The position numbers and the translations under genes were made by a program. This document shows, piece by piece, positions 1 to 64,000 of a stretch of 64,000 nucleotides of DNA. The notes under the pieces were generated by a model, which was not told the origin of the DNA, ran no database searches, and saw nothing but the letters and a program-made list of their open reading frames with translations. Source of the stretch: a virus; the IMG/VR virus record IMGVR_UViG_3300033121_000981, positions 1 through 64,000 of that record; one strand, 5' to 3'. How positions within the stretch are numbered: the first letter of the stretch is position 1; each line of letters opens with the position of its first letter.

Positions 1-65
1 TATAATTTAGAAGAATTCCTTGATGAAATATTTGTCATGTGCGATGGAGATTGGAGTAAAGTTAA

Positions 66-356
66 GTGTGTATTGAAGTTGATAAATTAATTTCTGATAA
101 ACACATTGATGTATTGTTTCGCCCTGATGTCTTTAAAAGATTCATCGCAAACTATAAGCGTGAATTAAAAAGACGTTGGAGAGAACAAAGACATTTATAC
201 CAGAGCGGTACAACAAAGTATGATTGGATGGTAGCTATTGGTGTTAATGTTGATATATTAAATACTAAGATTACTAATAACAATTATATTAAAAACACAT
301 ACGACAAGAAATATTTTAATGTATATTCTCAAAACAATTGCCCCATATTTCCATAA
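66..356 (+). CDS. hypothetical protein; GTG start, overlaps the 3' end of an upstream partial ORF (1..90)
   Basis: ORF track; no recognisable motif. Confidence 0.3.
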   Translation: MCIEVDKLISDKHIDVLFRPDVFKRFIANYKRELKRRWREQRHLYQSGTTKYDWMVAIGVNVDILNTKITNNNYIKNTYDKKYFNVYSQNNCPIFP

Positions 357-448
357 AGGTTGTTTTTTTTTTGTGTCTCACCTTACCAGTAATATTCATT
401 AGGTGTTACTATTGTTGCTGGACATTTATTTGATAGGAGGATGCATTA

Positions 449-703
449 ATGTGGCCCTTTGTGCTTAAAAGTTATATTGAAACTTGCCCACATTTGCTTT
501 GGTATATTTATTCTGCAACTGTGATTATTTGTTGGTTCCTAATATTGCCAGCTATAATAAATAAGGAATATTCAAATATTTGTAGATTAAACACACCTGT
601 AATTATTATAATAGCGTTGTTCTCATCTTTCTTTCCTGTTATTAATTTCGGAGTTATGCTATCCATTTATTCTATAATTATAGCGACTTTGATGGATAGA
701 TGA
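449..703 (+). CDS. small hydrophobic membrane protein
   Basis: several predicted TM stretches; RBS GGAGG upstream. Confidence 0.4.
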   Translation: MWPFVLKSYIETCPHLLWYIYSATVIICWFLILPAIINKEYSNICRLNTPVIIIIALFSSFFPVINFGVMLSIYSIIIATLMDR

Positions 704-723
704 CAAAGATATTTTCATAAAGG

Positions 724-933
724 TTGTTTTGTATGATTTTGATAATTTTATTTTTTATAATATACTCTATTTCTGTCATAACATGCTATAATGTAATAGA
801 TATATTATACGGCAGTAGTGATGATTTTTGTCTTAAAAAGATAGTAGCTATATTTATTATTCATATTCCAATTTTAAACACAATGATTGCTCTAAGTTAT
901 TGGGCTTGGGAGGATGAAGACAAGTATGACTAA
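724..933 (+). CDS. small membrane protein
   Basis: hydrophobic N-terminus; preceded by motif CATAAAGGTTGTTTT that also occurs at 350. Confidence 0.35.
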   Translation: MFCMILIILFFIIYSISVITCYNVIDILYGSSDDFCLKKIVAIFIIHIPILNTMIALSYWAWEDEDKYD

Positions 934-1150
934 AGAAGAAATTAAACAAGTGTTGTTAGATATGGGAGTATTAAAAACACCATATTGTACATACTATTTT
1001 TATGAAATAAAACAGCAATATTGCTCTATTTGTGAAGATATGTATTCTGATGATAAATACTATGATTATGAGAAAGATTTAAATGAATTTGTAGAGAACA
1101 TTGATAGTGATTGTGGTGGTGATTTAGATATGGTGTGGATTTATGACTAA
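914..1150 (+). CDS. hypothetical acidic protein
   Basis: ORF track. Confidence 0.4.
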   Translation: MKTSMTKEEIKQVLLDMGVLKTPYCTYYFYEIKQQYCSICEDMYSDDKYYDYEKDLNEFVENIDSDCGGDLDMVWIYD

Positions 1151-1667
1151 TATATTCTTGATAGCTGACACGCATTTTGGGCACAGAGGAATTGTTGAAT
1201 TCTTACGAGCTGATGGTGTTACAAAAGAACGTCCTTGGTACAATGTAGAAGAAATGGATGAAGAGCTTATATCTAATTGGAACAGAGTTGTACGGCCTAA
1301 AGATAAAGTGTATCATCTAGGTGATGTTGTGATTAATAGAAGAGCTCTTCCTACTGTTGGTAGACTTAATGGGGAGAAAATACTAATCAAAGGAAATCAT
1401 GATTTATTCAAACCAGAAGAATATCTAAAATATTTCAAGGATGTTCGTGGAAGTCATAAACTAGATAATTACATCCTAACACATATACCAATTCATCCTG
1501 ACAGTTTAGCTCGGTGGACTAATGGAAACATTCATGGTCATCTACATTTTAATAATGTAAGGCTCCCAGATGGCAGCATCGATAAAAGATATTTTTGCAT
1601 TAGTGTGGAACAAATAAATTATACACCAATAGCTTTTGAAGAACTTAAAACAATTCTTAAATATTAA
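1143..1667 (+). CDS. calcineurin-like metallophosphoesterase
   Basis: motifs DTHFG, GDVV..R and GNHD typical of the metallophosphatase fold. Confidence 0.8.
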   Translation: MTNIFLIADTHFGHRGIVEFLRADGVTKERPWYNVEEMDEELISNWNRVVRPKDKVYHLGDVVINRRALPTVGRLNGEKILIKGNHDLFKPEEYLKYFKDVRGSHKLDNYILTHIPIHPDSLARWTNGNIHGHLHFNNVRLPDGSIDKRYFCISVEQINYTPIAFEELKTILKY

Positions 1668-1787
1668 AACTATTACACATTTTAAAGACATGAAAGTGGC
1701 AGTAGCAACACATCTTGGATAATATTTACAAGAATGGAAAAATGCGTAATAAAAAAAAACATTAACTAGAAAAATATTAAAATTATT

Positions 1788-2123
1788 ATGAATAATTTAA
1801 AGATATTAGAAGAAGTATTAGCAAAAGATATAGATTTATACCCTGAAACTTGGAAACCTTCCTATATCAACGAAGAACCTGATTTTCGTAAGAATGGTAT
1901 TGCAATTCGCCCATATAAAATAGGGGTATGTTTTGGAGTGAAAGGGTATACTAATAATGTTAATTTTGATTTCTCTTCAAGCTCAATATATAAAGCTTGT
2001 GTTAAATTAATAGATTTCCATAAAAATATCCAAAAACAAAAAGAAGAACAAGCTAGGAATGAAGAAGCGTTAAACATATTGAAATTATTTACAAAAATAG
2101 AAATAAATGTTTATAAACAATAA
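1788..2123 (+). CDS. hypothetical protein
   Basis: ORF track. Confidence 0.5.
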   Translation: MNNLKILEEVLAKDIDLYPETWKPSYINEEPDFRKNGIAIRPYKIGVCFGVKGYTNNVNFDFSSSSIYKACVKLIDFHKNIQKQKEEQARNEEALNILKLFTKIEINVYKQ

Positions 2124-2421
2124 AGAACAAGAATTAATAGACGACGTAATGGATAGTTTAGATTTTCAAAAAATAGCTTCTGTTATGGAATATTTAAATT
2201 GGAAATGGGCTGGAAAAGAATTTCCTATTTCTTTAAAGACATTAAAGACAAGTGTTAGAACACGTTTAAAAGCTTTAGTTATTGAAAGTGCAAATAATAA
2301 AGAATTTTATATGGCTTCTGGAGGATTCTTTTACACAGCTTTTAGGAATAAAGAAAATGAATTAGAAGAAATTCATGTTAAATTTTGTATAGAAGACTAT
2401 GAAGCTATTTCTTGTAATTGA
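2107..2421 (+). CDS. hypothetical protein
   Basis: ORF track. Confidence 0.5.
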   Translation: MFINNKEQELIDDVMDSLDFQKIASVMEYLNWKWAGKEFPISLKTLKTSVRTRLKALVIESANNKEFYMASGGFFYTAFRNKENELEEIHVKFCIEDYEAISCN

Positions 2422-2482
2422 ATGCATGGCCTATAATCAATTTAAATTAACTATGTAATACCAACACATCACTTATGTTAAA

Positions 2483-2503
2483 AGAGGGCCGTATGAGCCC
2501 TCT
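2483..2503. terminator. hairpin AGAGGGC-N7-GCCCTCT between convergent genes; probable bidirectional terminator
   Basis: 7-bp GC-rich stem, T-run on the minus-strand side. Confidence 0.4.
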
Positions 2504-2512
2504 AATACGTTT

Positions 2513-3151
2513 CTATAGGCATTTATATTGTTCTTGCTTTGTATTATATTCTAATTCGTATTTATCTAAACTATCTTTCCATTGTTTAATATTCCTAACT
2601 ACTGATGTCATAGGAAGAGAATATTTATCTGCAATAGCTTCGTATCCAAAACCGTTTACCCTATCCTCACACATAGCTCTCATTATTTCTGGTGTTATTT
2701 TAGGAGGACGACCAAACAGCTTCCCTTCAGCCTTAGCTCTAGCTAATCCAGAGTTAGTACGCTCAATAATAATATTACGTTCTAGCTCCGCAGCAGCAGC
2801 CATTACAGTAATAATCATTTTACCCATCGAACTAGTAAGGTCAATACCATCAAATTGTAATACTCTAAGTTTAATCTTGAGACGTTTAAACTCATCGATA
2901 GTGTGCAAAATATCTGAAGCTGTACGTCCAAGCCTGTCTACCATTGTACATATGCAAGTGTCTCCAGCCTTAGCTTTCTCCATCATGGATGAGAAAGCAG
3001 GGCGTTCTAAAGCTTTAATGGAACCTGAAACACCCTCTTCAGCATACCATTCATCTACAGCATACCCTGCATTCGTAATTTCTAATTTTTGATTTTCTGT
3101 AGTTTGACCTTTTTTAGTTGTGCTGACGCGCAGGTATGCAAATATTGTCAT
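2513..3151 (-). CDS. small serine recombinase (resolvase/invertase family) with C-terminal HTH
   Basis: N-terminal YLRVSTxxQ catalytic-serine motif, DRLGR, 212 aa. Confidence 0.9.
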   Translation of the reverse strand: MTIFAYLRVSTTKKGQTTENQKLEITNAGYAVDEWYAEEGVSGSIKALERPAFSSMMEKAKAGDTCICTMVDRLGRTASDILHTIDEFKRLKIKLRVLQFDGIDLTSSMGKMIITVMAAAAELERNIIIERTNSGLARAKAEGKLFGRPPKITPEIMRAMCEDRVNGFGYEAIADKYSLPMTSVVRNIKQWKDSLDKYELEYNTKQEQYKCL

Positions 3152-3182
3152 GGAGTATTCCTATACATGTTTTATTCTGAAG

Positions 3183-3217
3183 ACATAATTGTACGAATAA
3201 TAGAATATTTCGTCAAT
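3183..3217 (-). promoter_or_regulatory. sigma70-like promoter for the recombinase gene, TTGACG-17-TACAAT
   Basis: read on minus strand; a 14-bp palindrome TTTTTTATAAAAAA lies just upstream at 3229-3242. Confidence 0.4.
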
Positions 3218-3336
3218 ATTTTTTATAAAAAATTTATTTTTAATTTCACATTTTTATTATTTTGCAGAAATTGCCATATAGAAAATATCGATAAGCTCAT
3301 AAATTTTCTTGTGGATAATTATAAATAGCTAATTTT

Positions 3337-3352
3337 GCTTAATTTTTGTGCA
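3337..3352. repeat. direct repeat GCTTAATTTTTGTGCA, copy 1
   Basis: exact 16-mer repeated at 3718-3733. Confidence 0.6.
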
Positions 3353-3717
3353 GGATATACTTTTGTGTTGTTTTTTGGAAATAACGCTGCAAAGTCGTCT
3401 GCGGGGCTTAATAGGGTTTTCGGGGTTGATTTTAGACTTTTATATACAGCAAAATATCTAGGTTGTCAAGTGTTTTCTTTCACTTTTAACGATTATTTTG
3501 CTTGTAAGTGGTTGATTTACAACACTTTACCGAAAACAACCGTTTGTGGTAATGATTTAAAGTAACTTTTGATTGAATTTGTAAGGTATACCTATGTCAG
3601 AATGCTTCATAGGCTTTATTAGAGCGCTTACAGTGAATTATTTTGTGTTGGTAATAGGAGGGTACGCTTAAATGTAAAAACGCTGCTATGAGGCTGTAAT
3701 TGATTTCTATTAGAAGT

Positions 3718-3774
3718 GCTTAATTTTTGTGCAACTTGTAAAATTACAAGTAATTATTGTATCCTGTAGGATAC
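3718..3774. repeat. direct repeat copy 2 followed by two palindromes (CTTGTAAAATTACAAG and GTATCCTGTAGGATAC)
   Basis: seen directly; possible recombinase or regulator binding sites. Confidence 0.5.
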
Positions 3775-4060
3775 AGAAGAGAAGCACGCATGAAAACGTC
3801 GCCACTATTAGTTATCATATATGCTCTTATACACTACATATAGTAACGCATACACAAAATACTACTAGATATAGTGATATCACATATAATATGCAGTAAC
3901 ATTCATTAGCACTATACAAGCATTGGACACAACATCGGACACATGCACATATAACACACATCTTAACATACATATTCTTACGCATTATCATATAAACGAT
4001 ACCCTTACCTATAATTATTAGTATGTTATAAATGACGCGCAGATCGTATATGAATAGCAA

Positions 4061-4100
4061 TAAAAAAAAATACCCGCACAAGGCGGGCTATTCTTCTTTT
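4061..4100. terminator. intrinsic terminator, A9-CCCGC-acaag-GCGGG-T-rich; strongest on the minus strand
   Basis: GC hairpin flanked by A9 and TTCTTCTTTT. Confidence 0.6.
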
Positions 4101-4237
4101 ATTCTTTCTACAATATACCTATACGCGCCATATTCAGCATCTAATTTATCAGCTTGCAATGATGCTTTAAGCCTTGTTTTATATATTGTCTTTAGATAGT
4201 GTTTTATCTTAGTGTCATAAATTCTATACATATAGGA

Positions 4238-4531
4238 TTATTCTTCCCAGTATCGAATAGTCATAACATTGCCTAATTCTTCATAATCCGTCACAAGCTT
4301 ACAATAATATTCTTGACAATATTCTTTTAATTGTCCTCTATTAACTTTTACTGAATTATTATAAACATGCGCTTGCAGCATCTTAAACGCTTCTTTAGTA
4401 GTAAGATTTTGATCGAAGTAAAAGTTACTATTAAGCAACTCTAACCTGTCTTTATCATAGCATATAAAATAACGCTCTATATTGTTTTTCATAATTACCC
4501 CATAAATAACACATAAACAAATCCAGCGCAA
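4238..4531 (-). CDS. hypothetical early protein
   Basis: ORF track; start probably at internal Met MKNNIERY. Confidence 0.5.
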   Translation of the reverse strand: MRWICLCVIYGVIMKNNIERYFICYDKDRLELLNSNFYFDQNLTTKEAFKMLQAHVYNNSVKVNRGQLKEYCQEYYCKLVTDYEELGNVMTIRYWEE

Positions 4532-4605
4532 CTAACACATAATAATGCTATTGTCAAATAACACGCCATAAAAAATTTATCGTATGATTCTAATATTGCC
4601 ATGTA

Positions 4606-4941
4606 TCAATGTCCCAGCATTTTATTAATTTCAACCTCAAGAATAGCTGCCTTATTCCAACGATTCTCTATGATAGTATACTCTTGTATATATGTATTAT
4701 ACACTGCATTAATATATAAATACAATTCTTCTTCACTTAAATGCAAGCAGTTTAATGTATCTTTTTTAAAGGATGGAAATGTTTTAAACGTTTCACCCAG
4801 AATTGTTTTTACTCTCTCAATTGCGCCATTTTGCTTTTCTGCGATATGTATTTCTTCGCTAACACATTTATTAAATATCAATGTAAATGTATCATCAATT
4901 GATGGATATATGTTAAAATAGAATGGGGCTTTAATTTGCAT
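4606..4941 (-). CDS. hypothetical early protein
   Basis: ORF track. Confidence 0.5.
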   Translation of the reverse strand: MQIKAPFYFNIYPSIDDTFTLIFNKCVSEEIHIAEKQNGAIERVKTILGETFKTFPSFKKDTLNCLHLSEEELYLYINAVYNTYIQEYTIIENRWNKAAILEVEINKMLGH

Positions 4942-4944
4942 AAT

Positions 4945-5151
4945 TTAATTGTCACAGTAGATATCTTCAAAATAAGATTTTGCTTTTTCTACAATATCTT
5001 TCATATCTTTAGTTCTGTTCTCATACTGCATTAAAGCAAAATTTACAGAAATGACTTCAGGCTTTTGTTGAAAATCATGCCAAGATTTTGGGTGCAACTT
5101 TTGAGAATTTGATTTTATTGTCTCTCTGACTAATTTTTGAGTGATTTTCAT
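4945..5151 (-). CDS. hypothetical early protein
   Basis: ORF track; promoter cassette copy just upstream. Confidence 0.5.
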   Translation of the reverse strand: MKITQKLVRETIKSNSQKLHPKSWHDFQQKPEVISVNFALMQYENRTKDMKDIVEKAKSYFEDIYCDN

Positions 5152-5176
5152 TTTAAATTTACCTTTCTGATTAATT

Positions 5177-5257
5177 TAAACAATATAGATAGTATATACA
5201 CGTTTATTTATTAAATCAAGAATTATTTTCACTTTTTAAAATTGCTTCTAAATCAAT
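5177..5257. repeat. about 80-bp direct repeat, left copy flanking the GC-rich island; includes a duplicated 3' end of gene 5793-6230 (..LEAILKSENNS)
   Basis: about 93 percent identical to 5753-5834. Confidence 0.7.
5191..5219 (-). promoter_or_regulatory. early promoter cassette copy 1, TTGATT-17-TATACT
   Basis: one of five near-identical cassettes ATATACACGTTTATTTAATAAATCAAG. Confidence 0.6.
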
Positions 5258-5406
5258 AATTTTCATTTTATAATCCTTTTATAAGTTAATTAATAAAACA
5301 ATATCAAACAAATTTACGCCAACCATTTTTACAACGTTTGTCTCGTTTAAATCCAAGTTTTGCAGCTGCTATGATGACCAGTGCATCAAATTCAGGGAGT
5401 GGCGGT

Positions 5407-5619
5407 TCATGCTTGCACCACCTTCGCAAAGTTCGGCACGGTGCCTGGAACAAACCCAGCGACACGGAAAGAATGAAAACCGGCGGCACTTGCGGCGGCT
5501 TTCACCTTTTCGATGTTTTTGGCGGCTTTGTCAGTCACGGGGAAGCAAGCGAGTAAATCTTCCATATAGTCGCGGGTTTCGCCGCGCTTCAGTCCATAAA
5601 TGAGAATTTCGGGTTTCAT
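5407..5619 (-). CDS. moron ORF in GC-rich island, 70 aa; the open frame continues in a second frame (5304-5489), so possibly a frameshifted or longer gene
   Basis: GC-rich third codon positions unlike the rest of the phage; RBS AAGGA; own consensus promoter upstream. Confidence 0.5.
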   Translation of the reverse strand: MKPEILIYGLKRGETRDYMEDLLACFPVTDKAAKNIEKVKAAASAAGFHSFRVAGFVPGTVPNFAKVVQA

Positions 5620-5658
5620 GTGTCAGTCCTTTACGTTTACGGGTTATTGATAGGTTCT

Positions 5659-5686
5659 ATTATAACACAGTGGGTTTAATTGTCAA
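5659..5686 (-). promoter_or_regulatory. consensus sigma70 promoter TTGACA-16-TGtTATAAT inside the GC-rich island
   Basis: perfect -35 and extended -10, read on minus strand, about 40 nt upstream of the island ORF. Confidence 0.6.
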
Positions 5687-5752
5687 GCACTTTTTGACAC
5701 ACTGGGTAAAATTCCCAACTTGTACGCAAAAATCGCGGCGTCCCGTTCTTCT

Positions 5753-5834
5753 TTAAACAATATAACTATTATATACACGTTTATTTAATAAATCAAGAAT
5801 TATTTTCACTTTTTAAAATTGCTTCTAAATCGAT
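5753..5834. repeat. about 80-bp direct repeat, right copy flanking the GC-rich island; contains early promoter copy 2 (TTGATT-17-TATAAT at 5768-5796)
   Basis: matches 5177-5257. Confidence 0.7.
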
Positions 5835-6182
5835 ATCTGTTGTTATCATCTCAACATGCATTATGTATAATGTACACCACAAATCAATCTCACCTTTTTC
5901 GAATTTGTTGTAATTTTCCGCGGAAATTTTATGACACTCAAATGCTTTTAATTGTAGCACCTGAACATCGATTCTACCTAAATCATCGCACGAGTTTAAC
6001 AATATATCATCACGCGTACAATTAAATTCTTCTTGCAATTTTTGTAATAATTTTGTTATTGTGCTTGCCTTTATGTCAATCTTTCCCCATTCATGTAATG
6101 TTTCACCGTAGCAACCTTCCAAATATTTATCTTTTTCTGAGATAGCATGGTAATCATTTATTACATAATATTTAATAGCCAT
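5793..6182 (-). CDS. hypothetical early protein, about 130 aa from Met MAIKYY
   Basis: ORF track; stop codon overlaps the -35 of promoter copy 2. Confidence 0.55.
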   Translation of the reverse strand: MAIKYYVINDYHAISEKDKYLEGCYGETLHEWGKIDIKASTITKLLQKLQEEFNCTRDDILLNSCDDLGRIDVQVLQLKAFECHKISAENYNKFEKGEIDLWCTLYIMHVEMITTDIDLEAILKSENNS

Positions 6183-6268
6183 GTTATAGCCCCCCTGTTT
6201 TAATAATATAAACCACCACAACAGGCACAAAAATTATAGCACCAGCAATCATCCCTTCAAAGAATGTT

Positions 6269-6469
6269 TTAATGTTTTTCATTTTTAAATCCATATTTCG
6301 TAGCAATGAATAATTCTTTACCAGTCAATTCTCGATTAGCACTTATTTGATTTGCTTTTTCTCGAATATATTTGCCAGCAATAGCCTCACAACACAATTT
6401 TTCTACGCTTGTGTGACACGCTCGCAGTTCTAATTGTAAATCATTATATAAATTAATAATGATACTCAT
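6269..6469 (-). CDS. hypothetical early protein
   Basis: ORF track; degenerate promoter cassette upstream. Confidence 0.45.
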   Translation of the reverse strand: MSIIINLYNDLQLELRACHTSVEKLCCEAIAGKYIREKANQISANRELTGKELFIATKYGFKNEKH

Positions 6470-6570
6470 GTCGACACCCCTTAAAGTTAATCATTCAATA
6501 CAGAGTATTATATATAAAATAAACACTAATGTAAACAATATAAGAATTATATCACAAATTTAGCGTTGTT

Positions 6571-6810
6571 TTACATACGTACTTCTATTGTAAACTTCAT
6601 ACATCCGTTTGTATATTCTATATAATAACCAGTATCGTACAAAGAGCTTCCGCAAGATTCATCAATTTTTCTTAATTTTGTTTTTTGACAAAATCCAAAT
6701 TCGTATCTAAAATCTTTGAAATTTGTTGAAGTTATTTTTCTGCCGCAAATATTTCTCATAAAGAGAAAACAATCATAATTTTTAAGATAAAAATTAATAT
6801 TATTTTTCAT
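6571..6810 (-). CDS. hypothetical early protein
   Basis: ORF track; promoter copy 3 upstream. Confidence 0.55.
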   Translation of the reverse strand: MKNNINFYLKNYDCFLFMRNICGRKITSTNFKDFRYEFGFCQKTKLRKIDESCGSSLYDTGYYIEYTNGCMKFTIEVRM

Positions 6811-6846
6811 TTCATTACCTTTCTAATTAATATAAACAATATAGAT

Positions 6847-6875
6847 AGTATATACACGTTTATTTAATAAATCAA
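6847..6875 (-). promoter_or_regulatory. early promoter cassette copy 3, TTGATT-17-TATACT
   Basis: sequence match to the other copies. Confidence 0.6.
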
Positions 6876-7109
6876 GTATTTTCTTTATAAATTCCTTTAT
6901 CATTCTCATTTTTCCATTCCTTGCAAAAAAGCCTTGACAAACTTTTAAATTGCACTATTCCAGAATGTTTTGTGATGACAACATAATAAGCACCTTGTTT
7001 TTTAATTTCGTAGAATTCTTTATTGTCAAGCATTTTCTTTTCCTAAATTTACATTATTTAATACTAAAATTCGATAATTTTTCGCAGTAATTCTGCGCGT
7101 GTTTTTGTT

Positions 7110-7406
7110 TTATTCGCCATTCTCTTCCTCTTTTTTATCAAAATCTTTTAATTCCATGTCAAGCAAATAATGTTTTATAAACATTGGTTCTATTGTATAA
7201 AGCAATTCTGTGAGATTTTTAAGAAAATTAAAATAGTCCTTTTTTTCAACTAAACCACCTTTATTAATCTCAAACAATTGCATTAAATACTCACGTATTA
7301 AATGCAATTGTTTTTGTTGGTTATCAATAATGCAACGCTTCGCTTGTTCTTCAGTTGAAAATAAATCATTACAATTATTAATTTTATATATAATAAATTT
7401 TTTCAT
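7110..7406 (-). CDS. hypothetical early protein
   Basis: ORF track. Confidence 0.55.
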   Translation of the reverse strand: MKKFIIYKINNCNDLFSTEEQAKRCIIDNQQKQLHLIREYLMQLFEINKGGLVEKKDYFNFLKNLTELLYTIEPMFIKHYLLDMELKDFDKKEEENGE

Positions 7407-7729
7407 TTTAATAATTCCTCAATTCGTTCTAAAAATATAATATCCTTGATTGTCTCTTCCATTCCTTCTCGATAAATTGTTTCTATTGAATCGTATGAAA
7501 TTATACGATATTTATTTCCATCGAAATCAAACGTAAAATCGTCAAAATTATTGGCACCTTCTAAGTCGATCAGCGCAATATATAAATCATCAATATCAAA
7601 ATCTCCTATATAGTGATGCTCTTTAATAATCGATGATAAAATTGTTATTGTATCGTCATCTATATTATCGTTTGAGTAATAATTTGATAAACCTGCTCTA
7701 ATATACTCTGTTATTTCTGTTACATTCAT
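7403..7729 (-). CDS. hypothetical acidic early protein
   Basis: ORF track; Asp/Glu-rich. Confidence 0.55.
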   Translation of the reverse strand: MNVTEITEYIRAGLSNYYSNDNIDDDTITILSSIIKEHHYIGDFDIDDLYIALIDLEGANNFDDFTFDFDGNKYRIISYDSIETIYREGMEETIKDIIFLERIEELLK

Positions 7730-7753
7730 TTTTTAATTTTCTCTCTCTATTTA

Positions 7754-8182
7754 TTAATAATCTTGCAATAATTCCCTAATATTATCAATTTCTTTTTGTG
7801 TAAACACTTTTAGTAACTGTTTACCAATGTTGCAGCATTGTTTATATATGTTGAACGCGTGTATCGAATCGCTATCATATCCAAAATTACTACACCAATT
7901 TTCAAAACTCTCATCAAGCGATGTAGCATCCCAAACCAAACTATGTAAAACATCTGAATTTTTAGGTCTAACAGGCCTAGAAACCCCATATTTAAATTGT
8001 TTGCGAAGCCCGACTCCGGTGAAATAATTAAACATTTCCATCGCGTAGCCATTATTTGTTCTAATTATCACGTTCCATTGGTCGACAAAACTTTTCTTAT
8101 CACCCCAAGGTGAAGGCACTTCACCAACAAAATATATCTTTATTAAATCTGTGTTATCTATATCTTCAATCGAATTAAACAT
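7754..8182 (-). CDS. hypothetical early protein
   Basis: ORF track; promoter copy 4 upstream. Confidence 0.6.
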   Translation of the reverse strand: MFNSIEDIDNTDLIKIYFVGEVPSPWGDKKSFVDQWNVIIRTNNGYAMEMFNYFTGVGLRKQFKYGVSRPVRPKNSDVLHSLVWDATSLDESFENWCSNFGYDSDSIHAFNIYKQCCNIGKQLLKVFTQKEIDNIRELLQDY

Positions 8183-8215
8183 TCTTATATCCTCTTAAAA
8201 TTAAACAATACAAAC

Positions 8216-8244
8216 ATTATATACACTTTTATTTATTTTGTAAA
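8216..8244 (-). promoter_or_regulatory. early promoter cassette copy 4, TTTACA-17-TATAAT
   Basis: sequence match. Confidence 0.55.
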
Positions 8245-8786
8245 GAATTATTAACATAATATAAAGCATCCCCATTTTGTTTTACAGCTTCTAAACATAT
8301 TTCTTCTGTTTGTTCCTTAACATACCATAAAGCATAACCATTTTGTTTAACAGCTGCTAAACATATTTCTTCTGTTTGTTCCTTAACATACCATAAAGCA
8401 TAACCATTTTGTTTAACAGCTGCTAAACATATTTCTTCTGTTTGTTCCTTAACATCCTTTAAAGCATAACCGTTTTGTTTTACAGCTTCTAAACATATTT
8501 CTTCTGTTTGTTCCTTAACATGCTCTAAAGCATAACCGTTTTGTTTTACAGCTTCTAAACATATTTCTTCTGTTTGTTCCTTGACATCCTTTAAAGCATA
8601 ACCATTTCGTTTAACAGCTTCTAAACATATTTCTTCTGTTTGTTCCTTAACACACTCTAAAGCATATCCGTTTTGTCTAACAGCTGCTAAACATATTTCT
8701 TCTGTTTGATTCTCAACATACTTTAAAGCAAACCCCTCTTGTTTAACAGCTGCTAAAGCCTCTTGTTCATTAGTGAAATATTTCAT
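8229..8786 (-). CDS. DUF4116-type tandem-repeat protein, about 8 x 20-aa repeats (EQTEEICLEAVKQNGYALKDVK)
   Basis: obvious 20-aa periodicity; 60-bp DNA repeats. Confidence 0.8.
   Translation of the reverse strand: MKYFTNEQEALAAVKQEGFALKYVENQTEEICLAAVRQNGYALECVKEQTEEICLEAVKRNGYALKDVKEQTEEICLEAVKQNGYALEHVKEQTEEICLEAVKQNGYALKDVKEQTEEICLAAVKQNGYALWYVKEQTEEICLAAVKQNGYALWYVKEQTEEICLEAVKQNGDALYYVNNSLQNK
8270..8770. repeat. about 8 tandem copies of a 60-bp unit, coding and in frame, inside CDS 8229-8786
   Basis: near-identical copies, e.g. TTGTTCCTTAACATACCATAAAGCATAACCATTTTGTTTAACAGCTGCTAAACATATTTCTTCTG. Confidence 0.8.
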
Positions 8787-8822
8787 TTTTTAACATTCCC
8801 GTTTAAATTAAACAACACAAGT

Positions 8823-8851
8823 ATTATATACACGTTTATTTAATAAATCAA
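8823..8851 (-). promoter_or_regulatory. early promoter cassette copy 5, TTGATT-17-TATAAT
   Basis: sequence match. Confidence 0.6.
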
Positions 8852-9267
8852 GCATTATTCAATTTATTTCTATGTTTATGAGAAGCACCAATTTTAGCCG
8901 CGCACATTGTCACAGCTGCTACAGTGCGCCCCAATTGTCTAGCACACTCAACCCTGCCAAGAATTTTATAATTTCCTTTCAAGAAAATTATCTCATCATC
9001 TTTCCATTTTGTGCTATTTGTTAAATTAACAAAATTTTGACATTTTCCTGCTTTTCGCATCGCATTGCGCTGGTTTGTTAATTTTTCAATCGCGCCAATT
9101 TGCATTAAATAATGTGGCAAATTATAACTAGAAAGCCAATTTTCTAGCATACTGATATCGGTGCGTAATAATTTAGCAGCGTGCTCATTGCTGTATTCAA
9201 TTTCAGAAATTAATTTTTGAAGCTTTTTACTAAAATCTATCATTTCATTTTCCTTTGTTTTGTCCAA
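8848..9267 (-). CDS. hypothetical protein, possible C-terminal HTH
   Basis: ORF track. Confidence 0.5.
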   Translation of the reverse strand: MDKTKENEMIDFSKKLQKLISEIEYSNEHAAKLLRTDISMLENWLSSYNLPHYLMQIGAIEKLTNQRNAMRKAGKCQNFVNLTNSTKWKDDEIIFLKGNYKILGRVECARQLGRTVAAVTMCAAKIGASHKHRNKLNNA

Positions 9268-9455
9268 AAAGGATCAAAAGCGAATGGGCATTCGTACATC
9301 ATGCGCCCGTCAATATTGCTTATAAAAGTACTTCGTGCTTGGTTTTTGTGCCGCTTCAAAATCTCGCGGGTTTTTTGTGTTGCTGGAAAGTAAAGATCTG
9401 ACTGCCAATTACTGCACTCAATACCCGCTGCAATCAAGTCTTCATAAATTGTCAT
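9240..9455 (-). CDS. hypothetical protein
   Basis: ORF track. Confidence 0.45.
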   Translation of the reverse strand: MTIYEDLIAAGIECSNWQSDLYFPATQKTREILKRHKNQARSTFISNIDGRMMYECPFAFDPFWTKQRKMK

Positions 9456-9780
9456 TTTTAGTTCCTTTCAAAATTAATTAATAGAGTAGATATTATTACA
9501 TACAGAATAAATATGTACAACATATTTTTAAGAATTTATGAAAATAATTTATAAAATGTTATCAATAAATACATAAAACGATTTAAACGGCCCATATTCA
9601 ATTTAAATATTTACCCTAACCCTACTATTAAATTTATTTTTAAATCGATTATAGAGCGTTTTGACAAGCCTATTTTAAGTATGTATTGTATAAATTACAT
9701 TTAATAATTTTCTTGACAAAATGCGAAATATATGATGCATGCAAACTATAAGCGTGTGTCCCGCCAGGGACCATGCAAAC

Positions 9781-9810
9781 TATAAAAATAGTTTACACAA
9801 ATTTAAAATT
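9781..9810 (+). promoter_or_regulatory. sigma70-like promoter TTTACA-18-TATAAT in a non-coding region
   Basis: no plus-strand ORF downstream; followed by hairpins. Confidence 0.5.
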
Positions 9811-9884
9811 GTGTGTATAATAGCTGCATTGATACAACAAACTATCAATATGACAATTTAAGCAGCGACGAGAGGCGCAACCCT

Positions 9885-9914
9885 GCTGGGTGCGCTTGAC
9901 TACAATCTTTAGCG
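9885..9914 (+). promoter_or_regulatory. second tandem promoter, TTGACT-18-TATAAA
   Basis: seen directly. Confidence 0.5.
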
Positions 9915-10149
9915 TTAAGTATAAATTTAATGTTATTTTTTGAATGTAAGTAGCCCTTGCGCGTAATATTTATACGTTGATTTTTACGTAGCTACTGTTA
10001 CGCCTAAAATTATTTTATTGCTTTATTAGCAAGATATTGTAATATCGATAATATTAATAAATTATTAATGTTTCATTTTTGGAAACGTTTTTGCTTATTT
10101 TGATATTACTAAATTTGGATACCAAAAATCCTATAAGAAGGTTTAAAAA

Positions 10150-10330
10150 ATTCGGGTGAAATCTAGGAAATTCCAAATTCCTAGAAATGCTGAATTCCAA
10201 AATTCAAAATGGTAAATTTTCTTAAAATTTAAATTTATGAAAAGCCACATAATGTAAAATTCCGTGGCCAAATTTGGAATTATTTTCAAATCCTTGTTTG
10301 GATTTCATTTTTAAATTATTTAAAATTCCA
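10150..10330. repeat. iteron-like repeats of AAATTCCAAA (four or more copies) plus palindromes CCAAATTTGG and TCAAATCCTTGTTTGGATTTCA
   Basis: seen directly; AT-rich region. Confidence 0.5.
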
Positions 10331-10349
10331 AAATTAATATTTAGCAAAT

Positions 10350-11483
10350 TTACTTAATATCAAAACGTTTATCTAGTGCTTTAGTATAATCTTGTAATAG
10401 ATATATTTTATATTTTTCTTTACAATCATTCCAAGATGCTTTGACATTAATGTTCTTCTTTTTAGCATTAAACAAAACAGCAGAATAACGGAGTTTACAG
10501 AACTCGTCGGCTAGCTCTTTTTGTGTTGAACAGGTGTTGTTGAGATAATTATATGTACTAGCCATAGATTCCATAAGATAATTGAATCCTCTTATATATG
10601 GCTCAAACAAAAACCTATCGTCTGGAAAATAATTTAAATACTCTTCATGTTCTCCTGAAATAACTAATTGGCATATCCTTTTCGGTGAAATACCTTCACC
10701 CTTCATATGATGTACAGCTACATAAGTTGGACTTTTTATTTTACAGATAGGAACACCATTTTGATATAACACATACCCTTCATCAAGGTTTTTTAATGTT
10801 TTAACATGATTTAAACATTCGTCTATTGATTTAAATATGTATTGTTTTGGGATAATAGCGCCTAAATCTTCCCAGATAAAATCTAAATTCCAATATTCCC
10901 CAGTTTTTATATCTCTGGATGTCAAATAGTATAAACTACACCCATCGTACCGTTTAATCACTCTATTTTCTGGACTAACTACTTCCAATATGTGAGTATC
11001 TTTCTTTGAAAAATGCTTTTCACAGCTTTCTTGGAACTGTTTCTCAGACCAATTTAAAGATTTCAATACAAGCTCTTTATAAGTAATATCAAATCCATTT
11101 ACCGTTGTCTCTGCAAAAGCTGTACCTCTTGTGGATATTCTCCACTCATTGCCCCAATGGTAGATTTTAATTAAACTTCCGTCAATTTTCTCAAAACACT
11201 TTGTATTAGAAAAATATAACCCATTTAATGTCTCTGATTGTTCCCCATAATTAAAGAACCTATCAAACCCTCTTGATACAACATTATAATTTTTACTGTC
11301 AAGAATAAGCCCCCTACATTCCATAACAATTGGATGTGTTTTTGGGCTGTGAATTTGATCATAATTTAAAACAAGCAAACCCTCATCATATTGTTTCACT
11401 TTAATATGAAAGTTATCCTCTAAGGTTTTTATTCCATGTTCTTTTAAATATTCAATTGTTTTCATGTATTTTGAGCTTTCCAT
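10350..11483 (-). CDS. rnlA: RNA ligase 1 (T4 Rnl1-like)
   Basis: motifs ECRG, FFNYGE, KIDGSL (nucleotidyl-transferase motif I) and EGYV...CKIKS match T4 Rnl1 in order; 377 aa against 374 aa. Confidence 0.88.
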   Translation of the reverse strand: MESSKYMKTIEYLKEHGIKTLEDNFHIKVKQYDEGLLVLNYDQIHSPKTHPIVMECRGLILDSKNYNVVSRGFDRFFNYGEQSETLNGLYFSNTKCFEKIDGSLIKIYHWGNEWRISTRGTAFAETTVNGFDITYKELVLKSLNWSEKQFQESCEKHFSKKDTHILEVVSPENRVIKRYDGCSLYYLTSRDIKTGEYWNLDFIWEDLGAIIPKQYIFKSIDECLNHVKTLKNLDEGYVLYQNGVPICKIKSPTYVAVHHMKGEGISPKRICQLVISGEHEEYLNYFPDDRFLFEPYIRGFNYLMESMASTYNYLNNTCSTQKELADEFCKLRYSAVLFNAKKKNINVKASWNDCKEKYKIYLLQDYTKALDKRFDIK

Positions 11484-11758
11484 TGTTGTGCGTATAATTT
11501 ATACCTCTTGCCATACCCTCTTACCCACTTCCGTACTTTATTCCTTTTTCTGTTCTTATGATTACAATAATATTCTGCAAATCCATTAGGCATACAGAAC
11601 GCTATTGTACCTCCAGACCAGCTTTTTATTTTGTTCCTAGATTGATAAATAGAACATTCTACATGATTAGAATTAGCATAATTTACACCGTATTTAATAG
11701 CTTGCTGAAGTGTGGTAAAAACTTTTAAAGTTCCATTATTCGTTCCTGACACAAACAC
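11462..11758 (-). CDS. hypothetical basic protein
   Basis: ORF track. Confidence 0.45.
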   Translation of the reverse strand: MFVSGTNNGTLKVFTTLQQAIKYGVNYANSNHVECSIYQSRNKIKSWSGGTIAFCMPNGFAEYYCNHKNRKRNKVRKWVRGYGKRYKLYAQQWKAQNT

Positions 11759-11772
11759 CTCATATTTACACC

Positions 11773-12021
11773 TTACTGGGAAGATAGAATTATTTGCCCT
11801 ACCTTTATATTTTTCTTATCCACACCTCCAAGAATAGATAGTTCTCTTCTTGAAAGAAATTTTGTCATCTCAATATTCTTATAAACCAAACCCGCTCTAA
11901 TTTCATCTTCTGCTCCGTCTTCCCTAATAATTTTTACATTTTTATTATTGTCATACGAAATAATGGAAATTTTTTCTGGTGTTTCTGAATATAGATTTGT
12001 GTAATAAGTTTTCTTATTCAT
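11773..12021 (-). CDS. hypothetical protein
   Basis: ORF track. Confidence 0.45.
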   Translation of the reverse strand: MNKKTYYTNLYSETPEKISIISYDNNKNVKIIREDGAEDEIRAGLVYKNIEMTKFLSRRELSILGGVDKKNIKVGQIILSSQ

Positions 12022-13103
12022 ATTTTGCTTGCCCTATTTAGTTTATTAACAATTTCTATTACAAACATTTTTGCATACGGATTCTCAACCACTTTATTAT
12101 ATCTCATAAAATGTTGGTTAAAATCACATTTAGCATCACTTACGGAAATTCCAAGAGTACTGTGACGTTGTCCATTCTGTGTGATAGAGTAAACAAGGTA
12201 TCTTCCATTTTCTACCTGTGGAATGTAGCTGGCAACACAATGATGCATAGTCATACCTTCTTCTACAATAGCTAAAGGTGACTTCAATAGATGAGCTTCA
12301 AAACCATTCTCATCTTGAAAATATGTAGATGTTAAACTCTTAAGACAATTTATTTCTTCATTAGAAAATCTTCTTTTATTGTACTCTTTAGAACATATGT
12401 CATGCTCTTCTTTTATTCTTCTATAGCTTAGTTTATACAACCTTTCTGTATCTCTCCCAAGTAATCTGAAAAGGTTTAAAGTATCAGTAAATATTTGTTT
12501 TTCTTCGTAAAATAACTTACCCCACTTACCTTTACAATGTAGACTAATCCATTTTAAAACTACAATATCAACATCATAATTATTTTTCAAAACAGTGGTA
12601 GGTAAGTAGCAGTATTCGTTTAGGAATTTAAAACTACTGCCACACCTTGTATTACTTAAATACGCTGACATTAGCACCTTGTTTTTATTTAAAGAGTTTT
12701 TAGCAATAATTTTCCAGTTTGGGATACTTTCTTTTAACTCTTTAGGGCTTTTGCCAGTAATTGCAATAATAGGTAGTACGTTGAAGAGACCGTCGCTGTA
12801 CGCTTCTTTAAGTGTTGAATAATTTTTATGGACACTTTCCAGTAATAAATTATCCATTTTATACTTGTTCCAACTAATCTTTCTAATTATATCAATGTGA
12901 GGAACTACAAAAACTTTATATTGAAGTTTTTTAAAAGCTGCAAAAGCTCGATAATGTTCCCTTGAGATAGGTAAACTTAGGCCCATACCATAAACCCATG
13001 TTATGCAACTCTTAGTATTTTGATAGTTCGTGAATTCATGAATAGTTTTTCCATCTTGTAAAACTACAATACTTCTTCCTCTTACATCAAATGTTATTTT
13101 CAT
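12018..13103 (-). CDS. hypothetical protein with conserved C-terminal MHHCVASY motif (possibly PcfJ-like)
   Basis: ORF track; motif recalled from memory only. Confidence 0.55.
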   Translation of the reverse strand: MKITFDVRGRSIVVLQDGKTIHEFTNYQNTKSCITWVYGMGLSLPISREHYRAFAAFKKLQYKVFVVPHIDIIRKISWNKYKMDNLLLESVHKNYSTLKEAYSDGLFNVLPIIAITGKSPKELKESIPNWKIIAKNSLNKNKVLMSAYLSNTRCGSSFKFLNEYCYLPTTVLKNNYDVDIVVLKWISLHCKGKWGKLFYEEKQIFTDTLNLFRLLGRDTERLYKLSYRRIKEEHDICSKEYNKRRFSNEEINCLKSLTSTYFQDENGFEAHLLKSPLAIVEEGMTMHHCVASYIPQVENGRYLVYSITQNGQRHSTLGISVSDAKCDFNQHFMRYNKVVENPYAKMFVIEIVNKLNRASKI

Positions 13104-13374
13104 ATTTTGCTTTCAATTCTTTAAGTAACCGTCGTTCACGTACCTCTTCAATACTTTTCTTATTTTTCTCAACTCTTAATCTATGTATGTATTCCTCATC
13201 AGTCTCTAATACATCCCAATGCACGGGAAAATAGAAAGAATGGTTATCACTATCTCCACCAATTATGGCAGAGTCTGGAATATTATAAGTAGCTAACATC
13301 CTTTTAAATTCCCCAACGCTCATATTGCTACACTCTATACTCTCATATTTATTTATATATTTCTTTAGCATCAT
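13087..13374 (-). CDS. hypothetical protein
   Basis: ORF track. Confidence 0.5.
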   Translation of the reverse strand: MMLKKYINKYESIECSNMSVGEFKRMLATYNIPDSAIIGGDSDNHSFYFPVHWDVLETDEEYIHRLRVEKNKKSIEEVRERRLLKELKAKYENNI

Positions 13375-13398
13375 ACTCTCCTTTTGTAAGAAAATAGT

Positions 13399-13737
13399 TT
13401 ATATATTAACAAACAAACTATCCACTGTCCATTTTTTCTTCCTTAATATTTCAGCTATTTTTACACTACATTTTCTATATAATTTTAGAATGGCTACACA
13501 TTCAGAATATTCTATATCATAAATACACGCCAATTCTTTAACGGTAAGGGTAGAAAATGTTGTCAATAATAAATATATTCCACTTTCTGAAATACGTGTT
13601 CCACTTTCTACCTCCTGTGCTATAATTTTACTCACCCATTTAGGCTTTAAACGTTGCCTGCATAAATATGTGTAAGAATATTTGTTGTCATATGTTTTAT
13701 GATGTGGGTTTGTTATTTTTGATTTTTTCATAAACAC
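13399..13737 (-). CDS. hypothetical protein, possible HTH regulator
   Basis: ORF track; first gene of the leftward unit at the divergent region. Confidence 0.5.
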   Translation of the reverse strand: MFMKKSKITNPHHKTYDNKYSYTYLCRQRLKPKWVSKIIAQEVESGTRISESGIYLLLTTFSTLTVKELACIYDIEYSECVAILKLYRKCSVKIAEILRKKKWTVDSLFVNI

Positions 13738-13960
13738 TTCTCCAAAAATACTTCCTAAAAGGGATAATTATAGCATGTTACCTACATTATATGAACAAGC
13801 ATTTGCAAAAATAACCAGAAACAAAGAGTTGGTAAGACTCTCTAAAGTTGCTTGTTTAAATTAAAACAAGCAAAAAGCTGTAAGGTATGCTATAGTGAAA
13901 GCTGCTGCATATATAAGGTATTTGATTGAAAACAATTAATAATATTTAAAGGATAAAATT

Positions 13961-14209
13961 ATGAATATATTTAAAATTTGTGGTTATTCAACGCACGCAG
14001 TAGTTGTACCTTCACAATCTCACTTAGGTAAAGCTAATATAAAATCTGTTAATCCAGAACAAGCACATTTGTTTCGCATGATAGATAGTCACGGTAAGTG
14101 TCAAGAAGTTGATATTAGAATGATGAATAGAATTGCTATGCAAAGAATTGAACAGCAGCGCAGAGATCGGATTCTTAGTACGTTTTTGCAGGGAATGAAT
14201 GATGAGTGA
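13961..14209 (+). CDS. hypothetical protein
   Basis: ORF track; first gene of the rightward unit. Confidence 0.45.
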   Translation: MNIFKICGYSTHAVVVPSQSHLGKANIKSVNPEQAHLFRMIDSHGKCQEVDIRMMNRIAMQRIEQQRRDRILSTFLQGMNDE

Positions 14210-14855
14210 CATTTGCACAGAAGAATTGTTTCTTAAAGATGTAAAAGAACACGTTATTGAAATAATCAGAGATGACGGCGTGCATCGACACATTAGATTC
14301 AAAAAGACTGGAACTGGTTGCATGCATTTCGATTTGATCACATGGCCAGGCTACTTATGTTACACTGGCGACATGGGAACATACGTATTCACGCGACTAA
14401 TGGACATGTTTGAGTTTTTCAGAACGGATAGAAGAGACGAAAACAAATTAGGCATAAACCTCGGTTATTGGTCTGAAAAACTGATCGCAGTAAACAGCAA
14501 CGGAAGATTCGGCGGTTCTGCTGAAGAGTTTTGCGAAGATAGTTTTAGGCGCGCAATTAATGAGTACCGAATCGAGTGGATGCGGGAAGGTTTTGAAAAT
14601 GGAACGCTTCGTAAAAAGGAACGCAGAGAATTATGGGAAGCAGTTGATTGGCAAGTTTTAGATGAGATTGATAACGGGGAACTTTCTGCATTACACGCTG
14701 CACAAGATTTTCGTTACTTTATTGGAAAAAATGAAAAACCTTATGAATTTACTGATTTTTTCGAACACAATTTTAAAAAATATACGTTTCATTTTATTTG
14801 GTGTTGCTACGCAATAGCTTGGGGAATATTGAAATATGATGAGTTTAAGAAATAA
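14199..14855 (+). CDS. hypothetical protein
   Basis: ORF track. Confidence 0.6.
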   Translation: MMSDICTEELFLKDVKEHVIEIIRDDGVHRHIRFKKTGTGCMHFDLITWPGYLCYTGDMGTYVFTRLMDMFEFFRTDRRDENKLGINLGYWSEKLIAVNSNGRFGGSAEEFCEDSFRRAINEYRIEWMREGFENGTLRKKERRELWEAVDWQVLDEIDNGELSALHAAQDFRYFIGKNEKPYEFTDFFEHNFKKYTFHFIWCCYAIAWGILKYDEFKK

Positions 14856-15160
14856 ATGATGAAACTGATTACTTACAACAAAGGTAAGGGATTATTTTGG
14901 ATTCGATTTACCTTTTTAGGAAATAGAGGCTTTTATATTAAAGATACTGGAAAGTTACGGTTAACTTTCTCAGAACGTAATGCAAACAAGTTTGGTTTTT
15001 CTATACGTAATTTTTATTTTAGTTTTTTAAGTGGTTATTAAATAGAGGTGGAAAATGGAAGTATTGATTTATAAAGATAATACAAACGTTTTTGCAGGGT
15101 ATGAGTAATGCAAATATTTAAATACTTTACAGTTTTTATAATTTCATTCTTTTTATTCGC

Positions 15161-15478
15161 ATGTGGAGATACCTAATGAAACATAAACATTACGAACTAA
15201 TAATAGCTTTTGCTAACGGTGAAGAAATTGAACTCAAGAGTGGTGACAAATGGTTCGCTATACGGAACCCATCTTGGTTTGATAATATTGAATATAGAAT
15301 CAAACCAAAAGAGCCTAAAAAAGTTTCTATGTGGCAATTTGTTTGTAAGGACTCGTGTGGGTACTGGTTATCACAAAGATTCTATACTTCAAAAGAGGAA
15401 GCTCAAAAATCTAGGTTATCCCATTGCGAGGTGTTATTTAAATTAGAATCCTCCCATATTTTAGTAGAAGAGGAATAA
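15161..15478 (+). CDS. hypothetical protein
   Basis: ORF track. Confidence 0.5.
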   Translation: MWRYLMKHKHYELIIAFANGEEIELKSGDKWFAIRNPSWFDNIEYRIKPKEPKKVSMWQFVCKDSCGYWLSQRFYTSKEEAQKSRLSHCEVLFKLESSHILVEEE

Positions 15479-16831
15479 ATGACACTATACCAACTTATCA
15501 CTTTAATCAGGGAAACACAAGGACACACAAATAAACTCACACTTATGCGTCAGCATAAAGATAATGAACTGTTTAAAAATTACATGCAAGCTGTGTATGA
15601 TCCCACTTTAAATTACTATCTTACTAAGCTTCCTAAGTATGATAAAACTCTAATAGAAAAAGAAGTTGCACTTGAGTTCACTCAAGATACTTTGAGTTCA
15701 TTAATGAAGCTTGCTACAAGACAAATTACAGGTAATAAGGCTAAACAATTTTTGTCCAAGTTACTATGTTATTTGAATGATGAAGGTAGGGAGCTAGTTG
15801 GGTATATTATCCGCAGGAATATAAATGGAAATGTCGGTGATGGTATGGTGCTTAAAGTATGGCCTGAGCTGTTCTTTATTCCTCCATATATGCGTTGTTC
15901 TTTATTGAATGAGAATACAAAGAAACATTTCTCTTCTTTGCCTAGATTTTATGTACAAGAAAAAGTGGATGGTTCTTTTATATACTTAATTGTGCCTGAA
16001 AACAGTCCATCAGAGGCTCTTACAAGAGCAGGAAATGTATATCCTCATTGGTTCTCTTCTATGTTAATTAAGGGTGAAAAAGTAAATCATTGGGGTAAAG
16101 TTCTAATTGGGGAATGTTTAGTTTACAACCAATTCAATATTTTGCTACCAAGACAAGAGGGTAATGGGGTTTTAAATAGTATTCTACATGGGGGATTAAA
16201 AGAGGAGTTTGAAAATTATAGATTTTTAATGGTAGTTTGGGATAAGGTTACTATAGATCAATTTTATAATGGTTACTCAAGTATAGCTTATAAGTTTAGG
16301 TTTGATGGGATTAGGCTTGGGGATAATCCTAATTTAATTAAAGTTAGTTCATATCAAACAGATAGTCTTGAAAAGGCTTTTAACATTTATTCTACATATA
16401 CTTCTTTAGGTAAAGAGGGTGTAGTTATTAAAGACCCTGACAGTGTTTGGAAAGACTACACATCACCTTATAATGTTAAATTAAAACTAACGTTTGAAAT
16501 AGATTTAGAGGTTATTTGCACATATGAAGGTCAAGGTAAAGCTGCTGGTATGTTAGGTGGATTAGTTGTACAATCAAAAGATGGTAGAGTAAACTGTTGT
16601 GTTGGGACAGGGTTTACTGATAAAATACGTAAAGAATTATGGAGCAGCAAAGAGGACATTATTGGTAAAATTGTCACAGTTAAAGCGAATGATGTTATAA
16701 CTGATAAAAACCAATGGAAAACTAAAAGCTTATTTCTACCAGTATTTGTAGAGTTACGTAATGATAAAACTGAGGCGGATAGCTTTGAGCATATTATGAA
16801 TCAATTAGAAGCTGCTAAACAAGGAAAATAA
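15479..16831 (+). CDS. ATP-dependent DNA ligase
   Basis: motif I KVDGSF, C-terminal OB-domain GTGFTD as in T7-type ligases, 450 aa. Confidence 0.8.
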   Translation: MTLYQLITLIRETQGHTNKLTLMRQHKDNELFKNYMQAVYDPTLNYYLTKLPKYDKTLIEKEVALEFTQDTLSSLMKLATRQITGNKAKQFLSKLLCYLNDEGRELVGYIIRRNINGNVGDGMVLKVWPELFFIPPYMRCSLLNENTKKHFSSLPRFYVQEKVDGSFIYLIVPENSPSEALTRAGNVYPHWFSSMLIKGEKVNHWGKVLIGECLVYNQFNILLPRQEGNGVLNSILHGGLKEEFENYRFLMVVWDKVTIDQFYNGYSSIAYKFRFDGIRLGDNPNLIKVSSYQTDSLEKAFNIYSTYTSLGKEGVVIKDPDSVWKDYTSPYNVKLKLTFEIDLEVICTYEGQGKAAGMLGGLVVQSKDGRVNCCVGTGFTDKIRKELWSSKEDIIGKIVTVKANDVITDKNQWKTKSLFLPVFVELRNDKTEADSFEHIMNQLEAAKQGK

Positions 16832-17046
16832 TGGGAATATAATCGCATACTTAATTAGATATCATCATTTAAATACTTAAATGATGGCAGAAAAATTAAA
16901 TGTAAAATTCCACACTATGATTGATCTTAAAATACAAGAATCAGAAATATCTTATGATATACTTAATAGGTGCGCTAAAGCGTTTAACATGAATATTACA
17001 ACAGTTATTGCATTAGAGCGTATCTTAAGAGAATATAAGTTTTGTA

Positions 17047-18039
17047 ATGAAGGGTACTATTAGAACTATGACAACATTTAAACCATATCCAAGTATTTCA
17101 CAATTCAGAAATGTTATTAAAAGGGTTGTAGATCAGGCTCAGTTTGTAGCAATAGCACCGCCAACACTTACATACAAAGGTACCGTAAAGCTACACGGAA
17201 CTAATGCCTGCATTCATAAAAGTAAACAAGGAGAATATTCTTTTCAATCAAGGAATAGACTTATTACTAAAGAATATGATAATTGTGGATTTGTTCATGA
17301 AATGTCTCAGAAACCTTTAAAGGAATTGTTTAAAGGTTTTGATGGAAAAGATGTTTACATATATGGAGAGTGGTGCGGAACAGGTATCCAAAAGAACGTA
17401 GCTATTTCACAGCTACCTAAAATGTTTGTAGTTTTTGAAGTAATTGTGGACGGTGTTAAACTTGTACAAATTGAAAATATTAAACTTCCAGAACATAGAA
17501 TTTTTAATGTAAATCAATTCCAAACATTTACCCTTGATATTGATTTTAACAATCCACAAAAGGTTCAAAATAAGTTGATTGAAATAACTACTCAAGTGGA
17601 ATCTAAATGCCCTGTAGCAGCTTTCTTTGGTGTAGAAGGGATTGGTGAAGGTGTTGTGTGGAGTCTTGCTGAAAGTTGCAGTAATTTTAAAATAGGTGAC
17701 AGCGAATTAACTTTCAAAGTGAAGGGAGAGGAACATTCAACAACTAAAGTAAAAACATTAGCTGCGGTTGATGTAGAACTTTTAAATTCTATTGCAGATT
17801 TTATTGATACTGCAGTTACAGAGCAAAGATTACAACAAGCTATCTCTTATATGAAAGAAATGCAGATTAGTATTGACAGTAAAAATACTGGAGAGTTTGT
17901 AAGGTGGGTTTATAGAGATATTATGAAGGAAGAGTCAGATGTGATTGATAGCTCAAACTTAGATACTAAAACGTTAGGATTTCATATTAGTAAACATGCT
18001 AAGTTTTGGTTCTTTAAATATTTGGAGCAAAGTAAATGA
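17047..18039 (+). CDS. RNA ligase 2 (T4 Rnl2-like)
   Basis: motif I KLHGTN, GEWCGTGIQKNV matches T4 Rnl2 GEFAGPGIQKNV; 330 aa against 334 aa. Confidence 0.85.
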   Translation: MKGTIRTMTTFKPYPSISQFRNVIKRVVDQAQFVAIAPPTLTYKGTVKLHGTNACIHKSKQGEYSFQSRNRLITKEYDNCGFVHEMSQKPLKELFKGFDGKDVYIYGEWCGTGIQKNVAISQLPKMFVVFEVIVDGVKLVQIENIKLPEHRIFNVNQFQTFTLDIDFNNPQKVQNKLIEITTQVESKCPVAAFFGVEGIGEGVVWSLAESCSNFKIGDSELTFKVKGEEHSTTKVKTLAAVDVELLNSIADFIDTAVTEQRLQQAISYMKEMQISIDSKNTGEFVRWVYRDIMKEESDVIDSSNLDTKTLGFHISKHAKFWFFKYLEQSK

Positions 18040-18437
18040 CAACACTATACAAAAAAGAAATACGTGGCAAAAGTGTACGCTATATTCCTTTTAAGGAATA
18101 CGATGAAGCTCTGGTAAGTTCTTTGCCCGAAGGGTATCATTTAGTTTGCGTGACTCCTGGCTTTAGAAGTACCCTCCATAATGTAAATCCCGATTATGCT
18201 TCTTTATTGGCTGTTGGACGCTCTAAAGCGCTTGATGTACTGGTAGAGGCACTTCTATCTGCTTCTGAACTACACCCTAGAAAACCTTTGACAGATGTAC
18301 AAATGGAAGCTTATAATAGATTTGTAGATACAATGCCAGAAGATAAGTATTATTTGGAATATAATAGTTATTACAATATTGCAGAAGCTGGACTAAACGC
18401 TCTTATTGATGAGGCTAGGAAACTGAAAGAAAAATAA
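18036..18437 (+). CDS. hypothetical protein
   Basis: ORF track. Confidence 0.55.
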   Translation: MTTLYKKEIRGKSVRYIPFKEYDEALVSSLPEGYHLVCVTPGFRSTLHNVNPDYASLLAVGRSKALDVLVEALLSASELHPRKPLTDVQMEAYNRFVDTMPEDKYYLEYNSYYNIAEAGLNALIDEARKLKEK

Positions 18438-18457
18438 TAGTTTTTGAAGGATAATTT

Positions 18458-18829
18458 ATGGAAAAATCTAAATATGAATTCCACTACCCAAATGGTGAAT
18501 TAGCTGGACGAATTAATGCTGGATTAATTGAAAGTAAAAGAATTGGTGACTACACTCTAAAAGAGATTATCAGAATTCATGAACATAAACTAATTATTCA
18601 TGAAGATATTGAAAAAGAAACTGACTTAGCAATGTTACCTCATTATGCTAAGATGCTTACACATTATGAAAGAAAGCTACAAGTATTGTGGGGTTTTCCT
18701 GTAGATAATAGATTTCATCGTTTCTGGAACACACCAAGATGTGCATGCCCTAAACTAGATAATGAAGATAGGTACCCTCATGGGTATTACATCCGTAATT
18801 CAGAATGCCCTTTACATAAAGATGAATAA
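18458..18829 (+). CDS. hypothetical protein with C-terminal Cys/His cluster
   Basis: CxCP...CPLH. Confidence 0.55.
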   Translation: MEKSKYEFHYPNGELAGRINAGLIESKRIGDYTLKEIIRIHEHKLIIHEDIEKETDLAMLPHYAKMLTHYERKLQVLWGFPVDNRFHRFWNTPRCACPKLDNEDRYPHGYYIRNSECPLHKDE

Positions 18830-19259
18830 AAAATTTACCCTCTTTTTAATCTTAATATTAGTATCTTCAAATACACTTTCTAAGTCGCATAAAAAGAAGA
18901 TGTATTCTGAAGAACAATGTTTGGTTTCTGCCATTATTTATGAAGCAGGAGGGGAGGGTATTAAAGGTATGAAAAGTGTTCTGCAAGTTATTCGTAATCG
19001 TGCTAGAATACGTAAGCTATCTGTATGCCAAGTAGTTTTTGAGCCTAAACAATTTAGTTGGGTTGGTAAGAAAAAGATAGTTAAAAAACTTACAGAAGAA
19101 AACTTAGAGTTGTTGAGTATAGTAGAAGAAATGCCAGATTTGTTTGGTAAAAATTCAGATAAAATAGAATACTTTCACTCAACTAAAATAAACCCAAAAT
19201 GGACCAAAACTCTTAGCTATGTAGGAAAGATTGGTAAACATAGATTTTACAAAAGATAG
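18822..19259 (+). CDS. secreted cell-wall hydrolase domain protein (SleB / Hydrolase_2-like)
   Basis: signal peptide MNKKFTLFLILILV; IIYEAGGEGIKGMKSVLQVIRNR resembles the SleB-family core motif. Confidence 0.6.
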   Translation: MNKKFTLFLILILVSSNTLSKSHKKKMYSEEQCLVSAIIYEAGGEGIKGMKSVLQVIRNRARIRKLSVCQVVFEPKQFSWVGKKKIVKKLTEENLELLSIVEEMPDLFGKNSDKIEYFHSTKINPKWTKTLSYVGKIGKHRFYKR

Positions 19260-19348
19260 ATGAATTAGAGAAACAAATTAAACACTTTGAAAGGTAATAA
19301 AATGACTAAAACAACCGTTGAAATTATCACTTACGAATACTAAAGTTT

Positions 19349-19603
19349 ATGGATTATTGGAAAGATAAGTATTGTGAAGTTTGTGGAGCTGGTGCTGTAA
19401 TTCGTTCTGCTATTGGGCATGCATGTCCTAGATTATGGTGCTGGGAAATATTAGAACGCGCTTATGATAAGAAAAGAGCAGATGCTGAAAAAGAAGCCAC
19501 TTTATTTGGTTTTAGAAAAACTGGTGGTGCATGGGATGATGCAGTAAACAGGGCGATGATAGGGTATAAGTATAATAATAATAATTTACAGAAAAGAGTT
19601 TGA
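19349..19603 (+). CDS. small CxxC protein (paralog of 19713)
   Basis: shared N-terminal CEVCG motif. Confidence 0.45.
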   Translation: MDYWKDKYCEVCGAGAVIRSAIGHACPRLWCWEILERAYDKKRADAEKEATLFGFRKTGGAWDDAVNRAMIGYKYNNNNLQKRV

Positions 19604-19712
19604 TTCTTATTTATGTGCTTTAATACATCTTCGTAACGTTATGGTACTTGGAAAATATTAGTTATATAAATGCTGTTTAAAACAGACTCCTATAATTTAA
19701 TTTAAACATATT

Positions 19713-19946
19713 ATGAATCCATCTCTATCATTAAAAGTTTGTGAAGTTTGCGGTGATAATGTTGAACGTTATTATGTTTCAGGTTTTCAATGTCATAAAA
19801 GTGAGTGCGCAAACATATTACAATTTAAATATAGCAAAGAATATTTAAAAGGTTACTTAGAAGCAAATAATATAGGTTATAAGTTATTTTCAATACAGGA
19901 TAAACTTAGAGAAGATTGCAAGTTATGTGAGATAAATAATGTATAA
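19713..19946 (+). CDS. small CxxC zinc-ribbon-like protein
   Basis: CEVCG...C...C...CKLC. Confidence 0.45.
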   Translation: MNPSLSLKVCEVCGDNVERYYVSGFQCHKSECANILQFKYSKEYLKGYLEANNIGYKLFSIQDKLREDCKLCEINNV

Positions 19947-20125
19947 TAAAGAACAAACACAAGAGAAAAAGCTGTTAGCTTTTAAATTAGAACTAACAGA
20001 AGTAGCTTCTCTAAGTCAACCAGCAATTTATCATACAATTGAGATGACTTATTGTAATCAAGATGATATTAGGTTATTGGTTGATAAACTATTATGTAGT
20101 TTGAATTAAATTTTAAGGAAAATAA

Positions 20126-20440
20126 ATGAGCATTGAATACAGTAATTGTATTATGTACGGAAAAGAATTCCCATCTTTTGATGCAGCTTGTGATTATCTT
20201 TATAAAGAGGGCCTGCTTACTGATAGTGAATACACTAAAGCAATATATTATAGAGGAATTGATAATATTGATTGTATTTGTAAGAATAGTTATACAGATG
20301 ATGGGGTGGTTATAGGGCAAATATTTACAGCATCAGAGTTGTTTGACTTTTCAAAAAATCTTTTGAGTAAATTTACAAATTATACTGATACAAAATTAGG
20401 GGCTGGTTGCAGAATTCACGAATTTGTAAGAGTTTGGTAG
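20126..20440 (+). CDS. hypothetical protein
   Basis: ORF track. Confidence 0.5.
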   Translation: MSIEYSNCIMYGKEFPSFDAACDYLYKEGLLTDSEYTKAIYYRGIDNIDCICKNSYTDDGVVIGQIFTASELFDFSKNLLSKFTNYTDTKLGAGCRIHEFVRVW

Positions 20441-20450
20441 AAAGAATAGC

Positions 20451-20909
20451 ATGAAAACTAAAGAAATTAAAACAGCAAAGTATTTAGGATATTCTTATAA
20501 TTGTTTGACAAAAAATAGAGTGTACAAAGTTTTGAATGAGACTATAGATGGAAAATACGTTATTTTTAATGATGCAAATCATATAGTATTATCAGATATA
20601 GCTAATTTTATAACACAAATAGAAAAAGTACCTATCTTAGAGGTAGAACTGAAAACAGGTAACATGGGTTTTAGATTTGGAATAGCGTACAACGTTATTT
20701 ATGAAGAAGATAAATTTTATGCAGTGTCTGACGATTATGGGTGTTATAGAAGGGTTTCAAAAGATTATTTTGTAAAGAAGAAAACATATTCTGCACAAAT
20801 TTCTATTTTTGATAGTAAACGCCCTGGTTCGTTCTGTTTAGAAAACTTATCAAAGAGTGATTTAATAGAGGCAGCAACAGAATATCTTAATTCAGAATTG
20901 GAAGATTAA
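20451..20909 (+). CDS. hypothetical protein
   Basis: ORF track. Confidence 0.55.
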   Translation: MKTKEIKTAKYLGYSYNCLTKNRVYKVLNETIDGKYVIFNDANHIVLSDIANFITQIEKVPILEVELKTGNMGFRFGIAYNVIYEEDKFYAVSDDYGCYRRVSKDYFVKKKTYSAQISIFDSKRPGSFCLENLSKSDLIEAATEYLNSELED

Positions 20910-21862
20910 TGTCAAAAATTATTGTAGAAGGTAAAGGTGGAATTTACGCTAAAGTATTAGCGGATAGTGTTTCATCTGTCGGAGTTCGTCTTATGACATT
21001 TGAAGTTGAATTTCCAAGGTATATTCTTAGTGAATATAACACACACAGGATGTTTTCACGTAATGCCGCGTCAACTAGAGCCATTCCTATTCTCAAGATG
21101 CTAGAACAAATAGCAGAAAGTCCAGCTATGCCGATATATTATGGCAAGAATCAAACGGGAATGTCTGCAAAGGAAGAATTGTCAATAGAAGATGCTGAGA
21201 AATGTAAAACTATCATTGATGAGATGCGTCTTTATTGCACAGAAAAAGTTAAAGAGTTACATAGTATTGGATTACATAAACAACATGCTGGAAGATATAT
21301 TGAACCTTGGCAAATGGTAAAAGGTGTTGTGTCCTCTACAGAATGGGACAATTTCTTCTGGTTGCGTAACGATGAAGCAGCCCAACCAGAAATAAAAGAA
21401 CTAGCCCGTTGCATGCAAGAAGCTAAGAATCAGAGCATACCTGAAAAGTTATATCCTGGAGAATGGCACCTACCTTATATTGAAATTGATAAGGGCTGGT
21501 GTGGTAATTCTCGTACATATATGATTAAAGAGGATGCAGATGGAGACTACAAGCAACTTACACTAGAAGAAGCTATTATTGTAAGTTGTGCTAGATGCGC
21601 TGCGGTGAGTTTTCGTTCCACAAACTATAACTTAGAAAAATCAACCAATATTTATCAAAGATTGGTTGGGGATGAAAAAAAACATAGCAGTGCACTGGAG
21701 CATTGTGCCACTCCTGTATCAGGAAATGCCAGTTTGGATACAAACGGTGTGACAGCATTTCACAATATACTAGGTTTTATGTCTGGTAACTTATCCGGAT
21801 GGATACAGTACAGACAATTGATAGAGGGTCATACTTATTATGGTAACTTTAGCAGAAATTAA
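20909..21862 (+). CDS. thyX: flavin-dependent thymidylate synthase ThyX
   Basis: ThyX signature (T/R)HR-x7-S-xR: YNTHRMFSRNAASTRA. Confidence 0.8.
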   Translation: MSKIIVEGKGGIYAKVLADSVSSVGVRLMTFEVEFPRYILSEYNTHRMFSRNAASTRAIPILKMLEQIAESPAMPIYYGKNQTGMSAKEELSIEDAEKCKTIIDEMRLYCTEKVKELHSIGLHKQHAGRYIEPWQMVKGVVSSTEWDNFFWLRNDEAAQPEIKELARCMQEAKNQSIPEKLYPGEWHLPYIEIDKGWCGNSRTYMIKEDADGDYKQLTLEEAIIVSCARCAAVSFRSTNYNLEKSTNIYQRLVGDEKKHSSALEHCATPVSGNASLDTNGVTAFHNILGFMSGNLSGWIQYRQLIEGHTYYGNFSRN

Positions 21863-22415
21863 TAAAACTTTTTACTATTCTGAGGATAGTCCTAGCAAAC
21901 TTAAGTGGAAACTAGACAAATTTACTGGAGGTCATAGAAAAACACACTCCGTTGTTGCGGGAAGCAATGCTGGCGGTTTAAATCTACAAGGTTATTACGA
22001 GGTCAAACATAATGGGAAATCTTACAAATGTCATAGGTTAGTTTATATGTTAGTAAATAATACTATTTTAGATAAAGACGATCAAATAGATCATAAAGAT
22101 GGGGATAGATCAAACAATAGTAAAAACAATCTTTTAAAATCAAATGCAATCTTAAATTCTCGTAATAAGAGCTTAAGAAAATCTTCAAAAACTGGTGAAA
22201 CAGGGGTTTCTATTTCAACAAACGGGCGTGGGTATCTGTATGCAAAAGCCACTTGGCAGGAATTAAATGGTGAAGGTTGTTGGAAAACATTTTCTTTTTT
22301 GAAATATGGAAAAGATTTAGCTATAAAATTAGCAATAGAATGCAGGAAAGAAAATATGAATCGATTGCAAGAAACTGGAGCGGGTTATTCAGATCGTCAT
22401 CTAGGTTTGCAATGA
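21840..22415 (+). CDS. HNH homing endonuclease with AP2 domain
   Basis: HRLVYMLV...IDHKDGDRSNN (HNH) plus C-terminal AP2-like GVSISTNGRGYLYAKATW. Confidence 0.8.
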   Translation: MVTLAEINKTFYYSEDSPSKLKWKLDKFTGGHRKTHSVVAGSNAGGLNLQGYYEVKHNGKSYKCHRLVYMLVNNTILDKDDQIDHKDGDRSNNSKNNLLKSNAILNSRNKSLRKSSKTGETGVSISTNGRGYLYAKATWQELNGEGCWKTFSFLKYGKDLAIKLAIECRKENMNRLQETGAGYSDRHLGLQ

Positions 22416-22468
22416 CGTTATTTGGAGTGGAAATTTCAAAGGTTGGATTCAATATAGAAAGACATTGA

Positions 22469-22777
22469 ATGGAGAGAATTATAATGACAAGTAAAATAAC
22501 TAAAGTGACATTAACACAACTTAAAAATCTTTTGAAAGAAGCTGAAGAAAAAATTATAAATCTTGAACTTGCTTTGAAGAGTCAAAAAGAGTACAAAGAG
22601 ATGTATCAAAGAAACAATATTGAATTGGACAAACAAATTGAGAGTATCCATAGTGTACTTGATGTCTTACCTAGAGTAATAGCTAGGAAAACTGTACCTG
22701 ATGCAGATAGACCATATCATATTGTAGAGCATTCGGTAGTAACTCGTTTATGCTCTTTCCTAGCGGCTAAACAATAG
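22469..22777 (+). CDS. hypothetical coiled-coil protein
   Basis: ORF track. Confidence 0.5.
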   Translation: MERIIMTSKITKVTLTQLKNLLKEAEEKIINLELALKSQKEYKEMYQRNNIELDKQIESIHSVLDVLPRVIARKTVPDADRPYHIVEHSVVTRLCSFLAAKQ

Positions 22778-22779
22778 CC

Positions 22780-23214
22780 ATGAATGACAGAATAAAAGAA
22801 GTGAAAGCCGCTAGGAAAAGGGCTTTTTCGATGGGTGTATTACGAAACTATAAAAAAGAGTATGGTAATCATCCATTAGCGCCGATCATACATAATAATT
22901 TATTCTCTATAGACTGGAATTTTTATATTGAGGAAAAGATTGTTTATAGACAAAGTAAAACATTAAACTTAAAAGAGTTTTGCATTGCACGATATAAATA
23001 TAAAAGTACATGGGTTTGTTTTCGTAAAAGAAAAGAACGCTACAACGTACCTGACAATGATTTTTTATTAGCTGCCTACTGTATTCACATAATATCAAAA
23101 GTAATTAACGAATACTGCGATGAAAATATAATTAAAGGTGATGAGGGTGCTGAATATTGGCTTTGGAAATTTTCTCAACATGTAGATGCGCCCTGGGATT
23201 GGAGTAAATTATGA
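22780..23214 (+). CDS. hypothetical protein
   Basis: ORF track. Confidence 0.5.
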   Translation: MNDRIKEVKAARKRAFSMGVLRNYKKEYGNHPLAPIIHNNLFSIDWNFYIEEKIVYRQSKTLNLKEFCIARYKYKSTWVCFRKRKERYNVPDNDFLLAAYCIHIISKVINEYCDENIIKGDEGAEYWLWKFSQHVDAPWDWSKL

Positions 23215-23609
23215 AATTTATAACTAAAACACCAGAAGAATTAGTACAAATGGCTTTAGATATTACTGATGGTGACAAGTACGCAAGAGTTCTTGTATTT
23301 GCAGATAATCAATATGATTATTCAATAGAAACATTTAGACATCGGCCTGGTGTTTACACTAAAATATTAAGACGCTATACTTCTCAATCTGGTGGAACAG
23401 TATCTTTTGGGCGACATTGTAAATCAGATGAGGATGTACTCATGTATTCTGGAATCCAATTGACTCATCTGTTTCTTATTGATAATATTACTGGTTTTGA
23501 CTATTTAGTGGCTAAAAGTAGGATGAGATCAACACACAAACTTGTAGTCCCATTAGGTATTTATAATGAATACGGAATTGAAACTTGGAACATTAAATAC
23601 TATGAATAA
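23211..23609 (+). CDS. hypothetical protein
   Basis: ORF track. Confidence 0.5.
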   Translation: MKFITKTPEELVQMALDITDGDKYARVLVFADNQYDYSIETFRHRPGVYTKILRRYTSQSGGTVSFGRHCKSDEDVLMYSGIQLTHLFLIDNITGFDYLVAKSRMRSTHKLVVPLGIYNEYGIETWNIKYYE

Positions 23610-23798
23610 TTGGACACTAAAAGAGCGTAGATTATTACATTTTCTAGCTTGTAGATTAAGATGTGCTAGACAATATCGCAGTAATGTAATAAAACAGCAA
23701 GATTTTATGTTAATAGGTGAAGCTGGCGGCACATAGTTTGAAGCGTGGAATAGCTTCCAACAAGCTAAACGGATTGTGTATTTTAATAAGGACATTTA

Positions 23799-25454
23799 AT
23801 GGGTTATGAAAAAGGGCATTACAAAATGGCTAATAAAGAAGAATTTGTGCCGAAAGAAACTGTAAAAGATATTTTAACATATCCTTTCAAAGACATCCCT
23901 TTCAGAGGTTTGCGAAAAGAAACCTGCGAGAAGTTTGGTGTTCGTGTAGCTGTTAGTGAATCTGATGGTAAAACAATTGAGTCGGTATATTTCCCTTCAT
24001 TTAATCAAAAAGGTAAGATTGTTGGTTTTAAGAAACAAGATTGTACTAAAGATAAAAGTGAGAAATATCATTGGTCTACTATTGGTAGTGTTTCTATTTC
24101 CAATAAATTGTTTGGACAGGAAGTTGCTGAAAATGTGAAGCGTAAAAGAAACTCCCTTGTATATGTGGAAGGTGAGTATGATGCAATGTCTTGCTATCAA
24201 GCTATGGTTGACCAAGTGCAGAATACGAAGTACGCTAACCTTGAACCATTTGTTGTCAGTATTCCTTTAGGTACAGCTAATGCTGTAGAAGCTACGCTGC
24301 ACAATAACGAGTTTGTGCAAAGCTTTGATTCTCTATGTATATTCTTTGATGACGATTATTGTACCCCTGCTGAGAAGCAAAAAGGTATAATGAAGGGGCA
24401 TGAAGCTCGTGAAGCTGTAGCTTCTGCTATGCTTGGTACAAACATGTCTTTGTTTGTTCTCACGACAGAGGGAAGTTATAAAGATGCTTCTGATATGTTA
24501 CAAGATGGAAAATCTGAAGAGTTAGCTAAATTAGTGCAATTTGGTAAGAGAGCTTTCTCAGCAGAAAAGATTGTTAAAGCTAGTGATATTAGTTTAGAGG
24601 AAGTAATAGCTCCTAGGCCAGAAGGTATCTATGTTAAAGAATTTCCTAAGCTGATGGAAAAGATACATGGCTTCAGAAAGCGTGAGTTAGTATTATTGAC
24701 AAGCCCATCCGGTGTAGGTAAATCTACTGTTGTTTCTAAGTTTTCTTCAGCTATTATGCAAGCTGGGGAGCGTGTTGGGATGATTTATTTAGAAGAAACA
24801 AACATTGAGACAATGCAACGTATGATTGCAGGAGAGCTGAAAGTTAATTTTAATAAATTCCGTAATAATCCATTATCTGTAGCTTCTCATGAAGCAATTG
24901 CAGCAGCTAAGAAGAAGATTGATGATAATGACCAATTAATTATGCTAGGACATTTTGGTAGCTTGCCTATTTCAGAATTAATGGCTAAAATTAAACATAT
25001 GCACTTAGTGGAGAAATGCGGATATATCTTTATCGATCATTTGTCTGTAGTAATTAGCGGCTCTCAAATTGATAATGAACGTAAAGAGCTTGATATTGTG
25101 ATGACAGAATTGGCTGCCTTCTGTGCCTCTAATGATGTAGGGATTATTGCCATTTCACATATTAAGCGTTTAGAAGCTTCTGATTTAAAACCTGCTAAGG
25201 GTAAAGAAGATCAACCATTTTGGGTAAAAGTTACTAAAGAAATGATGCGCGGTAGCGCTGCATTAGAACAGCTTAGTTGGATTGTAATTGGACTTGAACC
25301 TGAGATATTACCAGATAGGAAACGTGGCAGGGTGAGGCTTACAAGCCTTAAGAATCGACCTTGGAGCTATCTAGGAGAAGCTGATACATTTAAGATGGAT
25401 GAAGAGACGTGGGAAGTTATTTTATCTGTTTCTGATAATGATGGGAGTTTTTGA
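23799..25454 (+). CDS. primase-helicase (T7 gp4-like: Toprim plus DnaB-family helicase)
   Basis: Toprim EGEYDAMS; Walker A SPSGVGKST; Walker B IFIDHLS; 551 aa. Confidence 0.85.
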   Translation: MGYEKGHYKMANKEEFVPKETVKDILTYPFKDIPFRGLRKETCEKFGVRVAVSESDGKTIESVYFPSFNQKGKIVGFKKQDCTKDKSEKYHWSTIGSVSISNKLFGQEVAENVKRKRNSLVYVEGEYDAMSCYQAMVDQVQNTKYANLEPFVVSIPLGTANAVEATLHNNEFVQSFDSLCIFFDDDYCTPAEKQKGIMKGHEAREAVASAMLGTNMSLFVLTTEGSYKDASDMLQDGKSEELAKLVQFGKRAFSAEKIVKASDISLEEVIAPRPEGIYVKEFPKLMEKIHGFRKRELVLLTSPSGVGKSTVVSKFSSAIMQAGERVGMIYLEETNIETMQRMIAGELKVNFNKFRNNPLSVASHEAIAAAKKKIDDNDQLIMLGHFGSLPISELMAKIKHMHLVEKCGYIFIDHLSVVISGSQIDNERKELDIVMTELAAFCASNDVGIIAISHIKRLEASDLKPAKGKEDQPFWVKVTKEMMRGSAALEQLSWIVIGLEPEILPDRKRGRVRLTSLKNRPWSYLGEADTFKMDEETWEVILSVSDNDGSF

Positions 25455-25951
25455 TTATGCTTGAATTGTTTGGAAGAAAAATAAAACCAACTAAATTAAC
25501 AGTGATTACAGGTGTTACTAGTCAAGAGTTCTTCAGAGAACTTCATAATAGCAATTCAAGCCCGCCACTTTTTAAATATTTTGGTACAGATATACATAGA
25601 ACTCCTTCGGAACAGAGGAAACTCGCAAAAGATATAGTTCAATGTATTAAAGAGGGTGTAGATAATAGTATAATGTTAATCACAAATAGTGATCACTGTA
25701 TAAAAGAGTTAAACACATATATTATGATACAATCTCTGAACCAGGATATTTCCGAGAAGTATCCAGAATACCCAACAGGATGTGGGCTGGATTACAAACT
25801 TGTTTCTGCCTATGAAATGTTTAATGGTGAATTAGTCGCTTGTGAAATTAATGAAAATATGGGTATAGAGGTAAAAAGTTTTAACAAGGAAATTGATTAT
25901 CAAAACGAGGTTAGTAGCCATATTTATTACGGAAGGGAAGGGTGGTATTGA
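25451..25951 (+). CDS. hypothetical protein
   Basis: ORF track; ATGA overlap with the helicase. Confidence 0.55.
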   Translation: MIMLELFGRKIKPTKLTVITGVTSQEFFRELHNSNSSPPLFKYFGTDIHRTPSEQRKLAKDIVQCIKEGVDNSIMLITNSDHCIKELNTYIMIQSLNQDISEKYPEYPTGCGLDYKLVSAYEMFNGELVACEINENMGIEVKSFNKEIDYQNEVSSHIYYGREGWY

Positions 25952-26295
25952 TGAGTAAAGTATTTGAAAGATTAAACTTTAATTTGTTGGCTGACTTAGG
26001 GAATAAATCTAAGCAAGAAATTATTACATATCTGGATAATATACCAGGTGACTATTTCTTACGAGTAGATGACTATGGTGAAATTTACATTGAATCTGTA
26101 AGGGAAGAAAAACCTTTTGAGAGAGAACGCCGCGTTAAGCTAGAAAAGCTGGAAGCTGAAGCCAAAGATGCTAGAGACAAGCAAGATAAACTTGACACTA
26201 TTAAAAATTTGAAAGATACTCTTAATAAATTAGAATCAGATTTTAATAGAAATCGTACTAATCTTCTTAGTAAATTAGCGAGGTTAGAAACGTGA
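25942..26295 (+). CDS. hypothetical coiled-coil protein
   Basis: ORF track. Confidence 0.5.
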   Translation: MVLMSKVFERLNFNLLADLGNKSKQEIITYLDNIPGDYFLRVDDYGEIYIESVREEKPFERERRVKLEKLEAEAKDARDKQDKLDTIKNLKDTLNKLESDFNRNRTNLLSKLARLET

Positions 26296-26483
26296 AACAT
26301 TTCTTTATACTAACTATGTTTTTGTTTTCGTGCTATTATATTTGGTATTATTGTGAGCACCATAATAAAGTATTGTTTTTAATGAAAGTAATAAATCAAA
26401 TATGTAAATTTGGTGCTATACTATGTGTAGTAGTTTTTATCTTGTTGTTATCTGTTAATTTAAAATCATTATCAATTGTTTAA
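26292..26483 (+). CDS. small two-TM membrane protein (possible NfeD-like partner of the SPFH protein)
   Basis: two hydrophobic segments; sits immediately upstream of the SPFH gene. Confidence 0.45.
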   Translation: MKHFFILTMFLFSCYYIWYYCEHHNKVLFLMKVINQICKFGAILCVVVFILLLSVNLKSLSIV

Positions 26484-26492
26484 AGGAAATTT

Positions 26493-27299
26493 ATGAAACG
26501 TTTATTTTTAGCTTTAGTTTTACCTATTATTTTATGTGCTTGCACACAAATCGATACAGGTAATGTTGGTGTAGAATCTACTCTTGGGCAAGTAGGTAAA
26601 GAAACTATGTCACCTGGGGTTTATTTCACATTGTTTAAGCGTGTGACAGAAGTGTCTACCAAAGAACTTCGTCTATCATTAGATGATTTAAAGCCACAGA
26701 CAAAAGATAAAATTACTTTGTCAGATTTAGATGTTGATATTTTCTATCAATTAAATCCATCTAAAGTAGTTGAAGTAATGACACGTTGGCCAGGTGACGC
26801 AATCCACTTAGATGGGGAAGATGGTGTACGTTTAGGTAATAATTTTGTCACACGACAAGCAAGAGAATCTATTTACAACGCTATTTCAAAATATGGCTCG
26901 GATGTGGTTCATACAGAGCGTGCTAACATCTCTGCAAATGTGGTAGAATCTTTACAAAAAGATTTAGATGAATCCGTAGGGAAGGGTGTATTCTTTATTC
27001 GTAGTGCTAATGTTCGTAATTTAGTTACAGACCCAGCTTTGGAACAATCTATTAAAGAATCTGCAAATCGTAATTTCCAGATTGCAGCTAAACAAAAGGA
27101 TATTGAATTGGCTCGTGCAGAAGCTGAACGTAAACGTGTAGAAGCACAAGGAGAAGCTGATGCAATTAAATTACGCTCTTCTGCAATTTCAGCGCAAGGA
27201 GGTTCTGAATATGTGCAATTGAAAGCTATTGAAAAATGGGATGGTAAACTTCCTACAACACAAGGTGGTACAATAACACCTTTTATTCAGGTTAAATAA
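26493..27299 (+). CDS. SPFH/band-7 (prohibitin/HflKC-like) domain protein with N-terminal signal or lipoprotein-like sequence
   Basis: N-terminal LALVLPIILCAC; C-terminal Ala/Glu-rich coiled region typical of band-7 proteins. Confidence 0.75.
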   Translation: MKRLFLALVLPIILCACTQIDTGNVGVESTLGQVGKETMSPGVYFTLFKRVTEVSTKELRLSLDDLKPQTKDKITLSDLDVDIFYQLNPSKVVEVMTRWPGDAIHLDGEDGVRLGNNFVTRQARESIYNAISKYGSDVVHTERANISANVVESLQKDLDESVGKGVFFIRSANVRNLVTDPALEQSIKESANRNFQIAAKQKDIELARAEAERKRVEAQGEADAIKLRSSAISAQGGSEYVQLKAIEKWDGKLPTTQGGTITPFIQVK

Positions 27300-27323
27300 T
27301 TAACATACAGAAGGGATGCTAAA

Positions 27324-27581
27324 ATGAAAAAAGATACATACGAAATTATTTACAATCCAGCTAACCTATTATTTAAATATGAGGTATGGATTAATGGTGA
27401 TGTTCATAGCGTTGTATATGATGATTTAAATATTCCTTCTGTTGTTTTTAAAAATGTAACGAAATGTGTTGGAGCTTACTTAACAGTTAATCAAGCTCAA
27501 GCACGTATTGATTATCAAGAGTCTCTTAATCAATTTAAAGAGAAGTCTGGTCAATGGAAACTTGGACACAATAATGGATAA
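27324..27581 (+). CDS. hypothetical protein
   Basis: ORF track. Confidence 0.45.
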   Translation: MKKDTYEIIYNPANLLFKYEVWINGDVHSVVYDDLNIPSVVFKNVTKCVGAYLTVNQAQARIDYQESLNQFKEKSGQWKLGHNNG

Positions 27582-27789
27582 TATTTTAACTAATATTGTT
27601 TCAGAATTAATTGATGTTAACGATAAACAACCAGAAAGCGGAAGTAGTGTTTTAGCTTTAACAGTAGGAGGTAAACTTTGTGAAGTTGTTTGGACAAGTA
27701 ATTCTCACAAATATTACGATGCTTGGTGTGTTTATCCTAAGATTCCTAAAAGTGTTAAGGAAAGACAAGTTGAAAGATTTAAAAATTAA
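27574..27789 (+). CDS. hypothetical protein (start moved to internal Met MDNILT)
   Basis: avoids a 74-nt overlap; ATG overlaps the upstream stop. Confidence 0.4.
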   Translation: MDNILTNIVSELIDVNDKQPESGSSVLALTVGGKLCEVVWTSNSHKYYDAWCVYPKIPKSVKERQVERFKN

Positions 27790-27807
27790 AACTAAGGAGA
27801 AAAATTT

Positions 27808-28242
27808 ATGCAACTAATTAGAAAATCTGTATTTGAAACAAATTCAAGCTCATGCCACAGTTTATCAATTTCCTCTGGCGATGTTCTTGATAGCATTACT
27901 CCAGACTATGAAGATAGTATTAAAATCCCTGCCATGGATTTTGGTTGGGAAATTAAAAGATATAATGCACCTATAGAAAAATTAACATACGTTTACATTT
28001 ATATTAGAGATTGGTGTCGTGGCCCAATACAAGAATTATTTATGGATATTTTATGGGAAGTTGTTTGCAAGCACACGGGTGCAACTAGCCTAGTGTACAT
28101 GGGTGATGAAAATGAGGGATTCATTGACCACCAATCTGTAGAGGACAATAATTTAGATTATTTGTTTGAAGACAAAGAGCTATTAAAACAATTCATTTTT
28201 AATCCAGATTCCATCCTATACACAGATAATGATAATCACTAA
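27808..28242 (+). CDS. hypothetical acidic protein
   Basis: ORF track. Confidence 0.55.
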   Translation: MQLIRKSVFETNSSSCHSLSISSGDVLDSITPDYEDSIKIPAMDFGWEIKRYNAPIEKLTYVYIYIRDWCRGPIQELFMDILWEVVCKHTGATSLVYMGDENEGFIDHQSVEDNNLDYLFEDKELLKQFIFNPDSILYTDNDNH

Positions 28243-28254
28243 TTAAGGAATTAT

Positions 28255-29142
28255 ATGCAGCTTTTATCTGAATGCAATAATGGTAATGCTAATATTAAAA
28301 TTTATGAAGACGGTACAAGAGTTATTACCTGTGATGAGGAAATACTTAATCTTAAATACCCTTTAAATATAGATATTCGGATTAGCGAAAAGTGCGCTTT
28401 TGGTCTTAATCCAAAAACAGGTAAAGCTGTTTGTAATTTCTGTCACGAGTCTGCAACGACAGATGGTGAAGATGCAGACTTGAATATCCTGTTTAATACT
28501 TTAAGCGAACTTCCTTCTGGGGTAGAATTAGCAATCGGTGTTAATCAAGTTCCAGAAGGTTTCATAAAATTCTTAGAAAAATGTAAACAGAAAGGTTGGA
28601 TTGTTAATATTACAATTAACCAAGGACATGTGAGGCGTGACAAAGAAAAGCTTCTCTGGTTGATTAAAAATAACTTAATTAATGGTTTAGGTATTAGTTA
28701 TAGAAGCGGTATGCTTGATATTCCAGACGAGTTACTTGCGTATAAAAACACTGTTGTACATGTTATTTCTGGAATTGATACTATAGATGAAATAATAGCT
28801 TTAGCATCTAAAGGGTTTAAAAAGGTATTAGTGTTAGGTGAAAAAGATTTTGGATTCAATCTAGGCAAGGTGAAAATAACTACAGAAACCCATAGGCAAT
28901 GGTATAGAAGGGTTTGGGAACTATTCGCATTGTTTGATATTGTATCTTTTGACAACCTTGCTTTAGAACAATTAAATGTTAAGAGATTTGTTAAAAATTG
29001 GGATGAGGTATATCAGCATGAGTATAGTTTTTATATAAATGCGGTTCAGAAATACTTTTCACCAAGTAGTAGATCAAATGAAAAAACTTACTACAAAACA
29101 AAGAATACAAATATTGCGCAATATTTTGAAAGTATTATTTAG
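28255..29142 (+). CDS. hypothetical protein with Cys-x12-Cys-x2-Cys cluster and alternating beta/alpha pattern (radical-SAM-like?)
   Basis: CAFGLNPKTGKAVCNFCHE; a speculative resemblance to CX14CX2C radical-SAM enzymes. Confidence 0.5.
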   Translation: MQLLSECNNGNANIKIYEDGTRVITCDEEILNLKYPLNIDIRISEKCAFGLNPKTGKAVCNFCHESATTDGEDADLNILFNTLSELPSGVELAIGVNQVPEGFIKFLEKCKQKGWIVNITINQGHVRRDKEKLLWLIKNNLINGLGISYRSGMLDIPDELLAYKNTVVHVISGIDTIDEIIALASKGFKKVLVLGEKDFGFNLGKVKITTETHRQWYRRVWELFALFDIVSFDNLALEQLNVKRFVKNWDEVYQHEYSFYINAVQKYFSPSSRSNEKTYYKTKNTNIAQYFESII

Positions 29143-29156
29143 TTTAAAGGAAAATA

Positions 29157-29384
29157 ATGGCACGAGTAGAGATTAGTAAATGGGATATTGCTTCGATGTT
29201 TGGCCTTGTCTATAAGGGAGAGGATGCTAGAGATGACAACGGGGGTTATTCGTATTATTTCATGTTCAAAGGTAAAGAACACATCATTACACAAGATTAT
29301 TACAACTGTCCTGACGAAGAAGAGGCAAAAGAACAGATGGCAGAAAGAGTTATCCAAGCTATCGTTGCAGGTGTTATGATTTAA
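29157..29384 (+). CDS. hypothetical protein
   Basis: ORF track. Confidence 0.5.
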   Translation: MARVEISKWDIASMFGLVYKGEDARDDNGGYSYYFMFKGKEHIITQDYYNCPDEEEAKEQMAERVIQAIVAGVMI

Positions 29385-29399
29385 TAGAAGGGACAGTTT

Positions 29400-31538
29400 A
29401 TGACTGCTGGAAATTTGAATGGGTGGTGTGTAGACTGTGAGAGTGATAATCTCTATCTTCAAGCTAATAAAATCTGGTATATAAAGTTTAAATCTATTGA
29501 TGGCACTAGGGAAATGAGTGTATACCCATTCAGAGAAGGTATTCAAAAGAGCTATGATAGAATTGTAGAATGGATATATTCATTTCCAGATGGTGCACAT
29601 GTTATAGGATTTAATCATCTAGGCTTTGATTTGTGGTTAATGTGGCGTATGCTGGATATCATTCCACGTGTAGGTAAAAAAGGGAAAGATTGGCTAGAAG
29701 GTAAGCATGTTCAATTTATAGATGGATATATCTTAAGTCAGTATTTGAACCCTGATTCACCTAAGCACTCACTAGACTACTTATCGAATGGTTCAGAGAA
29801 CAATGAAGATGGTAAAATTCACTATCGACAAAGCTTAATAGATGCTGGTGCAATGGATAAGGATGCACCTAAAGGGCATGAATTTACATTCTTTCATGAA
29901 CTGCTAGTACCATATTGTGATAAAGACGTAGATGCCACGATTGAAGTAGTAAAGAGATTATGGTCTAAAGCAAAAGATATGTATGGAGAAGATAAATGGT
30001 TGCACAGTAGCTTTAAACAATTACAAAAAGATTATTGGTTGTACAGTGCTCAAGCATACAGTGGAAGCCCATTTCATAAAGAACGTGCATTAGCTTTAAG
30101 TGAAAAAATTGAAGATGAAATGGCAAAACTGAAAGCTGAAGTTGATCCAGAACTGCCCCCAAGACCTCTTAAAACGGCTGAGAAGGCTTTATATAAATTC
30201 CCTAGCAAACCATTCTCTAAGACAGGTGAGAGGTCGTCAGCGCTCTTAAAATGGCTAGAAAAGCATAATGCTATATTAGATGATGAAGGTTATGTACTGG
30301 CATATGGAATTAAACAAAAATTGGTGCCAAATGAAATATTAGATATTAAAATCCCAATGGAAATATCTGACAATTTAGAAATAAAACAATATTTCTTAGA
30401 CTCTGGATGGGAACCTACATTATGGAATGTACAAAAAGGAGCTGATGGGAAGCCTATAAAAGATGAGTCTGGTAAAATAATAAAAACTTCACCTAAAATT
30501 CAAGAAGCTGGACAACTTTGCCCAAATCTGGAAAAATTGAATGGTGAAATTCCTCGTAAAGTTGTTAAATTCCTATCATATAGAAATAGACTAGGTGTAG
30601 TCACTGGTTGGCTAAATAATTGGCGCATTAATTTCGATGGCAGATTAAGTTCTGAAATTAGTGGCTACACCCCAACTTTTCGTGTGAAACACAAAACAGT
30701 AGTTAATTGCCCTAAAGCTGATCCTAAAGTGTTGCTTGGGTATGAAATGCGTGATTTGTTTAATGTTCCTGATGGTTATTGGTATATTGGTACAGATGCA
30801 GCAGGGCTTGAAAATAGAACAGTAGCAGCTTATACATATAAATACGATGGTGGGCAGTTTGCTCGGTTAGTGCTAGAAGGTGATTGTCATACATTTAATT
30901 CTTTTGCATTTTTTCCTGAAATTGAAAAGATGTTTGATATTAATGAGGAAGGGTTAAAGGATAAGGCAGAATTTAAGCCTTATAGAAATAAAGCTAAAAC
31001 AGGAGCTTATCTATTAGCCTATGGTGGTGGAATACCAAAGTTAGCAAGTAGCTTAGGGTTATCCAATGCAGCCGCAACTTTAGCATACAACAATTATTGG
31101 GAAAAGAATCCTGGATTAGGAAAACTAAAATTAGCTGCTGAGAAATACTATAACGGAGCAGGTAAAAAGAAATATCTTCCAGCTTGGGATGGACGTATTC
31201 TTTCGATTAGGAGTAAGAATAAGATTATTAATTGTCTAGGGCAAAGCTTAGGAGCTATTGCTATGTCTATAGCGGCTTGTTTAATGGATAGTAAATTAGG
31301 TGAGTTGCATTTAGATGATCTAGGTAGACCATATTATCTATACAAAGGTAAAAAGGTTTGGAGAAGTAACTTAACACATGATGAATATTCTTGGCCTTGT
31401 GAAGATGGTATTCACGAAGAAATTAGAGAAATGTCTGTAAAATGCATTATTGAGGCAGGGGAGTATCTTAAATTACCTGTAAAATTAGATGGTGAAGGTA
31501 AGATGAGTTTTGAAGGGTCATGGAAAGATGTTCATTAA
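29400..31538 (+). CDS. family A DNA polymerase (T7 gp5-like) with 3'-5' exonuclease domain
   Basis: Exo motif GFNHLGFDLW; motif A DAAGLENR; motif B RNKAKTGAYLLAYGGG; motif C HDE; 712 aa. Confidence 0.9.
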   Translation: MTAGNLNGWCVDCESDNLYLQANKIWYIKFKSIDGTREMSVYPFREGIQKSYDRIVEWIYSFPDGAHVIGFNHLGFDLWLMWRMLDIIPRVGKKGKDWLEGKHVQFIDGYILSQYLNPDSPKHSLDYLSNGSENNEDGKIHYRQSLIDAGAMDKDAPKGHEFTFFHELLVPYCDKDVDATIEVVKRLWSKAKDMYGEDKWLHSSFKQLQKDYWLYSAQAYSGSPFHKERALALSEKIEDEMAKLKAEVDPELPPRPLKTAEKALYKFPSKPFSKTGERSSALLKWLEKHNAILDDEGYVLAYGIKQKLVPNEILDIKIPMEISDNLEIKQYFLDSGWEPTLWNVQKGADGKPIKDESGKIIKTSPKIQEAGQLCPNLEKLNGEIPRKVVKFLSYRNRLGVVTGWLNNWRINFDGRLSSEISGYTPTFRVKHKTVVNCPKADPKVLLGYEMRDLFNVPDGYWYIGTDAAGLENRTVAAYTYKYDGGQFARLVLEGDCHTFNSFAFFPEIEKMFDINEEGLKDKAEFKPYRNKAKTGAYLLAYGGGIPKLASSLGLSNAAATLAYNNYWEKNPGLGKLKLAAEKYYNGAGKKKYLPAWDGRILSIRSKNKIINCLGQSLGAIAMSIAACLMDSKLGELHLDDLGRPYYLYKGKKVWRSNLTHDEYSWPCEDGIHEEIREMSVKCIIEAGEYLKLPVKLDGEGKMSFEGSWKDVH

Positions 31539-31547
31539 GGAGGAAAA

Positions 31548-32111
31548 ATGATTATAGGATTAGCTGGTAAGGCTGGGTCAGGGAAAGATACCGTTGCTGA
31601 TTATTTAGTGGCAAATTATGGATTTGAAAAAATTAGTTTTGCTAAACCTCTAAAAGATATGTTATCAGCAGCAGGGTTCCCAGAACCTACTAATCGTGAC
31701 GATAAAGAAAAACCTATTAATGGTTTTAATTTTTCTTGGAGGTATATGGCTCAAACCCTAGGCACAGAGTGGGGACGGAATTGTCTAGGTCAAGATATTT
31801 GGGTGCAGATAGCTATGCGTAATTTAGACACAAATAAAAATTATGTATTCTCAGATGTTCGTTTTGAAAATGAAGCAGATGCTATTCGTAAAGCTGGCGG
31901 TATTGTTATTCACTTACTTGGAAGAAAATCTGACTTAGGCTCTAATGGTGAACATATATCTGAAAAACCATTAGTACAGATTGGTAAAGATATTATGTTA
32001 CTTAACCAAAACAGTAAGCAACATTTATTTACTACTATTGATTGTTTTATGGAATCTATAAATATATCAAAATCTGAAAGTGATAACTCTAAACATTTTA
32101 GTTTATTTTGA
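31548..32111 (+). CDS. deoxynucleoside monophosphate kinase (T4 gp1-like)
   Basis: P-loop GKAGSGKDT and DVRFENEADAIRKAGGIVIHL parallel T4 gp1. Confidence 0.75.
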   Translation: MIIGLAGKAGSGKDTVADYLVANYGFEKISFAKPLKDMLSAAGFPEPTNRDDKEKPINGFNFSWRYMAQTLGTEWGRNCLGQDIWVQIAMRNLDTNKNYVFSDVRFENEADAIRKAGGIVIHLLGRKSDLGSNGEHISEKPLVQIGKDIMLLNQNSKQHLFTTIDCFMESINISKSESDNSKHFSLF

Positions 32112-32521
32112 AAGTAATATTCACAGGGCCTTGGTATATAACAGATACAGAGTATATAGATGAAGCTTTCTTATTCTCTTGTTTTGAAGAGTATGGCCCA
32201 ACTCTTGAAGTTGTAACAAATATGGAGAATATGTTAGATAAATATGCTAAACAATTCGCCAGAAAAAATAGGTTTTGGTACCACGAAATTCCTCCAAAAT
32301 GGTCTGAGCATGGGCCAGAAGCTTTTAAGATAAATAGAGATGATCTTATACAATTCTCTAGTGGATTAATTGCTGTATGGGATGGTGAATGCAGGGATAC
32401 ATATAAACTAATTGAGATGGCACAATCAAATGATTTATTAACTTATGTATATATGGTAGGAAAGAATGGAAATCATTTAAAACCATTAAATAAACTTGAC
32501 AAAAACTACGATTTGTATTAA
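32108..32521 (+). CDS. DUF2493 / SLOG-family protein
   Basis: pattern VIFTG...LIAVWDGECRDT resembles the DUF2493 G...DG.SRGT core. Confidence 0.45.
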   Translation: MKVIFTGPWYITDTEYIDEAFLFSCFEEYGPTLEVVTNMENMLDKYAKQFARKNRFWYHEIPPKWSEHGPEAFKINRDDLIQFSSGLIAVWDGECRDTYKLIEMAQSNDLLTYVYMVGKNGNHLKPLNKLDKNYDLY

Positions 32522-32545
32522 AATAGCAATACAAAAGGAACTATT

Positions 32546-32830
32546 ATGTACAATACTGAATCTGAGTATTTTGATGCAATATCTAAAGGTGATTATAAAA
32601 AGCCAATTGTGAAGTGTTGGCGTATTCAATTTGCGGATGTTGGTAAACGAGCACGTGTAAACGCATTCAATCATCCAGCACAGTATTTAAATAAAGCACC
32701 TTGGATTGATACATCACCTGTTATACGAATAATTGAAGACGGAAAAGCTATTGAAACATGTAATACTATTTATGTTTTAGATAGTTATTATGGTGAGAAT
32801 TTTAACAACAAGGTTGACACAGCAACCTAG
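32546..32830 (+). CDS. hypothetical protein
   Basis: ORF track. Confidence 0.5.
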   Translation: MYNTESEYFDAISKGDYKKPIVKCWRIQFADVGKRARVNAFNHPAQYLNKAPWIDTSPVIRIIEDGKAIETCNTIYVLDSYYGENFNNKVDTAT

Positions 32831-32881
32831 AAAATAATCTAAAGCAAGTGGCACTGTGTTATATAAAATATAAAGGAAAAT

Positions 32882-33526
32882 ATGTCTAAATTAGAAAACT
32901 CTTATGGCGTTATCGAAGGTACTTTAGTATATGCAAAAATTGCACAAAGTGATAAAAAATATCAATCAGAAGAACGTGAGTATAGTATTGCAGTAATTGT
33001 AGATGAAGATGCTGCTGATGAGTGGGACAGTAAATTTAAAAAGCAACCAGCTAAAAAGATTCGTGTAGGTGATTTTGAAAATAAATACAAAATTCCTTGC
33101 CCTATCGAAGGTGTCAAAAATGTATTTGAAATTAAATTAAAAAGAGATGCTACACAAGATGGTGTAGAACTTGATGCTAAATTCAGACCAAAAGTTTTTT
33201 TGGATACACGAGATGGGCGCGTAGATATCACACAGTCGCGCCTAATTTCAAATGGTTCTTACGGTAAAGTAAGTTATTATATTTATTCAAATGATTTTGG
33301 AACGTTTGCTCGCCTAAACAACATCTTAATAGAAGAAGATAACTTTAAAGAATATATTCCAACTGTAGGAGCAGGGCCAGGAAGTGAATTTGGAGAACCA
33401 AAACAAATTACTAAGGTTGAACCTGCAAGGGATGAAGTGACAAAAGCTCGTAAAGATAAGCCTATTAAAAAAGAACCACTAGTGATAGAAGAAGATGATG
33501 TATCTGATGATGATGCTCCATTCTAA
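32882..33526 (+). CDS. single-stranded DNA-binding protein (T7 gp2.5-like) with acidic C-terminal tail ending DDDAPF
   Basis: N-terminal similarity to the gp2.5 pattern; C-terminal tail resembles E. coli SSB DDDIPF. Confidence 0.65.
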   Translation: MSKLENSYGVIEGTLVYAKIAQSDKKYQSEEREYSIAVIVDEDAADEWDSKFKKQPAKKIRVGDFENKYKIPCPIEGVKNVFEIKLKRDATQDGVELDAKFRPKVFLDTRDGRVDITQSRLISNGSYGKVSYYIYSNDFGTFARLNNILIEEDNFKEYIPTVGAGPGSEFGEPKQITKVEPARDEVTKARKDKPIKKEPLVIEEDDVSDDDAPF

Positions 33527-33563
33527 TTAATACAACAGAAAGCCTCTAAGAGGCTTTCTTTCA

Positions 33564-34535
33564 TTGGAGACAATATTGAAAACAATTGCTGTAATAGATG
33601 GTGACATTGTGGCTTACAGATGTGCTGCTGCAAATGAAACCAGAAGTATTAAAGCTACACATAAAGTAACAGGGCAAGAAATTGTATGCCCGCACAGGAC
33701 AGCCTTTAAAGAACAAATTAAAGGTGTATTTGAAGCAGAAGAATTTACCATAGAAGATGTTCAAGAGTCTGGTAACATTATTTTAGCAAAGAAAGCTATT
33801 GATGCTGTTATTAACTCCTTGAAGCGGACTTGTAACGCAGACGAAGTAGAAGTATATTTAAGTGGGGTAGATAATTTTAGAGATAGCTTACCTTTACCTA
33901 GTAAATATAAGGGGACACGTTCTACAATTAAACCTTTACAATTAAAGCAATGCCGTTCGTACCTAGAAAGAGAGATAGGGGCTACAGTTATTAATGGTAG
34001 AGAAGTAGATGACATACTAGCTCAACGTTGCTATGAAGGATTGCAACAGAAAATAAAGACAATAGCATGTACTTTAGATGGGGATCAAAATGGTGTCTCT
34101 GGATGGATGTATAATTGGAATAAGCATAAAGAACCTGCCCTTGTAAAAGGATTAGGGAATATTTATCTTGTAAATGGAAATAAGGATTTTGATGGACAAG
34201 GTAGAAAGTTCTTTTACGCCCAATGGGTATTAGGTGATGTTGTAGATGCATTCAAGCCTTGTGAAATATCTGGGAAGAAATTTGGCGTAATGGGGATGTA
34301 TAACCTGCTATCTAAGTGTACAACAGATAAAGAATGTGTTGAAGCTATATATAAACAATATAAATCTTGGTATCCTCAAGAGTTTATTGAATACACAGAT
34401 TTCAATGGTGTACAACAAAAGAAAACACTGATAGAATTAATGGATATGTACGCTGCTTGTGCACATATGAGGCGATTTGAAGACGATGTATTTGATACAG
34501 CTAAATTATTAACAACTCTAGGAATAGAAAAATAA
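33564..34535 (+). CDS. 5'-3' exonuclease (T7 gp6-like, FEN/PIN fold)
   Basis: IAVIDGDIVAYRCAAA against T7 gp6 ILVMDGDWLVFQAMSAA; YKGTRS; GDVVDAF. Confidence 0.7.
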   Translation: METILKTIAVIDGDIVAYRCAAANETRSIKATHKVTGQEIVCPHRTAFKEQIKGVFEAEEFTIEDVQESGNIILAKKAIDAVINSLKRTCNADEVEVYLSGVDNFRDSLPLPSKYKGTRSTIKPLQLKQCRSYLEREIGATVINGREVDDILAQRCYEGLQQKIKTIACTLDGDQNGVSGWMYNWNKHKEPALVKGLGNIYLVNGNKDFDGQGRKFFYAQWVLGDVVDAFKPCEISGKKFGVMGMYNLLSKCTTDKECVEAIYKQYKSWYPQEFIEYTDFNGVQQKKTLIELMDMYAACAHMRRFEDDVFDTAKLLTTLGIEK

Positions 34536-35194
34536 TGGAAGATACTTTCAAATTTTATGTTAAAGGTAGCAACACTTTATATACGTATAAAAAAATAAAT
34601 CATTTTGAGTGTGTAATAACATGTAAAATAAATGGCAGAGTTTATACCGACTCTACGTATATTGAGGATATGAAACAGGCAATAATATCTGGTAATATTA
34701 TTTTAGCTGAAACTAAAACTATTATTCTTAAATATTATTTCAAAGATAATCCAACACAAGAATTTACTTATACAAGTGACGGCGATGAGTGGGCAACATT
34801 GAGCTATAAAACGCACAATATAGGTTGGAATGCTAAAATTAAGATTGATGATTTTAAAGAGTTAGTAGAAAGCGGAGATGTAATAATTTTATACTCTTGT
34901 GGTTTTGTAGAACATCATGCAAAAGCAGATGATTGTGTTATGCCGGAGCACTTAAGTCAAAAAGATGTGTTATTTGGTTTACCAAGCATTTACGAACTAA
35001 TCCAAGACGCTGTGAAGGTGACAAACAATGCACTAAATATCTTAATTACAAAAGATTTCTTTTCTGTAAGTCATAGAAAGATTTTTAATAGTGGTAATTT
35101 TAAAGTGTTTGGAGAAGATAATTTAAGAAAAATATTGCCACTACTAATTGAGATTGATAAGGTACTAAATACAAATGCCTCCAAAACCTCTTAA
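34535..35194 (+). CDS. hypothetical protein
   Basis: ORF track. Confidence 0.5.
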   Translation: MEDTFKFYVKGSNTLYTYKKINHFECVITCKINGRVYTDSTYIEDMKQAIISGNIILAETKTIILKYYFKDNPTQEFTYTSDGDEWATLSYKTHNIGWNAKIKIDDFKELVESGDVIILYSCGFVEHHAKADDCVMPEHLSQKDVLFGLPSIYELIQDAVKVTNNALNILITKDFFSVSHRKIFNSGNFKVFGEDNLRKILPLLIEIDKVLNTNASKTS

Positions 35195-35720
35195 AACGCG
35201 CTGTAGCGGCACAATGACAGAGTCAGCATACTTTGGATGGATACGTTCTGCTTTACGTGCTAAGAGCCTTAGGTGGCTTCCTAGAGCTAAAGCATTAGAA
35301 TTAGCTAGGCGTCCATACAAAGGTGCTAATAAGTTGCAAAAATGGGAATACCAATGTGCTATTTGTAAACAATGGGGAAGAATGAAAGATATGGTTGTCG
35401 ATCATTTTCCTAAGTCATGCGGGTCTATAACATGTGTAGAAGATATAGGAAAGTTTGCTACAACATTGTTTTGTGAGGTAGATAATTTAAGGGTATTAGA
35501 TAAAGAATGTCATGACATACATACATTAGCTGAAAGTATGAAAATATCTTTTGAAGATGCTAAAATTGAAAAACAAATTATTGCTATAACAAAACAGTCT
35601 TCTGCGAAAGTTGTTGCTTATTTGAAAAAACACGGGTATAATGGCGAAGCAGTAAGTAACCCAGAAAAACGTAGAAAGTTGGTCAGTAAAATTGTGAGAC
35701 AGGGAGAATATATTGACTAA
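35175..35720 (+). CDS. HNH endonuclease
   Basis: CAICKQWG...VVDHFP...NLRVLDKECH. Confidence 0.7.
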   Translation: MPPKPLKTRCSGTMTESAYFGWIRSALRAKSLRWLPRAKALELARRPYKGANKLQKWEYQCAICKQWGRMKDMVVDHFPKSCGSITCVEDIGKFATTLFCEVDNLRVLDKECHDIHTLAESMKISFEDAKIEKQIIAITKQSSAKVVAYLKKHGYNGEAVSNPEKRRKLVSKIVRQGEYID

Positions 35721-36555
35721 AGAATGGCAGCATAATGCTATAGCATTAGCAAATACAAAAGTGATGAGCTGGAGAAGTATTGCTAAAGAATTAGGGGTAA
35801 GTAAAAGCACTTGCTCCGATTTTCTTCGTTCATACTTTAAATTTAGAAATAATATAGGTGATATTGTAACTAAATGTGCAAAATATGATAATTCAAGAGT
35901 ATTATTCATCAGTGATTTACATATTCCATATCATAACAAAGAAGCTTTGAGTTTCTTAAAAATGTTAAAGAAACGTTATAATCCAACCCGTGTTATTTCT
36001 CTTGGAGATGAATTAGATAAACATGCATTATCATTTCATACAAGTGATCCAGATTTAAGAAGTGCTGGGGATGAACTTAGAGCAGCTTTGCCAGTGATTA
36101 AGGAATTACATGATATGTTTCCTGTTATGGATTTATTAGATTCTAATCATGGAAGTTTAGTGTGGAGGAAAGCTAAAGAGCATGGGATTCCAAGACATTA
36201 TATTAAAAGCTATAATGATGTGTTGCAAGTAAGTGATGGTTGGAAATGGTATGATGATTTAGTATTAGATTTACCAGACGGACAAAAAGTTTATGTGCAT
36301 CATGGTAAAAGTCAAGATGCTATTAAAACAAGTCAAGCTATGGGAATGAGTCATGTATGTGGACATTATCATAATTCATTCGGGGTTAAATATTGGGCTA
36401 ACCCTCAAGGACTGTATTGGGCAATGAATAGTGGATGTCTAATTGATGATGATAGTTTAGCTTTTGCATATAACAATGTTAATCTACATAGGCCAATCAT
36501 AGGGACAAGTTTAATTATTGATGGTGTACCTATTTTAGAGGCTATGCCATTATGA
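35713..36555 (+). CDS. metallophosphoesterase with N-terminal HTH-like region
   Basis: ISDLHIP, GDELD, SNHG, GHYH. Confidence 0.75.
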   Translation: MTKEWQHNAIALANTKVMSWRSIAKELGVSKSTCSDFLRSYFKFRNNIGDIVTKCAKYDNSRVLFISDLHIPYHNKEALSFLKMLKKRYNPTRVISLGDELDKHALSFHTSDPDLRSAGDELRAALPVIKELHDMFPVMDLLDSNHGSLVWRKAKEHGIPRHYIKSYNDVLQVSDGWKWYDDLVLDLPDGQKVYVHHGKSQDAIKTSQAMGMSHVCGHYHNSFGVKYWANPQGLYWAMNSGCLIDDDSLAFAYNNVNLHRPIIGTSLIIDGVPILEAMPL

Positions 36556-36815
36556 ATGGAATACAAATTAGTTTAGGTAATTTACCATTAACTTTGCAGC
36601 TATTTGATAATGGGTTATTGAGTTTTGTAAGAACAGCTAATTTTAATACTATTGTAGATCAACCAGAGATAGATGGAGTAAATGCTATTTTTGATAATAA
36701 TGGTTTTAAGATTGGAGATGAAAATTATGAATATGGGCATCTGATTGAATATAAACATATTCCAGATGTTTTAAATTGGTTACAACAACAAAATATACGA
36801 AACCCTTTTATGTGA
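36552..36815 (+). CDS. hypothetical protein
   Basis: ORF track. Confidence 0.45.
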   Translation: MNGIQISLGNLPLTLQLFDNGLLSFVRTANFNTIVDQPEIDGVNAIFDNNGFKIGDENYEYGHLIEYKHIPDVLNWLQQQNIRNPFM

Positions 36816-36825
36816 GGATGCAGTA

Positions 36826-37290
36826 ATGAAGAAATTTAGAATAAGTAAAGCGTATTCCTCAGTAGAGAAATTTAATGAGATTGCAGGTAATTTAACTAAT
36901 GTAGATGCTGAAAGTATTAATTTACAATTATCATTTATTTTTGAAGAACTTTCTGAAACTATTGAAGCATTTGAGAATAAAAACTCTCGTGAATTAATAG
37001 ATGGTGCTGCTGATATTTTTGTTACAACAGCAGGATTATTGCAAAAACTATCTATATTAGGCTTTGATGTAGACAAAGCAATAGAAAAAGTGTGTGAAAA
37101 TAATTTAAGTAAATTCCCTGATGTAGGGACAGCTGTAAGATTTGACGGAGAATTCACATCTACATTAAATGAAAAACATCAAGTGTACGTCATTAAAGAT
37201 AAGACTGGTAAAATTAGAAAACCTGCTGATTTTATTCCTGTAGATTTAAGTGATTGCGTGTCACACAATTTTAAATGGGAAAATATGTAA
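36826..37290 (+). CDS. MazG-like nucleotide pyrophosphohydrolase
   Basis: FIFEELSETIEAF...ELIDGAADIFV resembles the MazG EExxE...D core. Confidence 0.45.
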   Translation: MKKFRISKAYSSVEKFNEIAGNLTNVDAESINLQLSFIFEELSETIEAFENKNSRELIDGAADIFVTTAGLLQKLSILGFDVDKAIEKVCENNLSKFPDVGTAVRFDGEFTSTLNEKHQVYVIKDKTGKIRKPADFIPVDLSDCVSHNFKWENM

Positions 37291-37844
37291 TGAAAACAAT
37301 TTCCTTTCAAGATTTATTAAAAGTATCGTGGTTACAGGGATATAGCGAAATCGATTTATTATCTATTGAAATGGATGAGCAAGTTGATAAAGTATTGGAT
37401 GAGATTGGTATTGATACTGAATACCCTATTTTATATTTCCCTTGTAAGCATCGTACATTAGATAATAAAGTAGTAGTAGGGTATATGGCGTGTGGTGAAG
37501 TTAGTTGCAATCATAAGCACTACAATAGTCCATATTTTGATGTTACAGACAGAATTGTTGCTAGTATGTATCGAGATGTGGATTATGCTAAGGAATTAGC
37601 TGAAATGGCTGGAAGAACAACAGATTGGGTTGGTACATTAGAAGAAGAATTTGATGCAGAAGAAAATGATGATGAAATAGAAGTAGAGGAAGATTATGAA
37701 ATGGTATCTGAACATATTATGTTATTAGAAGATATTAGAGATCATATTCGAGGCCCCCTATATAATAGTGCAGGAGCTATTAAAACAAGAGCTGAATATA
37801 GAGAATGGTTTGAAGAGCAGAAGGAATCAAATGAAATCACCTAA
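37275..37844 (+). CDS. hypothetical acidic protein
   Basis: ORF track. Confidence 0.5.
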   Translation: MGKYVMKTISFQDLLKVSWLQGYSEIDLLSIEMDEQVDKVLDEIGIDTEYPILYFPCKHRTLDNKVVVGYMACGEVSCNHKHYNSPYFDVTDRIVASMYRDVDYAKELAEMAGRTTDWVGTLEEEFDAEENDDEIEVEEDYEMVSEHIMLLEDIRDHIRGPLYNSAGAIKTRAEYREWFEEQKESNEIT

Positions 37845-38832
37845 GATTAAGACAGCTACAGAAAGTTACGTAGTTAATTACCCTGAGTTTATCCAATTTG
37901 CTGATACACAGTTAGAGAAATGTTTTTGGACAGCTAATGAGATTGCTATTGAAAAAGATAAACAAGATATTCTAATTAATCTAACAGAGGCAGAAAAACA
38001 TGCTGTTACAACAGCTCTGAAATTGTTTGTTAAATACGAGTTATTTGTTGGAAATGAGTATTGGCTTACTAGGGTATTAAACACTTACCCTAGACCAGAG
38101 ATACAAAGGATGGCTTCTGTATTTGGAATGGTAGAATTAGCTGTTCATGCTCCTTTCTATAATAAACTGAATGAGGTTCTTGGGTTAAATACAGATGAGT
38201 TTTACACAAGCTACATTGATGATCCTGTTCTAAAAGATAGGGTAGATTTTTTGAACGGTATTGTAGGTAGCGAAGATGAGTTATTAAGTTTAGCTGTTTT
38301 TAGTATTATTGAAGGAGCTATCCTATTTAGCAGTTTTGCAATGTTTAAGAATTTTCAATCAAACGGGAATAACTACATTAGTAACATTGTAAGAGGGATA
38401 AACCAAAGCTTGATTGACGAAGGTTTGCATCAACAAGCAGGGGCAGCATTATTTAAGCAAGTTTTGAAAGAAACAAAATTAGATAAAGAGTCTAAAAAAC
38501 TATTATTTAAAAATATTCAAGATGCTGCTAAAAATGTCGTAACTCATGAAGAGCGTATTGTTGATATGCTGTTTGAGAAAGGCCATCTGCGAGGAATAAC
38601 AAATACGCAGCTAAAAAACTTTGTTGCAAGTAGAGTTAATATTTGTCTAAGTGATTTAGGGATTGAACCTGTATTTTATGTGGAAGAAAATCCTGTAGCA
38701 GATTGGTTTTATAAAAGCGCACAATCATTTCAACAAATTGATTTTTTTACAGGAATAGGTAGAGAATACCAAAGGGGTTGGAATGAAAAAGGATTTATTT
38801 GGAAAACAGAAAAGGATATCGCTGCAACATGA
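37768..38832 (+). CDS. nrdB: ribonucleotide reductase small subunit (class I, NrdB/NrdF-like)
   Basis: helical di-iron fold motifs; FSIIEGAILFSSFAMF. Confidence 0.85.
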   Translation: MQELLKQELNIENGLKSRRNQMKSPKIKTATESYVVNYPEFIQFADTQLEKCFWTANEIAIEKDKQDILINLTEAEKHAVTTALKLFVKYELFVGNEYWLTRVLNTYPRPEIQRMASVFGMVELAVHAPFYNKLNEVLGLNTDEFYTSYIDDPVLKDRVDFLNGIVGSEDELLSLAVFSIIEGAILFSSFAMFKNFQSNGNNYISNIVRGINQSLIDEGLHQQAGAALFKQVLKETKLDKESKKLLFKNIQDAAKNVVTHEERIVDMLFEKGHLRGITNTQLKNFVASRVNICLSDLGIEPVFYVEENPVADWFYKSAQSFQQIDFFTGIGREYQRGWNEKGFIWKTEKDIAAT

Positions 38833-40556
38833 CAACCAATATTTATGAAGTGCTTAGTGAAGAAAGAAAACAGGGACAACGTGCTGGTACAATTCCAAGC
38901 TGGATGTCAACTGCTGGATACCAGATGTTTAAGCAGAAATACCTATGGGGTGCAGATACACCTAAAGAACAGTTTGAACGTATTGCAGCAACAGCAGCAA
39001 AGCATGTTAAAAATCTTTATCCAGAAAATATTAATAAAAATATTAACCCTGAACAATACTGGAATAATAAATTTTTTGAAGTATTATGGAATGGGTGGGT
39101 TTGTTGCTCAACACCTATTCTCGCTAATATGGGTACTACTAGAGGCTGTCCTGTAAGTTGTGCTGGCAGTGTTTGTGAAGATAGTATAGAAGGTTTCTAC
39201 AATGCTTATCGTGAAGTAGCTATATTAACAAAGCAAGGGTTTGGTACAGCTACAGACCTTTCTAATATACGTCCTAGAGGTAGTACAATTAGCACAGGTG
39301 GAAAAGCCTCTGGTGTTCTACCCGTAATGAAACACTTTGTTAATGATATGCGGGATGTGGCACAGGGAAATGTACGTAGGGGAGCTTTTGCATCTTATTT
39401 AGATATTCAGCATGGTGATTTCTGGGAGGTAGTACAATATCTGGAAGAGCAACCTGATGATTTAAATATTGGTTGGATTATCACAGATGATTTTATCAAT
39501 AAATTGAAGAAGGGAAATAAAGAGGCTACGAAACGATATCAACGAGCTTTAAAAGCTAAGATGACTTTTGGTAAAGGCTATTTCTTTTTTGTTGATAAAG
39601 TTAATCGTCAACGCCCTGAAATGTATAAAGATTTAGGGTTAATGGTAAAAGCTTCGCAATTGTGTAGCGAAATCATGCTACACTCAGATATAGATAAAAT
39701 TTATACCTGCGTGTTATCTTGGATGAATCTTTCTAAAGCAGACGAATGGAGAAATACTGATGCAGTTTTTACAGCTACTGTCTTTTTAGATTGTGTTATC
39801 TCTGAATTTTTAGAAGTAGCTAAAGATATTAGAGGTATGGAAAAAGCTATTCTAACTACTGAAAAAGGTAGAGCAATTGGTTTAGGGGCTGGAGGATTTC
39901 ATACTTACTTGCAAGAACATAATATGGAATGGGGAGGGATAGATGCTCACTTATTTAACGGAAGTATTTTTAAACATATTCAAGAGCAGTCTTTATCAGC
40001 ATCTAAATGGTTAGCTAAAGAGCTTGGTGAACCAGAATGGTGTAAAGGATACGGATTAAGATTTACGCATACGATGGCTGTTGCTCCAACAAAATCAACA
40101 GCATTAATTTATGGTGGAATTAGTGAAGGTATTAATCCTGATATGGCAATGAGTTTTACTCAATTAACCTCAGCAGGTGAAGTATCTAGGGTAAATCCTA
40201 CATTGCTAAATGTAATTAAAAAGAAAGGGTTAGATATTGAAAAATGTATCTCAGAAGTAGCTATTGCACAAGGAAGTGTTCAAGGTGTAGAATGGTTATC
40301 TGATGATGAAAAAAGAGTGTTTAAGACAGCTTTTGAAATAAATCAAAAAGATATTATTAGGTTGGCTGCAACAAGGCAGCAATATATCGACCAAGGACAG
40401 TCTCTTAATTTATTTTTTGCAGGGAATTCAGATGAAAAATTAATTTCTGAAATTCATCAAGAAGCTTTTGAAAATGAACGCATATTAAGCTTGTACTACG
40501 TATATTCATCAAGAGGTGTAGTAAGCAGCAGTGGAGAATGTGCAAGCTGTATGTAA
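38799..40556 (+). CDS. nrdA: ribonucleotide reductase large subunit (class I, no ATP-cone)
   Basis: GSTISTGGKASGVLPVMKHF...GNVRRGA parallels E. coli NrdA; SQLCSEI; C-terminal CASC pair. Confidence 0.88.
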   Translation: MENRKGYRCNMTTNIYEVLSEERKQGQRAGTIPSWMSTAGYQMFKQKYLWGADTPKEQFERIAATAAKHVKNLYPENINKNINPEQYWNNKFFEVLWNGWVCCSTPILANMGTTRGCPVSCAGSVCEDSIEGFYNAYREVAILTKQGFGTATDLSNIRPRGSTISTGGKASGVLPVMKHFVNDMRDVAQGNVRRGAFASYLDIQHGDFWEVVQYLEEQPDDLNIGWIITDDFINKLKKGNKEATKRYQRALKAKMTFGKGYFFFVDKVNRQRPEMYKDLGLMVKASQLCSEIMLHSDIDKIYTCVLSWMNLSKADEWRNTDAVFTATVFLDCVISEFLEVAKDIRGMEKAILTTEKGRAIGLGAGGFHTYLQEHNMEWGGIDAHLFNGSIFKHIQEQSLSASKWLAKELGEPEWCKGYGLRFTHTMAVAPTKSTALIYGGISEGINPDMAMSFTQLTSAGEVSRVNPTLLNVIKKKGLDIEKCISEVAIAQGSVQGVEWLSDDEKRVFKTAFEINQKDIIRLAATRQQYIDQGQSLNLFFAGNSDEKLISEIHQEAFENERILSLYYVYSSRGVVSSSGECASCM

Positions 40557-40561
40557 TATTA

Positions 40562-40590
40562 AAGCCCTCAGAAATGAGGGCTAAGGAATT
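40562..40590 (+). terminator. hairpin GCCCTCA-gaaa-TGAGGGC after nrdA
   Basis: 7-bp GC stem; weak T-run. Confidence 0.4.
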
Positions 40591-40592
40591 AA

Positions 40593-40745
40593 ATGAAATT
40601 TATAATTCAAATTTTTGTAGCTATATGGGCATTACTAATAGCATTATTAATTAGTTATACAACTATTATAGCAAGCATGGCAGCTCTATTGATTGCCACA
40701 ACAATGGAGCTTGTTTGTACTACTGTGGATCATTTTAAGGATTAA
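40593..40745 (+). CDS. small hydrophobic membrane peptide, 50 aa (not in the ORF track, which lists only ORFs of 60 aa or more)
   Basis: MKFIIQIFVAIWALLIALLISYTTIIASMAALLIATTMELVCTTVDHFKD. Confidence 0.35.
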   Translation: MKFIIQIFVAIWALLIALLISYTTIIASMAALLIATTMELVCTTVDHFKD

Positions 40746-40747
40746 TA

Positions 40748-40921
40748 ATGGGTAAGAATCTTTTAGGAGTTGTATTTATTCTAGGTGTATTGGCACTGTG
40801 TTATGGCTGGGTTATGAATATTGTTGCTATCTGGAATACTCAAGCATTAACAGGCACTTTAATTGCCCGCGTAATTGGTACATTTATCGCACCTTTGGGT
40901 GGTGTATTGGGGTATCTATAA
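40748..40921 (+). CDS. small membrane peptide, 57 aa, stop/start TAATG coupled to the next gene
   Basis: MGKNLLGVVFILGVLALCYGW... Confidence 0.35.
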   Translation: MGKNLLGVVFILGVLALCYGWVMNIVAIWNTQALTGTLIARVIGTFIAPLGGVLGYL

Positions 40922-41133
40922 TGCTTGGATATATAACACCAGAAAAAGCTAAAAAATTTGGGTTTACTCACTATGGAACACGATTAGGTATTCCCGTATA
41001 TATGACAGATAGTGATGAGCCAACAGTTTGTGTTAAGTGGACACCAATGAATATTGTACTAGATTTAGGGGAAGCTATTGTGCAACTATCTAAGCCAGAT
41101 AGTTTTGAGTTTATTGTTAAAGGTGAATTGTAA
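40921..41133 (+). CDS. hypothetical protein (start at Met MLGYITPEK)
   Basis: ORF track, trimmed. Confidence 0.4.
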   Translation: MLGYITPEKAKKFGFTHYGTRLGIPVYMTDSDEPTVCVKWTPMNIVLDLGEAIVQLSKPDSFEFIVKGEL

Positions 41134-41343
41134 ATGAAAGTATCAAAACAAGAATTTTCATTAACATTAAAACTAGAATCACAAGAAGAGATTGATATAA
41201 TAACATCTCTATTAGGTATGCTAGATGCTTATGACAAAACAGGGTATCCAGAAGCTGATACACTTGAAATGCATAAACAATTATTACCATATTCTAGTAA
41301 AATTTATAAAACAGAAAACCCTATTAATTTTGTAAAGGAATAA
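41134..41343 (+). CDS. hypothetical protein
   Basis: ORF track. Confidence 0.45.
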   Translation: MKVSKQEFSLTLKLESQEEIDIITSLLGMLDAYDKTGYPEADTLEMHKQLLPYSSKIYKTENPINFVKE

Positions 41344-41344
41344 A

Positions 41345-41713
41345 ATGAACGCACTATTAGAATACAATAAAGAAATCGTCCCGATGTTTCGTCAACTAAA
41401 TGAACTGAAACAGCAATTAAAGGAATTTAAATTAAGCGATGAAAAATCACTAGAATTTGCAGATGAAGTGAAGGGTGTACATGATGCATGGGTACAATAC
41501 TTAGAATCTACTGAGGAAGGTGGGAAATTATTATCAGAAATTCATGCGCTACAAGAAGATATTAAACAAGCTGTAGCTTCTGCTAAAGGAAAAACACCAT
41601 TTAAGAAAGCTGAATTGAAAACATTCTTTGCTGCTCGTTCTAAAGAAAATGGTGTAGAAAAAGTTATTACAAAAGGTGAGTTGTTTGGATTAATTGACCA
41701 TCAATTGAAATAA
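41345..41713 (+). CDS. hypothetical coiled-coil protein
   Basis: ORF track. Confidence 0.5.
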   Translation: MNALLEYNKEIVPMFRQLNELKQQLKEFKLSDEKSLEFADEVKGVHDAWVQYLESTEEGGKLLSEIHALQEDIKQAVASAKGKTPFKKAELKTFFAARSKENGVEKVITKGELFGLIDHQLK

Positions 41714-41720
41714 CAAACAA

Positions 41721-41775
41721 AAAGCCCCTAAAGCAAAAAGCTAAAGGGGCATAAAAGAGGCATAAAGCCTCACCT
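41721..41775. terminator. two hairpins (GCCCCT...AGGGGC and GAGGC-ataaa-GCCTC) between convergent transcription units; T-run on the minus-strand side
   Basis: seen directly. Confidence 0.5.
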
Positions 41776-41788
41776 ACGTGGAAAACTC

Positions 41789-42031
41789 TTATTGTTTATA
41801 ATTACTACTGTTAGACACAGCTCTTATTAAAGCATTCTTACTATCAGAGCATTCATAATAAATAGCTGCGTTATTAGTAATATTCTTTATTAAATCAGCT
41901 CCTGTTGTTCCCTCAAGGCTTTCTAATGATGGGCAAGTCTGAAGCAGGGAAGGTGGGAGTTGAATTTCCTGAGAGCGCTTTATTGATGAGCAACAAGCCG
42001 TCAGAGTCAATACAAGAGTTATGATAAACAT
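41789..42031 (-). CDS. o-spanin (Rz1-like outer-membrane lipoprotein), overlapping the i-spanin gene
   Basis: signal peptide plus lipobox LTAC; Pro-rich mature part. Confidence 0.6.
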   Translation of the reverse strand: MFIITLVLTLTACCSSIKRSQEIQLPPSLLQTCPSLESLEGTTGADLIKNITNNAAIYYECSDSKNALIRAVSNSSNYKQ

Positions 42032-42275
42032 CCCTTGTAACAATCTTTTCCACTGTTTTTGTGATTGTCTTTGCATTATCTACCCTCTTTAATTTCAATT
42101 CTTCCAGTTCTTGAGCTATTGTATTATATTTAATAGCTGTAGCTCTATCTGAAATAGCTTGTTCAGCTAACATCTTATTATGTTCGCTATCAACACCGTA
42201 AGAATAGGAATAAAAACAGACAACTAATACAAATAAAATAAATGATAATATTTTAATATAAAATGTTTTATCCAT
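41913..42275 (-). CDS. i-spanin (Rz-like): N-terminal TM plus periplasmic coiled coil
   Basis: MDKTFYIKILSFILFVLVV followed by coiled coil; overlaps the Rz1 frame. Confidence 0.6.
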   Translation of the reverse strand: MDKTFYIKILSFILFVLVVCFYSYSYGVDSEHNKMLAEQAISDRATAIKYNTIAQELEELKLKRVDNAKTITKTVEKIVTRDVYHNSCIDSDGLLLINKALSGNSTPTFPASDLPIIRKP

Positions 42276-42495
42276 CCCTATCCTCATTTTTACCAGATAC
42301 ATTAGGTTGATGTAATAGACGTGCAAACAATATAGCTAAACCAACCCATTTTACCCACCCATCAGGTACAGCTTCTTTAATATCAGGAAGGTAATCATAA
42401 GCAGTAGATGCTATAACAAGTAACGCACTAAGTTGCACAGTTAGGTATTTATACGCCTTTTTCCAATTAGGAATTAACATATTACCCTCTAACAC
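42268..42495 (-). CDS. holin (two TM segments, charged C-terminus)
   Basis: 75 aa, two hydrophobic segments, adjacent to the lysozyme. Confidence 0.55.
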   Translation of the reverse strand: MLEGNMLIPNWKKAYKYLTVQLSALLVIASTAYDYLPDIKEAVPDGWVKWVGLAILFARLLHQPNVSGKNEDRDG

Positions 42496-43045
42496 TTAAG
42501 AATAAATTCCTGCGCACATTACACCTATTCACTAATCCTTGTATAATTTTACCTCCAACCTTATTCCACATAAGAAAAGCATCAGCAGCAGCTAAAATAT
42601 CACCCTCAGCAATCTTCTTAGCCACTGTGGAATTTGTATAAGCTGATACACCAACGTTGTATGCCATATCAATACAAGCAGCTAAACGCTCTGGGGCTTG
42701 ATTAGAGAGCTTTGGGGAGGTTTTTAAAACAGCGTCCATAACAACCTTCACCTTAGCTGCTAAATCGCTGTCAGCCCGTTCCTGAGTCCATTCTACGCCT
42801 TCTTTAATTTCAGCCCCTGTACAACCCCATCCAATTGTCCAAGGATTCCCTTTTAGATGACTCCATTCTTTTGGAATTTTAAATTCACCATCTTTGTATG
42901 CTTTTAATTTACCATGTGAAGCTAGTGCTTCTGATAAATCACTACAAGGATCGGGGTAGGCTTTTAAACAACACCCTTCATTGTTTTTAATTAATTTTAA
43001 TGCAATTTTAAATGCTTCATTATTACTATTACTCATACCTATCAC
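42482..43045 (-). CDS. endolysin, T4-type lysozyme (GH24)
   Basis: NEG..LKAYPD...TIGWG catalytic Glu/Asp/Thr region. Confidence 0.85.
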   Translation of the reverse strand: MIGMSNSNNEAFKIALKLIKNNEGCCLKAYPDPCSDLSEALASHGKLKAYKDGEFKIPKEWSHLKGNPWTIGWGCTGAEIKEGVEWTQERADSDLAAKVKVVMDAVLKTSPKLSNQAPERLAACIDMAYNVGVSAYTNSTVAKKIAEGDILAAADAFLMWNKVGGKIIQGLVNRCNVRRNLFLSVRG

Positions 43046-43317
43046 CTTTTGCTTTTTAGAATTATAATTTCCAATTGTTGTGACATTTGTTTTTGTAGTT
43101 CAATAAGTTCAATGCGTTTAACGTAACTTTCTTTTATATTTGCAACTTCAGCTTTAACACTAATTAATTCCGACCGCATGATTTCATGAGAATCAACAAG
43201 CCTAACTATCTGAACATATGTAGCAAACACACCAACGCACAATGCTATAATAAGGGATGGCATAACTTTGTCTCGTATCCATACCCAGAAATCAAACTTA
43301 CGTTGCGCTACTGTCAT
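43042..43317 (-). CDS. membrane-anchored coiled-coil protein in the lysis cassette (antiholin or spanin-like?)
   Basis: one N-terminal TM plus coiled coil. Confidence 0.4.
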   Translation of the reverse strand: MTVAQRKFDFWVWIRDKVMPSLIIALCVGVFATYVQIVRLVDSHEIMRSELISVKAEVANIKESYVKRIELIELQKQMSQQLEIIILKSKR

Positions 43318-43324
43318 TACAACC

Positions 43325-43795
43325 CTATTTAGTTAAATTGAAAATTTCAGATTTTTTATAATTACAATCGTATAAATCTTGTGGTGTTACTCTTTTTTGC
43401 ACAGATTTATCTAGTAAATCAATACCACCAGCAGATATCTGCATGAAACAGAACTCAGAACACCACCATTTAGACCAGTCAGCCCAATCCTCAGACATTA
43501 GGAAGGGTATACCTAATACACCCATAAAATCATACCCCTTACCTTTTTGATCTATTCCCCAACATTTAGCTTTATCAATATCAGGGATAGGGATATACAT
43601 GTCTTGGTAATATTTAACGCCTTGCATAGCTACATCTATAGGGACAATTCTGCAACCATCTGACATAGTTGCTTCGTATGCTTTATCATCTATAATAATT
43701 AAACAATGACTCCACATTTTTGATCCGCCTAGACGAGCCACTAACCATGAGCCTATATGATAGGGCCACCTACTACAAAATCGTAGAGTAATCAT
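43325..43795 (-). CDS. hypothetical protein with Cys/His motifs (possible papain-like peptidase fold)
   Basis: WSHC, WWCSEFC; weak. Confidence 0.4.
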   Translation of the reverse strand: MITLRFCSRWPYHIGSWLVARLGGSKMWSHCLIIIDDKAYEATMSDGCRIVPIDVAMQGVKYYQDMYIPIPDIDKAKCWGIDQKGKGYDFMGVLGIPFLMSEDWADWSKWWCSEFCFMQISAGGIDLLDKSVQKRVTPQDLYDCNYKKSEIFNLTK

Positions 43796-44202
43796 AATGT
43801 TGCTGCCAGAATGAATAGATCATCAAGCTGAGTTTCTGATAACCCTAATTTAGTGGATATAGATTTTACAAATGATTTATGCCTGTCTACAGTGTTACTA
43901 AATTCCCATTCAATCCTGGCAGCATCGCCTTCTACCCCACTCATAGTAGATATAGCATTATTAACCGTAGTAAGAAGACCTGCTGATAATAAAGCAAGGC
44001 GTGCTTGTCTCATAGTGACAGATTCTGGTACTATTTTAATAATCTCTGGTTCAGGTTTTTTTGTGATAGAACCATTAGGATTAACAGTATCACCTATACT
44101 CCCACCTATACTAGCATCTACTAGGTTTGGAATTACGTCTAGGGAATCTACTTCAATAGTGTTTAGAATTTCCCCTAATTCATTTAATTGATGAGCTTTC
44201 AT
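43792..44202 (-). CDS. hypothetical protein (tail fiber assembly?)
   Basis: position downstream of the fiber gene. Confidence 0.4.
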   Translation of the reverse strand: MKAHQLNELGEILNTIEVDSLDVIPNLVDASIGGSIGDTVNPNGSITKKPEPEIIKIVPESVTMRQARLALLSAGLLTTVNNAISTMSGVEGDAARIEWEFSNTVDRHKSFVKSISTKLGLSETQLDDLFILAATL

Positions 44203-44204
44203 AT

Positions 44205-45839
44205 TTATGCGATTCCTTTAATAATTGCTACACCATTAGCGCCTGCGCCACCAGCACCAGAGTTGTTGCCATTAACAGAGCTACCACCACCTCCACCAGC
44301 ACCACCAGGGAATCCTCCATTACCGCCTGCTGTAGCAGCTACAGTAGCTGAACTACCTCCACCGGCTCCAGAAGTTCCACACAAATTATCTGATGAAGCT
44401 GCTGTTCCATTTCCACCTGCTGTTGGGCTTGTACCACATGTTCCTCCTGTAGAGCCAGCTACACCGCAGCTACTACCAGAATTTCCCCCTCTTGTAGGAA
44501 ATGTATTAGATGCAGTTAGATGTCCTCCTACACCACCACCGCCAACGCCTCGTAATGAATCTCCTGCTGTAACAGCAGACGTGGTGGATAAATCCATAGT
44601 GCCACTTCCAGCCCCACCCCATTCAGAATTACCACCACTTGTACCTCCGCCACTACTGCCATAGCTACTAGCAGCACCGCCCTCTCCTATATTGTCAACT
44701 GTGGTAGTGCTGTTACCAGCGCCAAAACTATTATACCTAGGTGCACCACCATAAGCACTGTTGGTATTGCTTAAACTTGAACCTTGTCCTAACAACCCAG
44801 AGCCAGAGGTTTTAGTTTGTACACCTCCACCACCAACACCTGCACAACCACCATAGGCCGTTACTAAACTGCCGAATGTTGTATTACCACCAGCAGTACC
44901 TGTGTTCCCATTAGTAGAGTCTACTGTAACAGCAGCACCACCACTACCTCCACTACCAATTGTTACTGTTGTAGAGCTACCTGCTGTGATGTTTCTTAAG
45001 TTCCTTTTAATTCTAGCTGGAGCACCACCAGGAGCACCACCTGCATTAGCGCTACCACTAGCTAATCTAGCACCACTCCCACCGCCGCCACCTGCACCAA
45101 CTAAATCCACTTCAATTTCTGTGTATCCTGGTGGGTGAATATAAGTTGCTGTTGATGTAACTTTATAGTAGAATGGACTGACAACAATTGATGTGAAAGC
45201 TGTTCCATTACACTGGATTAGACGTGCTTCACCTGGATAAATATTATAGCTAGTTAAACCATCAATTAACTCAGACGAGTCAGGATCAACCGTGATAATC
45301 CCTGTCCCTGAGTTTCTGTACCAGCACCACCACCCATTTAATAGTGTTGTAGCAGCTGTAAATGTTTGTGTAAATGTACCAGAAGTGACATCAATAAATG
45401 TACCGTTGTCTGTTAACCCCAGAATAGTATTACTTGTTCGTGTAGAACGTAGTAAACTTACGTTAAACACAGGCGACCAGTTTGTACTATCTGCTGATGG
45501 GTCTGTAGTACCAGCACCAGATGTTTTACGTTTGTATGTTTGGTAGTTGCTAGGGCTATATACGTTAGCTCCAGCAGAGTATGTTGTACCACTAACCCAT
45601 AGTGTAACATTAGCTGTCGCTAATGCGGCAGCAGCAGAGGCAGCAGCAGCATTCTGTGAATCAGTAGCAGATGTAGCTGCTGACGATGCTGTAGTTTGTT
45701 TTGTAGACACATCTGTAGCTAATGCATTAGCTTCTGTAACAAAAGTAGGGAGAGCTGCAACAAAATTATCTGCGTTAGTAATAAATGTTGCTGCTGATTG
45801 ACTCCTACTAGGGGCTGTTGGTAATGGAGTTATTGCCAT
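44205..45839 (-). CDS. glycine-rich tail fiber protein
   Basis: C-terminal GGxGG-type Gly-rich repeats; N-terminal Ala/Thr-rich region. Confidence 0.7.
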   Translation of the reverse strand: MAITPLPTAPSRSQSAATFITNADNFVAALPTFVTEANALATDVSTKQTTASSAATSATDSQNAAAASAAAALATANVTLWVSGTTYSAGANVYSPSNYQTYKRKTSGAGTTDPSADSTNWSPVFNVSLLRSTRTSNTILGLTDNGTFIDVTSGTFTQTFTAATTLLNGWWCWYRNSGTGIITVDPDSSELIDGLTSYNIYPGEARLIQCNGTAFTSIVVSPFYYKVTSTATYIHPPGYTEIEVDLVGAGGGGGSGARLASGSANAGGAPGGAPARIKRNLRNITAGSSTTVTIGSGGSGGAAVTVDSTNGNTGTAGGNTTFGSLVTAYGGCAGVGGGGVQTKTSGSGLLGQGSSLSNTNSAYGGAPRYNSFGAGNSTTTVDNIGEGGAASSYGSSGGGTSGGNSEWGGAGSGTMDLSTTSAVTAGDSLRGVGGGGVGGHLTASNTFPTRGGNSGSSCGVAGSTGGTCGTSPTAGGNGTAASSDNLCGTSGAGGGSSATVAATAGGNGGFPGGAGGGGGSSVNGNNSGAGGAGANGVAIIKGIA

Positions 45840-45894
45840 TGTTATTTTTCCTAGGATATGTTATTATTGTTTTTATAATTTAAAAAGAGAGCTT

Positions 45895-46377
45895 ATGACA
45901 CAAGACGAATTAAAAGAGAAGATGCACTACGACCCTGAAACAGGAGTTTTCACTAGAATCAATCATTACTATAAAGGCCCGACAGGAACTAAGACACATC
46001 GTGGGTATATTGACATTAGTATTAAATACAAGAAATGGGCTGCTCATAGACTAGCTTGGTTGTACGTCTATGGTTATTTACCAGAACATCAAGTTGACCA
46101 TATCAATGGAATCAGAGATGACAATCGTATTTGTAATCTTAGGGAAGCTAAAGCTATAGACAACTTGAGAAATTCTGGAATACGTTCTGATAATACTTCT
46201 GGAATTAAGGGTGTTTCTTGGCATAAAGGTTATAATAAGTGGCAAGCTGTCGCCAGTTTAAACGGTAAACTACACCATTTAGGTATTTTTGAAGATAAAA
46301 TGCTGGCGGCAGAAGCTTATCAAAAATTTGCTAAGACACACCACGGAGAATTTTACAAAGAACCTAAGCCACTTTGA
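45895..46377 (+). CDS. HNH-AP2 homing endonuclease (opposite strand, between fiber genes)
   Basis: HRLAWLYVYGYLPE...VDHINGIRDDNRICNLR; AP2-like GIKGVSWHKGYNKWQA. Confidence 0.85.
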   Translation: MTQDELKEKMHYDPETGVFTRINHYYKGPTGTKTHRGYIDISIKYKKWAAHRLAWLYVYGYLPEHQVDHINGIRDDNRICNLREAKAIDNLRNSGIRSDNTSGIKGVSWHKGYNKWQAVASLNGKLHHLGIFEDKMLAAEAYQKFAKTHHGEFYKEPKPL

Positions 46378-46389
46378 TGAAATGTTGCC

Positions 46390-48810
46390 TCACGTCAACC
46401 CTTCCAAAGTGATTGTACATATGGATTTCAAATGGTAATTAACATCAATACTGAAATCCTTGTAGAATCCATATATAATAGAAGAACCATAACTAGCACT
46501 CCCAACATACACTGTAGGAGTAGCCCTATAGCCAGCTAATATATTAGAAACAGTATCAACATCAGATGCATCTATAAATATTGTCATTGTAGCGTTCTTT
46601 CTGAATGCCCTTTGCAATATTGTGTAATTCCCAAATGTATCTTGTGTTTTAACAGAATAATCTTGAATACCGAGCTTCATACCTAGCTCAATTCCAACAG
46701 GGACGTTAGAATCATTTAAATATGAAATATCCTTAGATAACCCCAATACTAATCCACCCAATAAAACAGTGTTACCTGTATCAGTAATTGTTACTACAAT
46801 TGTAGAGTTAGCATATGGAAGTAAATCTGTTACAACAAAATCCACTGTACGTACAATAGGTTCAAAGAAATATGCATACCAATCTGTAACACCACTTGTA
46901 GAGATTAATGAGTAAGTTTCATCATAAACTAATCCATCTGTAGCATCTATTTGTTTAATATTAACACTAGCTCCACTTATATTTAATAAAGCAACACTGT
47001 CAATACGTCCTGTTGTTTTAAATATATTTTGAATAGTATTTGTATTACTAGATTGACTGGTAATACTTTGATCAAAAGCTTTCCACTTGTTTGTATTACC
47101 TACAGATAACCAATATGTTGTATTTGTAACAGGTTGGTTATAATTCATAGAAGCTGTATATGTATGTACCCCACTTTGTGTTCCTGTTGTATTAATAGCA
47201 CTACCACCAGATGTTGCTGATACGTTAAATGTATCTGTTGTTGGTGATTTAACATAATATACTGTACCTGCAACTAATCCAGTAGGTAATGCTCCAGTAG
47301 TTGTAAAACTAATAGGTGTATTATCTGCTAACCCGTGAGCAGTAGCTGTGAATACTGCTGGAGAAGCAATTGTTACTGTAAATGTAGCTGTGCTTCCTGA
47401 TAAACTCTGATAAATCTTGTGAGTATCCCCTGAAACATATTTGACATAAGTTCCAGTTGTATATACAGTGGAAGCAGAATAATCTGGGTAATCATTTTCT
47501 GTAATATTGCTAGAAACAAATGTTCCAGAAGAATTACCTACAACATCTGCTGCGCGTGTTACTGTGGAAGATGTTGTAGGGATGTAGCTGGTAGCGGTTG
47601 TGCCTAGTTCTATCTGTGCGCCCCAAATGTATATAGATTCATCCCCGTTTGCTATCCAAGTAGTCGCTTGATTATCCGCAGTATGCACCTCTATTAGTGG
47701 AGAAGAAGCAATAGCAGGCATAGTCCTAGTTATTGAACACCTATACCACCCATTACCTAAATTCTTCATAGTTGCTGTAGTACCGCTTTTAACAGTACCT
47801 ACAACCCCCGCAGACAAATCAAAAAAAGCACCCTGAACTACTGCACTATTCCCATCTAAACATAACCCTAACCAGTTTACAGTACCTGTTTTAGCAAAAA
47901 CGGACATAGTGTAGGCAGCAGCAGTGGGGGTGTATGAACCATAAATATACTTCTGTAAGGACGTAGCTCCTGCTGTAAGGGTGTCAGCGGTAATGTTTCC
48001 GTCAGGTGCAGAAACACTGTTAGCTATGATAGAAGTATTTAACTTACTCCAAGCCGCACTATTAAACTGTTCTGAATACGTCAGAAGGTTTGTTGAAGCT
48101 GTCTCATACAATAGTGCAGCGTAATCAGTAGAAGCTGTATATGTTGCTGGAATTGTCCCATTGTAGCCAACACTTTTTATATATGTGGAGGCTGTTGAGC
48201 CTAATTCTACCTGCGCGCCCCACAAATACAAATCCCCTGTAGTCAATCCCTCAAATAAAACGACAAGAGCTGTTTGGCCTACAGAATATGTCACAGTGAG
48301 TGAACAACGAAACCAGCCATTTCCGACAGAAGAAATTGACCCTACGCCTGGGTTACTTTCCTGAAACACTGTCCCAGAAGAGATGTCAAAAGTGGCGCTT
48401 GTCCCAATGTAAAAAGCCTCTCTTATTCGGAACTGGTTGCCACTTATCGTACCGGCTTTTACGAAAACGCTGATTGTATAAGTACCAGAAGAAATGGTTA
48501 TTTGTTGATTAGTGTACCCAGGAAGTGCTGACACTGTGAGCGTATCAGCAGTCATAGTACCGTCCGGTGCAAACGTAGTATTAGAACTAAAGCTTGCGTT
48601 CATGCAACCCCACAGTACATTTTCAAACTGTTCTGAATACGTCAGTAGATTTGTAACAGCAGCAGTAGCCTGAGTGTACGTAATATTAGAATTCACCCGT
48701 GCATTGTCTACTGCTGCTGTTTGTAATACATTAGATGTGTCATAATATGTAGCTGTAGATGCTCTACTAAATTGAGCATCCGTCACAGACATAGGACGGA
48801 TGATTTTCAT
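46390..48810 (-). CDS. tail fiber / host-specificity protein with internally duplicated jelly-roll-like domain
   Basis: LLTYSEQF...APDG..TADTLT occurs twice (around aa 60 and 235); 806 aa. Confidence 0.65.
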   Translation of the reverse strand: MKIIRPMSVTDAQFSRASTATYYDTSNVLQTAAVDNARVNSNITYTQATAAVTNLLTYSEQFENVLWGCMNASFSSNTTFAPDGTMTADTLTVSALPGYTNQQITISSGTYTISVFVKAGTISGNQFRIREAFYIGTSATFDISSGTVFQESNPGVGSISSVGNGWFRCSLTVTYSVGQTALVVLFEGLTTGDLYLWGAQVELGSTASTYIKSVGYNGTIPATYTASTDYAALLYETASTNLLTYSEQFNSAAWSKLNTSIIANSVSAPDGNITADTLTAGATSLQKYIYGSYTPTAAAYTMSVFAKTGTVNWLGLCLDGNSAVVQGAFFDLSAGVVGTVKSGTTATMKNLGNGWYRCSITRTMPAIASSPLIEVHTADNQATTWIANGDESIYIWGAQIELGTTATSYIPTTSSTVTRAADVVGNSSGTFVSSNITENDYPDYSASTVYTTGTYVKYVSGDTHKIYQSLSGSTATFTVTIASPAVFTATAHGLADNTPISFTTTGALPTGLVAGTVYYVKSPTTDTFNVSATSGGSAINTTGTQSGVHTYTASMNYNQPVTNTTYWLSVGNTNKWKAFDQSITSQSSNTNTIQNIFKTTGRIDSVALLNISGASVNIKQIDATDGLVYDETYSLISTSGVTDWYAYFFEPIVRTVDFVVTDLLPYANSTIVVTITDTGNTVLLGGLVLGLSKDISYLNDSNVPVGIELGMKLGIQDYSVKTQDTFGNYTILQRAFRKNATMTIFIDASDVDTVSNILAGYRATPTVYVGSASYGSSIIYGFYKDFSIDVNYHLKSICTITLEGLT

Positions 48811-48834
48811 TAAATATAACCCTTTAAATTAATA

Positions 48835-51800
48835 TTACGTTCCAATACGCTCAGGAGGAATACCATCACCATCCCACTGACGCATTAACTTGCTTGATAC
48901 ACCAGTGTTTTGAGCAACAGATAGCAATGCAGCATTAATTTCCATACGCATTGCTCTAATTTCCTCTGCTGTACTATCTGCATCTCTTGCAGCTTTAGCT
49001 GTCAATACACGCTCTCCGGCATGGAGATTGGCCCTGTAATTATCAAAAGGAACCATATCCAAACCATCAGCATGACTACCATGTATAGATTGATATTCAG
49101 CACTCTTATAAAAATCCCCCATAACATCAGTTATAGTGAAATTGTTTTTGGATGCGTTATCAACCCACCAATCTAACCCTGCTTGATCTGGCGCTCTTCC
49201 AAGTACAGTTTGGTATAATCCAGCAATCTCATCCCTAGTAGCTGGCTTTGTAGCAGATAATGCTGGATTAGATGCAATAGCAGATGGGGAAGCTTGAATA
49301 GAATTAATTGCAGCCCTGCTACTCTCTGCAAATGCTACCATAGCACTAGATAAGTCTTTTATAGCAACATATGTACCATTCATTAAATCAATCTGTTGCT
49401 GTGCCATCTGCAACATAGAATCATATTTAGCAATCTCACCATCATATTTAGCTTGAGCTGCTGCTTGCTCTGCATCAAACTGTGCTACTTGCAAATCATA
49501 ATTACTTTGCAATAATGTTAAGCTATCCTCTAAAGCAGATACTTGCCTGTCTGAATTACTTTTAGCTACTGTAGTAAGATCATTAAGATCAGACACAGAA
49601 TTTTTCGTCATCTGAAAGTCTCTAGCGTAATCTTCATATGTTGCAAACAAGTCTTGAGATGCTTGTGTTAAAACACTTAAAGGTTTAGATAGTTCCTCAG
49701 ATGTTGGTAAAACTCCTGTGCTTCTTGCTACAGCTAAAGCTGTTGTGATAGTATTCTGAGCAGCAGTTCTTACAGATGCTTCAGTACCTGCTAATGTCAT
49801 ACTCTCAAGAGTTTTTGTAAGACTACTAGATAAACTTGAGAGAGCTGTATTAGCTGTTTTAGCAGTGTCTAAAGTTGCTTGAATAGCTGTCTTAGTATCA
49901 TTAAATACTTTCTCAGCACTATTTTTCTGAGCTGTAATTGCAGCAGTTTGTGCATCAAACGTAGCTTTACTTATATCCTTGCTAGATTCAATACTCTTTT
50001 GTAATACCTCATAATCTTTATTGGCAGCAGCTTTTAAAGTGCTTGTAGATGTTGTAAGCGATACAATAGAAGCATCTAGTTCAGAGAAAGCTGATGACAG
50101 ATTTACTAATTTAACCCATGTTTTCTGACCGCTTAATGTAGTTAAATCAAGAGATTCAATCATCTTTCTTAATTCATCTTTAGTGGAAGGCATGGTAAGT
50201 CCCAGATCACTAAAATTTTTAGAAAGAACTTTTGTAGCTTCATTAACTCGTTCTTGCTCTGTATAGTAATTTTTGAAATATGCAGAAGTTGTTGATTGCA
50301 TATTACTTAAACTACCAAACATATCTACAAGATTTGAAGCTAACTGAGCACCAAATAACGATGATTCATATACCCTATAATTCAAACTATCAAACATTGA
50401 ATTAACAGCTACTAAGCTTCCTGACAACCTAGTAATAGTTTCATTTGAAGTTTCACCAGTTTTTGCAAATGTAGCTATATTAGGTATAATCTGTTCAGCT
50501 AAACTATTAGCCATATCAGAAAACGCTTTATTAATTGCTTCAGTATTCGCTTTTGAGTCTGCTGTTAAAATTATATTTACATCTTGACTATAGCCTTTTA
50601 TCTTATCAGCAGATATCCCCAAATTCTTAGCAGAGGTTAAAGCAGCGTCAGTAACAGCGTAGAAACCTTTAGCTAGCTCTTGTTGCGTGCTAGATGGTAA
50701 GTTAGACCTTATAGTACCTGTTCTGTCTCCAGTGAACCACCCTCCAGCTTCTTTCCACTTTTGAAAGGAATTACCTGAGAATCCTTCGGATGTACTAAAG
50801 TTACCTTCTATTCCTGCGCTTTGAATCTCTCTCTCACCATGACCAAAACCTTTCTTCAATATAGTTGCTACAGCTAAAGCAGCAGCTACCCAAGGAATAG
50901 CAGCACCTATAGTAGAACCTATAGTGGCAGCAGCTTCTGCTGCTGTAGTAGCAGCTCCTAGAGCTTGTGAAGAGGCCGCTATAGCTGCCTCGCCAGATGT
51001 CACAGCGGCTGCTGCTGATCCAGCTCCTGATATACCTGCCCCAAAAGAACTGAGAGCACTTGAACCAAAAAGATTACCAGCAGTTGTAATTGCCCCACCA
51101 ATATTAGAAGTTAATCCACCTGAGAAACCATCCCATAAGGCTTTACCAGCAGAGTACATACTGTACATACCACTTAATCTACCACTTAATCCACCACTGG
51201 AATTTCCGCTTGCATAACTTGCAAAAGTAGCCTGAGCTTGAGCTGTACCTGTTGCCAAGGCTCCACTAATAGGCGCTAGAATTGGTTGAAGCAATGTTTT
51301 AGCAAAACCAAGCTTCATATCGTTGAGTATCTTCTTCCAGCCTTTGCCACCACCCTCTATAACAGCATTAGCTAAATCGTCAGAATATTGCTTATTAGAA
51401 CGTTTCCAAGCTTCGTTATATTCCGCTATAGCTTTTTGTTGTGCTTGCTGCATCTCTTTACTAAATTGCAAATCACGATACTCTATTTGTTTTGCAATCA
51501 TTGTATTAATGTGCTCTAATGCTCTCTGGTCGTAAGCATCAGTTATATCACCATTAGCAACTATAGCTTCACGTTCTTTGTATAAATTATCAATCTTAAC
51601 TTGTGTAATATTATCTTGGAGTTGCTTTTCAGTAACACCAGCTCGTTTCATAGCCTCTGGAAGAGAATCATATGCTTTTACTTGAGCAGAAATTGCATCA
51701 ATATTTTTGTTAATATCGTTTAGCTCTTTTTCTCTAGCCTTTTCTAGTTCTCTGAAAGGTTCTTGACTAGCATATATACTCTCAATACGGGCTTTTTCTA

Positions 51801-54570
51801 TTGCTGTATTTGCATCAGCAATCAAGCCAGTGTATTTTCTTGTTATGGATAATTTCTTTGTTTTTGCTGCTATTGTTAAATTTTCATCTTTAACATTATA
51901 TAACTCTGCTGCCTTTAAGTCTTTATCCATGGCATCTTGCATAAACTGAATACGCTTCAATTCTGCATCTTTTATGCTAAGATAGATATCTTGAGCACTC
52001 TCCATCTTATATTTTTTACGGAGCTTATCTAATGTAATTTCGCGTTCTAATGCTTGGACATTTTCTTGATAAACTAGAGCATTTTCCGCTATTGCTTCAT
52101 TAACGTTTAGGAGACCTTGAGATTTACCTTTTTTATTATCCTGAAGAACTCCAGTTCCAGTTTTATGTTTTTTTAAAGCTTTTTTAGCTTCTTCATCAGC
52201 AAGCTTTGCTAGTACCCTAGCTGCATCTACAACAAGCTTCAGAGATGCTTCTGTTTCAGCGTATTTTTTATTAGTTGTATCCCTAGCATTTTGTAAAGCT
52301 TTTTCTGCGGACAATAGTTGTAATATTTCTTTCTCATTAGCTGAGTGATATGGTAATACACCTGTTGAACGGTACTTATCCATTGCTCTTACTTGATCTG
52401 GATTTAAAGCTCCTCTAGCTTTCCTTACTTTTTCTTCAGCCTCATTAACAACTTTAGTTCCTTGCAATTTAACCAATTCAAGTTGCTGGTCTCGTATAGC
52501 TTGTGTTTCAGCATCCCTAGCAGTTTTGCCTTGTATCATTAACTCGATTTGCTTATTTAACCTTTTAGCTTCTTCATCAAGCTTACCTTTAAAGTCATCC
52601 ATGTAATTCAAAGCAGCTTTACTAGAACTTGAATTAGTGGCTTCGTCTCTTTTAGTAGTCCACCACACAAAGGCTGCTGCGCCAGCAGCTAAAGCAATAC
52701 CTAACACACCTAATGATGCTTGGAAAGCCATAGAAGACCATTTTGCTAAATCCATAGCTGTTTTTAATGCAATAAAGCTTTCAGCTATACCAACCAGTAA
52801 CCCAACTACAAAAGAAGCTGCTTTAAAAGCTAAAATAGCTCTAACAATTTCATATAATGCTGAAGAGTTTTCAACTAAAAACACTGCTAAATTTGCAGAA
52901 GCTGTTGCTAAAGATTGTATCCCACTGATAAACTCTGGCGAGTTAAAAGCAGCTTTCATACGTGTAGCTACTAATGATAATTCTGGCTGAATATCTTGAA
53001 AAGCTTTAACTAATGTTGTTTCAAGAGAATTCTTTACAGATTTGAATTGAGCATCTACAGTGAGGGCCATAGCTGCTGCACCAATAGCTGCAAAGCCATA
53101 ACTTTCATCAATTGATTTATTTAATGCCTCTAATTTGTTTTTAAAACCTTCAGCACCGTCTCCAGCTTCTGCTATCTTAGTTCTGTAAAGCCCAAGAACT
53201 TCAACAACATTCTTCATACCACGTTCATTAGCGAGTTCTGCTAATACTTTTTTCTGTGCAGGAGCTTTAAGAGTATCTAACCCATCAGATAGTTTTTTAA
53301 CAACATCAATTAGATTTAAGAAATTACCCTGATCATCTTTAAATGAATCTGGGGTTAATTTTATTTGTTTGAGTGCATTCTTAACTTTATCAGACTCAGA
53401 TGCTAACTCTTTGTACATATTTTTAAGAGATGTACCTGCTGCACTACCTTGAATACCTAAATTACTTAAAGCTGCTAACGATGTTCCCACATCTACCAAG
53501 GATATACCGTACAATTTACCTACTGACGAACCAGATTTAAACGCTTCTGATAAAGATTCAACACTAGACATAGAAACAGCAGCAGTCTTTGAAATAACAT
53601 CTGCAATACGACTATAACCTTCAGCACCATAATTCAAAGCTGTACCAACTTGAACTAATGTATATGCTGATTTCTCAATTGTTGTTCCACCAACAGTTGC
53701 AAGATTTAAGGCGTCCTTAATACCGCCTAAAGCTTGCTTGGCATTCAAACCAGCTAAAATAAGAGTTTCAAATGCTTTAGCAACCTCTTGTGGCCCATAT
53801 ACCCCCGTTCCAATTTGCAAAACAGCTTCTCTAATAGCATTAACTGATGCAACAGTTTCTAGTCCCTTTACACGTATGCTTTCCAGCGTTTGTTCGACAT
53901 CTTTACCAATTGTGACAATACCTTTTAATGATGCCCCAATTGCCAACCCTACAGCCATCCCTGCTAGATTGCCGTATGTCACCCACAAAGCACCTAAGCT
54001 ACCAGATAATCCTCTAGCTAGAGCATGACCTTCCTTCATGCTTTCATTATGAATTCTTTGGCTTCGTGCTGTACTGATGATACTATTATTAGCATCTCTT
54101 AATGCTTGTATCATAGGAGCTGCGGAAGAAGAAACGCCTAAGTTAGCAGCTTTTGCTTCTAATTGAGCAATATTATAATCTTTAATCTGCTTAGTAGTCA
54201 TTCCAAGCGTAGCCGTTTTTTGCTTTAGAGTTTCAATAAACTTATCACTGGATACCCTAGCATCATCAATATTCTTTTTTGTCGGCCCCATTGCAGACGC
54301 TAACGCATTAGTGCCACCAGCAGCAGAACGAGCATTTGCATTTAAACTATTCAAAGCATTAGCTTGTTCCATCATCTTACCCATGAAGCTGTCAGCTCCT
54401 TGAGCAGATGCTCTGCTAATAGCGTTAAGCTTCTCCATGGCGGCTATAAAAGATGTTACCCTACGCTCAGAATTCGCAGCAGACGTAGATAACCCACTAA
54501 GGCTATTACTAGCCTCTTTGATTCCATCACTTACAACTTTAATTTGTAGGCTAGTAATATCTACGCTCAT
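48835..54570 (-). CDS. tail tape measure protein, 1911 aa, with C-terminal DUF4214-like module
   Basis: size, coiled coils, Gly/Ala-rich hydrophobic blocks, position after the chaperones; LYQTVLGRAPDQAGLDWW motif. Confidence 0.85.
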   Translation of the reverse strand: MSVDITSLQIKVVSDGIKEASNSLSGLSTSAANSERRVTSFIAAMEKLNAISRASAQGADSFMGKMMEQANALNSLNANARSAAGGTNALASAMGPTKKNIDDARVSSDKFIETLKQKTATLGMTTKQIKDYNIAQLEAKAANLGVSSSAAPMIQALRDANNSIISTARSQRIHNESMKEGHALARGLSGSLGALWVTYGNLAGMAVGLAIGASLKGIVTIGKDVEQTLESIRVKGLETVASVNAIREAVLQIGTGVYGPQEVAKAFETLILAGLNAKQALGGIKDALNLATVGGTTIEKSAYTLVQVGTALNYGAEGYSRIADVISKTAAVSMSSVESLSEAFKSGSSVGKLYGISLVDVGTSLAALSNLGIQGSAAGTSLKNMYKELASESDKVKNALKQIKLTPDSFKDDQGNFLNLIDVVKKLSDGLDTLKAPAQKKVLAELANERGMKNVVEVLGLYRTKIAEAGDGAEGFKNKLEALNKSIDESYGFAAIGAAAMALTVDAQFKSVKNSLETTLVKAFQDIQPELSLVATRMKAAFNSPEFISGIQSLATASANLAVFLVENSSALYEIVRAILAFKAASFVVGLLVGIAESFIALKTAMDLAKWSSMAFQASLGVLGIALAAGAAAFVWWTTKRDEATNSSSSKAALNYMDDFKGKLDEEAKRLNKQIELMIQGKTARDAETQAIRDQQLELVKLQGTKVVNEAEEKVRKARGALNPDQVRAMDKYRSTGVLPYHSANEKEILQLLSAEKALQNARDTTNKKYAETEASLKLVVDAARVLAKLADEEAKKALKKHKTGTGVLQDNKKGKSQGLLNVNEAIAENALVYQENVQALEREITLDKLRKKYKMESAQDIYLSIKDAELKRIQFMQDAMDKDLKAAELYNVKDENLTIAAKTKKLSITRKYTGLIADANTAIEKARIESIYASQEPFRELEKAREKELNDINKNIDAISAQVKAYDSLPEAMKRAGVTEKQLQDNITQVKIDNLYKEREAIVANGDITDAYDQRALEHINTMIAKQIEYRDLQFSKEMQQAQQKAIAEYNEAWKRSNKQYSDDLANAVIEGGGKGWKKILNDMKLGFAKTLLQPILAPISGALATGTAQAQATFASYASGNSSGGLSGRLSGMYSMYSAGKALWDGFSGGLTSNIGGAITTAGNLFGSSALSSFGAGISGAGSAAAAVTSGEAAIAASSQALGAATTAAEAAATIGSTIGAAIPWVAAALAVATILKKGFGHGEREIQSAGIEGNFSTSEGFSGNSFQKWKEAGGWFTGDRTGTIRSNLPSSTQQELAKGFYAVTDAALTSAKNLGISADKIKGYSQDVNIILTADSKANTEAINKAFSDMANSLAEQIIPNIATFAKTGETSNETITRLSGSLVAVNSMFDSLNYRVYESSLFGAQLASNLVDMFGSLSNMQSTTSAYFKNYYTEQERVNEATKVLSKNFSDLGLTMPSTKDELRKMIESLDLTTLSGQKTWVKLVNLSSAFSELDASIVSLTTSTSTLKAAANKDYEVLQKSIESSKDISKATFDAQTAAITAQKNSAEKVFNDTKTAIQATLDTAKTANTALSSLSSSLTKTLESMTLAGTEASVRTAAQNTITTALAVARSTGVLPTSEELSKPLSVLTQASQDLFATYEDYARDFQMTKNSVSDLNDLTTVAKSNSDRQVSALEDSLTLLQSNYDLQVAQFDAEQAAAQAKYDGEIAKYDSMLQMAQQQIDLMNGTYVAIKDLSSAMVAFAESSRAAINSIQASPSAIASNPALSATKPATRDEIAGLYQTVLGRAPDQAGLDWWVDNASKNNFTITDVMGDFYKSAEYQSIHGSHADGLDMVPFDNYRANLHAGERVLTAKAARDADSTAEEIRAMRMEINAALLSVAQNTGVSSKLMRQWDGDGIPPERIGT

Positions 54571-54606
54571 GGGTACTCTCTATTTGATTATTTTAAACTT
54601 AATGTA

Positions 54607-55045
54607 TTAATTCTTTTTAAAACCACCTAATACATTCTTAATTTTATTACTTATTGCATCCCTATCTATTTGATCGTCTACAACATCGTATGGAGCTGGT
54701 CTATCTTTGTCAGAAGATGCATAGTATTCCTCACAATACTCCTTACTCAGAATTCTAACCAAACTCATCTCAAACGGTGTTACAGAAATATCAATAGCAT
54801 CTTTCCAAGCTATTATTTCTTGCCATGATAAAGGAACTATACCCATTCCACTCTGACCAACTGTTCCAGCTTCATGCCAGAATTCTGCGATATACTTAGC
54901 CTCTTCTAAATCTGGTAAAATGAGGAAGGGGCTACCTTCCCCACCAATCGAGAAATACTCCCTACGGGATTTTTCATCACCTTCAGGAGTTGCTGCTAAC
55001 CAAGCTAGATGTCTAGCATATACGCATAAATCATCTCTTATTTGG
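54607..55045 (-). CDS. T-like extension read in the -1 frame of the tail chaperone (lambda G-T arrangement)
   Basis: -1 frame open for 70 codons from the slippery site into ORF 54607-54846. Confidence 0.6.
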
Positions 55046-55439
55046 CCAAAAAATTAGCATCGCTCTCTAAAGCGGATTGAACTTGATCTTTAATCCAGTA
55101 CAAGTTATTATTACGATACAATTTACGGAAAGCTTCTGGTGTATTGATTTGAGCGTCATCATCAGTGAAATTGTGAGCTTCAATAGAGATAGCAACTAGA
55201 ATATCAATATTATCTTCGACATTAGTTTCAAATGATTGAGTTTTGTTTTTACGAGCAAGAGCTTTACGGCTCAAGTCAGAAAGGGCTTGACGATATTGTT
55301 TAGAAGCCTTACCATAAATGCTGATTTCCAATGGCTGAGTCTTTGCATCATCAGCGTACATTTTTAAACCTGTTTCAGGGTCTTCCAAATGCAAACGGGT
55401 GGATTCAGAGATGGATTTTTTATTAATATTGAATGACAT
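55038..55439 (-). CDS. tail assembly chaperone (G-like)
   Basis: position before the tape measure, size, slippery site at the 3' end. Confidence 0.6.
   Translation of the reverse strand: MSFNINKKSISESTRLHLEDPETGLKMYADDAKTQPLEISIYGKASKQYRQALSDLSRKALARKNKTQSFETNVEDNIDILVAISIEAHNFTDDDAQINTPEAFRKLYRNNNLYWIKDQVQSALESDANFLAK
55047..55053 (-). promoter_or_regulatory. -1 slippery heptamer T_TTT_TTG, 6 nt before the chaperone stop codon
   Basis: AAT TTT TTG GCC AAA TAA on the minus strand. Confidence 0.6.
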
Positions 55440-55640
55440 AATTTTGTTTCCTTTAATTGTAGGTTTGTGTTAAAATTGTTTTCTCTTTTATGAGAATATT
55501 GTTATAATTAGGTTTAGACAAATAAAAGCTACTAACAATGGTAACTTAGTTCTTTTCATGCGCCATAGTAGCATTCATGAATGCTTAGATGGAGGTTAGG
55601 TAATATGCCCAACCTCCGTAGGCTGTTTTATTACTATTGA

Positions 55641-56099
55641 TTAGGTAGCGTTCTCTGTGATGTCTGAGTCCAATTCCAGCTTGATTTCTGCACCAAGAAT
55701 AGAGTTGATACTACCAACGTTAGTCATGAAACTCATTGTCTTAGCTGTAAAATAAGCTTTGCTACCATCCTGATTAGTAACTCGGAAACTGTACGATGAA
55801 TCACTGTTAGATGCTGCCAAAGCAATAACTTGACCCGCATCAGTAGAGACTAAAGTTGCTTTAGCAAGCTTCACTGACAAGCTACCGTTATTATACGAAC
55901 CCCTAAATTTATACGTCTTCCGATCATTCAATGGATTGTGTGTAACCAATGTATAATCTTTACCAAACGTACCAATATCTGTCACTTCACCTAAGGTAGT
56001 GTACGTAAGGGCAGAAAAACCTGAATTATCATAAGTAGCTGGTAGGGATGCGCTGATAGCAATGGACGTACCGGCGACTGTTTGGGCCTTTGTTGTCAT
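55641..56099 (-). CDS. major tail tube protein (putative)
   Basis: position between terminator and chaperones; Ser/Thr-rich beta-type sequence. Confidence 0.5.
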   Translation of the reverse strand: MTTKAQTVAGTSIAISASLPATYDNSGFSALTYTTLGEVTDIGTFGKDYTLVTHNPLNDRKTYKFRGSYNNGSLSVKLAKATLVSTDAGQVIALAASNSDSSYSFRVTNQDGSKAYFTAKTMSFMTNVGSINSILGAEIKLELDSDITENAT

Positions 56100-56120
56100 A
56101 TTTATTTATTTCCTTTTAAA

Positions 56121-56477
56121 TTAAACGATGATTGCTGCTTTAACTACTGCACCTGTTGCTGCTGTAATTGCTACGACACCTTGTAGATACGCTGGAATAG
56201 TATCTAGTCGAATTACATTAAACGTACCTGCCGTTACAGTGACATCTAAACCTGATGCAACACTAACTGTCAATGCACCAGCGCCTGTAACAGGAACTGT
56301 AGTACCAGATGCACCATCAATTGTTACCACTACATCTGATGCTGATGTGTTGTACAACAAAAGTTCTTGACCAGTGTTTGCTGAATATGTTAGAGTATCG
56401 CCAGAAGTGGCTAATGCAATAGATGTGGCTGTAAAACCACCTAATACATTTTTAGATGTACTTGGGACTGCTGCCAT
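56121..56477 (-). CDS. hypothetical structural protein (Ala/Thr/Val-rich)
   Basis: ORF track. Confidence 0.4.
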   Translation of the reverse strand: MAAVPSTSKNVLGGFTATSIALATSGDTLTYSANTGQELLLYNTSASDVVVTIDGASGTTVPVTGAGALTVSVASGLDVTVTAGTFNVIRLDTIPAYLQGVVAITAATGAVVKAAIIV

Positions 56478-56490
56478 TTATTTTTCCTTT

Positions 56491-56889
56491 TTAAGTTTCT
56501 AATTCAAGTCTATATGGAATTATGATCGGAATAACTCGATATCCACCTTCATCAATGATGGCTTGTCGAATGCTTGGTGTTGCTTCAATACTTGTTGCTG
56601 TTGTTTTTGGAACAATAGGGAATGCCGCTTGTACAGCCCTAGCGATATCCTCACCCTGTTTTGTTCCAACATCTTGTTGTGTATATACATTTATTTGCAT
56701 ATACCCCATATCTCTTTGTCGTGTTCCATCTGTTGTAACGTCTAATAAAACAGATGGTATGATTAACATCTCAAGAAATGGGGCATTGTTTGGAGGTTTT
56801 TTAAATCCGTTGTTTTCATAAGCAACAGGAATATTTAAGCTAGCTGCTAAAGCTGCAACCCTAGGGGTTAGATCACTTCTTACTGTCAC
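56491..56889 (-). CDS. tail terminator protein (gpU/DUF4128-like, putative)
   Basis: pattern AYEN..F..P....P...LI......G.R..GYMQINVY...G. Confidence 0.5.
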   Translation of the reverse strand: MTVRSDLTPRVAALAASLNIPVAYENNGFKKPPNNAPFLEMLIIPSVLLDVTTDGTRQRDMGYMQINVYTQQDVGTKQGEDIARAVQAAFPIVPKTTATSIEATPSIRQAIIDEGGYRVIPIIIPYRLELET

Positions 56890-57320
56890 ATATACTCTCC
56901 TTTTAGTTTTATCAGAGATTTACTAACCATACCATAAGGTAATGCACCTCTCCATTTTGTACCTGGCGTTCCACTTGGCCAACCTAATGTTTCAACTCGG
57001 TATGCATAAGGTAGATTATTAGTAAAATAAATTACATTATCCTTCCCATAAAAAGGTTTTTGTGATAATGTAGAATTAACTCTATTAGTGCTATCTAATC
57101 CAGATGGGTTAGTTGCATTTGTATAAATTGTTGATGAATTACCTATATCAGAATACCACTGATTTATAAGATGATTATTAGAATATTTCCCTGTTGCTTT
57201 TGTAGGGGATAATGAAATTACGCTAGATGTAAATATCTTATAAGCATTACAAACACTGTTATTTATATCGTCTAAAGCTTTTTGTTCAAATTTTTTAATA
57301 TCTTCTAAAAAATTAGTCAT
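56886..57320 (-). CDS. head-tail joining / tail completion protein (putative)
   Basis: position only. Confidence 0.35.
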   Translation of the reverse strand: MTNFLEDIKKFEQKALDDINNSVCNAYKIFTSSVISLSPTKATGKYSNNHLINQWYSDIGNSSTIYTNATNPSGLDSTNRVNSTLSQKPFYGKDNVIYFTNNLPYAYRVETLGWPSGTPGTKWRGALPYGMVSKSLIKLKGEYM

Positions 57321-57537
57321 ATATTATCGTATTGTCAGATATTACAGTTTCTTGTACTGTATAATCAATAGCTTCAAACCCTAATTCATTTAATCTATTT
57401 TTGTACGAATCAAAATCATCAAAGGTTTCTTCCATACCTAAAGGTAAAATACCTGAAACTGATTCACTAGAACAGTTAGGAGTATATCCATATCCAATTA
57501 CTTGTAAATTTTCGTTGTATGCAATGTAATATATCAT
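57313..57537 (-). CDS. hypothetical protein
   Basis: ORF track. Confidence 0.4.
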   Translation of the reverse strand: MIYYIAYNENLQVIGYGYTPNCSSESVSGILPLGMEETFDDFDSYKNRLNELGFEAIDYTVQETVISDNTIIYD

Positions 57538-57755
57538 TCAATATCCTTGATTTCAGTTAAATATATTCCATCATGGGGATATTCAAATTTACCATTGTCA
57601 GTTTTACGTATATCATATATTGATGTAGTAATTTTATAATAGCTATCTAAATATGATTTTTCGCTATCAGATGAATTTAAATAACAGGAAGATTTAACAC
57701 TGTCGTAATGTAATTTTTGTGCGTTTATAGCTTCTTCTAAAGTGTCATAAATCAT
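57534..57755 (-). CDS. hypothetical protein
   Basis: ORF track. Confidence 0.4.
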   Translation of the reverse strand: MIYDTLEEAINAQKLHYDSVKSSCYLNSSDSEKSYLDSYYKITTSIYDIRKTDNGKFEYPHDGIYLTEIKDIE

Positions 57756-58690
57756 GATATTGTTACTCCATATTTCTTACCTAGATTGTTTAACACCATA
57801 GAAATTTCAGTTGCTGATAAAACCCTTTTCCAAGCCATAAACTCTGATATAAAACCATCTAAACCACGATTTCCTAAAACAGTATTCCCTAAATACATAA
57901 TTGTTCCAGCATCACTAACCGCAGCACCCGATCCGACAAGAAAAGTTGTAACTGATGCTGGGGTAGTTGAGTTTAGATAGTAAACTGGTGCTGTATTTAT
58001 AGTTTGTTGATTATATGTAATAACAACAACATATTTTGTATTTAATGAAAATGTTGCGTACCATTGAGAGTTTGTAGTAGCTCTGCCTTGTGTAAAATAT
58101 AATCCATTACCATTGCCTGTAATAATACTATTAGCATTTTTTGCAAATACTCTGCCCGCACTAGCTCCACCAAGCGACCTTAGATAAAAAACAAAAGCAA
58201 ATGTTCCACCATTTAATGTAATATCATCAATACTAGATGAGGATTGAGCTTGTATTACAGATGTATTACTATTGAATCCTAAAGATGGTTTAGAATTAAG
58301 TGGGCTACTCTCTACATAAGTAGGTTGCGTACTAGCAACAGCGTTTGAAATATTATTCAAATTACCAGAACTATCTGATGTTTGAGCATTTTTTAGATAA
58401 TATAACTGCTGTGACAAATAACTTGAAGTCAGTGTTTCAACCGTTGTAATTGTTGTTCCTGATAGATTGGATACTGTATAAACATCAGTCAATCCTATTC
58501 TAAACTTCTGGCCTATAAACATATACTCAGTTATTGTAGTTGCAGCAGTTATAGAATTAGTTCCTATTGTACCAGTACCAGTTGTTCCAGCTTGATAGGC
58601 CAGAAAATTTGATAAAGAGCTATAGTTTGATGAGTTTATCCAAATAGCAGGATTTGTTTGCTTAATTAATGAATTATATGTTTTTAGCAT
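57752..58690 (-). CDS. LamG / concanavalin-A-like lectin domain structural protein
   Basis: C-terminal DGFISEFMAWKRVLSATEI matches the LamG_3 signature. Confidence 0.6.
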   Translation of the reverse strand: MLKTYNSLIKQTNPAIWINSSNYSSLSNFLAYQAGTTGTGTIGTNSITAATTITEYMFIGQKFRIGLTDVYTVSNLSGTTITTVETLTSSYLSQQLYYLKNAQTSDSSGNLNNISNAVASTQPTYVESSPLNSKPSLGFNSNTSVIQAQSSSSIDDITLNGGTFAFVFYLRSLGGASAGRVFAKNANSIITGNGNGLYFTQGRATTNSQWYATFSLNTKYVVVITYNQQTINTAPVYYLNSTTPASVTTFLVGSGAAVSDAGTIMYLGNTVLGNRGLDGFISEFMAWKRVLSATEISMVLNNLGKKYGVTIS

Positions 58691-58696
58691 TTTATA

Positions 58697-59047
58697 TTAA
58701 AATATTTGCCATGCTGAACCATCATAATAAAACCCGATAGCAATCCCGTTTGCAATAGCTCCACCAGTGATTGTTATGTTGCTAGAGTCTTTTACAGTCA
58801 ATACATAGCCGCTAGTTCCTATGTTTTTAATAATAAAGAACATATCAACTACTGCTAAAGGTAAGGTTACATTACGAGAAGCCCCATTTGGGTCTAGGAA
58901 TTGATACTGCGGGTCTTTTGAGGCTATAACCTTATCTCCAGATAATATTTGCTTATTTGATGTAGCCTGCAATTGAGTGAATTTACCGCTATTTGGAGTA
59001 ACATCACCTATCGCAGGAGGTGATGACATACTGAATTGATACCTCAT
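58697..59047 (-). CDS. hypothetical structural protein (start at MRYQF)
   Basis: trimmed to avoid overlap; TGATG junction. Confidence 0.4.
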   Translation of the reverse strand: MRYQFSMSSPPAIGDVTPNSGKFTQLQATSNKQILSGDKVIASKDPQYQFLDPNGASRNVTLPLAVVDMFFIIKNIGTSGYVLTVKDSSNITITGGAIANGIAIGFYYDGSAWQIF

Positions 59048-59424
59048 TATACGAACTCCGTCACTCTTGCTGCACCTGTTGCTGATGCCCATATTCCGCG
59101 TATTTCACCCGTATATTCACCATTTCTTAATTCTACATAACCGTAAGGATCAACTTTTAGTGTGAAACTGGTTGTACTAGCTGTACTTGTCCCACATGAT
59201 AGATATAGCACTGATGTGCTATCATTGAGTATCACTCCACCTTTTCTATTAGTATTTGAACTAAGTAACAGAACATCTGTTATAGATGCTGAAATATTTG
59301 TCTTATTGGCTGTGGAGGAAGAGCTATTTACAGTAGAGTAAGGATTACCGCTAACAGGATCAATCAGAACAACACCTTGTGACCACTGACCTGTAGTTAG
59401 ATCAACTAATTTTTCTTGAGACAT
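59047..59424 (-). CDS. hypothetical structural protein
   Basis: ORF track. Confidence 0.45.
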   Translation of the reverse strand: MSQEKLVDLTTGQWSQGVVLIDPVSGNPYSTVNSSSSTANKTNISASITDVLLLSSNTNRKGGVILNDSTSVLYLSCGTSTASTTSFTLKVDPYGYVELRNGEYTGEIRGIWASATGAARVTEFV

Positions 59425-59437
59425 TTATATCCTTTGT

Positions 59438-59854
59438 TTAACGTCTTACGTAGACTTCATGTAAAATTAAATTATCAGAAGATGGATTAATATCTTTAAC
59501 TGTTACAATATTGTATGTGATATTTCCAAAAACAATCTTATCTTGACTTGGGTCAATATTTAATGGTGTTGCTGTTGAATCAACTTTTTCTGGTGGTCTG
59601 ATATAGATAATTTTATCGCCTTCCTGAATAAGGGTATTACTTTTATTACCAATTCCACCTAAGTTAGCATAAACATCCATAATTATGGCTTCTACAGTTA
59701 TCTCTGTTTTTAAAATTGAATTTAATCCAGTAACAGGGTCAAAACTGTAAGAATCTTGTTTAATATAGGTTGCAGTTCCACCAAAATCAACCATCATATC
59801 AAGTACAACTTGGTCAAAATCATCTAAAGTGGGCATTGATACTCCAACTAACAA
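59438..59854 (-). CDS. head-tail connector/neck protein (putative)
   Basis: position. Confidence 0.4.
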   Translation of the reverse strand: MLVGVSMPTLDDFDQVVLDMMVDFGGTATYIKQDSYSFDPVTGLNSILKTEITVEAIIMDVYANLGGIGNKSNTLIQEGDKIIYIRPPEKVDSTATPLNIDPSQDKIVFGNITYNIVTVKDINPSSDNLILHEVYVRR

Positions 59855-60273
59855 GAAGTTGTGACAAGAGGAATTGCACTCATACTCATTTGCTGAGATT
59901 GAGTAAATCCTACATAATTATTATTCCAATCTTGTTGAAATTGAATAAGAGGGTGTGCACAATCTCCAAATACATTTACTGGTACTGGACTAATATCCAT
60001 AAAAGATGGGTTTGTTACAGTAAGTAGTAGAAATTGCTTATATTGTGAAAATGCCTCACTACCCCATACTTCTAGTTGATTTAATTTTCTATGAGTTTTA
60101 TGTGATAAAATACCTAAAATATATGTTGCAATTATTTTAGCAGCACGTGGTAGATTCCCATCTTCTTCTGCTAATACTTGTGTATAGACAGAATCAGGAA
60201 GATAAGGAAGATCAGAGATGTCTGCTGTTCTAAGTCTTAATTTACCAACATCTGTTGAAAAATCTATTGCCAT
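59848..60273 (-). CDS. head-tail connector/neck protein (putative)
   Basis: position immediately after the capsid gene. Confidence 0.4.
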   Translation of the reverse strand: MAIDFSTDVGKLRLRTADISDLPYLPDSVYTQVLAEEDGNLPRAAKIIATYILGILSHKTHRKLNQLEVWGSEAFSQYKQFLLLTVTNPSFMDISPVPVNVFGDCAHPLIQFQQDWNNNYVGFTQSQQMSMSAIPLVTTSC

Positions 60274-60351
60274 ATTTTCCTTTATAATCTATACTGAAAA
60301 CTGATTTACTAAAACACCCCCATTTCAGAGGTGTTTCGATAAAGCAGCTAA

Positions 60352-61380
60352 TTAAGACTTGGTAAGTTTAATAACTACTTCTGGACGCATCAATGCATTT
60401 ACAAAGTTTGTTTCAGCATCAATACGGTGCTCAGTACCATCTTGTGAAGGATTCTCAAAGAAATACTGACGCTCACCTAATGTATTTGCAGTGAAGAAAC
60501 GATTAGCAGGGCCAAAATACGTTTTGAAGAAGTCAGTACCAGTTGGGACAGCTACAGCAGTATTTGTTGGAATTAGTTGCGAGCCATTATAAGTATCACG
60601 CATCTCAATAAAACGAGCACCACCATAGAAAAACTCACGGTGATAAGGGACAGCACTGCCATCAGCAGATAAACGTGCACGTAACGGGTCTTGCTGACTA
60701 GCAAAATATTGGAAAGCTGTTCTAGTTGTAGCATGGCCAACTAAGGCTGCAAACCATGTAGGTGAACATAACACAACAACACCAGACATAGAGATAGCAC
60801 CACCGTTATCTTGAATAGCAGCAATAACAGTTTCAATTTTACCAATGACATCTGTAGTTGATGTACTAAATGCAAAATCTACTTCAGTTTGAGTGATACC
60901 AAACTCAGTGAACCAGTTTTGAGAGACTGTACCTGTTGGAGCATATACAGTACCTAGTGTCAATGCTTGAGCACGTGCTGCTTCAAGAGTCCAGTTCAAA
61001 CTCTTAGCAATACGCTCCATTTTCCGCATACGGACAGCATCCAATGTCTCGGCAGCATCTGCACTACCGTATGCACGTCTACCCTGAACGTCTGATGGAC
61101 TAATATAATCAGTTAATGGGAAATGAGGGATATTGAATGAATGTACTTCACGTGCATAATCTTTACTTACATTGTTGCGCTCACCACGAATACGATCAAC
61201 AACCAAACCAACACTTTGATCTACTTTGTCAAACTGAACAACATGCTCGGCGACTGATTGTTCTTGAAACAAACCTAAACTACCAATTGTTCCCCAAGAG
61301 TTAGGGATAATATTCAGTTCTTCTGTATAATCAACAACAGAGAATTGACCAGTTGAACCAAAACTTCTTGTAATTGCCAT
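60352..61380 (-). CDS. major capsid protein (lambda gpE-like position, 342 aa)
   Basis: gene order portal-protease-scaffold-decoration-capsid; size. Confidence 0.7.
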   Translation of the reverse strand: MAITRSFGSTGQFSVVDYTEELNIIPNSWGTIGSLGLFQEQSVAEHVVQFDKVDQSVGLVVDRIRGERNNVSKDYAREVHSFNIPHFPLTDYISPSDVQGRRAYGSADAAETLDAVRMRKMERIAKSLNWTLEAARAQALTLGTVYAPTGTVSQNWFTEFGITQTEVDFAFSTSTTDVIGKIETVIAAIQDNGGAISMSGVVVLCSPTWFAALVGHATTRTAFQYFASQQDPLRARLSADGSAVPYHREFFYGGARFIEMRDTYNGSQLIPTNTAVAVPTGTDFFKTYFGPANRFFTANTLGERQYFFENPSQDGTEHRIDAETNFVNALMRPEVVIKLTKS

Positions 61381-61415
61381 AATTTATTTCCTAATATTTT
61401 TATTCTATGTTAATA

Positions 61416-62111
61416 TTACGCCTGAGTTGCAACACGAATACCAAGTGCGTCTAATTGGGCATAAGCAGCTGTTAGAGCAGTACCTGTTACAGAAGCACCA
61501 AAAGTAAGTTGTGATTTATTTACAATTGCTGGGCCTTTAGTGATTGCTAGAACAACTAAATCTGTATTAAGTGTTGTTGCAGATGATTGTGACAATCCAA
61601 GAGCATCAGCGATATAAATAGCAGCAGCAACTTGAGAACCATCTGTTGCGGATGCTTCTACAATTTTGTATTTTTTAGTACCTGTTACAGTGATTGGGAT
61701 ATAATCACCTACAACAAAATCTGTAGAGCCGTCTGCTAAGGTAAAAGCAAAGCCTGCTTGAGAGAATGCTGTACCAACTTGACCAATACCGATTGCTTGT
61801 CCTTGAGGGTCAAGCAAAACAAAATCACCAGCATTGCTTACAGTTTTAGTAATTTTTAAAGTATATGTACCAATTTGTAGGCCCAAAGAGGCTGACATTG
61901 TAATAGAACCCATAGTTCCATTACCTGTACCTACAGTTGTTCCTGCGGTTGCTGTAGGGCTTGCTAGATATGAACCAAGAACAGTACCAACTTGCAGAGT
62001 AGTAGCAGTACCGTTAAAAGTGATATTATCGCGGCAAAAGCCGGAAGCTGGATCGTATTCAGATTTTACAACGTTACCAAAACGGGTACTTTCAGTTGCA
62101 ATTGTGGTCAT
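61416..62111 (-). CDS. head decoration protein (putative; Thr/Gly/Ala-rich)
   Basis: position between scaffold and capsid. Confidence 0.45.
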   Translation of the reverse strand: MTTIATESTRFGNVVKSEYDPASGFCRDNITFNGTATTLQVGTVLGSYLASPTATAGTTVGTGNGTMGSITMSASLGLQIGTYTLKITKTVSNAGDFVLLDPQGQAIGIGQVGTAFSQAGFAFTLADGSTDFVVGDYIPITVTGTKKYKIVEASATDGSQVAAAIYIADALGLSQSSATTLNTDLVVLAITKGPAIVNKSQLTFGASVTGTALTAAYAQLDALGIRVATQA

Positions 62112-62134
62112 TTAAATTCCTTTTAAATTAAAAA

Positions 62135-62656
62135 TTATTTCTTATATTTTGCTTGCAACAACTTAGCAGTGTTGCTATTTGCAGCTTCTAAAATTGCTTC
62201 TTTATCTGGTTTTGACGATACGCCGATCTCTTTAAAACTAGACAAATTTTTCTCGTTATCTAAAGATACTGACATAACAGACAAAATAGATTCAAATGAT
62301 GCATCATCTAGGGATTTTGTAGCATCCATTACACTATCAACATGTGCATCCCCTAGTACAGATACTATTTTTTCTTTTCTTAATGTAGAACGTTTTAATT
62401 CTGCATCTGCTAACATCAAAGCTTTTTCTTCCTCAAAAGCATTTAATGCTGCTTTTACTTGAGCATACGAAGAAGATAGTTCTTCATATTTACTATTTAA
62501 TTCTTTGAGGGCTTCAGATTTTGTAGACAATGCTTCAAGAGCACTTGCCAACTCTGTAGCTGCCATTGTTGGCTGCGGTTCATCTTTCTTCATTTCTACT
62601 TCTTCCTCCTTGGCTTTTTCTGCCTTGTTAAAAAACTTTTTTAATGATTCACGCAT
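62135..62656 (-). CDS. scaffolding protein
   Basis: fully helical, coiled-coil, Glu/Lys/Ala-rich; position. Confidence 0.7.
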   Translation of the reverse strand: MRESLKKFFNKAEKAKEEEVEMKKDEPQPTMAATELASALEALSTKSEALKELNSKYEELSSSYAQVKAALNAFEEEKALMLADAELKRSTLRKEKIVSVLGDAHVDSVMDATKSLDDASFESILSVMSVSLDNEKNLSSFKEIGVSSKPDKEAILEAANSNTAKLLQAKYKK

Positions 62657-63518
62657 ATTGAATTCCTGTATTTGATGATATATAATTCATAAAATCGCTT
62701 CTGGTCATTATTTTATTAATGAATCCTACTTTCAATGCTTCTTTAGCAGAATAAGTTGAAGCTTCTGTAGATTTAATAGAATCTGTAGATAATCCTGTAT
62801 AATTTGAGACGTGCATACAAAAATCGTCATATAGAATATCTACTTTTGTTTGCAAATCTTTGATAAAAGTTGGCTTGAAACTGCCATCATCTTCGTATGG
62901 AATTTTGTTTTTTCCAGCAGAGATATAGATAGGTTTAATTCCATCTTGCTTCATCTGTTCAGAATAATCACAAAAAGAAACTAATACTCCAATTGATCCT
63001 ATATCTGAATCTGGATTAGATATGACTTCATCAGCAACACAAGCAATAGCATAAGCTGCGCTACAGCAACATCCGTCTACATAAGCTATAAGTTGAACTT
63101 TTGCATCATCACACAAAGCCCTAATATCATTAGCAGTTTCAAATGCGCCATATGACTCACCACCACCACTATCGATCCATAATACAATTGAAGAAACTCC
63201 TTCTTCAATCATATCTTCTGCTTTATCTAGTATTTCCTGATAAGAGCAACCACCGCATTCAGCTTCCCATCCAGTTGCTTTATACGTAAGTGGGCCACTT
63301 ATTTCAATAATTCCACAACTACCCGAAGGATCATCATCCCCCATCTCAGACTCACTATCATTTCCTCCATAAACTTTTCTATTAGGAAGATTCATTAAAC
63401 CAATATTCCTATCGTTTAGGTATGATAAAATATTGGAAAATAGGGGTTGAGAAATTAAGTGTGGTGTACCGTGGAGTTTTTGTGTTAATCTGAATAAACT
63501 ATGAGGCATTGTCAGCAT
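62649..63518 (-). CDS. prohead protease (ClpP/S49 family)
   Basis: SIVLWIDSGGGES and catalytic-serine region GCCCSAAY. Confidence 0.8.
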   Translation of the reverse strand: MLTMPHSLFRLTQKLHGTPHLISQPLFSNILSYLNDRNIGLMNLPNRKVYGGNDSESEMGDDDPSGSCGIIEISGPLTYKATGWEAECGGCSYQEILDKAEDMIEEGVSSIVLWIDSGGGESYGAFETANDIRALCDDAKVQLIAYVDGCCCSAAYAIACVADEVISNPDSDIGSIGVLVSFCDYSEQMKQDGIKPIYISAGKNKIPYEDDGSFKPTFIKDLQTKVDILYDDFCMHVSNYTGLSTDSIKSTEASTYSAKEALKVGFINKIMTRSDFMNYISSNTGIQYA

Positions 63519-64000
63519 TCTGTGTTGAAGAGTCTTTGTTACCAAATGGATTAGTCCTAGTTCCATCACCTGTTGGTGAGGCCATACCTTTACCAGAACT
63601 AGATTGATAACCAGCCATCTCTTCTTTATTAATCGGCATGTCAGATGGTTCTACAGCAAACCCGCCAACTTCTAATACTCTGTTTACTACTGACCTATTA
63701 ACAGGTAATAATCCTACAGAGGCAGTTCTTTGAACTAATTTACCAAACTCATCCATAGATACACCAGAGATGTTTTTATGTACAAATTTGGGGAGTTCTG
63801 TATCTGTCCACCCATTTAATCTAAATAAATGTGGTATTAAGTCATGATTGAGAACACTTGAAATTTCTTGTAAACGCCTATCAACAGCCAATGTTAAAAT
63901 ATTAGTATCACCATCCTGTAAACTAAAAGAGCCTGCAGAATCCATGCCCATTTTAAGTACACCACAAGATAGAGCATCTAAAATATTACCTTCTAGCCGC
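63499..64000 (-). CDS. portal protein, C-terminal part (gene continues beyond the window)
   Basis: position upstream of the protease; truncated by the window end. Confidence 0.55.
   Translation of the reverse strand, partial: RLEGNILDALSCGVLKMGMDSAGSFSLQDGDTNILTLAVDRRLQEISSVLNHDLIPHLFRLNGWTDTELPKFVHKNISGVSMDEFGKLVQRTASVGLLPVNRSVVNRVLEVGGFAVEPSDMPINKEEMAGYQSSSGKGMASPTGDGTRTNPFGNKDSSTQNADNAS

What the first reader, a model, noticed from the sequence alone, without database searches (positions are those of the whole stretch)
55038..55439. Unannotated programmed -1 frameshift (G-T type) in the tail assembly chaperone
The chaperone gene ends ...GCT AAT TTT TTG GCC AAA TAA, which contains the X_XXY_YYZ heptamer T_TTT_TTG six nucleotides before the stop. 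The -1 frame is open from that point for 70 codons and runs without a stop into ORF 54607-54846. This would give a fusion of about 280 aa directly upstream of the tape measure gene. That is the conserved G/GT arrangement of long-tailed phages.
Basis: partly seen in the sequence, partly recalled or inferred. Interest (0 to 1): 0.55.

Follow-up and report, generated by a model that had tools for sequence, protein, structure and literature searches.

The report
Tail chaperone G/GT programmed -1 frameshift
A phage gene that helps build the tail ends in a slippery run of T's, so a small share of ribosomes slip back one base and make a longer second protein; this trick is well known in long-tailed phages, and here it sits in a phage lineage where nobody has annotated it.

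Summary
Gene G (55439..55038, minus strand, 133 aa) ends GCT AAT TTT TTG GCC AAA TAA. The in-frame heptamer T_TTT_TTG (55053..55047) lies 6 nt before the stop. The -1 frame has its own stop immediately 5' of the heptamer. It then stays open for 148 codons to 54607, with no ATG/GTG/TTG for the first 69. So the only place a productive shift can occur is a 16-nt overlap that consists essentially of the heptamer.

The predicted fusion is 277 aa. It lies between the major tail protein gene and the 1911-aa tape measure gene. At least 10 independent relatives (32-99% identity) keep TTTTTTG at the same codon. In every relative examined T is in the -1 frame relative to G. The best 150 of 1308 homologues found in 1.84 billion representative proteins each match only the G half or only the T half.

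The start-less stretch shows coding-type substitution periodicity (183/105/402) and belongs to a confidently predicted domain (pLDDT 93.7). The G model's best structural matches are the three solved tail assembly chaperones, though weakly. No conserved downstream RNA structure was found.

Verdict: an ordinary lambda-type G/GT programmed -1 ribosomal frameshift, a new member of a known kind. Its main value is for annotation. Expression itself remains untested.

The parts
55038..55439 (-). Gene G: tail assembly chaperone, 133 aa, the 0-frame product, preceded by an AAGGA Shine-Dalgarno sequence.
55047..55053 (-). Slippery heptamer T_TTT_TTG (U_UUU_UUG): P-site Phe codon 130 and A-site Leu codon 131 of G.
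   Evidence: In the X_XXY_YYZ register. It is the longest invariant block in a 7-lineage DNA alignment. It is conserved at the same codon in L001, L002, L005, L012, L013, L014, L021, L023, L024 and L025. It is the only in-frame occurrence in 5131 structural-gene codons.
55038..55053 (-). The 16-nt overlap of the two frames. It is bounded 5' by the -1 frame TAA (55056..55054) and 3' by the G stop TAA (55040..55038), and is the only stretch where a -1 shift gives the long product.
54607..55047 (-). T segment read in the -1 frame: 146 codons plus stop. G55047 is read twice. Suggested annotation: complement(join(54607..55047,55047..55439)), giving gpGT of 277 aa.
   Evidence: Open -1 frame. phrog_18915, E 3.2e-19, matching from residue 11. 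PF23812 Phage_TAC_18, 25.9 bits against a cut-off of 27. Substitutions by codon position 183/105/402 in codons 7-70. AF2 pLDDT 93.7 with residues 1-70 at 92-98.
54607..54846 (-). The 79-aa ORF that gene callers report on their own. It is the C-terminal half of the T domain, not an independent gene.
   Evidence: It is called separately on the 99%-identical contig L021. Its ATG falls inside the conserved GMG motif and is absent in L002, which has Asn there. No Shine-Dalgarno sequence precedes it at a usable spacing.
55641..56099 (-). Major tail protein gene (152 aa), upstream neighbour of G.
   Evidence: phrog_158 'major tail protein', E 1.4e-13.
48835..54570 (-). Tape measure protein gene (1911 aa), starting 36 nt downstream of the T stop.
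   Evidence: PF10145 PhageMin_Tail, 110.6 bits, and DUF4214.

Best explanation
This is a lambda-type G/GT tail assembly chaperone pair expressed by programmed -1 ribosomal frameshifting.

Most ribosomes translate G (133 aa) and terminate at the TAA at 55040..55038. A minority, with tRNA-Phe on UUU in the P site and tRNA-Leu on UUG in the A site, slip back one base on U_UUU_UUG. Both tRNAs re-pair on UUU UUU, and the ribosome continues in the -1 frame to 54607. The product is a 277-aa gpGT with the junction ...ESDANFL|GQIRDDL....

By analogy with lambda and TP901-1 (inferred, not tested here), the shared G part coats the 1911-aa tape measure protein. The T domain recruits the major tail protein, so that the tube polymerises around the tape measure. 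The low shift rate sets a high G:GT ratio, and neither protein ends up in the virion.

Shown here: the anatomy of the site, its conservation, the coding status of the start-less stretch, and the fold evidence. Inferred: that the shift occurs and is ribosomal, its efficiency, and the binding partners.
For: 1. Anatomy. The heptamer is in register 6 nt before the stop. The -1 frame has a stop immediately 5' of it. There are 148 open codons, the first 69 without ATG/GTG/TTG.
2. Synteny. The gene order is major tail protein, G, T, tape measure.
3. Rarity. This is the only such configuration in the window. No off-frame stop-free run of 148 codons or more occurs among 562 runs in neighbouring genes.
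4. Conservation. TTTTTTG sits at the same codon in at least 10 distinct lineages with 32-99% protein identity and very different G+C content. It is the longest invariant DNA block. More distant relatives carry A_AAT_TTT, A_AAT_TTC, A_AAT_TTA, T_TTT_TTC or G_GGA_AAC. T is in the -1 frame relative to G in all 20 or so distinct loci examined.
5. No in-frame fusion. The 277-aa fusion query found 1308 homologues at E<=1e-3 among 1.84 billion representatives. The best 150 are all 79-177 aa and each matches only the G half or only the T half. All 120 listed G homologues are 129-184 aa and end with F or L at position -4, or F at -3.
6. The start-less stretch is coding. Substitutions by codon position are 183/105/402. 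Residues H15, W18, L19 and G63 are invariant and lie upstream of the first ATG. AF2 places residues 1-70 inside a compact domain at pLDDT 92-98.
7. No conserved start. The first possible start codon in the T frame ranges from codon 13 to codon 71 among relatives.
8. G resembles the solved TACs 3KLU, 2OB9 and 3FGX, which rank first, third and fifth of 48,164 chains.
9. Literature. G/GT frameshifting is widely conserved in long-tailed phages, the lambda ratio is about 30:1, G binds the tape measure and T binds the major tail protein (PMC5009743; PMC4493119).
Against: - There is no experimental evidence of the fusion product.
- In the E. coli survey, U_UU.U_UU.G is not among the high-efficiency heptamers, and the tetramer U_UUG was only 1.8-3.6 times background even with a pseudoknot (PMC4066793). 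The host and its tRNAs are unknown, and the window encodes no tRNA.
- No conserved downstream stem-loop or pseudoknot was found. RNAalifold gave 0 covarying pairs, and single-sequence z-scores were mostly not significant.
- The T-part match to PF23812 is 1.1 bits below the curated cut-off.
- Some relatives have no canonical heptamer (GCT TTT ACA; ACT TTT ATT; TTG GGG AAG TAG), so the heptamer is not universal in the family.
Confidence: 0.9

Rival explanations
1. Transcriptional slippage. RNA polymerase adds one extra U on the T6 run in a fraction of transcripts. Normal translation of those mRNAs then gives the same kind of GT fusion, with no ribosomal slip.
For: The slip site is a homopolymer (T6 in the window; T7 in L009 and L014). 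U and A runs are known to cause transcriptional slippage (PMC4066793; PMC5009743). Sequence analysis alone cannot separate the two routes.
Against: Six T's is short for efficient slippage by bacterial RNA polymerase (my own knowledge, not tested here). Relatives that keep the same G/T arrangement have only four T's (GCT TTT ACA, ACT TTT ATT, CGT TTT ACC) or mixed heptamers (A_AAT_TTT, G_GGA_AAC). These suit tRNA re-pairing but not polymerase stuttering. The strict X_XXY_YYZ register with the 0 frame is required for ribosomal slippage and irrelevant for transcriptional slippage.
Confidence: 0.05
2. There is no recoding. G terminates, and a separate T protein is made by its own initiation: at the ATG at 54846 (79 aa), or by termination-reinitiation at a non-canonical codon near the G stop.
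For: Gene callers report the 79-aa ORF. In some relatives a TTG or ATG lies early in the T frame, for example codon 10 in L002 and codon 16 in L015.
Against: The 69 codons upstream of the ATG have no ATG/GTG/TTG, yet they evolve as coding sequence. They contain invariant residues. They form helices 2-20, 30-35 and 50-62 of one confidently predicted domain. The ATG is not conserved, since L002 has Asn there. The first possible start varies from codon 13 to 71. Homology to relatives begins at residues 1-3 of the -1 frame, exactly at the slip site. No Shine-Dalgarno sequence precedes ATG 54846 at a usable spacing.
Confidence: 0.03
3. A homopolymer indel error in sequencing or assembly. The real gene would be one continuous G-T ORF, or the window would carry a recent inactivating mutation.
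For: Homopolymer runs are the classic site of indel errors, and a single extra T would fuse the frames.
Against: The same T6 run and the same frame arrangement appear in independent assemblies from different samples and platforms: DRR783868, SRR33394499, ERR12387323, SRR22198304, SRR13325288, GCA_040384165.1, IMG/VR contigs and GenBank isolates. None of the best 150 homologues is a fused protein.
Confidence: 0.01

Closest known systems
Bacteriophage lambda gpG / gpGT (Levin, Hendrix & Casjens 1993; Xu, Hendrix & Duda 2004, 2013, 2014; summarised in PMC5009743)
   Same: Two overlapping ORFs lie between the major tail protein gene and the tape measure gene. There is a -1 shift on an X_XXY_YYZ heptamer a few codons before the G stop. 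The downstream ORF has no start of its own. G is about 130-140 aa and GT about 280 aa. No strong downstream structure is needed.
   Different: The heptamer is U_UUU_UUG rather than G_GGA_AAG. There is no detectable sequence similarity to lambda G or T: no Pfam hit for G, and no GenBank phage hit for G by tblastn. The tape measure is more than twice as long, at 1911 aa. Efficiency and binding partners are untested.
Lactococcus phage TP901-1 gpG/gpGT (PMC4493119)
   Same: The gene order and -1 shift are the same. Genetics there show that both G and the correct G:GT ratio are needed for functional tails, which is the basis for the functional inference here.
   Different: TP901-1 uses GGGAAAG, has a different host phylum, and shows no sequence similarity.
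Solved tail assembly chaperones HK97 gp13 (2OB9), B. subtilis YqbN (3KLU), Rbstp2171 (3FGX)
Unannotated G/T pairs of about 100 GenBank Vibrio siphophages (P23, K-series, 1.151.O, phiHSIC), Acinetobacter phage MD-2021a and Salicola phages
   Same: The T domain is homologous (26-35% identity) and the G family is homologous by profile. The -1 arrangement is the same, with a conserved UUN codon four codons before the G stop.
   Different: They are distant. Several lack a full heptamer and have only a U_UUU tetramer. All are annotated as two hypothetical proteins.
E. coli dnaX and IS3/IS911-type -1 frameshift signals
   Same: They use a heptamer of the X_XXY_YYZ kind, with tandem tRNA slippage.
   Different: Those signals rely on an upstream SD-like element and a downstream hairpin or pseudoknot. 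Neither is conserved here.

Membership tests
Lambda-type G/GT tail assembly chaperone with programmed -1 frameshift (Xu et al. 2004 criteria) | Two ORFs located between the major tail protein gene and the tape measure gene | tested here: met
   Major tail protein gene 56099..55641 (phrog_158). G 55439..55038. T runs to 54607. Tape measure gene 54570..48835 (PF10145)..
Lambda-type G/GT tail assembly chaperone with programmed -1 frameshift (Xu et al. 2004 criteria) | Downstream ORF overlaps the 3' end of the upstream ORF in the -1 frame and lacks its own start or RBS | tested here: met
   The overlap is 16 nt. There are 69 codons without ATG/GTG/TTG. The first possible start is not conserved among relatives.
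Lambda-type G/GT tail assembly chaperone with programmed -1 frameshift (Xu et al. 2004 criteria) | Slippery X_XXY_YYZ sequence in the 0-frame register within the overlap | tested here: met
   T_TTT_TTG at 55053..55047. It is unique among 5131 structural-gene codons.
Lambda-type G/GT tail assembly chaperone with programmed -1 frameshift (Xu et al. 2004 criteria) | The arrangement and slip site are conserved in relatives, and the two parts are never fused in frame | tested here: met
   At least 10 lineages carry TTTTTTG. All loci have T in the -1 frame. The best 150 of 1308 homologues match one half only.
Lambda-type G/GT tail assembly chaperone with programmed -1 frameshift (Xu et al. 2004 criteria) | The fusion protein is actually made, at a low ratio to G, and is needed for tail assembly | not testable with these tools
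   This needs mass spectrometry, western blotting, a reporter assay or genetics.
Tail assembly chaperone fold (Pell et al. 2013 'spiral' TACs: 2OB9, 3KLU, 3FGX) | The G protein adopts the TAC core fold | tested here: inconclusive
   [not shown]
Pfam PF23812 Phage_TAC_18 | Score at or above the gathering cut-off (27 bits) | tested here: not met
   The window's T part scores 25.9 bits, E 1.1e-5, covering only profile positions 37-78. Six of 8 aligned relatives match at E<=1, best 2.8e-7. This is a near miss, so the T part is related but not formally a member.
PHROG phrog_313 (tail assembly chaperone) / phrog_18915 | Significant profile match | tested here: met
   The T part matches phrog_18915 at E 3.2e-19 (function unknown in PHROGs). 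G matches phrog_313 only weakly, E 3.4e-4.
Stimulator-dependent -1 PRF (dnaX / IS3 type) | Conserved downstream hairpin or pseudoknot 5-9 nt after the heptamer | tested here: not met
   RNAalifold on 7 lineages found only a 7-bp hairpin 30 nt downstream, with 0 compensatory pairs and a positive covariation term. Single-sequence folds differ between relatives.
Transcriptional slippage sites | Long homopolymer run conserved as such | tested here: not met
   The window has T6. Relatives with the same arrangement have T4 or mixed heptamers. The minimum run length needed by the host polymerase could not be tested.

The most novel reading that the evidence does not exclude
Across this large, uncharacterised chaperone family, the universally conserved element may not be the heptamer. 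It may instead be a single U_UUN codon fixed four codons before the G stop: all 120 listed homologues have F or L at -4, or F at -3.

Several members, including about 100 Vibrio phages with GCU UUU ACA or ACU UUU AUU and a clade with UUG GGG AAG UAG, have no canonical heptamer and no detectable RNA stimulator. If they still make GT, the family would use a minimal tetramer-type or P-site-only -1 shift. Its stimulator would be something not yet recognised, such as the fixed proximity of the stop codon or the nascent G C-terminus.

The window's heptamer would then be an 'upgraded' version of that site. The slip could occur one codon earlier, with Phe in the A site and a junction reading ANFF-GQ rather than ANFL-GQ.
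Probability: 0.15. Interest if true: 0.45.

Novelty: new member of a known kind. Interest (0 to 1): 0.25.

Why it matters
The main value is for annotation.

- The correct gene model is complement(join(54607..55047,55047..55439)), a 277-aa gpGT. The 79-aa ORF at 54846..54607 is a fragment, not a gene.
- The same correction applies to a whole family. More than 1300 representative proteins match at E<=1e-3. The family includes 106 GenBank phage records (Vibrio, Listonella, Salicola, Acinetobacter) that currently list two hypothetical proteins.
- It assigns a function (tail assembly chaperone) to a G family that has no Pfam model.
- It gives a clean, 16-nt-delimited natural U_UUU_UUG site without an obvious RNA stimulator, which could serve as a reporter substrate.

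Conceptually it adds nothing new. G/GT frameshifting has been known since 1993 and has been shown to be widespread since 2004.

Tried and rejected
- **Megablast against GenBank phages.** The locus and 24 kb around it gave no relative, apart from a 48-nt hit in a ribonucleotide reductase gene. The window's phage is not in the collection, so its own annotation could not be inspected.
- **tblastn of G against GenBank phages.** No hit. G relatives were reached only with a profile.
- **First relative search with the 8-sequence T alignment.** It was too divergent for pattern search and was repeated with 4 sequences.
- **Scan of 185,579 species genomes for T relatives.** None found, so there is no evidence of prophage relatives and no host assignment.
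- **Downstream stimulatory RNA.** Single folds gave z-scores from -0.3 to -4.2 and structures that differ between relatives. The consensus fold has no covariation. Rejected as unsupported.
- **Upstream SD-like stimulator.** GAGAG ends 9 nt upstream of the heptamer in the window. GAGGA or GGAGA is present in L001, L005 and L012 but absent in L002 and L013, and the element coincides with a conserved Glu codon. Not claimed.
- **Pfam and PDB-sequence profile searches for G.** Only noise.
- **Second candidate from the window-wide heptamer scan** (ORF 38845..39156). Rejected as a spurious ORF nested in the 585-aa gene 38799..40556.
- **+1 frame.** It closes after 11 codons.

Full report
**1. What is in the sequence**

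On the minus strand, the ORF 55439..55038 encodes a 133-aa protein ending ...ESDANFLAK. Its last codons are GCT AAT TTT TTG GCC AAA TAA. The heptamer T_TTT_TTG (55053..55047) is in the X_XXY_YYZ register of the 0 frame, and 6 nt separate it from the stop.

The -1 frame reads ...TGC TAA TTT TTT GGC CAA ATA AGA.... It has a stop codon immediately 5' of the T run. It is then open for 148 codons, to the TAA at 54609..54607. The two frames are therefore both open over only 16 nt, and that stretch is essentially the heptamer plus the last two G codons.

The first ATG/GTG/TTG in the -1 frame is the ATG at 54846 (codon 70). That is the start of the 79-aa ORF that ORF finders list. The +1 frame closes after 11 codons.

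A tandem slip gives a 277-aa product: 131 residues from the 0 frame and 146 from the -1 frame, with G55047 read twice and the junction ...DANFL|GQIRDD....

**2. Context**

The locus sits in a textbook siphovirus-type structural module on the minus strand:

| Gene | Coordinates | Evidence |
|---|---|---|
| Prohead protease | 63569..62649 | phrog_53 |
| Decoration-like protein | 62111..61416 | PHROG hits |
| Major head protein | 61380..60352 | phrog_29 |
| Tail completion protein | 57320..56886 | PHROG hits |
| Tail terminator | 56889..56491 | PF13554 |
| Unknown, 118 aa | 56477..56121 | no family hit |
| Major tail protein | 56099..55641 | phrog_158 |
| G, then T | 55439..54607 | this finding |
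| Tape measure protein, 1911 aa | 54570..48835 | PF10145 |
| Large tail protein | 48810..46390 | PHROG hits |

The phage has no close relative among 50,697 GenBank phage records. Its major capsid protein is 51% identical to that of Limnohabitans phage DC31. G+C content is 30-40%, and the window contains no tRNA gene.

**3. Is it more than chance?**

- In the 80 ORFs of at least 100 aa, in-frame X_XXY_YYZ heptamers occur at 114 of 18,154 positions (0.63%). With two or three eligible positions in the overlap, the chance expectation is about 1-2%.
- Only two ORFs in the whole window have a heptamer from which the -1 frame runs at least 50 codons past the 0-frame stop. One is G. The other is a spurious 103-aa ORF nested inside the 585-aa gene 38799..40556.
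- The G site is the only in-frame T_TTT_TTG in 5131 codons of 12 structural genes.
- In the -1 frame of 11 neighbouring genes, stops occur at 0.112 per codon. The mean stop-free run is 7.9 codons and the longest of 562 runs is 79. A 148-codon run is therefore not a composition effect.

**4. Relatives**

Sequence searches recovered independent relatives from IMG/VR, Logan, ENA, NCBI and JGI assemblies and from GenBank isolates. In every distinct locus examined (about 20), the T-homologous frame is -1 relative to the upstream 129-162-aa G homologue. The overlap is typically 16-52 nt.

TTTTTTG occupies the homologous codon in:
- the window and its 99% twins L021 and L022;
- L001/L011, L002-4, L005/6, L012, L013/L026, L014, L023, L024 and L025/L027.

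These are lineages with 32-82% G or T identity and clearly different G+C content. In nine of the ten, the heptamer lies exactly 6 nt before the stop. In a 7-lineage DNA alignment with 66% mean column identity, the heptamer is the longest invariant block.

More distant relatives carry other canonical heptamers at or next to the same codon:
- A_AAT_TTT in Acinetobacter phage MD-2021a;
- T_TTT_TTC in Vibrio phage 1.151.O;
- A_AAT_TTC in L018;
- A_AAT_TTA in L029;
- G_GGA_AAC in L030.

Some have only a U_UUU tetramer or nothing canonical: Vibrio phages P23 and K69, L020, L017, and the L015/16/19 clade.

At protein level, all 120 listed G homologues are 129-184 aa. All end with F or L at position -4, or F at -3. 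An exhaustive HMMER search with the 277-aa fusion against 1.84 billion representatives found 1308 proteins at E<=1e-3. The best 150 are all 79-177 aa, and each matches either query residues 1-134 or residues 127-277, never both. So the split at residue 131 is universal among those, and none of them has resolved it into a single ORF. That is what is expected if the G:GT ratio matters.

**5. The start-less stretch is coding**

- Pairwise comparison of five lineages over codons 7-70 of the -1 frame (downstream of the G stop, upstream of the first ATG) gives 183, 105 and 402 differences at codon positions 1, 2 and 3.
- Invariant residues H15, W18, L19 and G63 lie in this stretch.
- tblastn and profile matches to relatives begin at residues 1-3, exactly at the slip site.
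- phrog_18915 matches from residue 11 (E 3.2e-19).
- An AlphaFold2 model of the 148-residue -1 frame product has mean pLDDT 93.7. Residues 1-70 score 92-98 and contribute three of the helices of one compact domain.
- The ATG at 54846 lies inside the conserved GMG motif, is replaced by Asn in L002, and has no usable Shine-Dalgarno sequence.
- Among relatives the first possible start in the T frame varies from codon 13 to codon 71.

Independent initiation therefore cannot produce the conserved domain.

**6. What the proteins are**

**7. Mechanism**

The best-supported mechanism is tandem -1 slippage of peptidyl-tRNA-Phe (UUU to UUU) and aminoacyl-tRNA-Leu (UUG to UUU) on U_UUU_UUG.

I found no conserved downstream RNA structure. 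The consensus fold of seven lineages has only a 7-bp hairpin 30 nt downstream, with no compensatory changes, and single-sequence folds disagree between relatives. A purine-rich stretch about 9-14 nt upstream coincides with a conserved Glu codon and is not consistently SD-like.

The E. coli survey of Sharma et al. does not place U_UU.U_UU.G among the efficient bacterial heptamers, and U_UUG alone is barely above background (PMC4066793). That fits a low-level shift such as the roughly 30:1 ratio in lambda (PMC5009743). The host is unknown, however, so efficiency is not predictable.

The functional model comes from lambda and TP901-1 (PMC5009743; PMC4493119): G coats the tape measure, the T domain recruits the major tail protein, and the ratio is critical. 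It is inferred here, not tested.

**8. Rivals**

- *Transcriptional slippage* on T6 cannot be excluded by sequence. It is disfavoured because relatives with T4 or mixed heptamers keep the arrangement, and because the strict codon register is conserved.
- *Independent initiation* is contradicted by the evidence in section 5.
- *A homopolymer sequencing error* is excluded by the identical arrangement in many independent assemblies and by the absence of any fused homologue among the best 150.

**9. Annotation status and novelty**

Automated gene calls on the 99%-identical contig L021 list the 133-aa and 79-aa ORFs separately. The four GenBank relatives inspected in detail, and all 40 records sampled across the 106 hits, annotate two hypothetical proteins with no join.

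The frameshift is thus unannotated throughout this family, but it is a standard instance of the G/GT mechanism. I rate it a new member of a known kind, with interest about 0.25.

The only mildly unusual aspect is family-wide. A U_UUN codon is fixed four codons before the stop, including in members that have no full heptamer and no visible stimulator.

Noticed in passing
window 55570-55620 (minus strand), in the 201-nt gap between the major tail protein stop (55641) and the G start (55439): A strong 10-bp hairpin (GGAGGUUGGG-N7-CCUAACCUCC) is followed by a 6-bp hairpin (GCAUUC-AUGA-GAAUGC). MFE is -24.6 kcal/mol, z = -3.2. There is no U tract, so the terminator scan missed it. It may be an attenuator or mRNA-stabilising element that keeps major tail protein expression above that of G, T and the tape measure protein.
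   Followed up: partly
L008 (Vibrio phage P23), L010 (Vibrio phage K69), L020, L017/L028, L015/L016/L019: These relatives keep the G/T -1 arrangement but have no canonical heptamer in the overlap: GCT TTT ACA; ACT TTT ATT; CGT TTT ACC; TCG AAT TTA; TTG GGG AAG TAG. Only a U_UUN tetramer, or G_GGG_AAG, remains at the homologous codon.
   Followed up: partly
L013 1501-1513 (IMGVR_UViG_3300045391_001467) and L026: Three overlapping in-frame heptamers lie in a row just before the G stop: GCT TTT TTG GGA AAG TAA contains T_TTT_TTG, T_TTG_GGA and lambda's own G_GGA_AAG.
   Followed up: no
[not shown]
   Followed up: partly
window 48835-54570 (minus strand): The tape measure protein is unusually long at 1911 aa. 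At about 0.15 nm per residue (my own rule of thumb) that implies a tail near 290 nm. It carries a DUF4214 domain near its C-terminus, residues 1776-1827. Relatives have tape measures of 1893 and 2009 aa.
   Followed up: no
window 38799-40556 (+) and nested ORF 38845-39156 (+): The 585-aa ORF overlaps a 48-nt stretch (window 40007-40054) that is 95.8% identical to the ribonucleotide reductase alpha gene of Acinetobacter phage TAC1. A nested 103-aa ORF in another frame carries AAATTTT and TTTTTTG heptamers that 'open' into the real gene's frame. This is a false positive of heptamer scanning.
   Followed up: partly
window 57752-58690 (minus strand): A 312-aa ORF between the head and tail-completion genes has a near-threshold Laminin_G_3 / concanavalin-A-like lectin domain (27.0 bits against a cut-off of 27.6) and a weak virion structural protein PHROG hit. 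It may be a head- or neck-associated carbohydrate-binding protein.
   Followed up: no
window 43325-43795 (minus strand): A 156-aa ORF just downstream of the tail fibre region matches phrog_1128, 'enoyl-CoA hydratase/carnithine racemase-like', E 1.1e-19. This is an odd neighbour for tail genes.
   Followed up: no
window 56121-56477 (minus strand): A 118-aa ORF between the tail terminator and the major tail protein gene has no PHROG or Pfam match. A gene of 115-118 aa sits at the same position in L002, L004, L021, L023 and L024.
   Followed up: no
Genome-contig scan: No T-domain relative was found in representative genomes of 185,579 bacterial and archaeal species with the patterns used. This chaperone family therefore appears confined to free or lytic phage sequences, and no host could be inferred for the window.
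   Followed up: no
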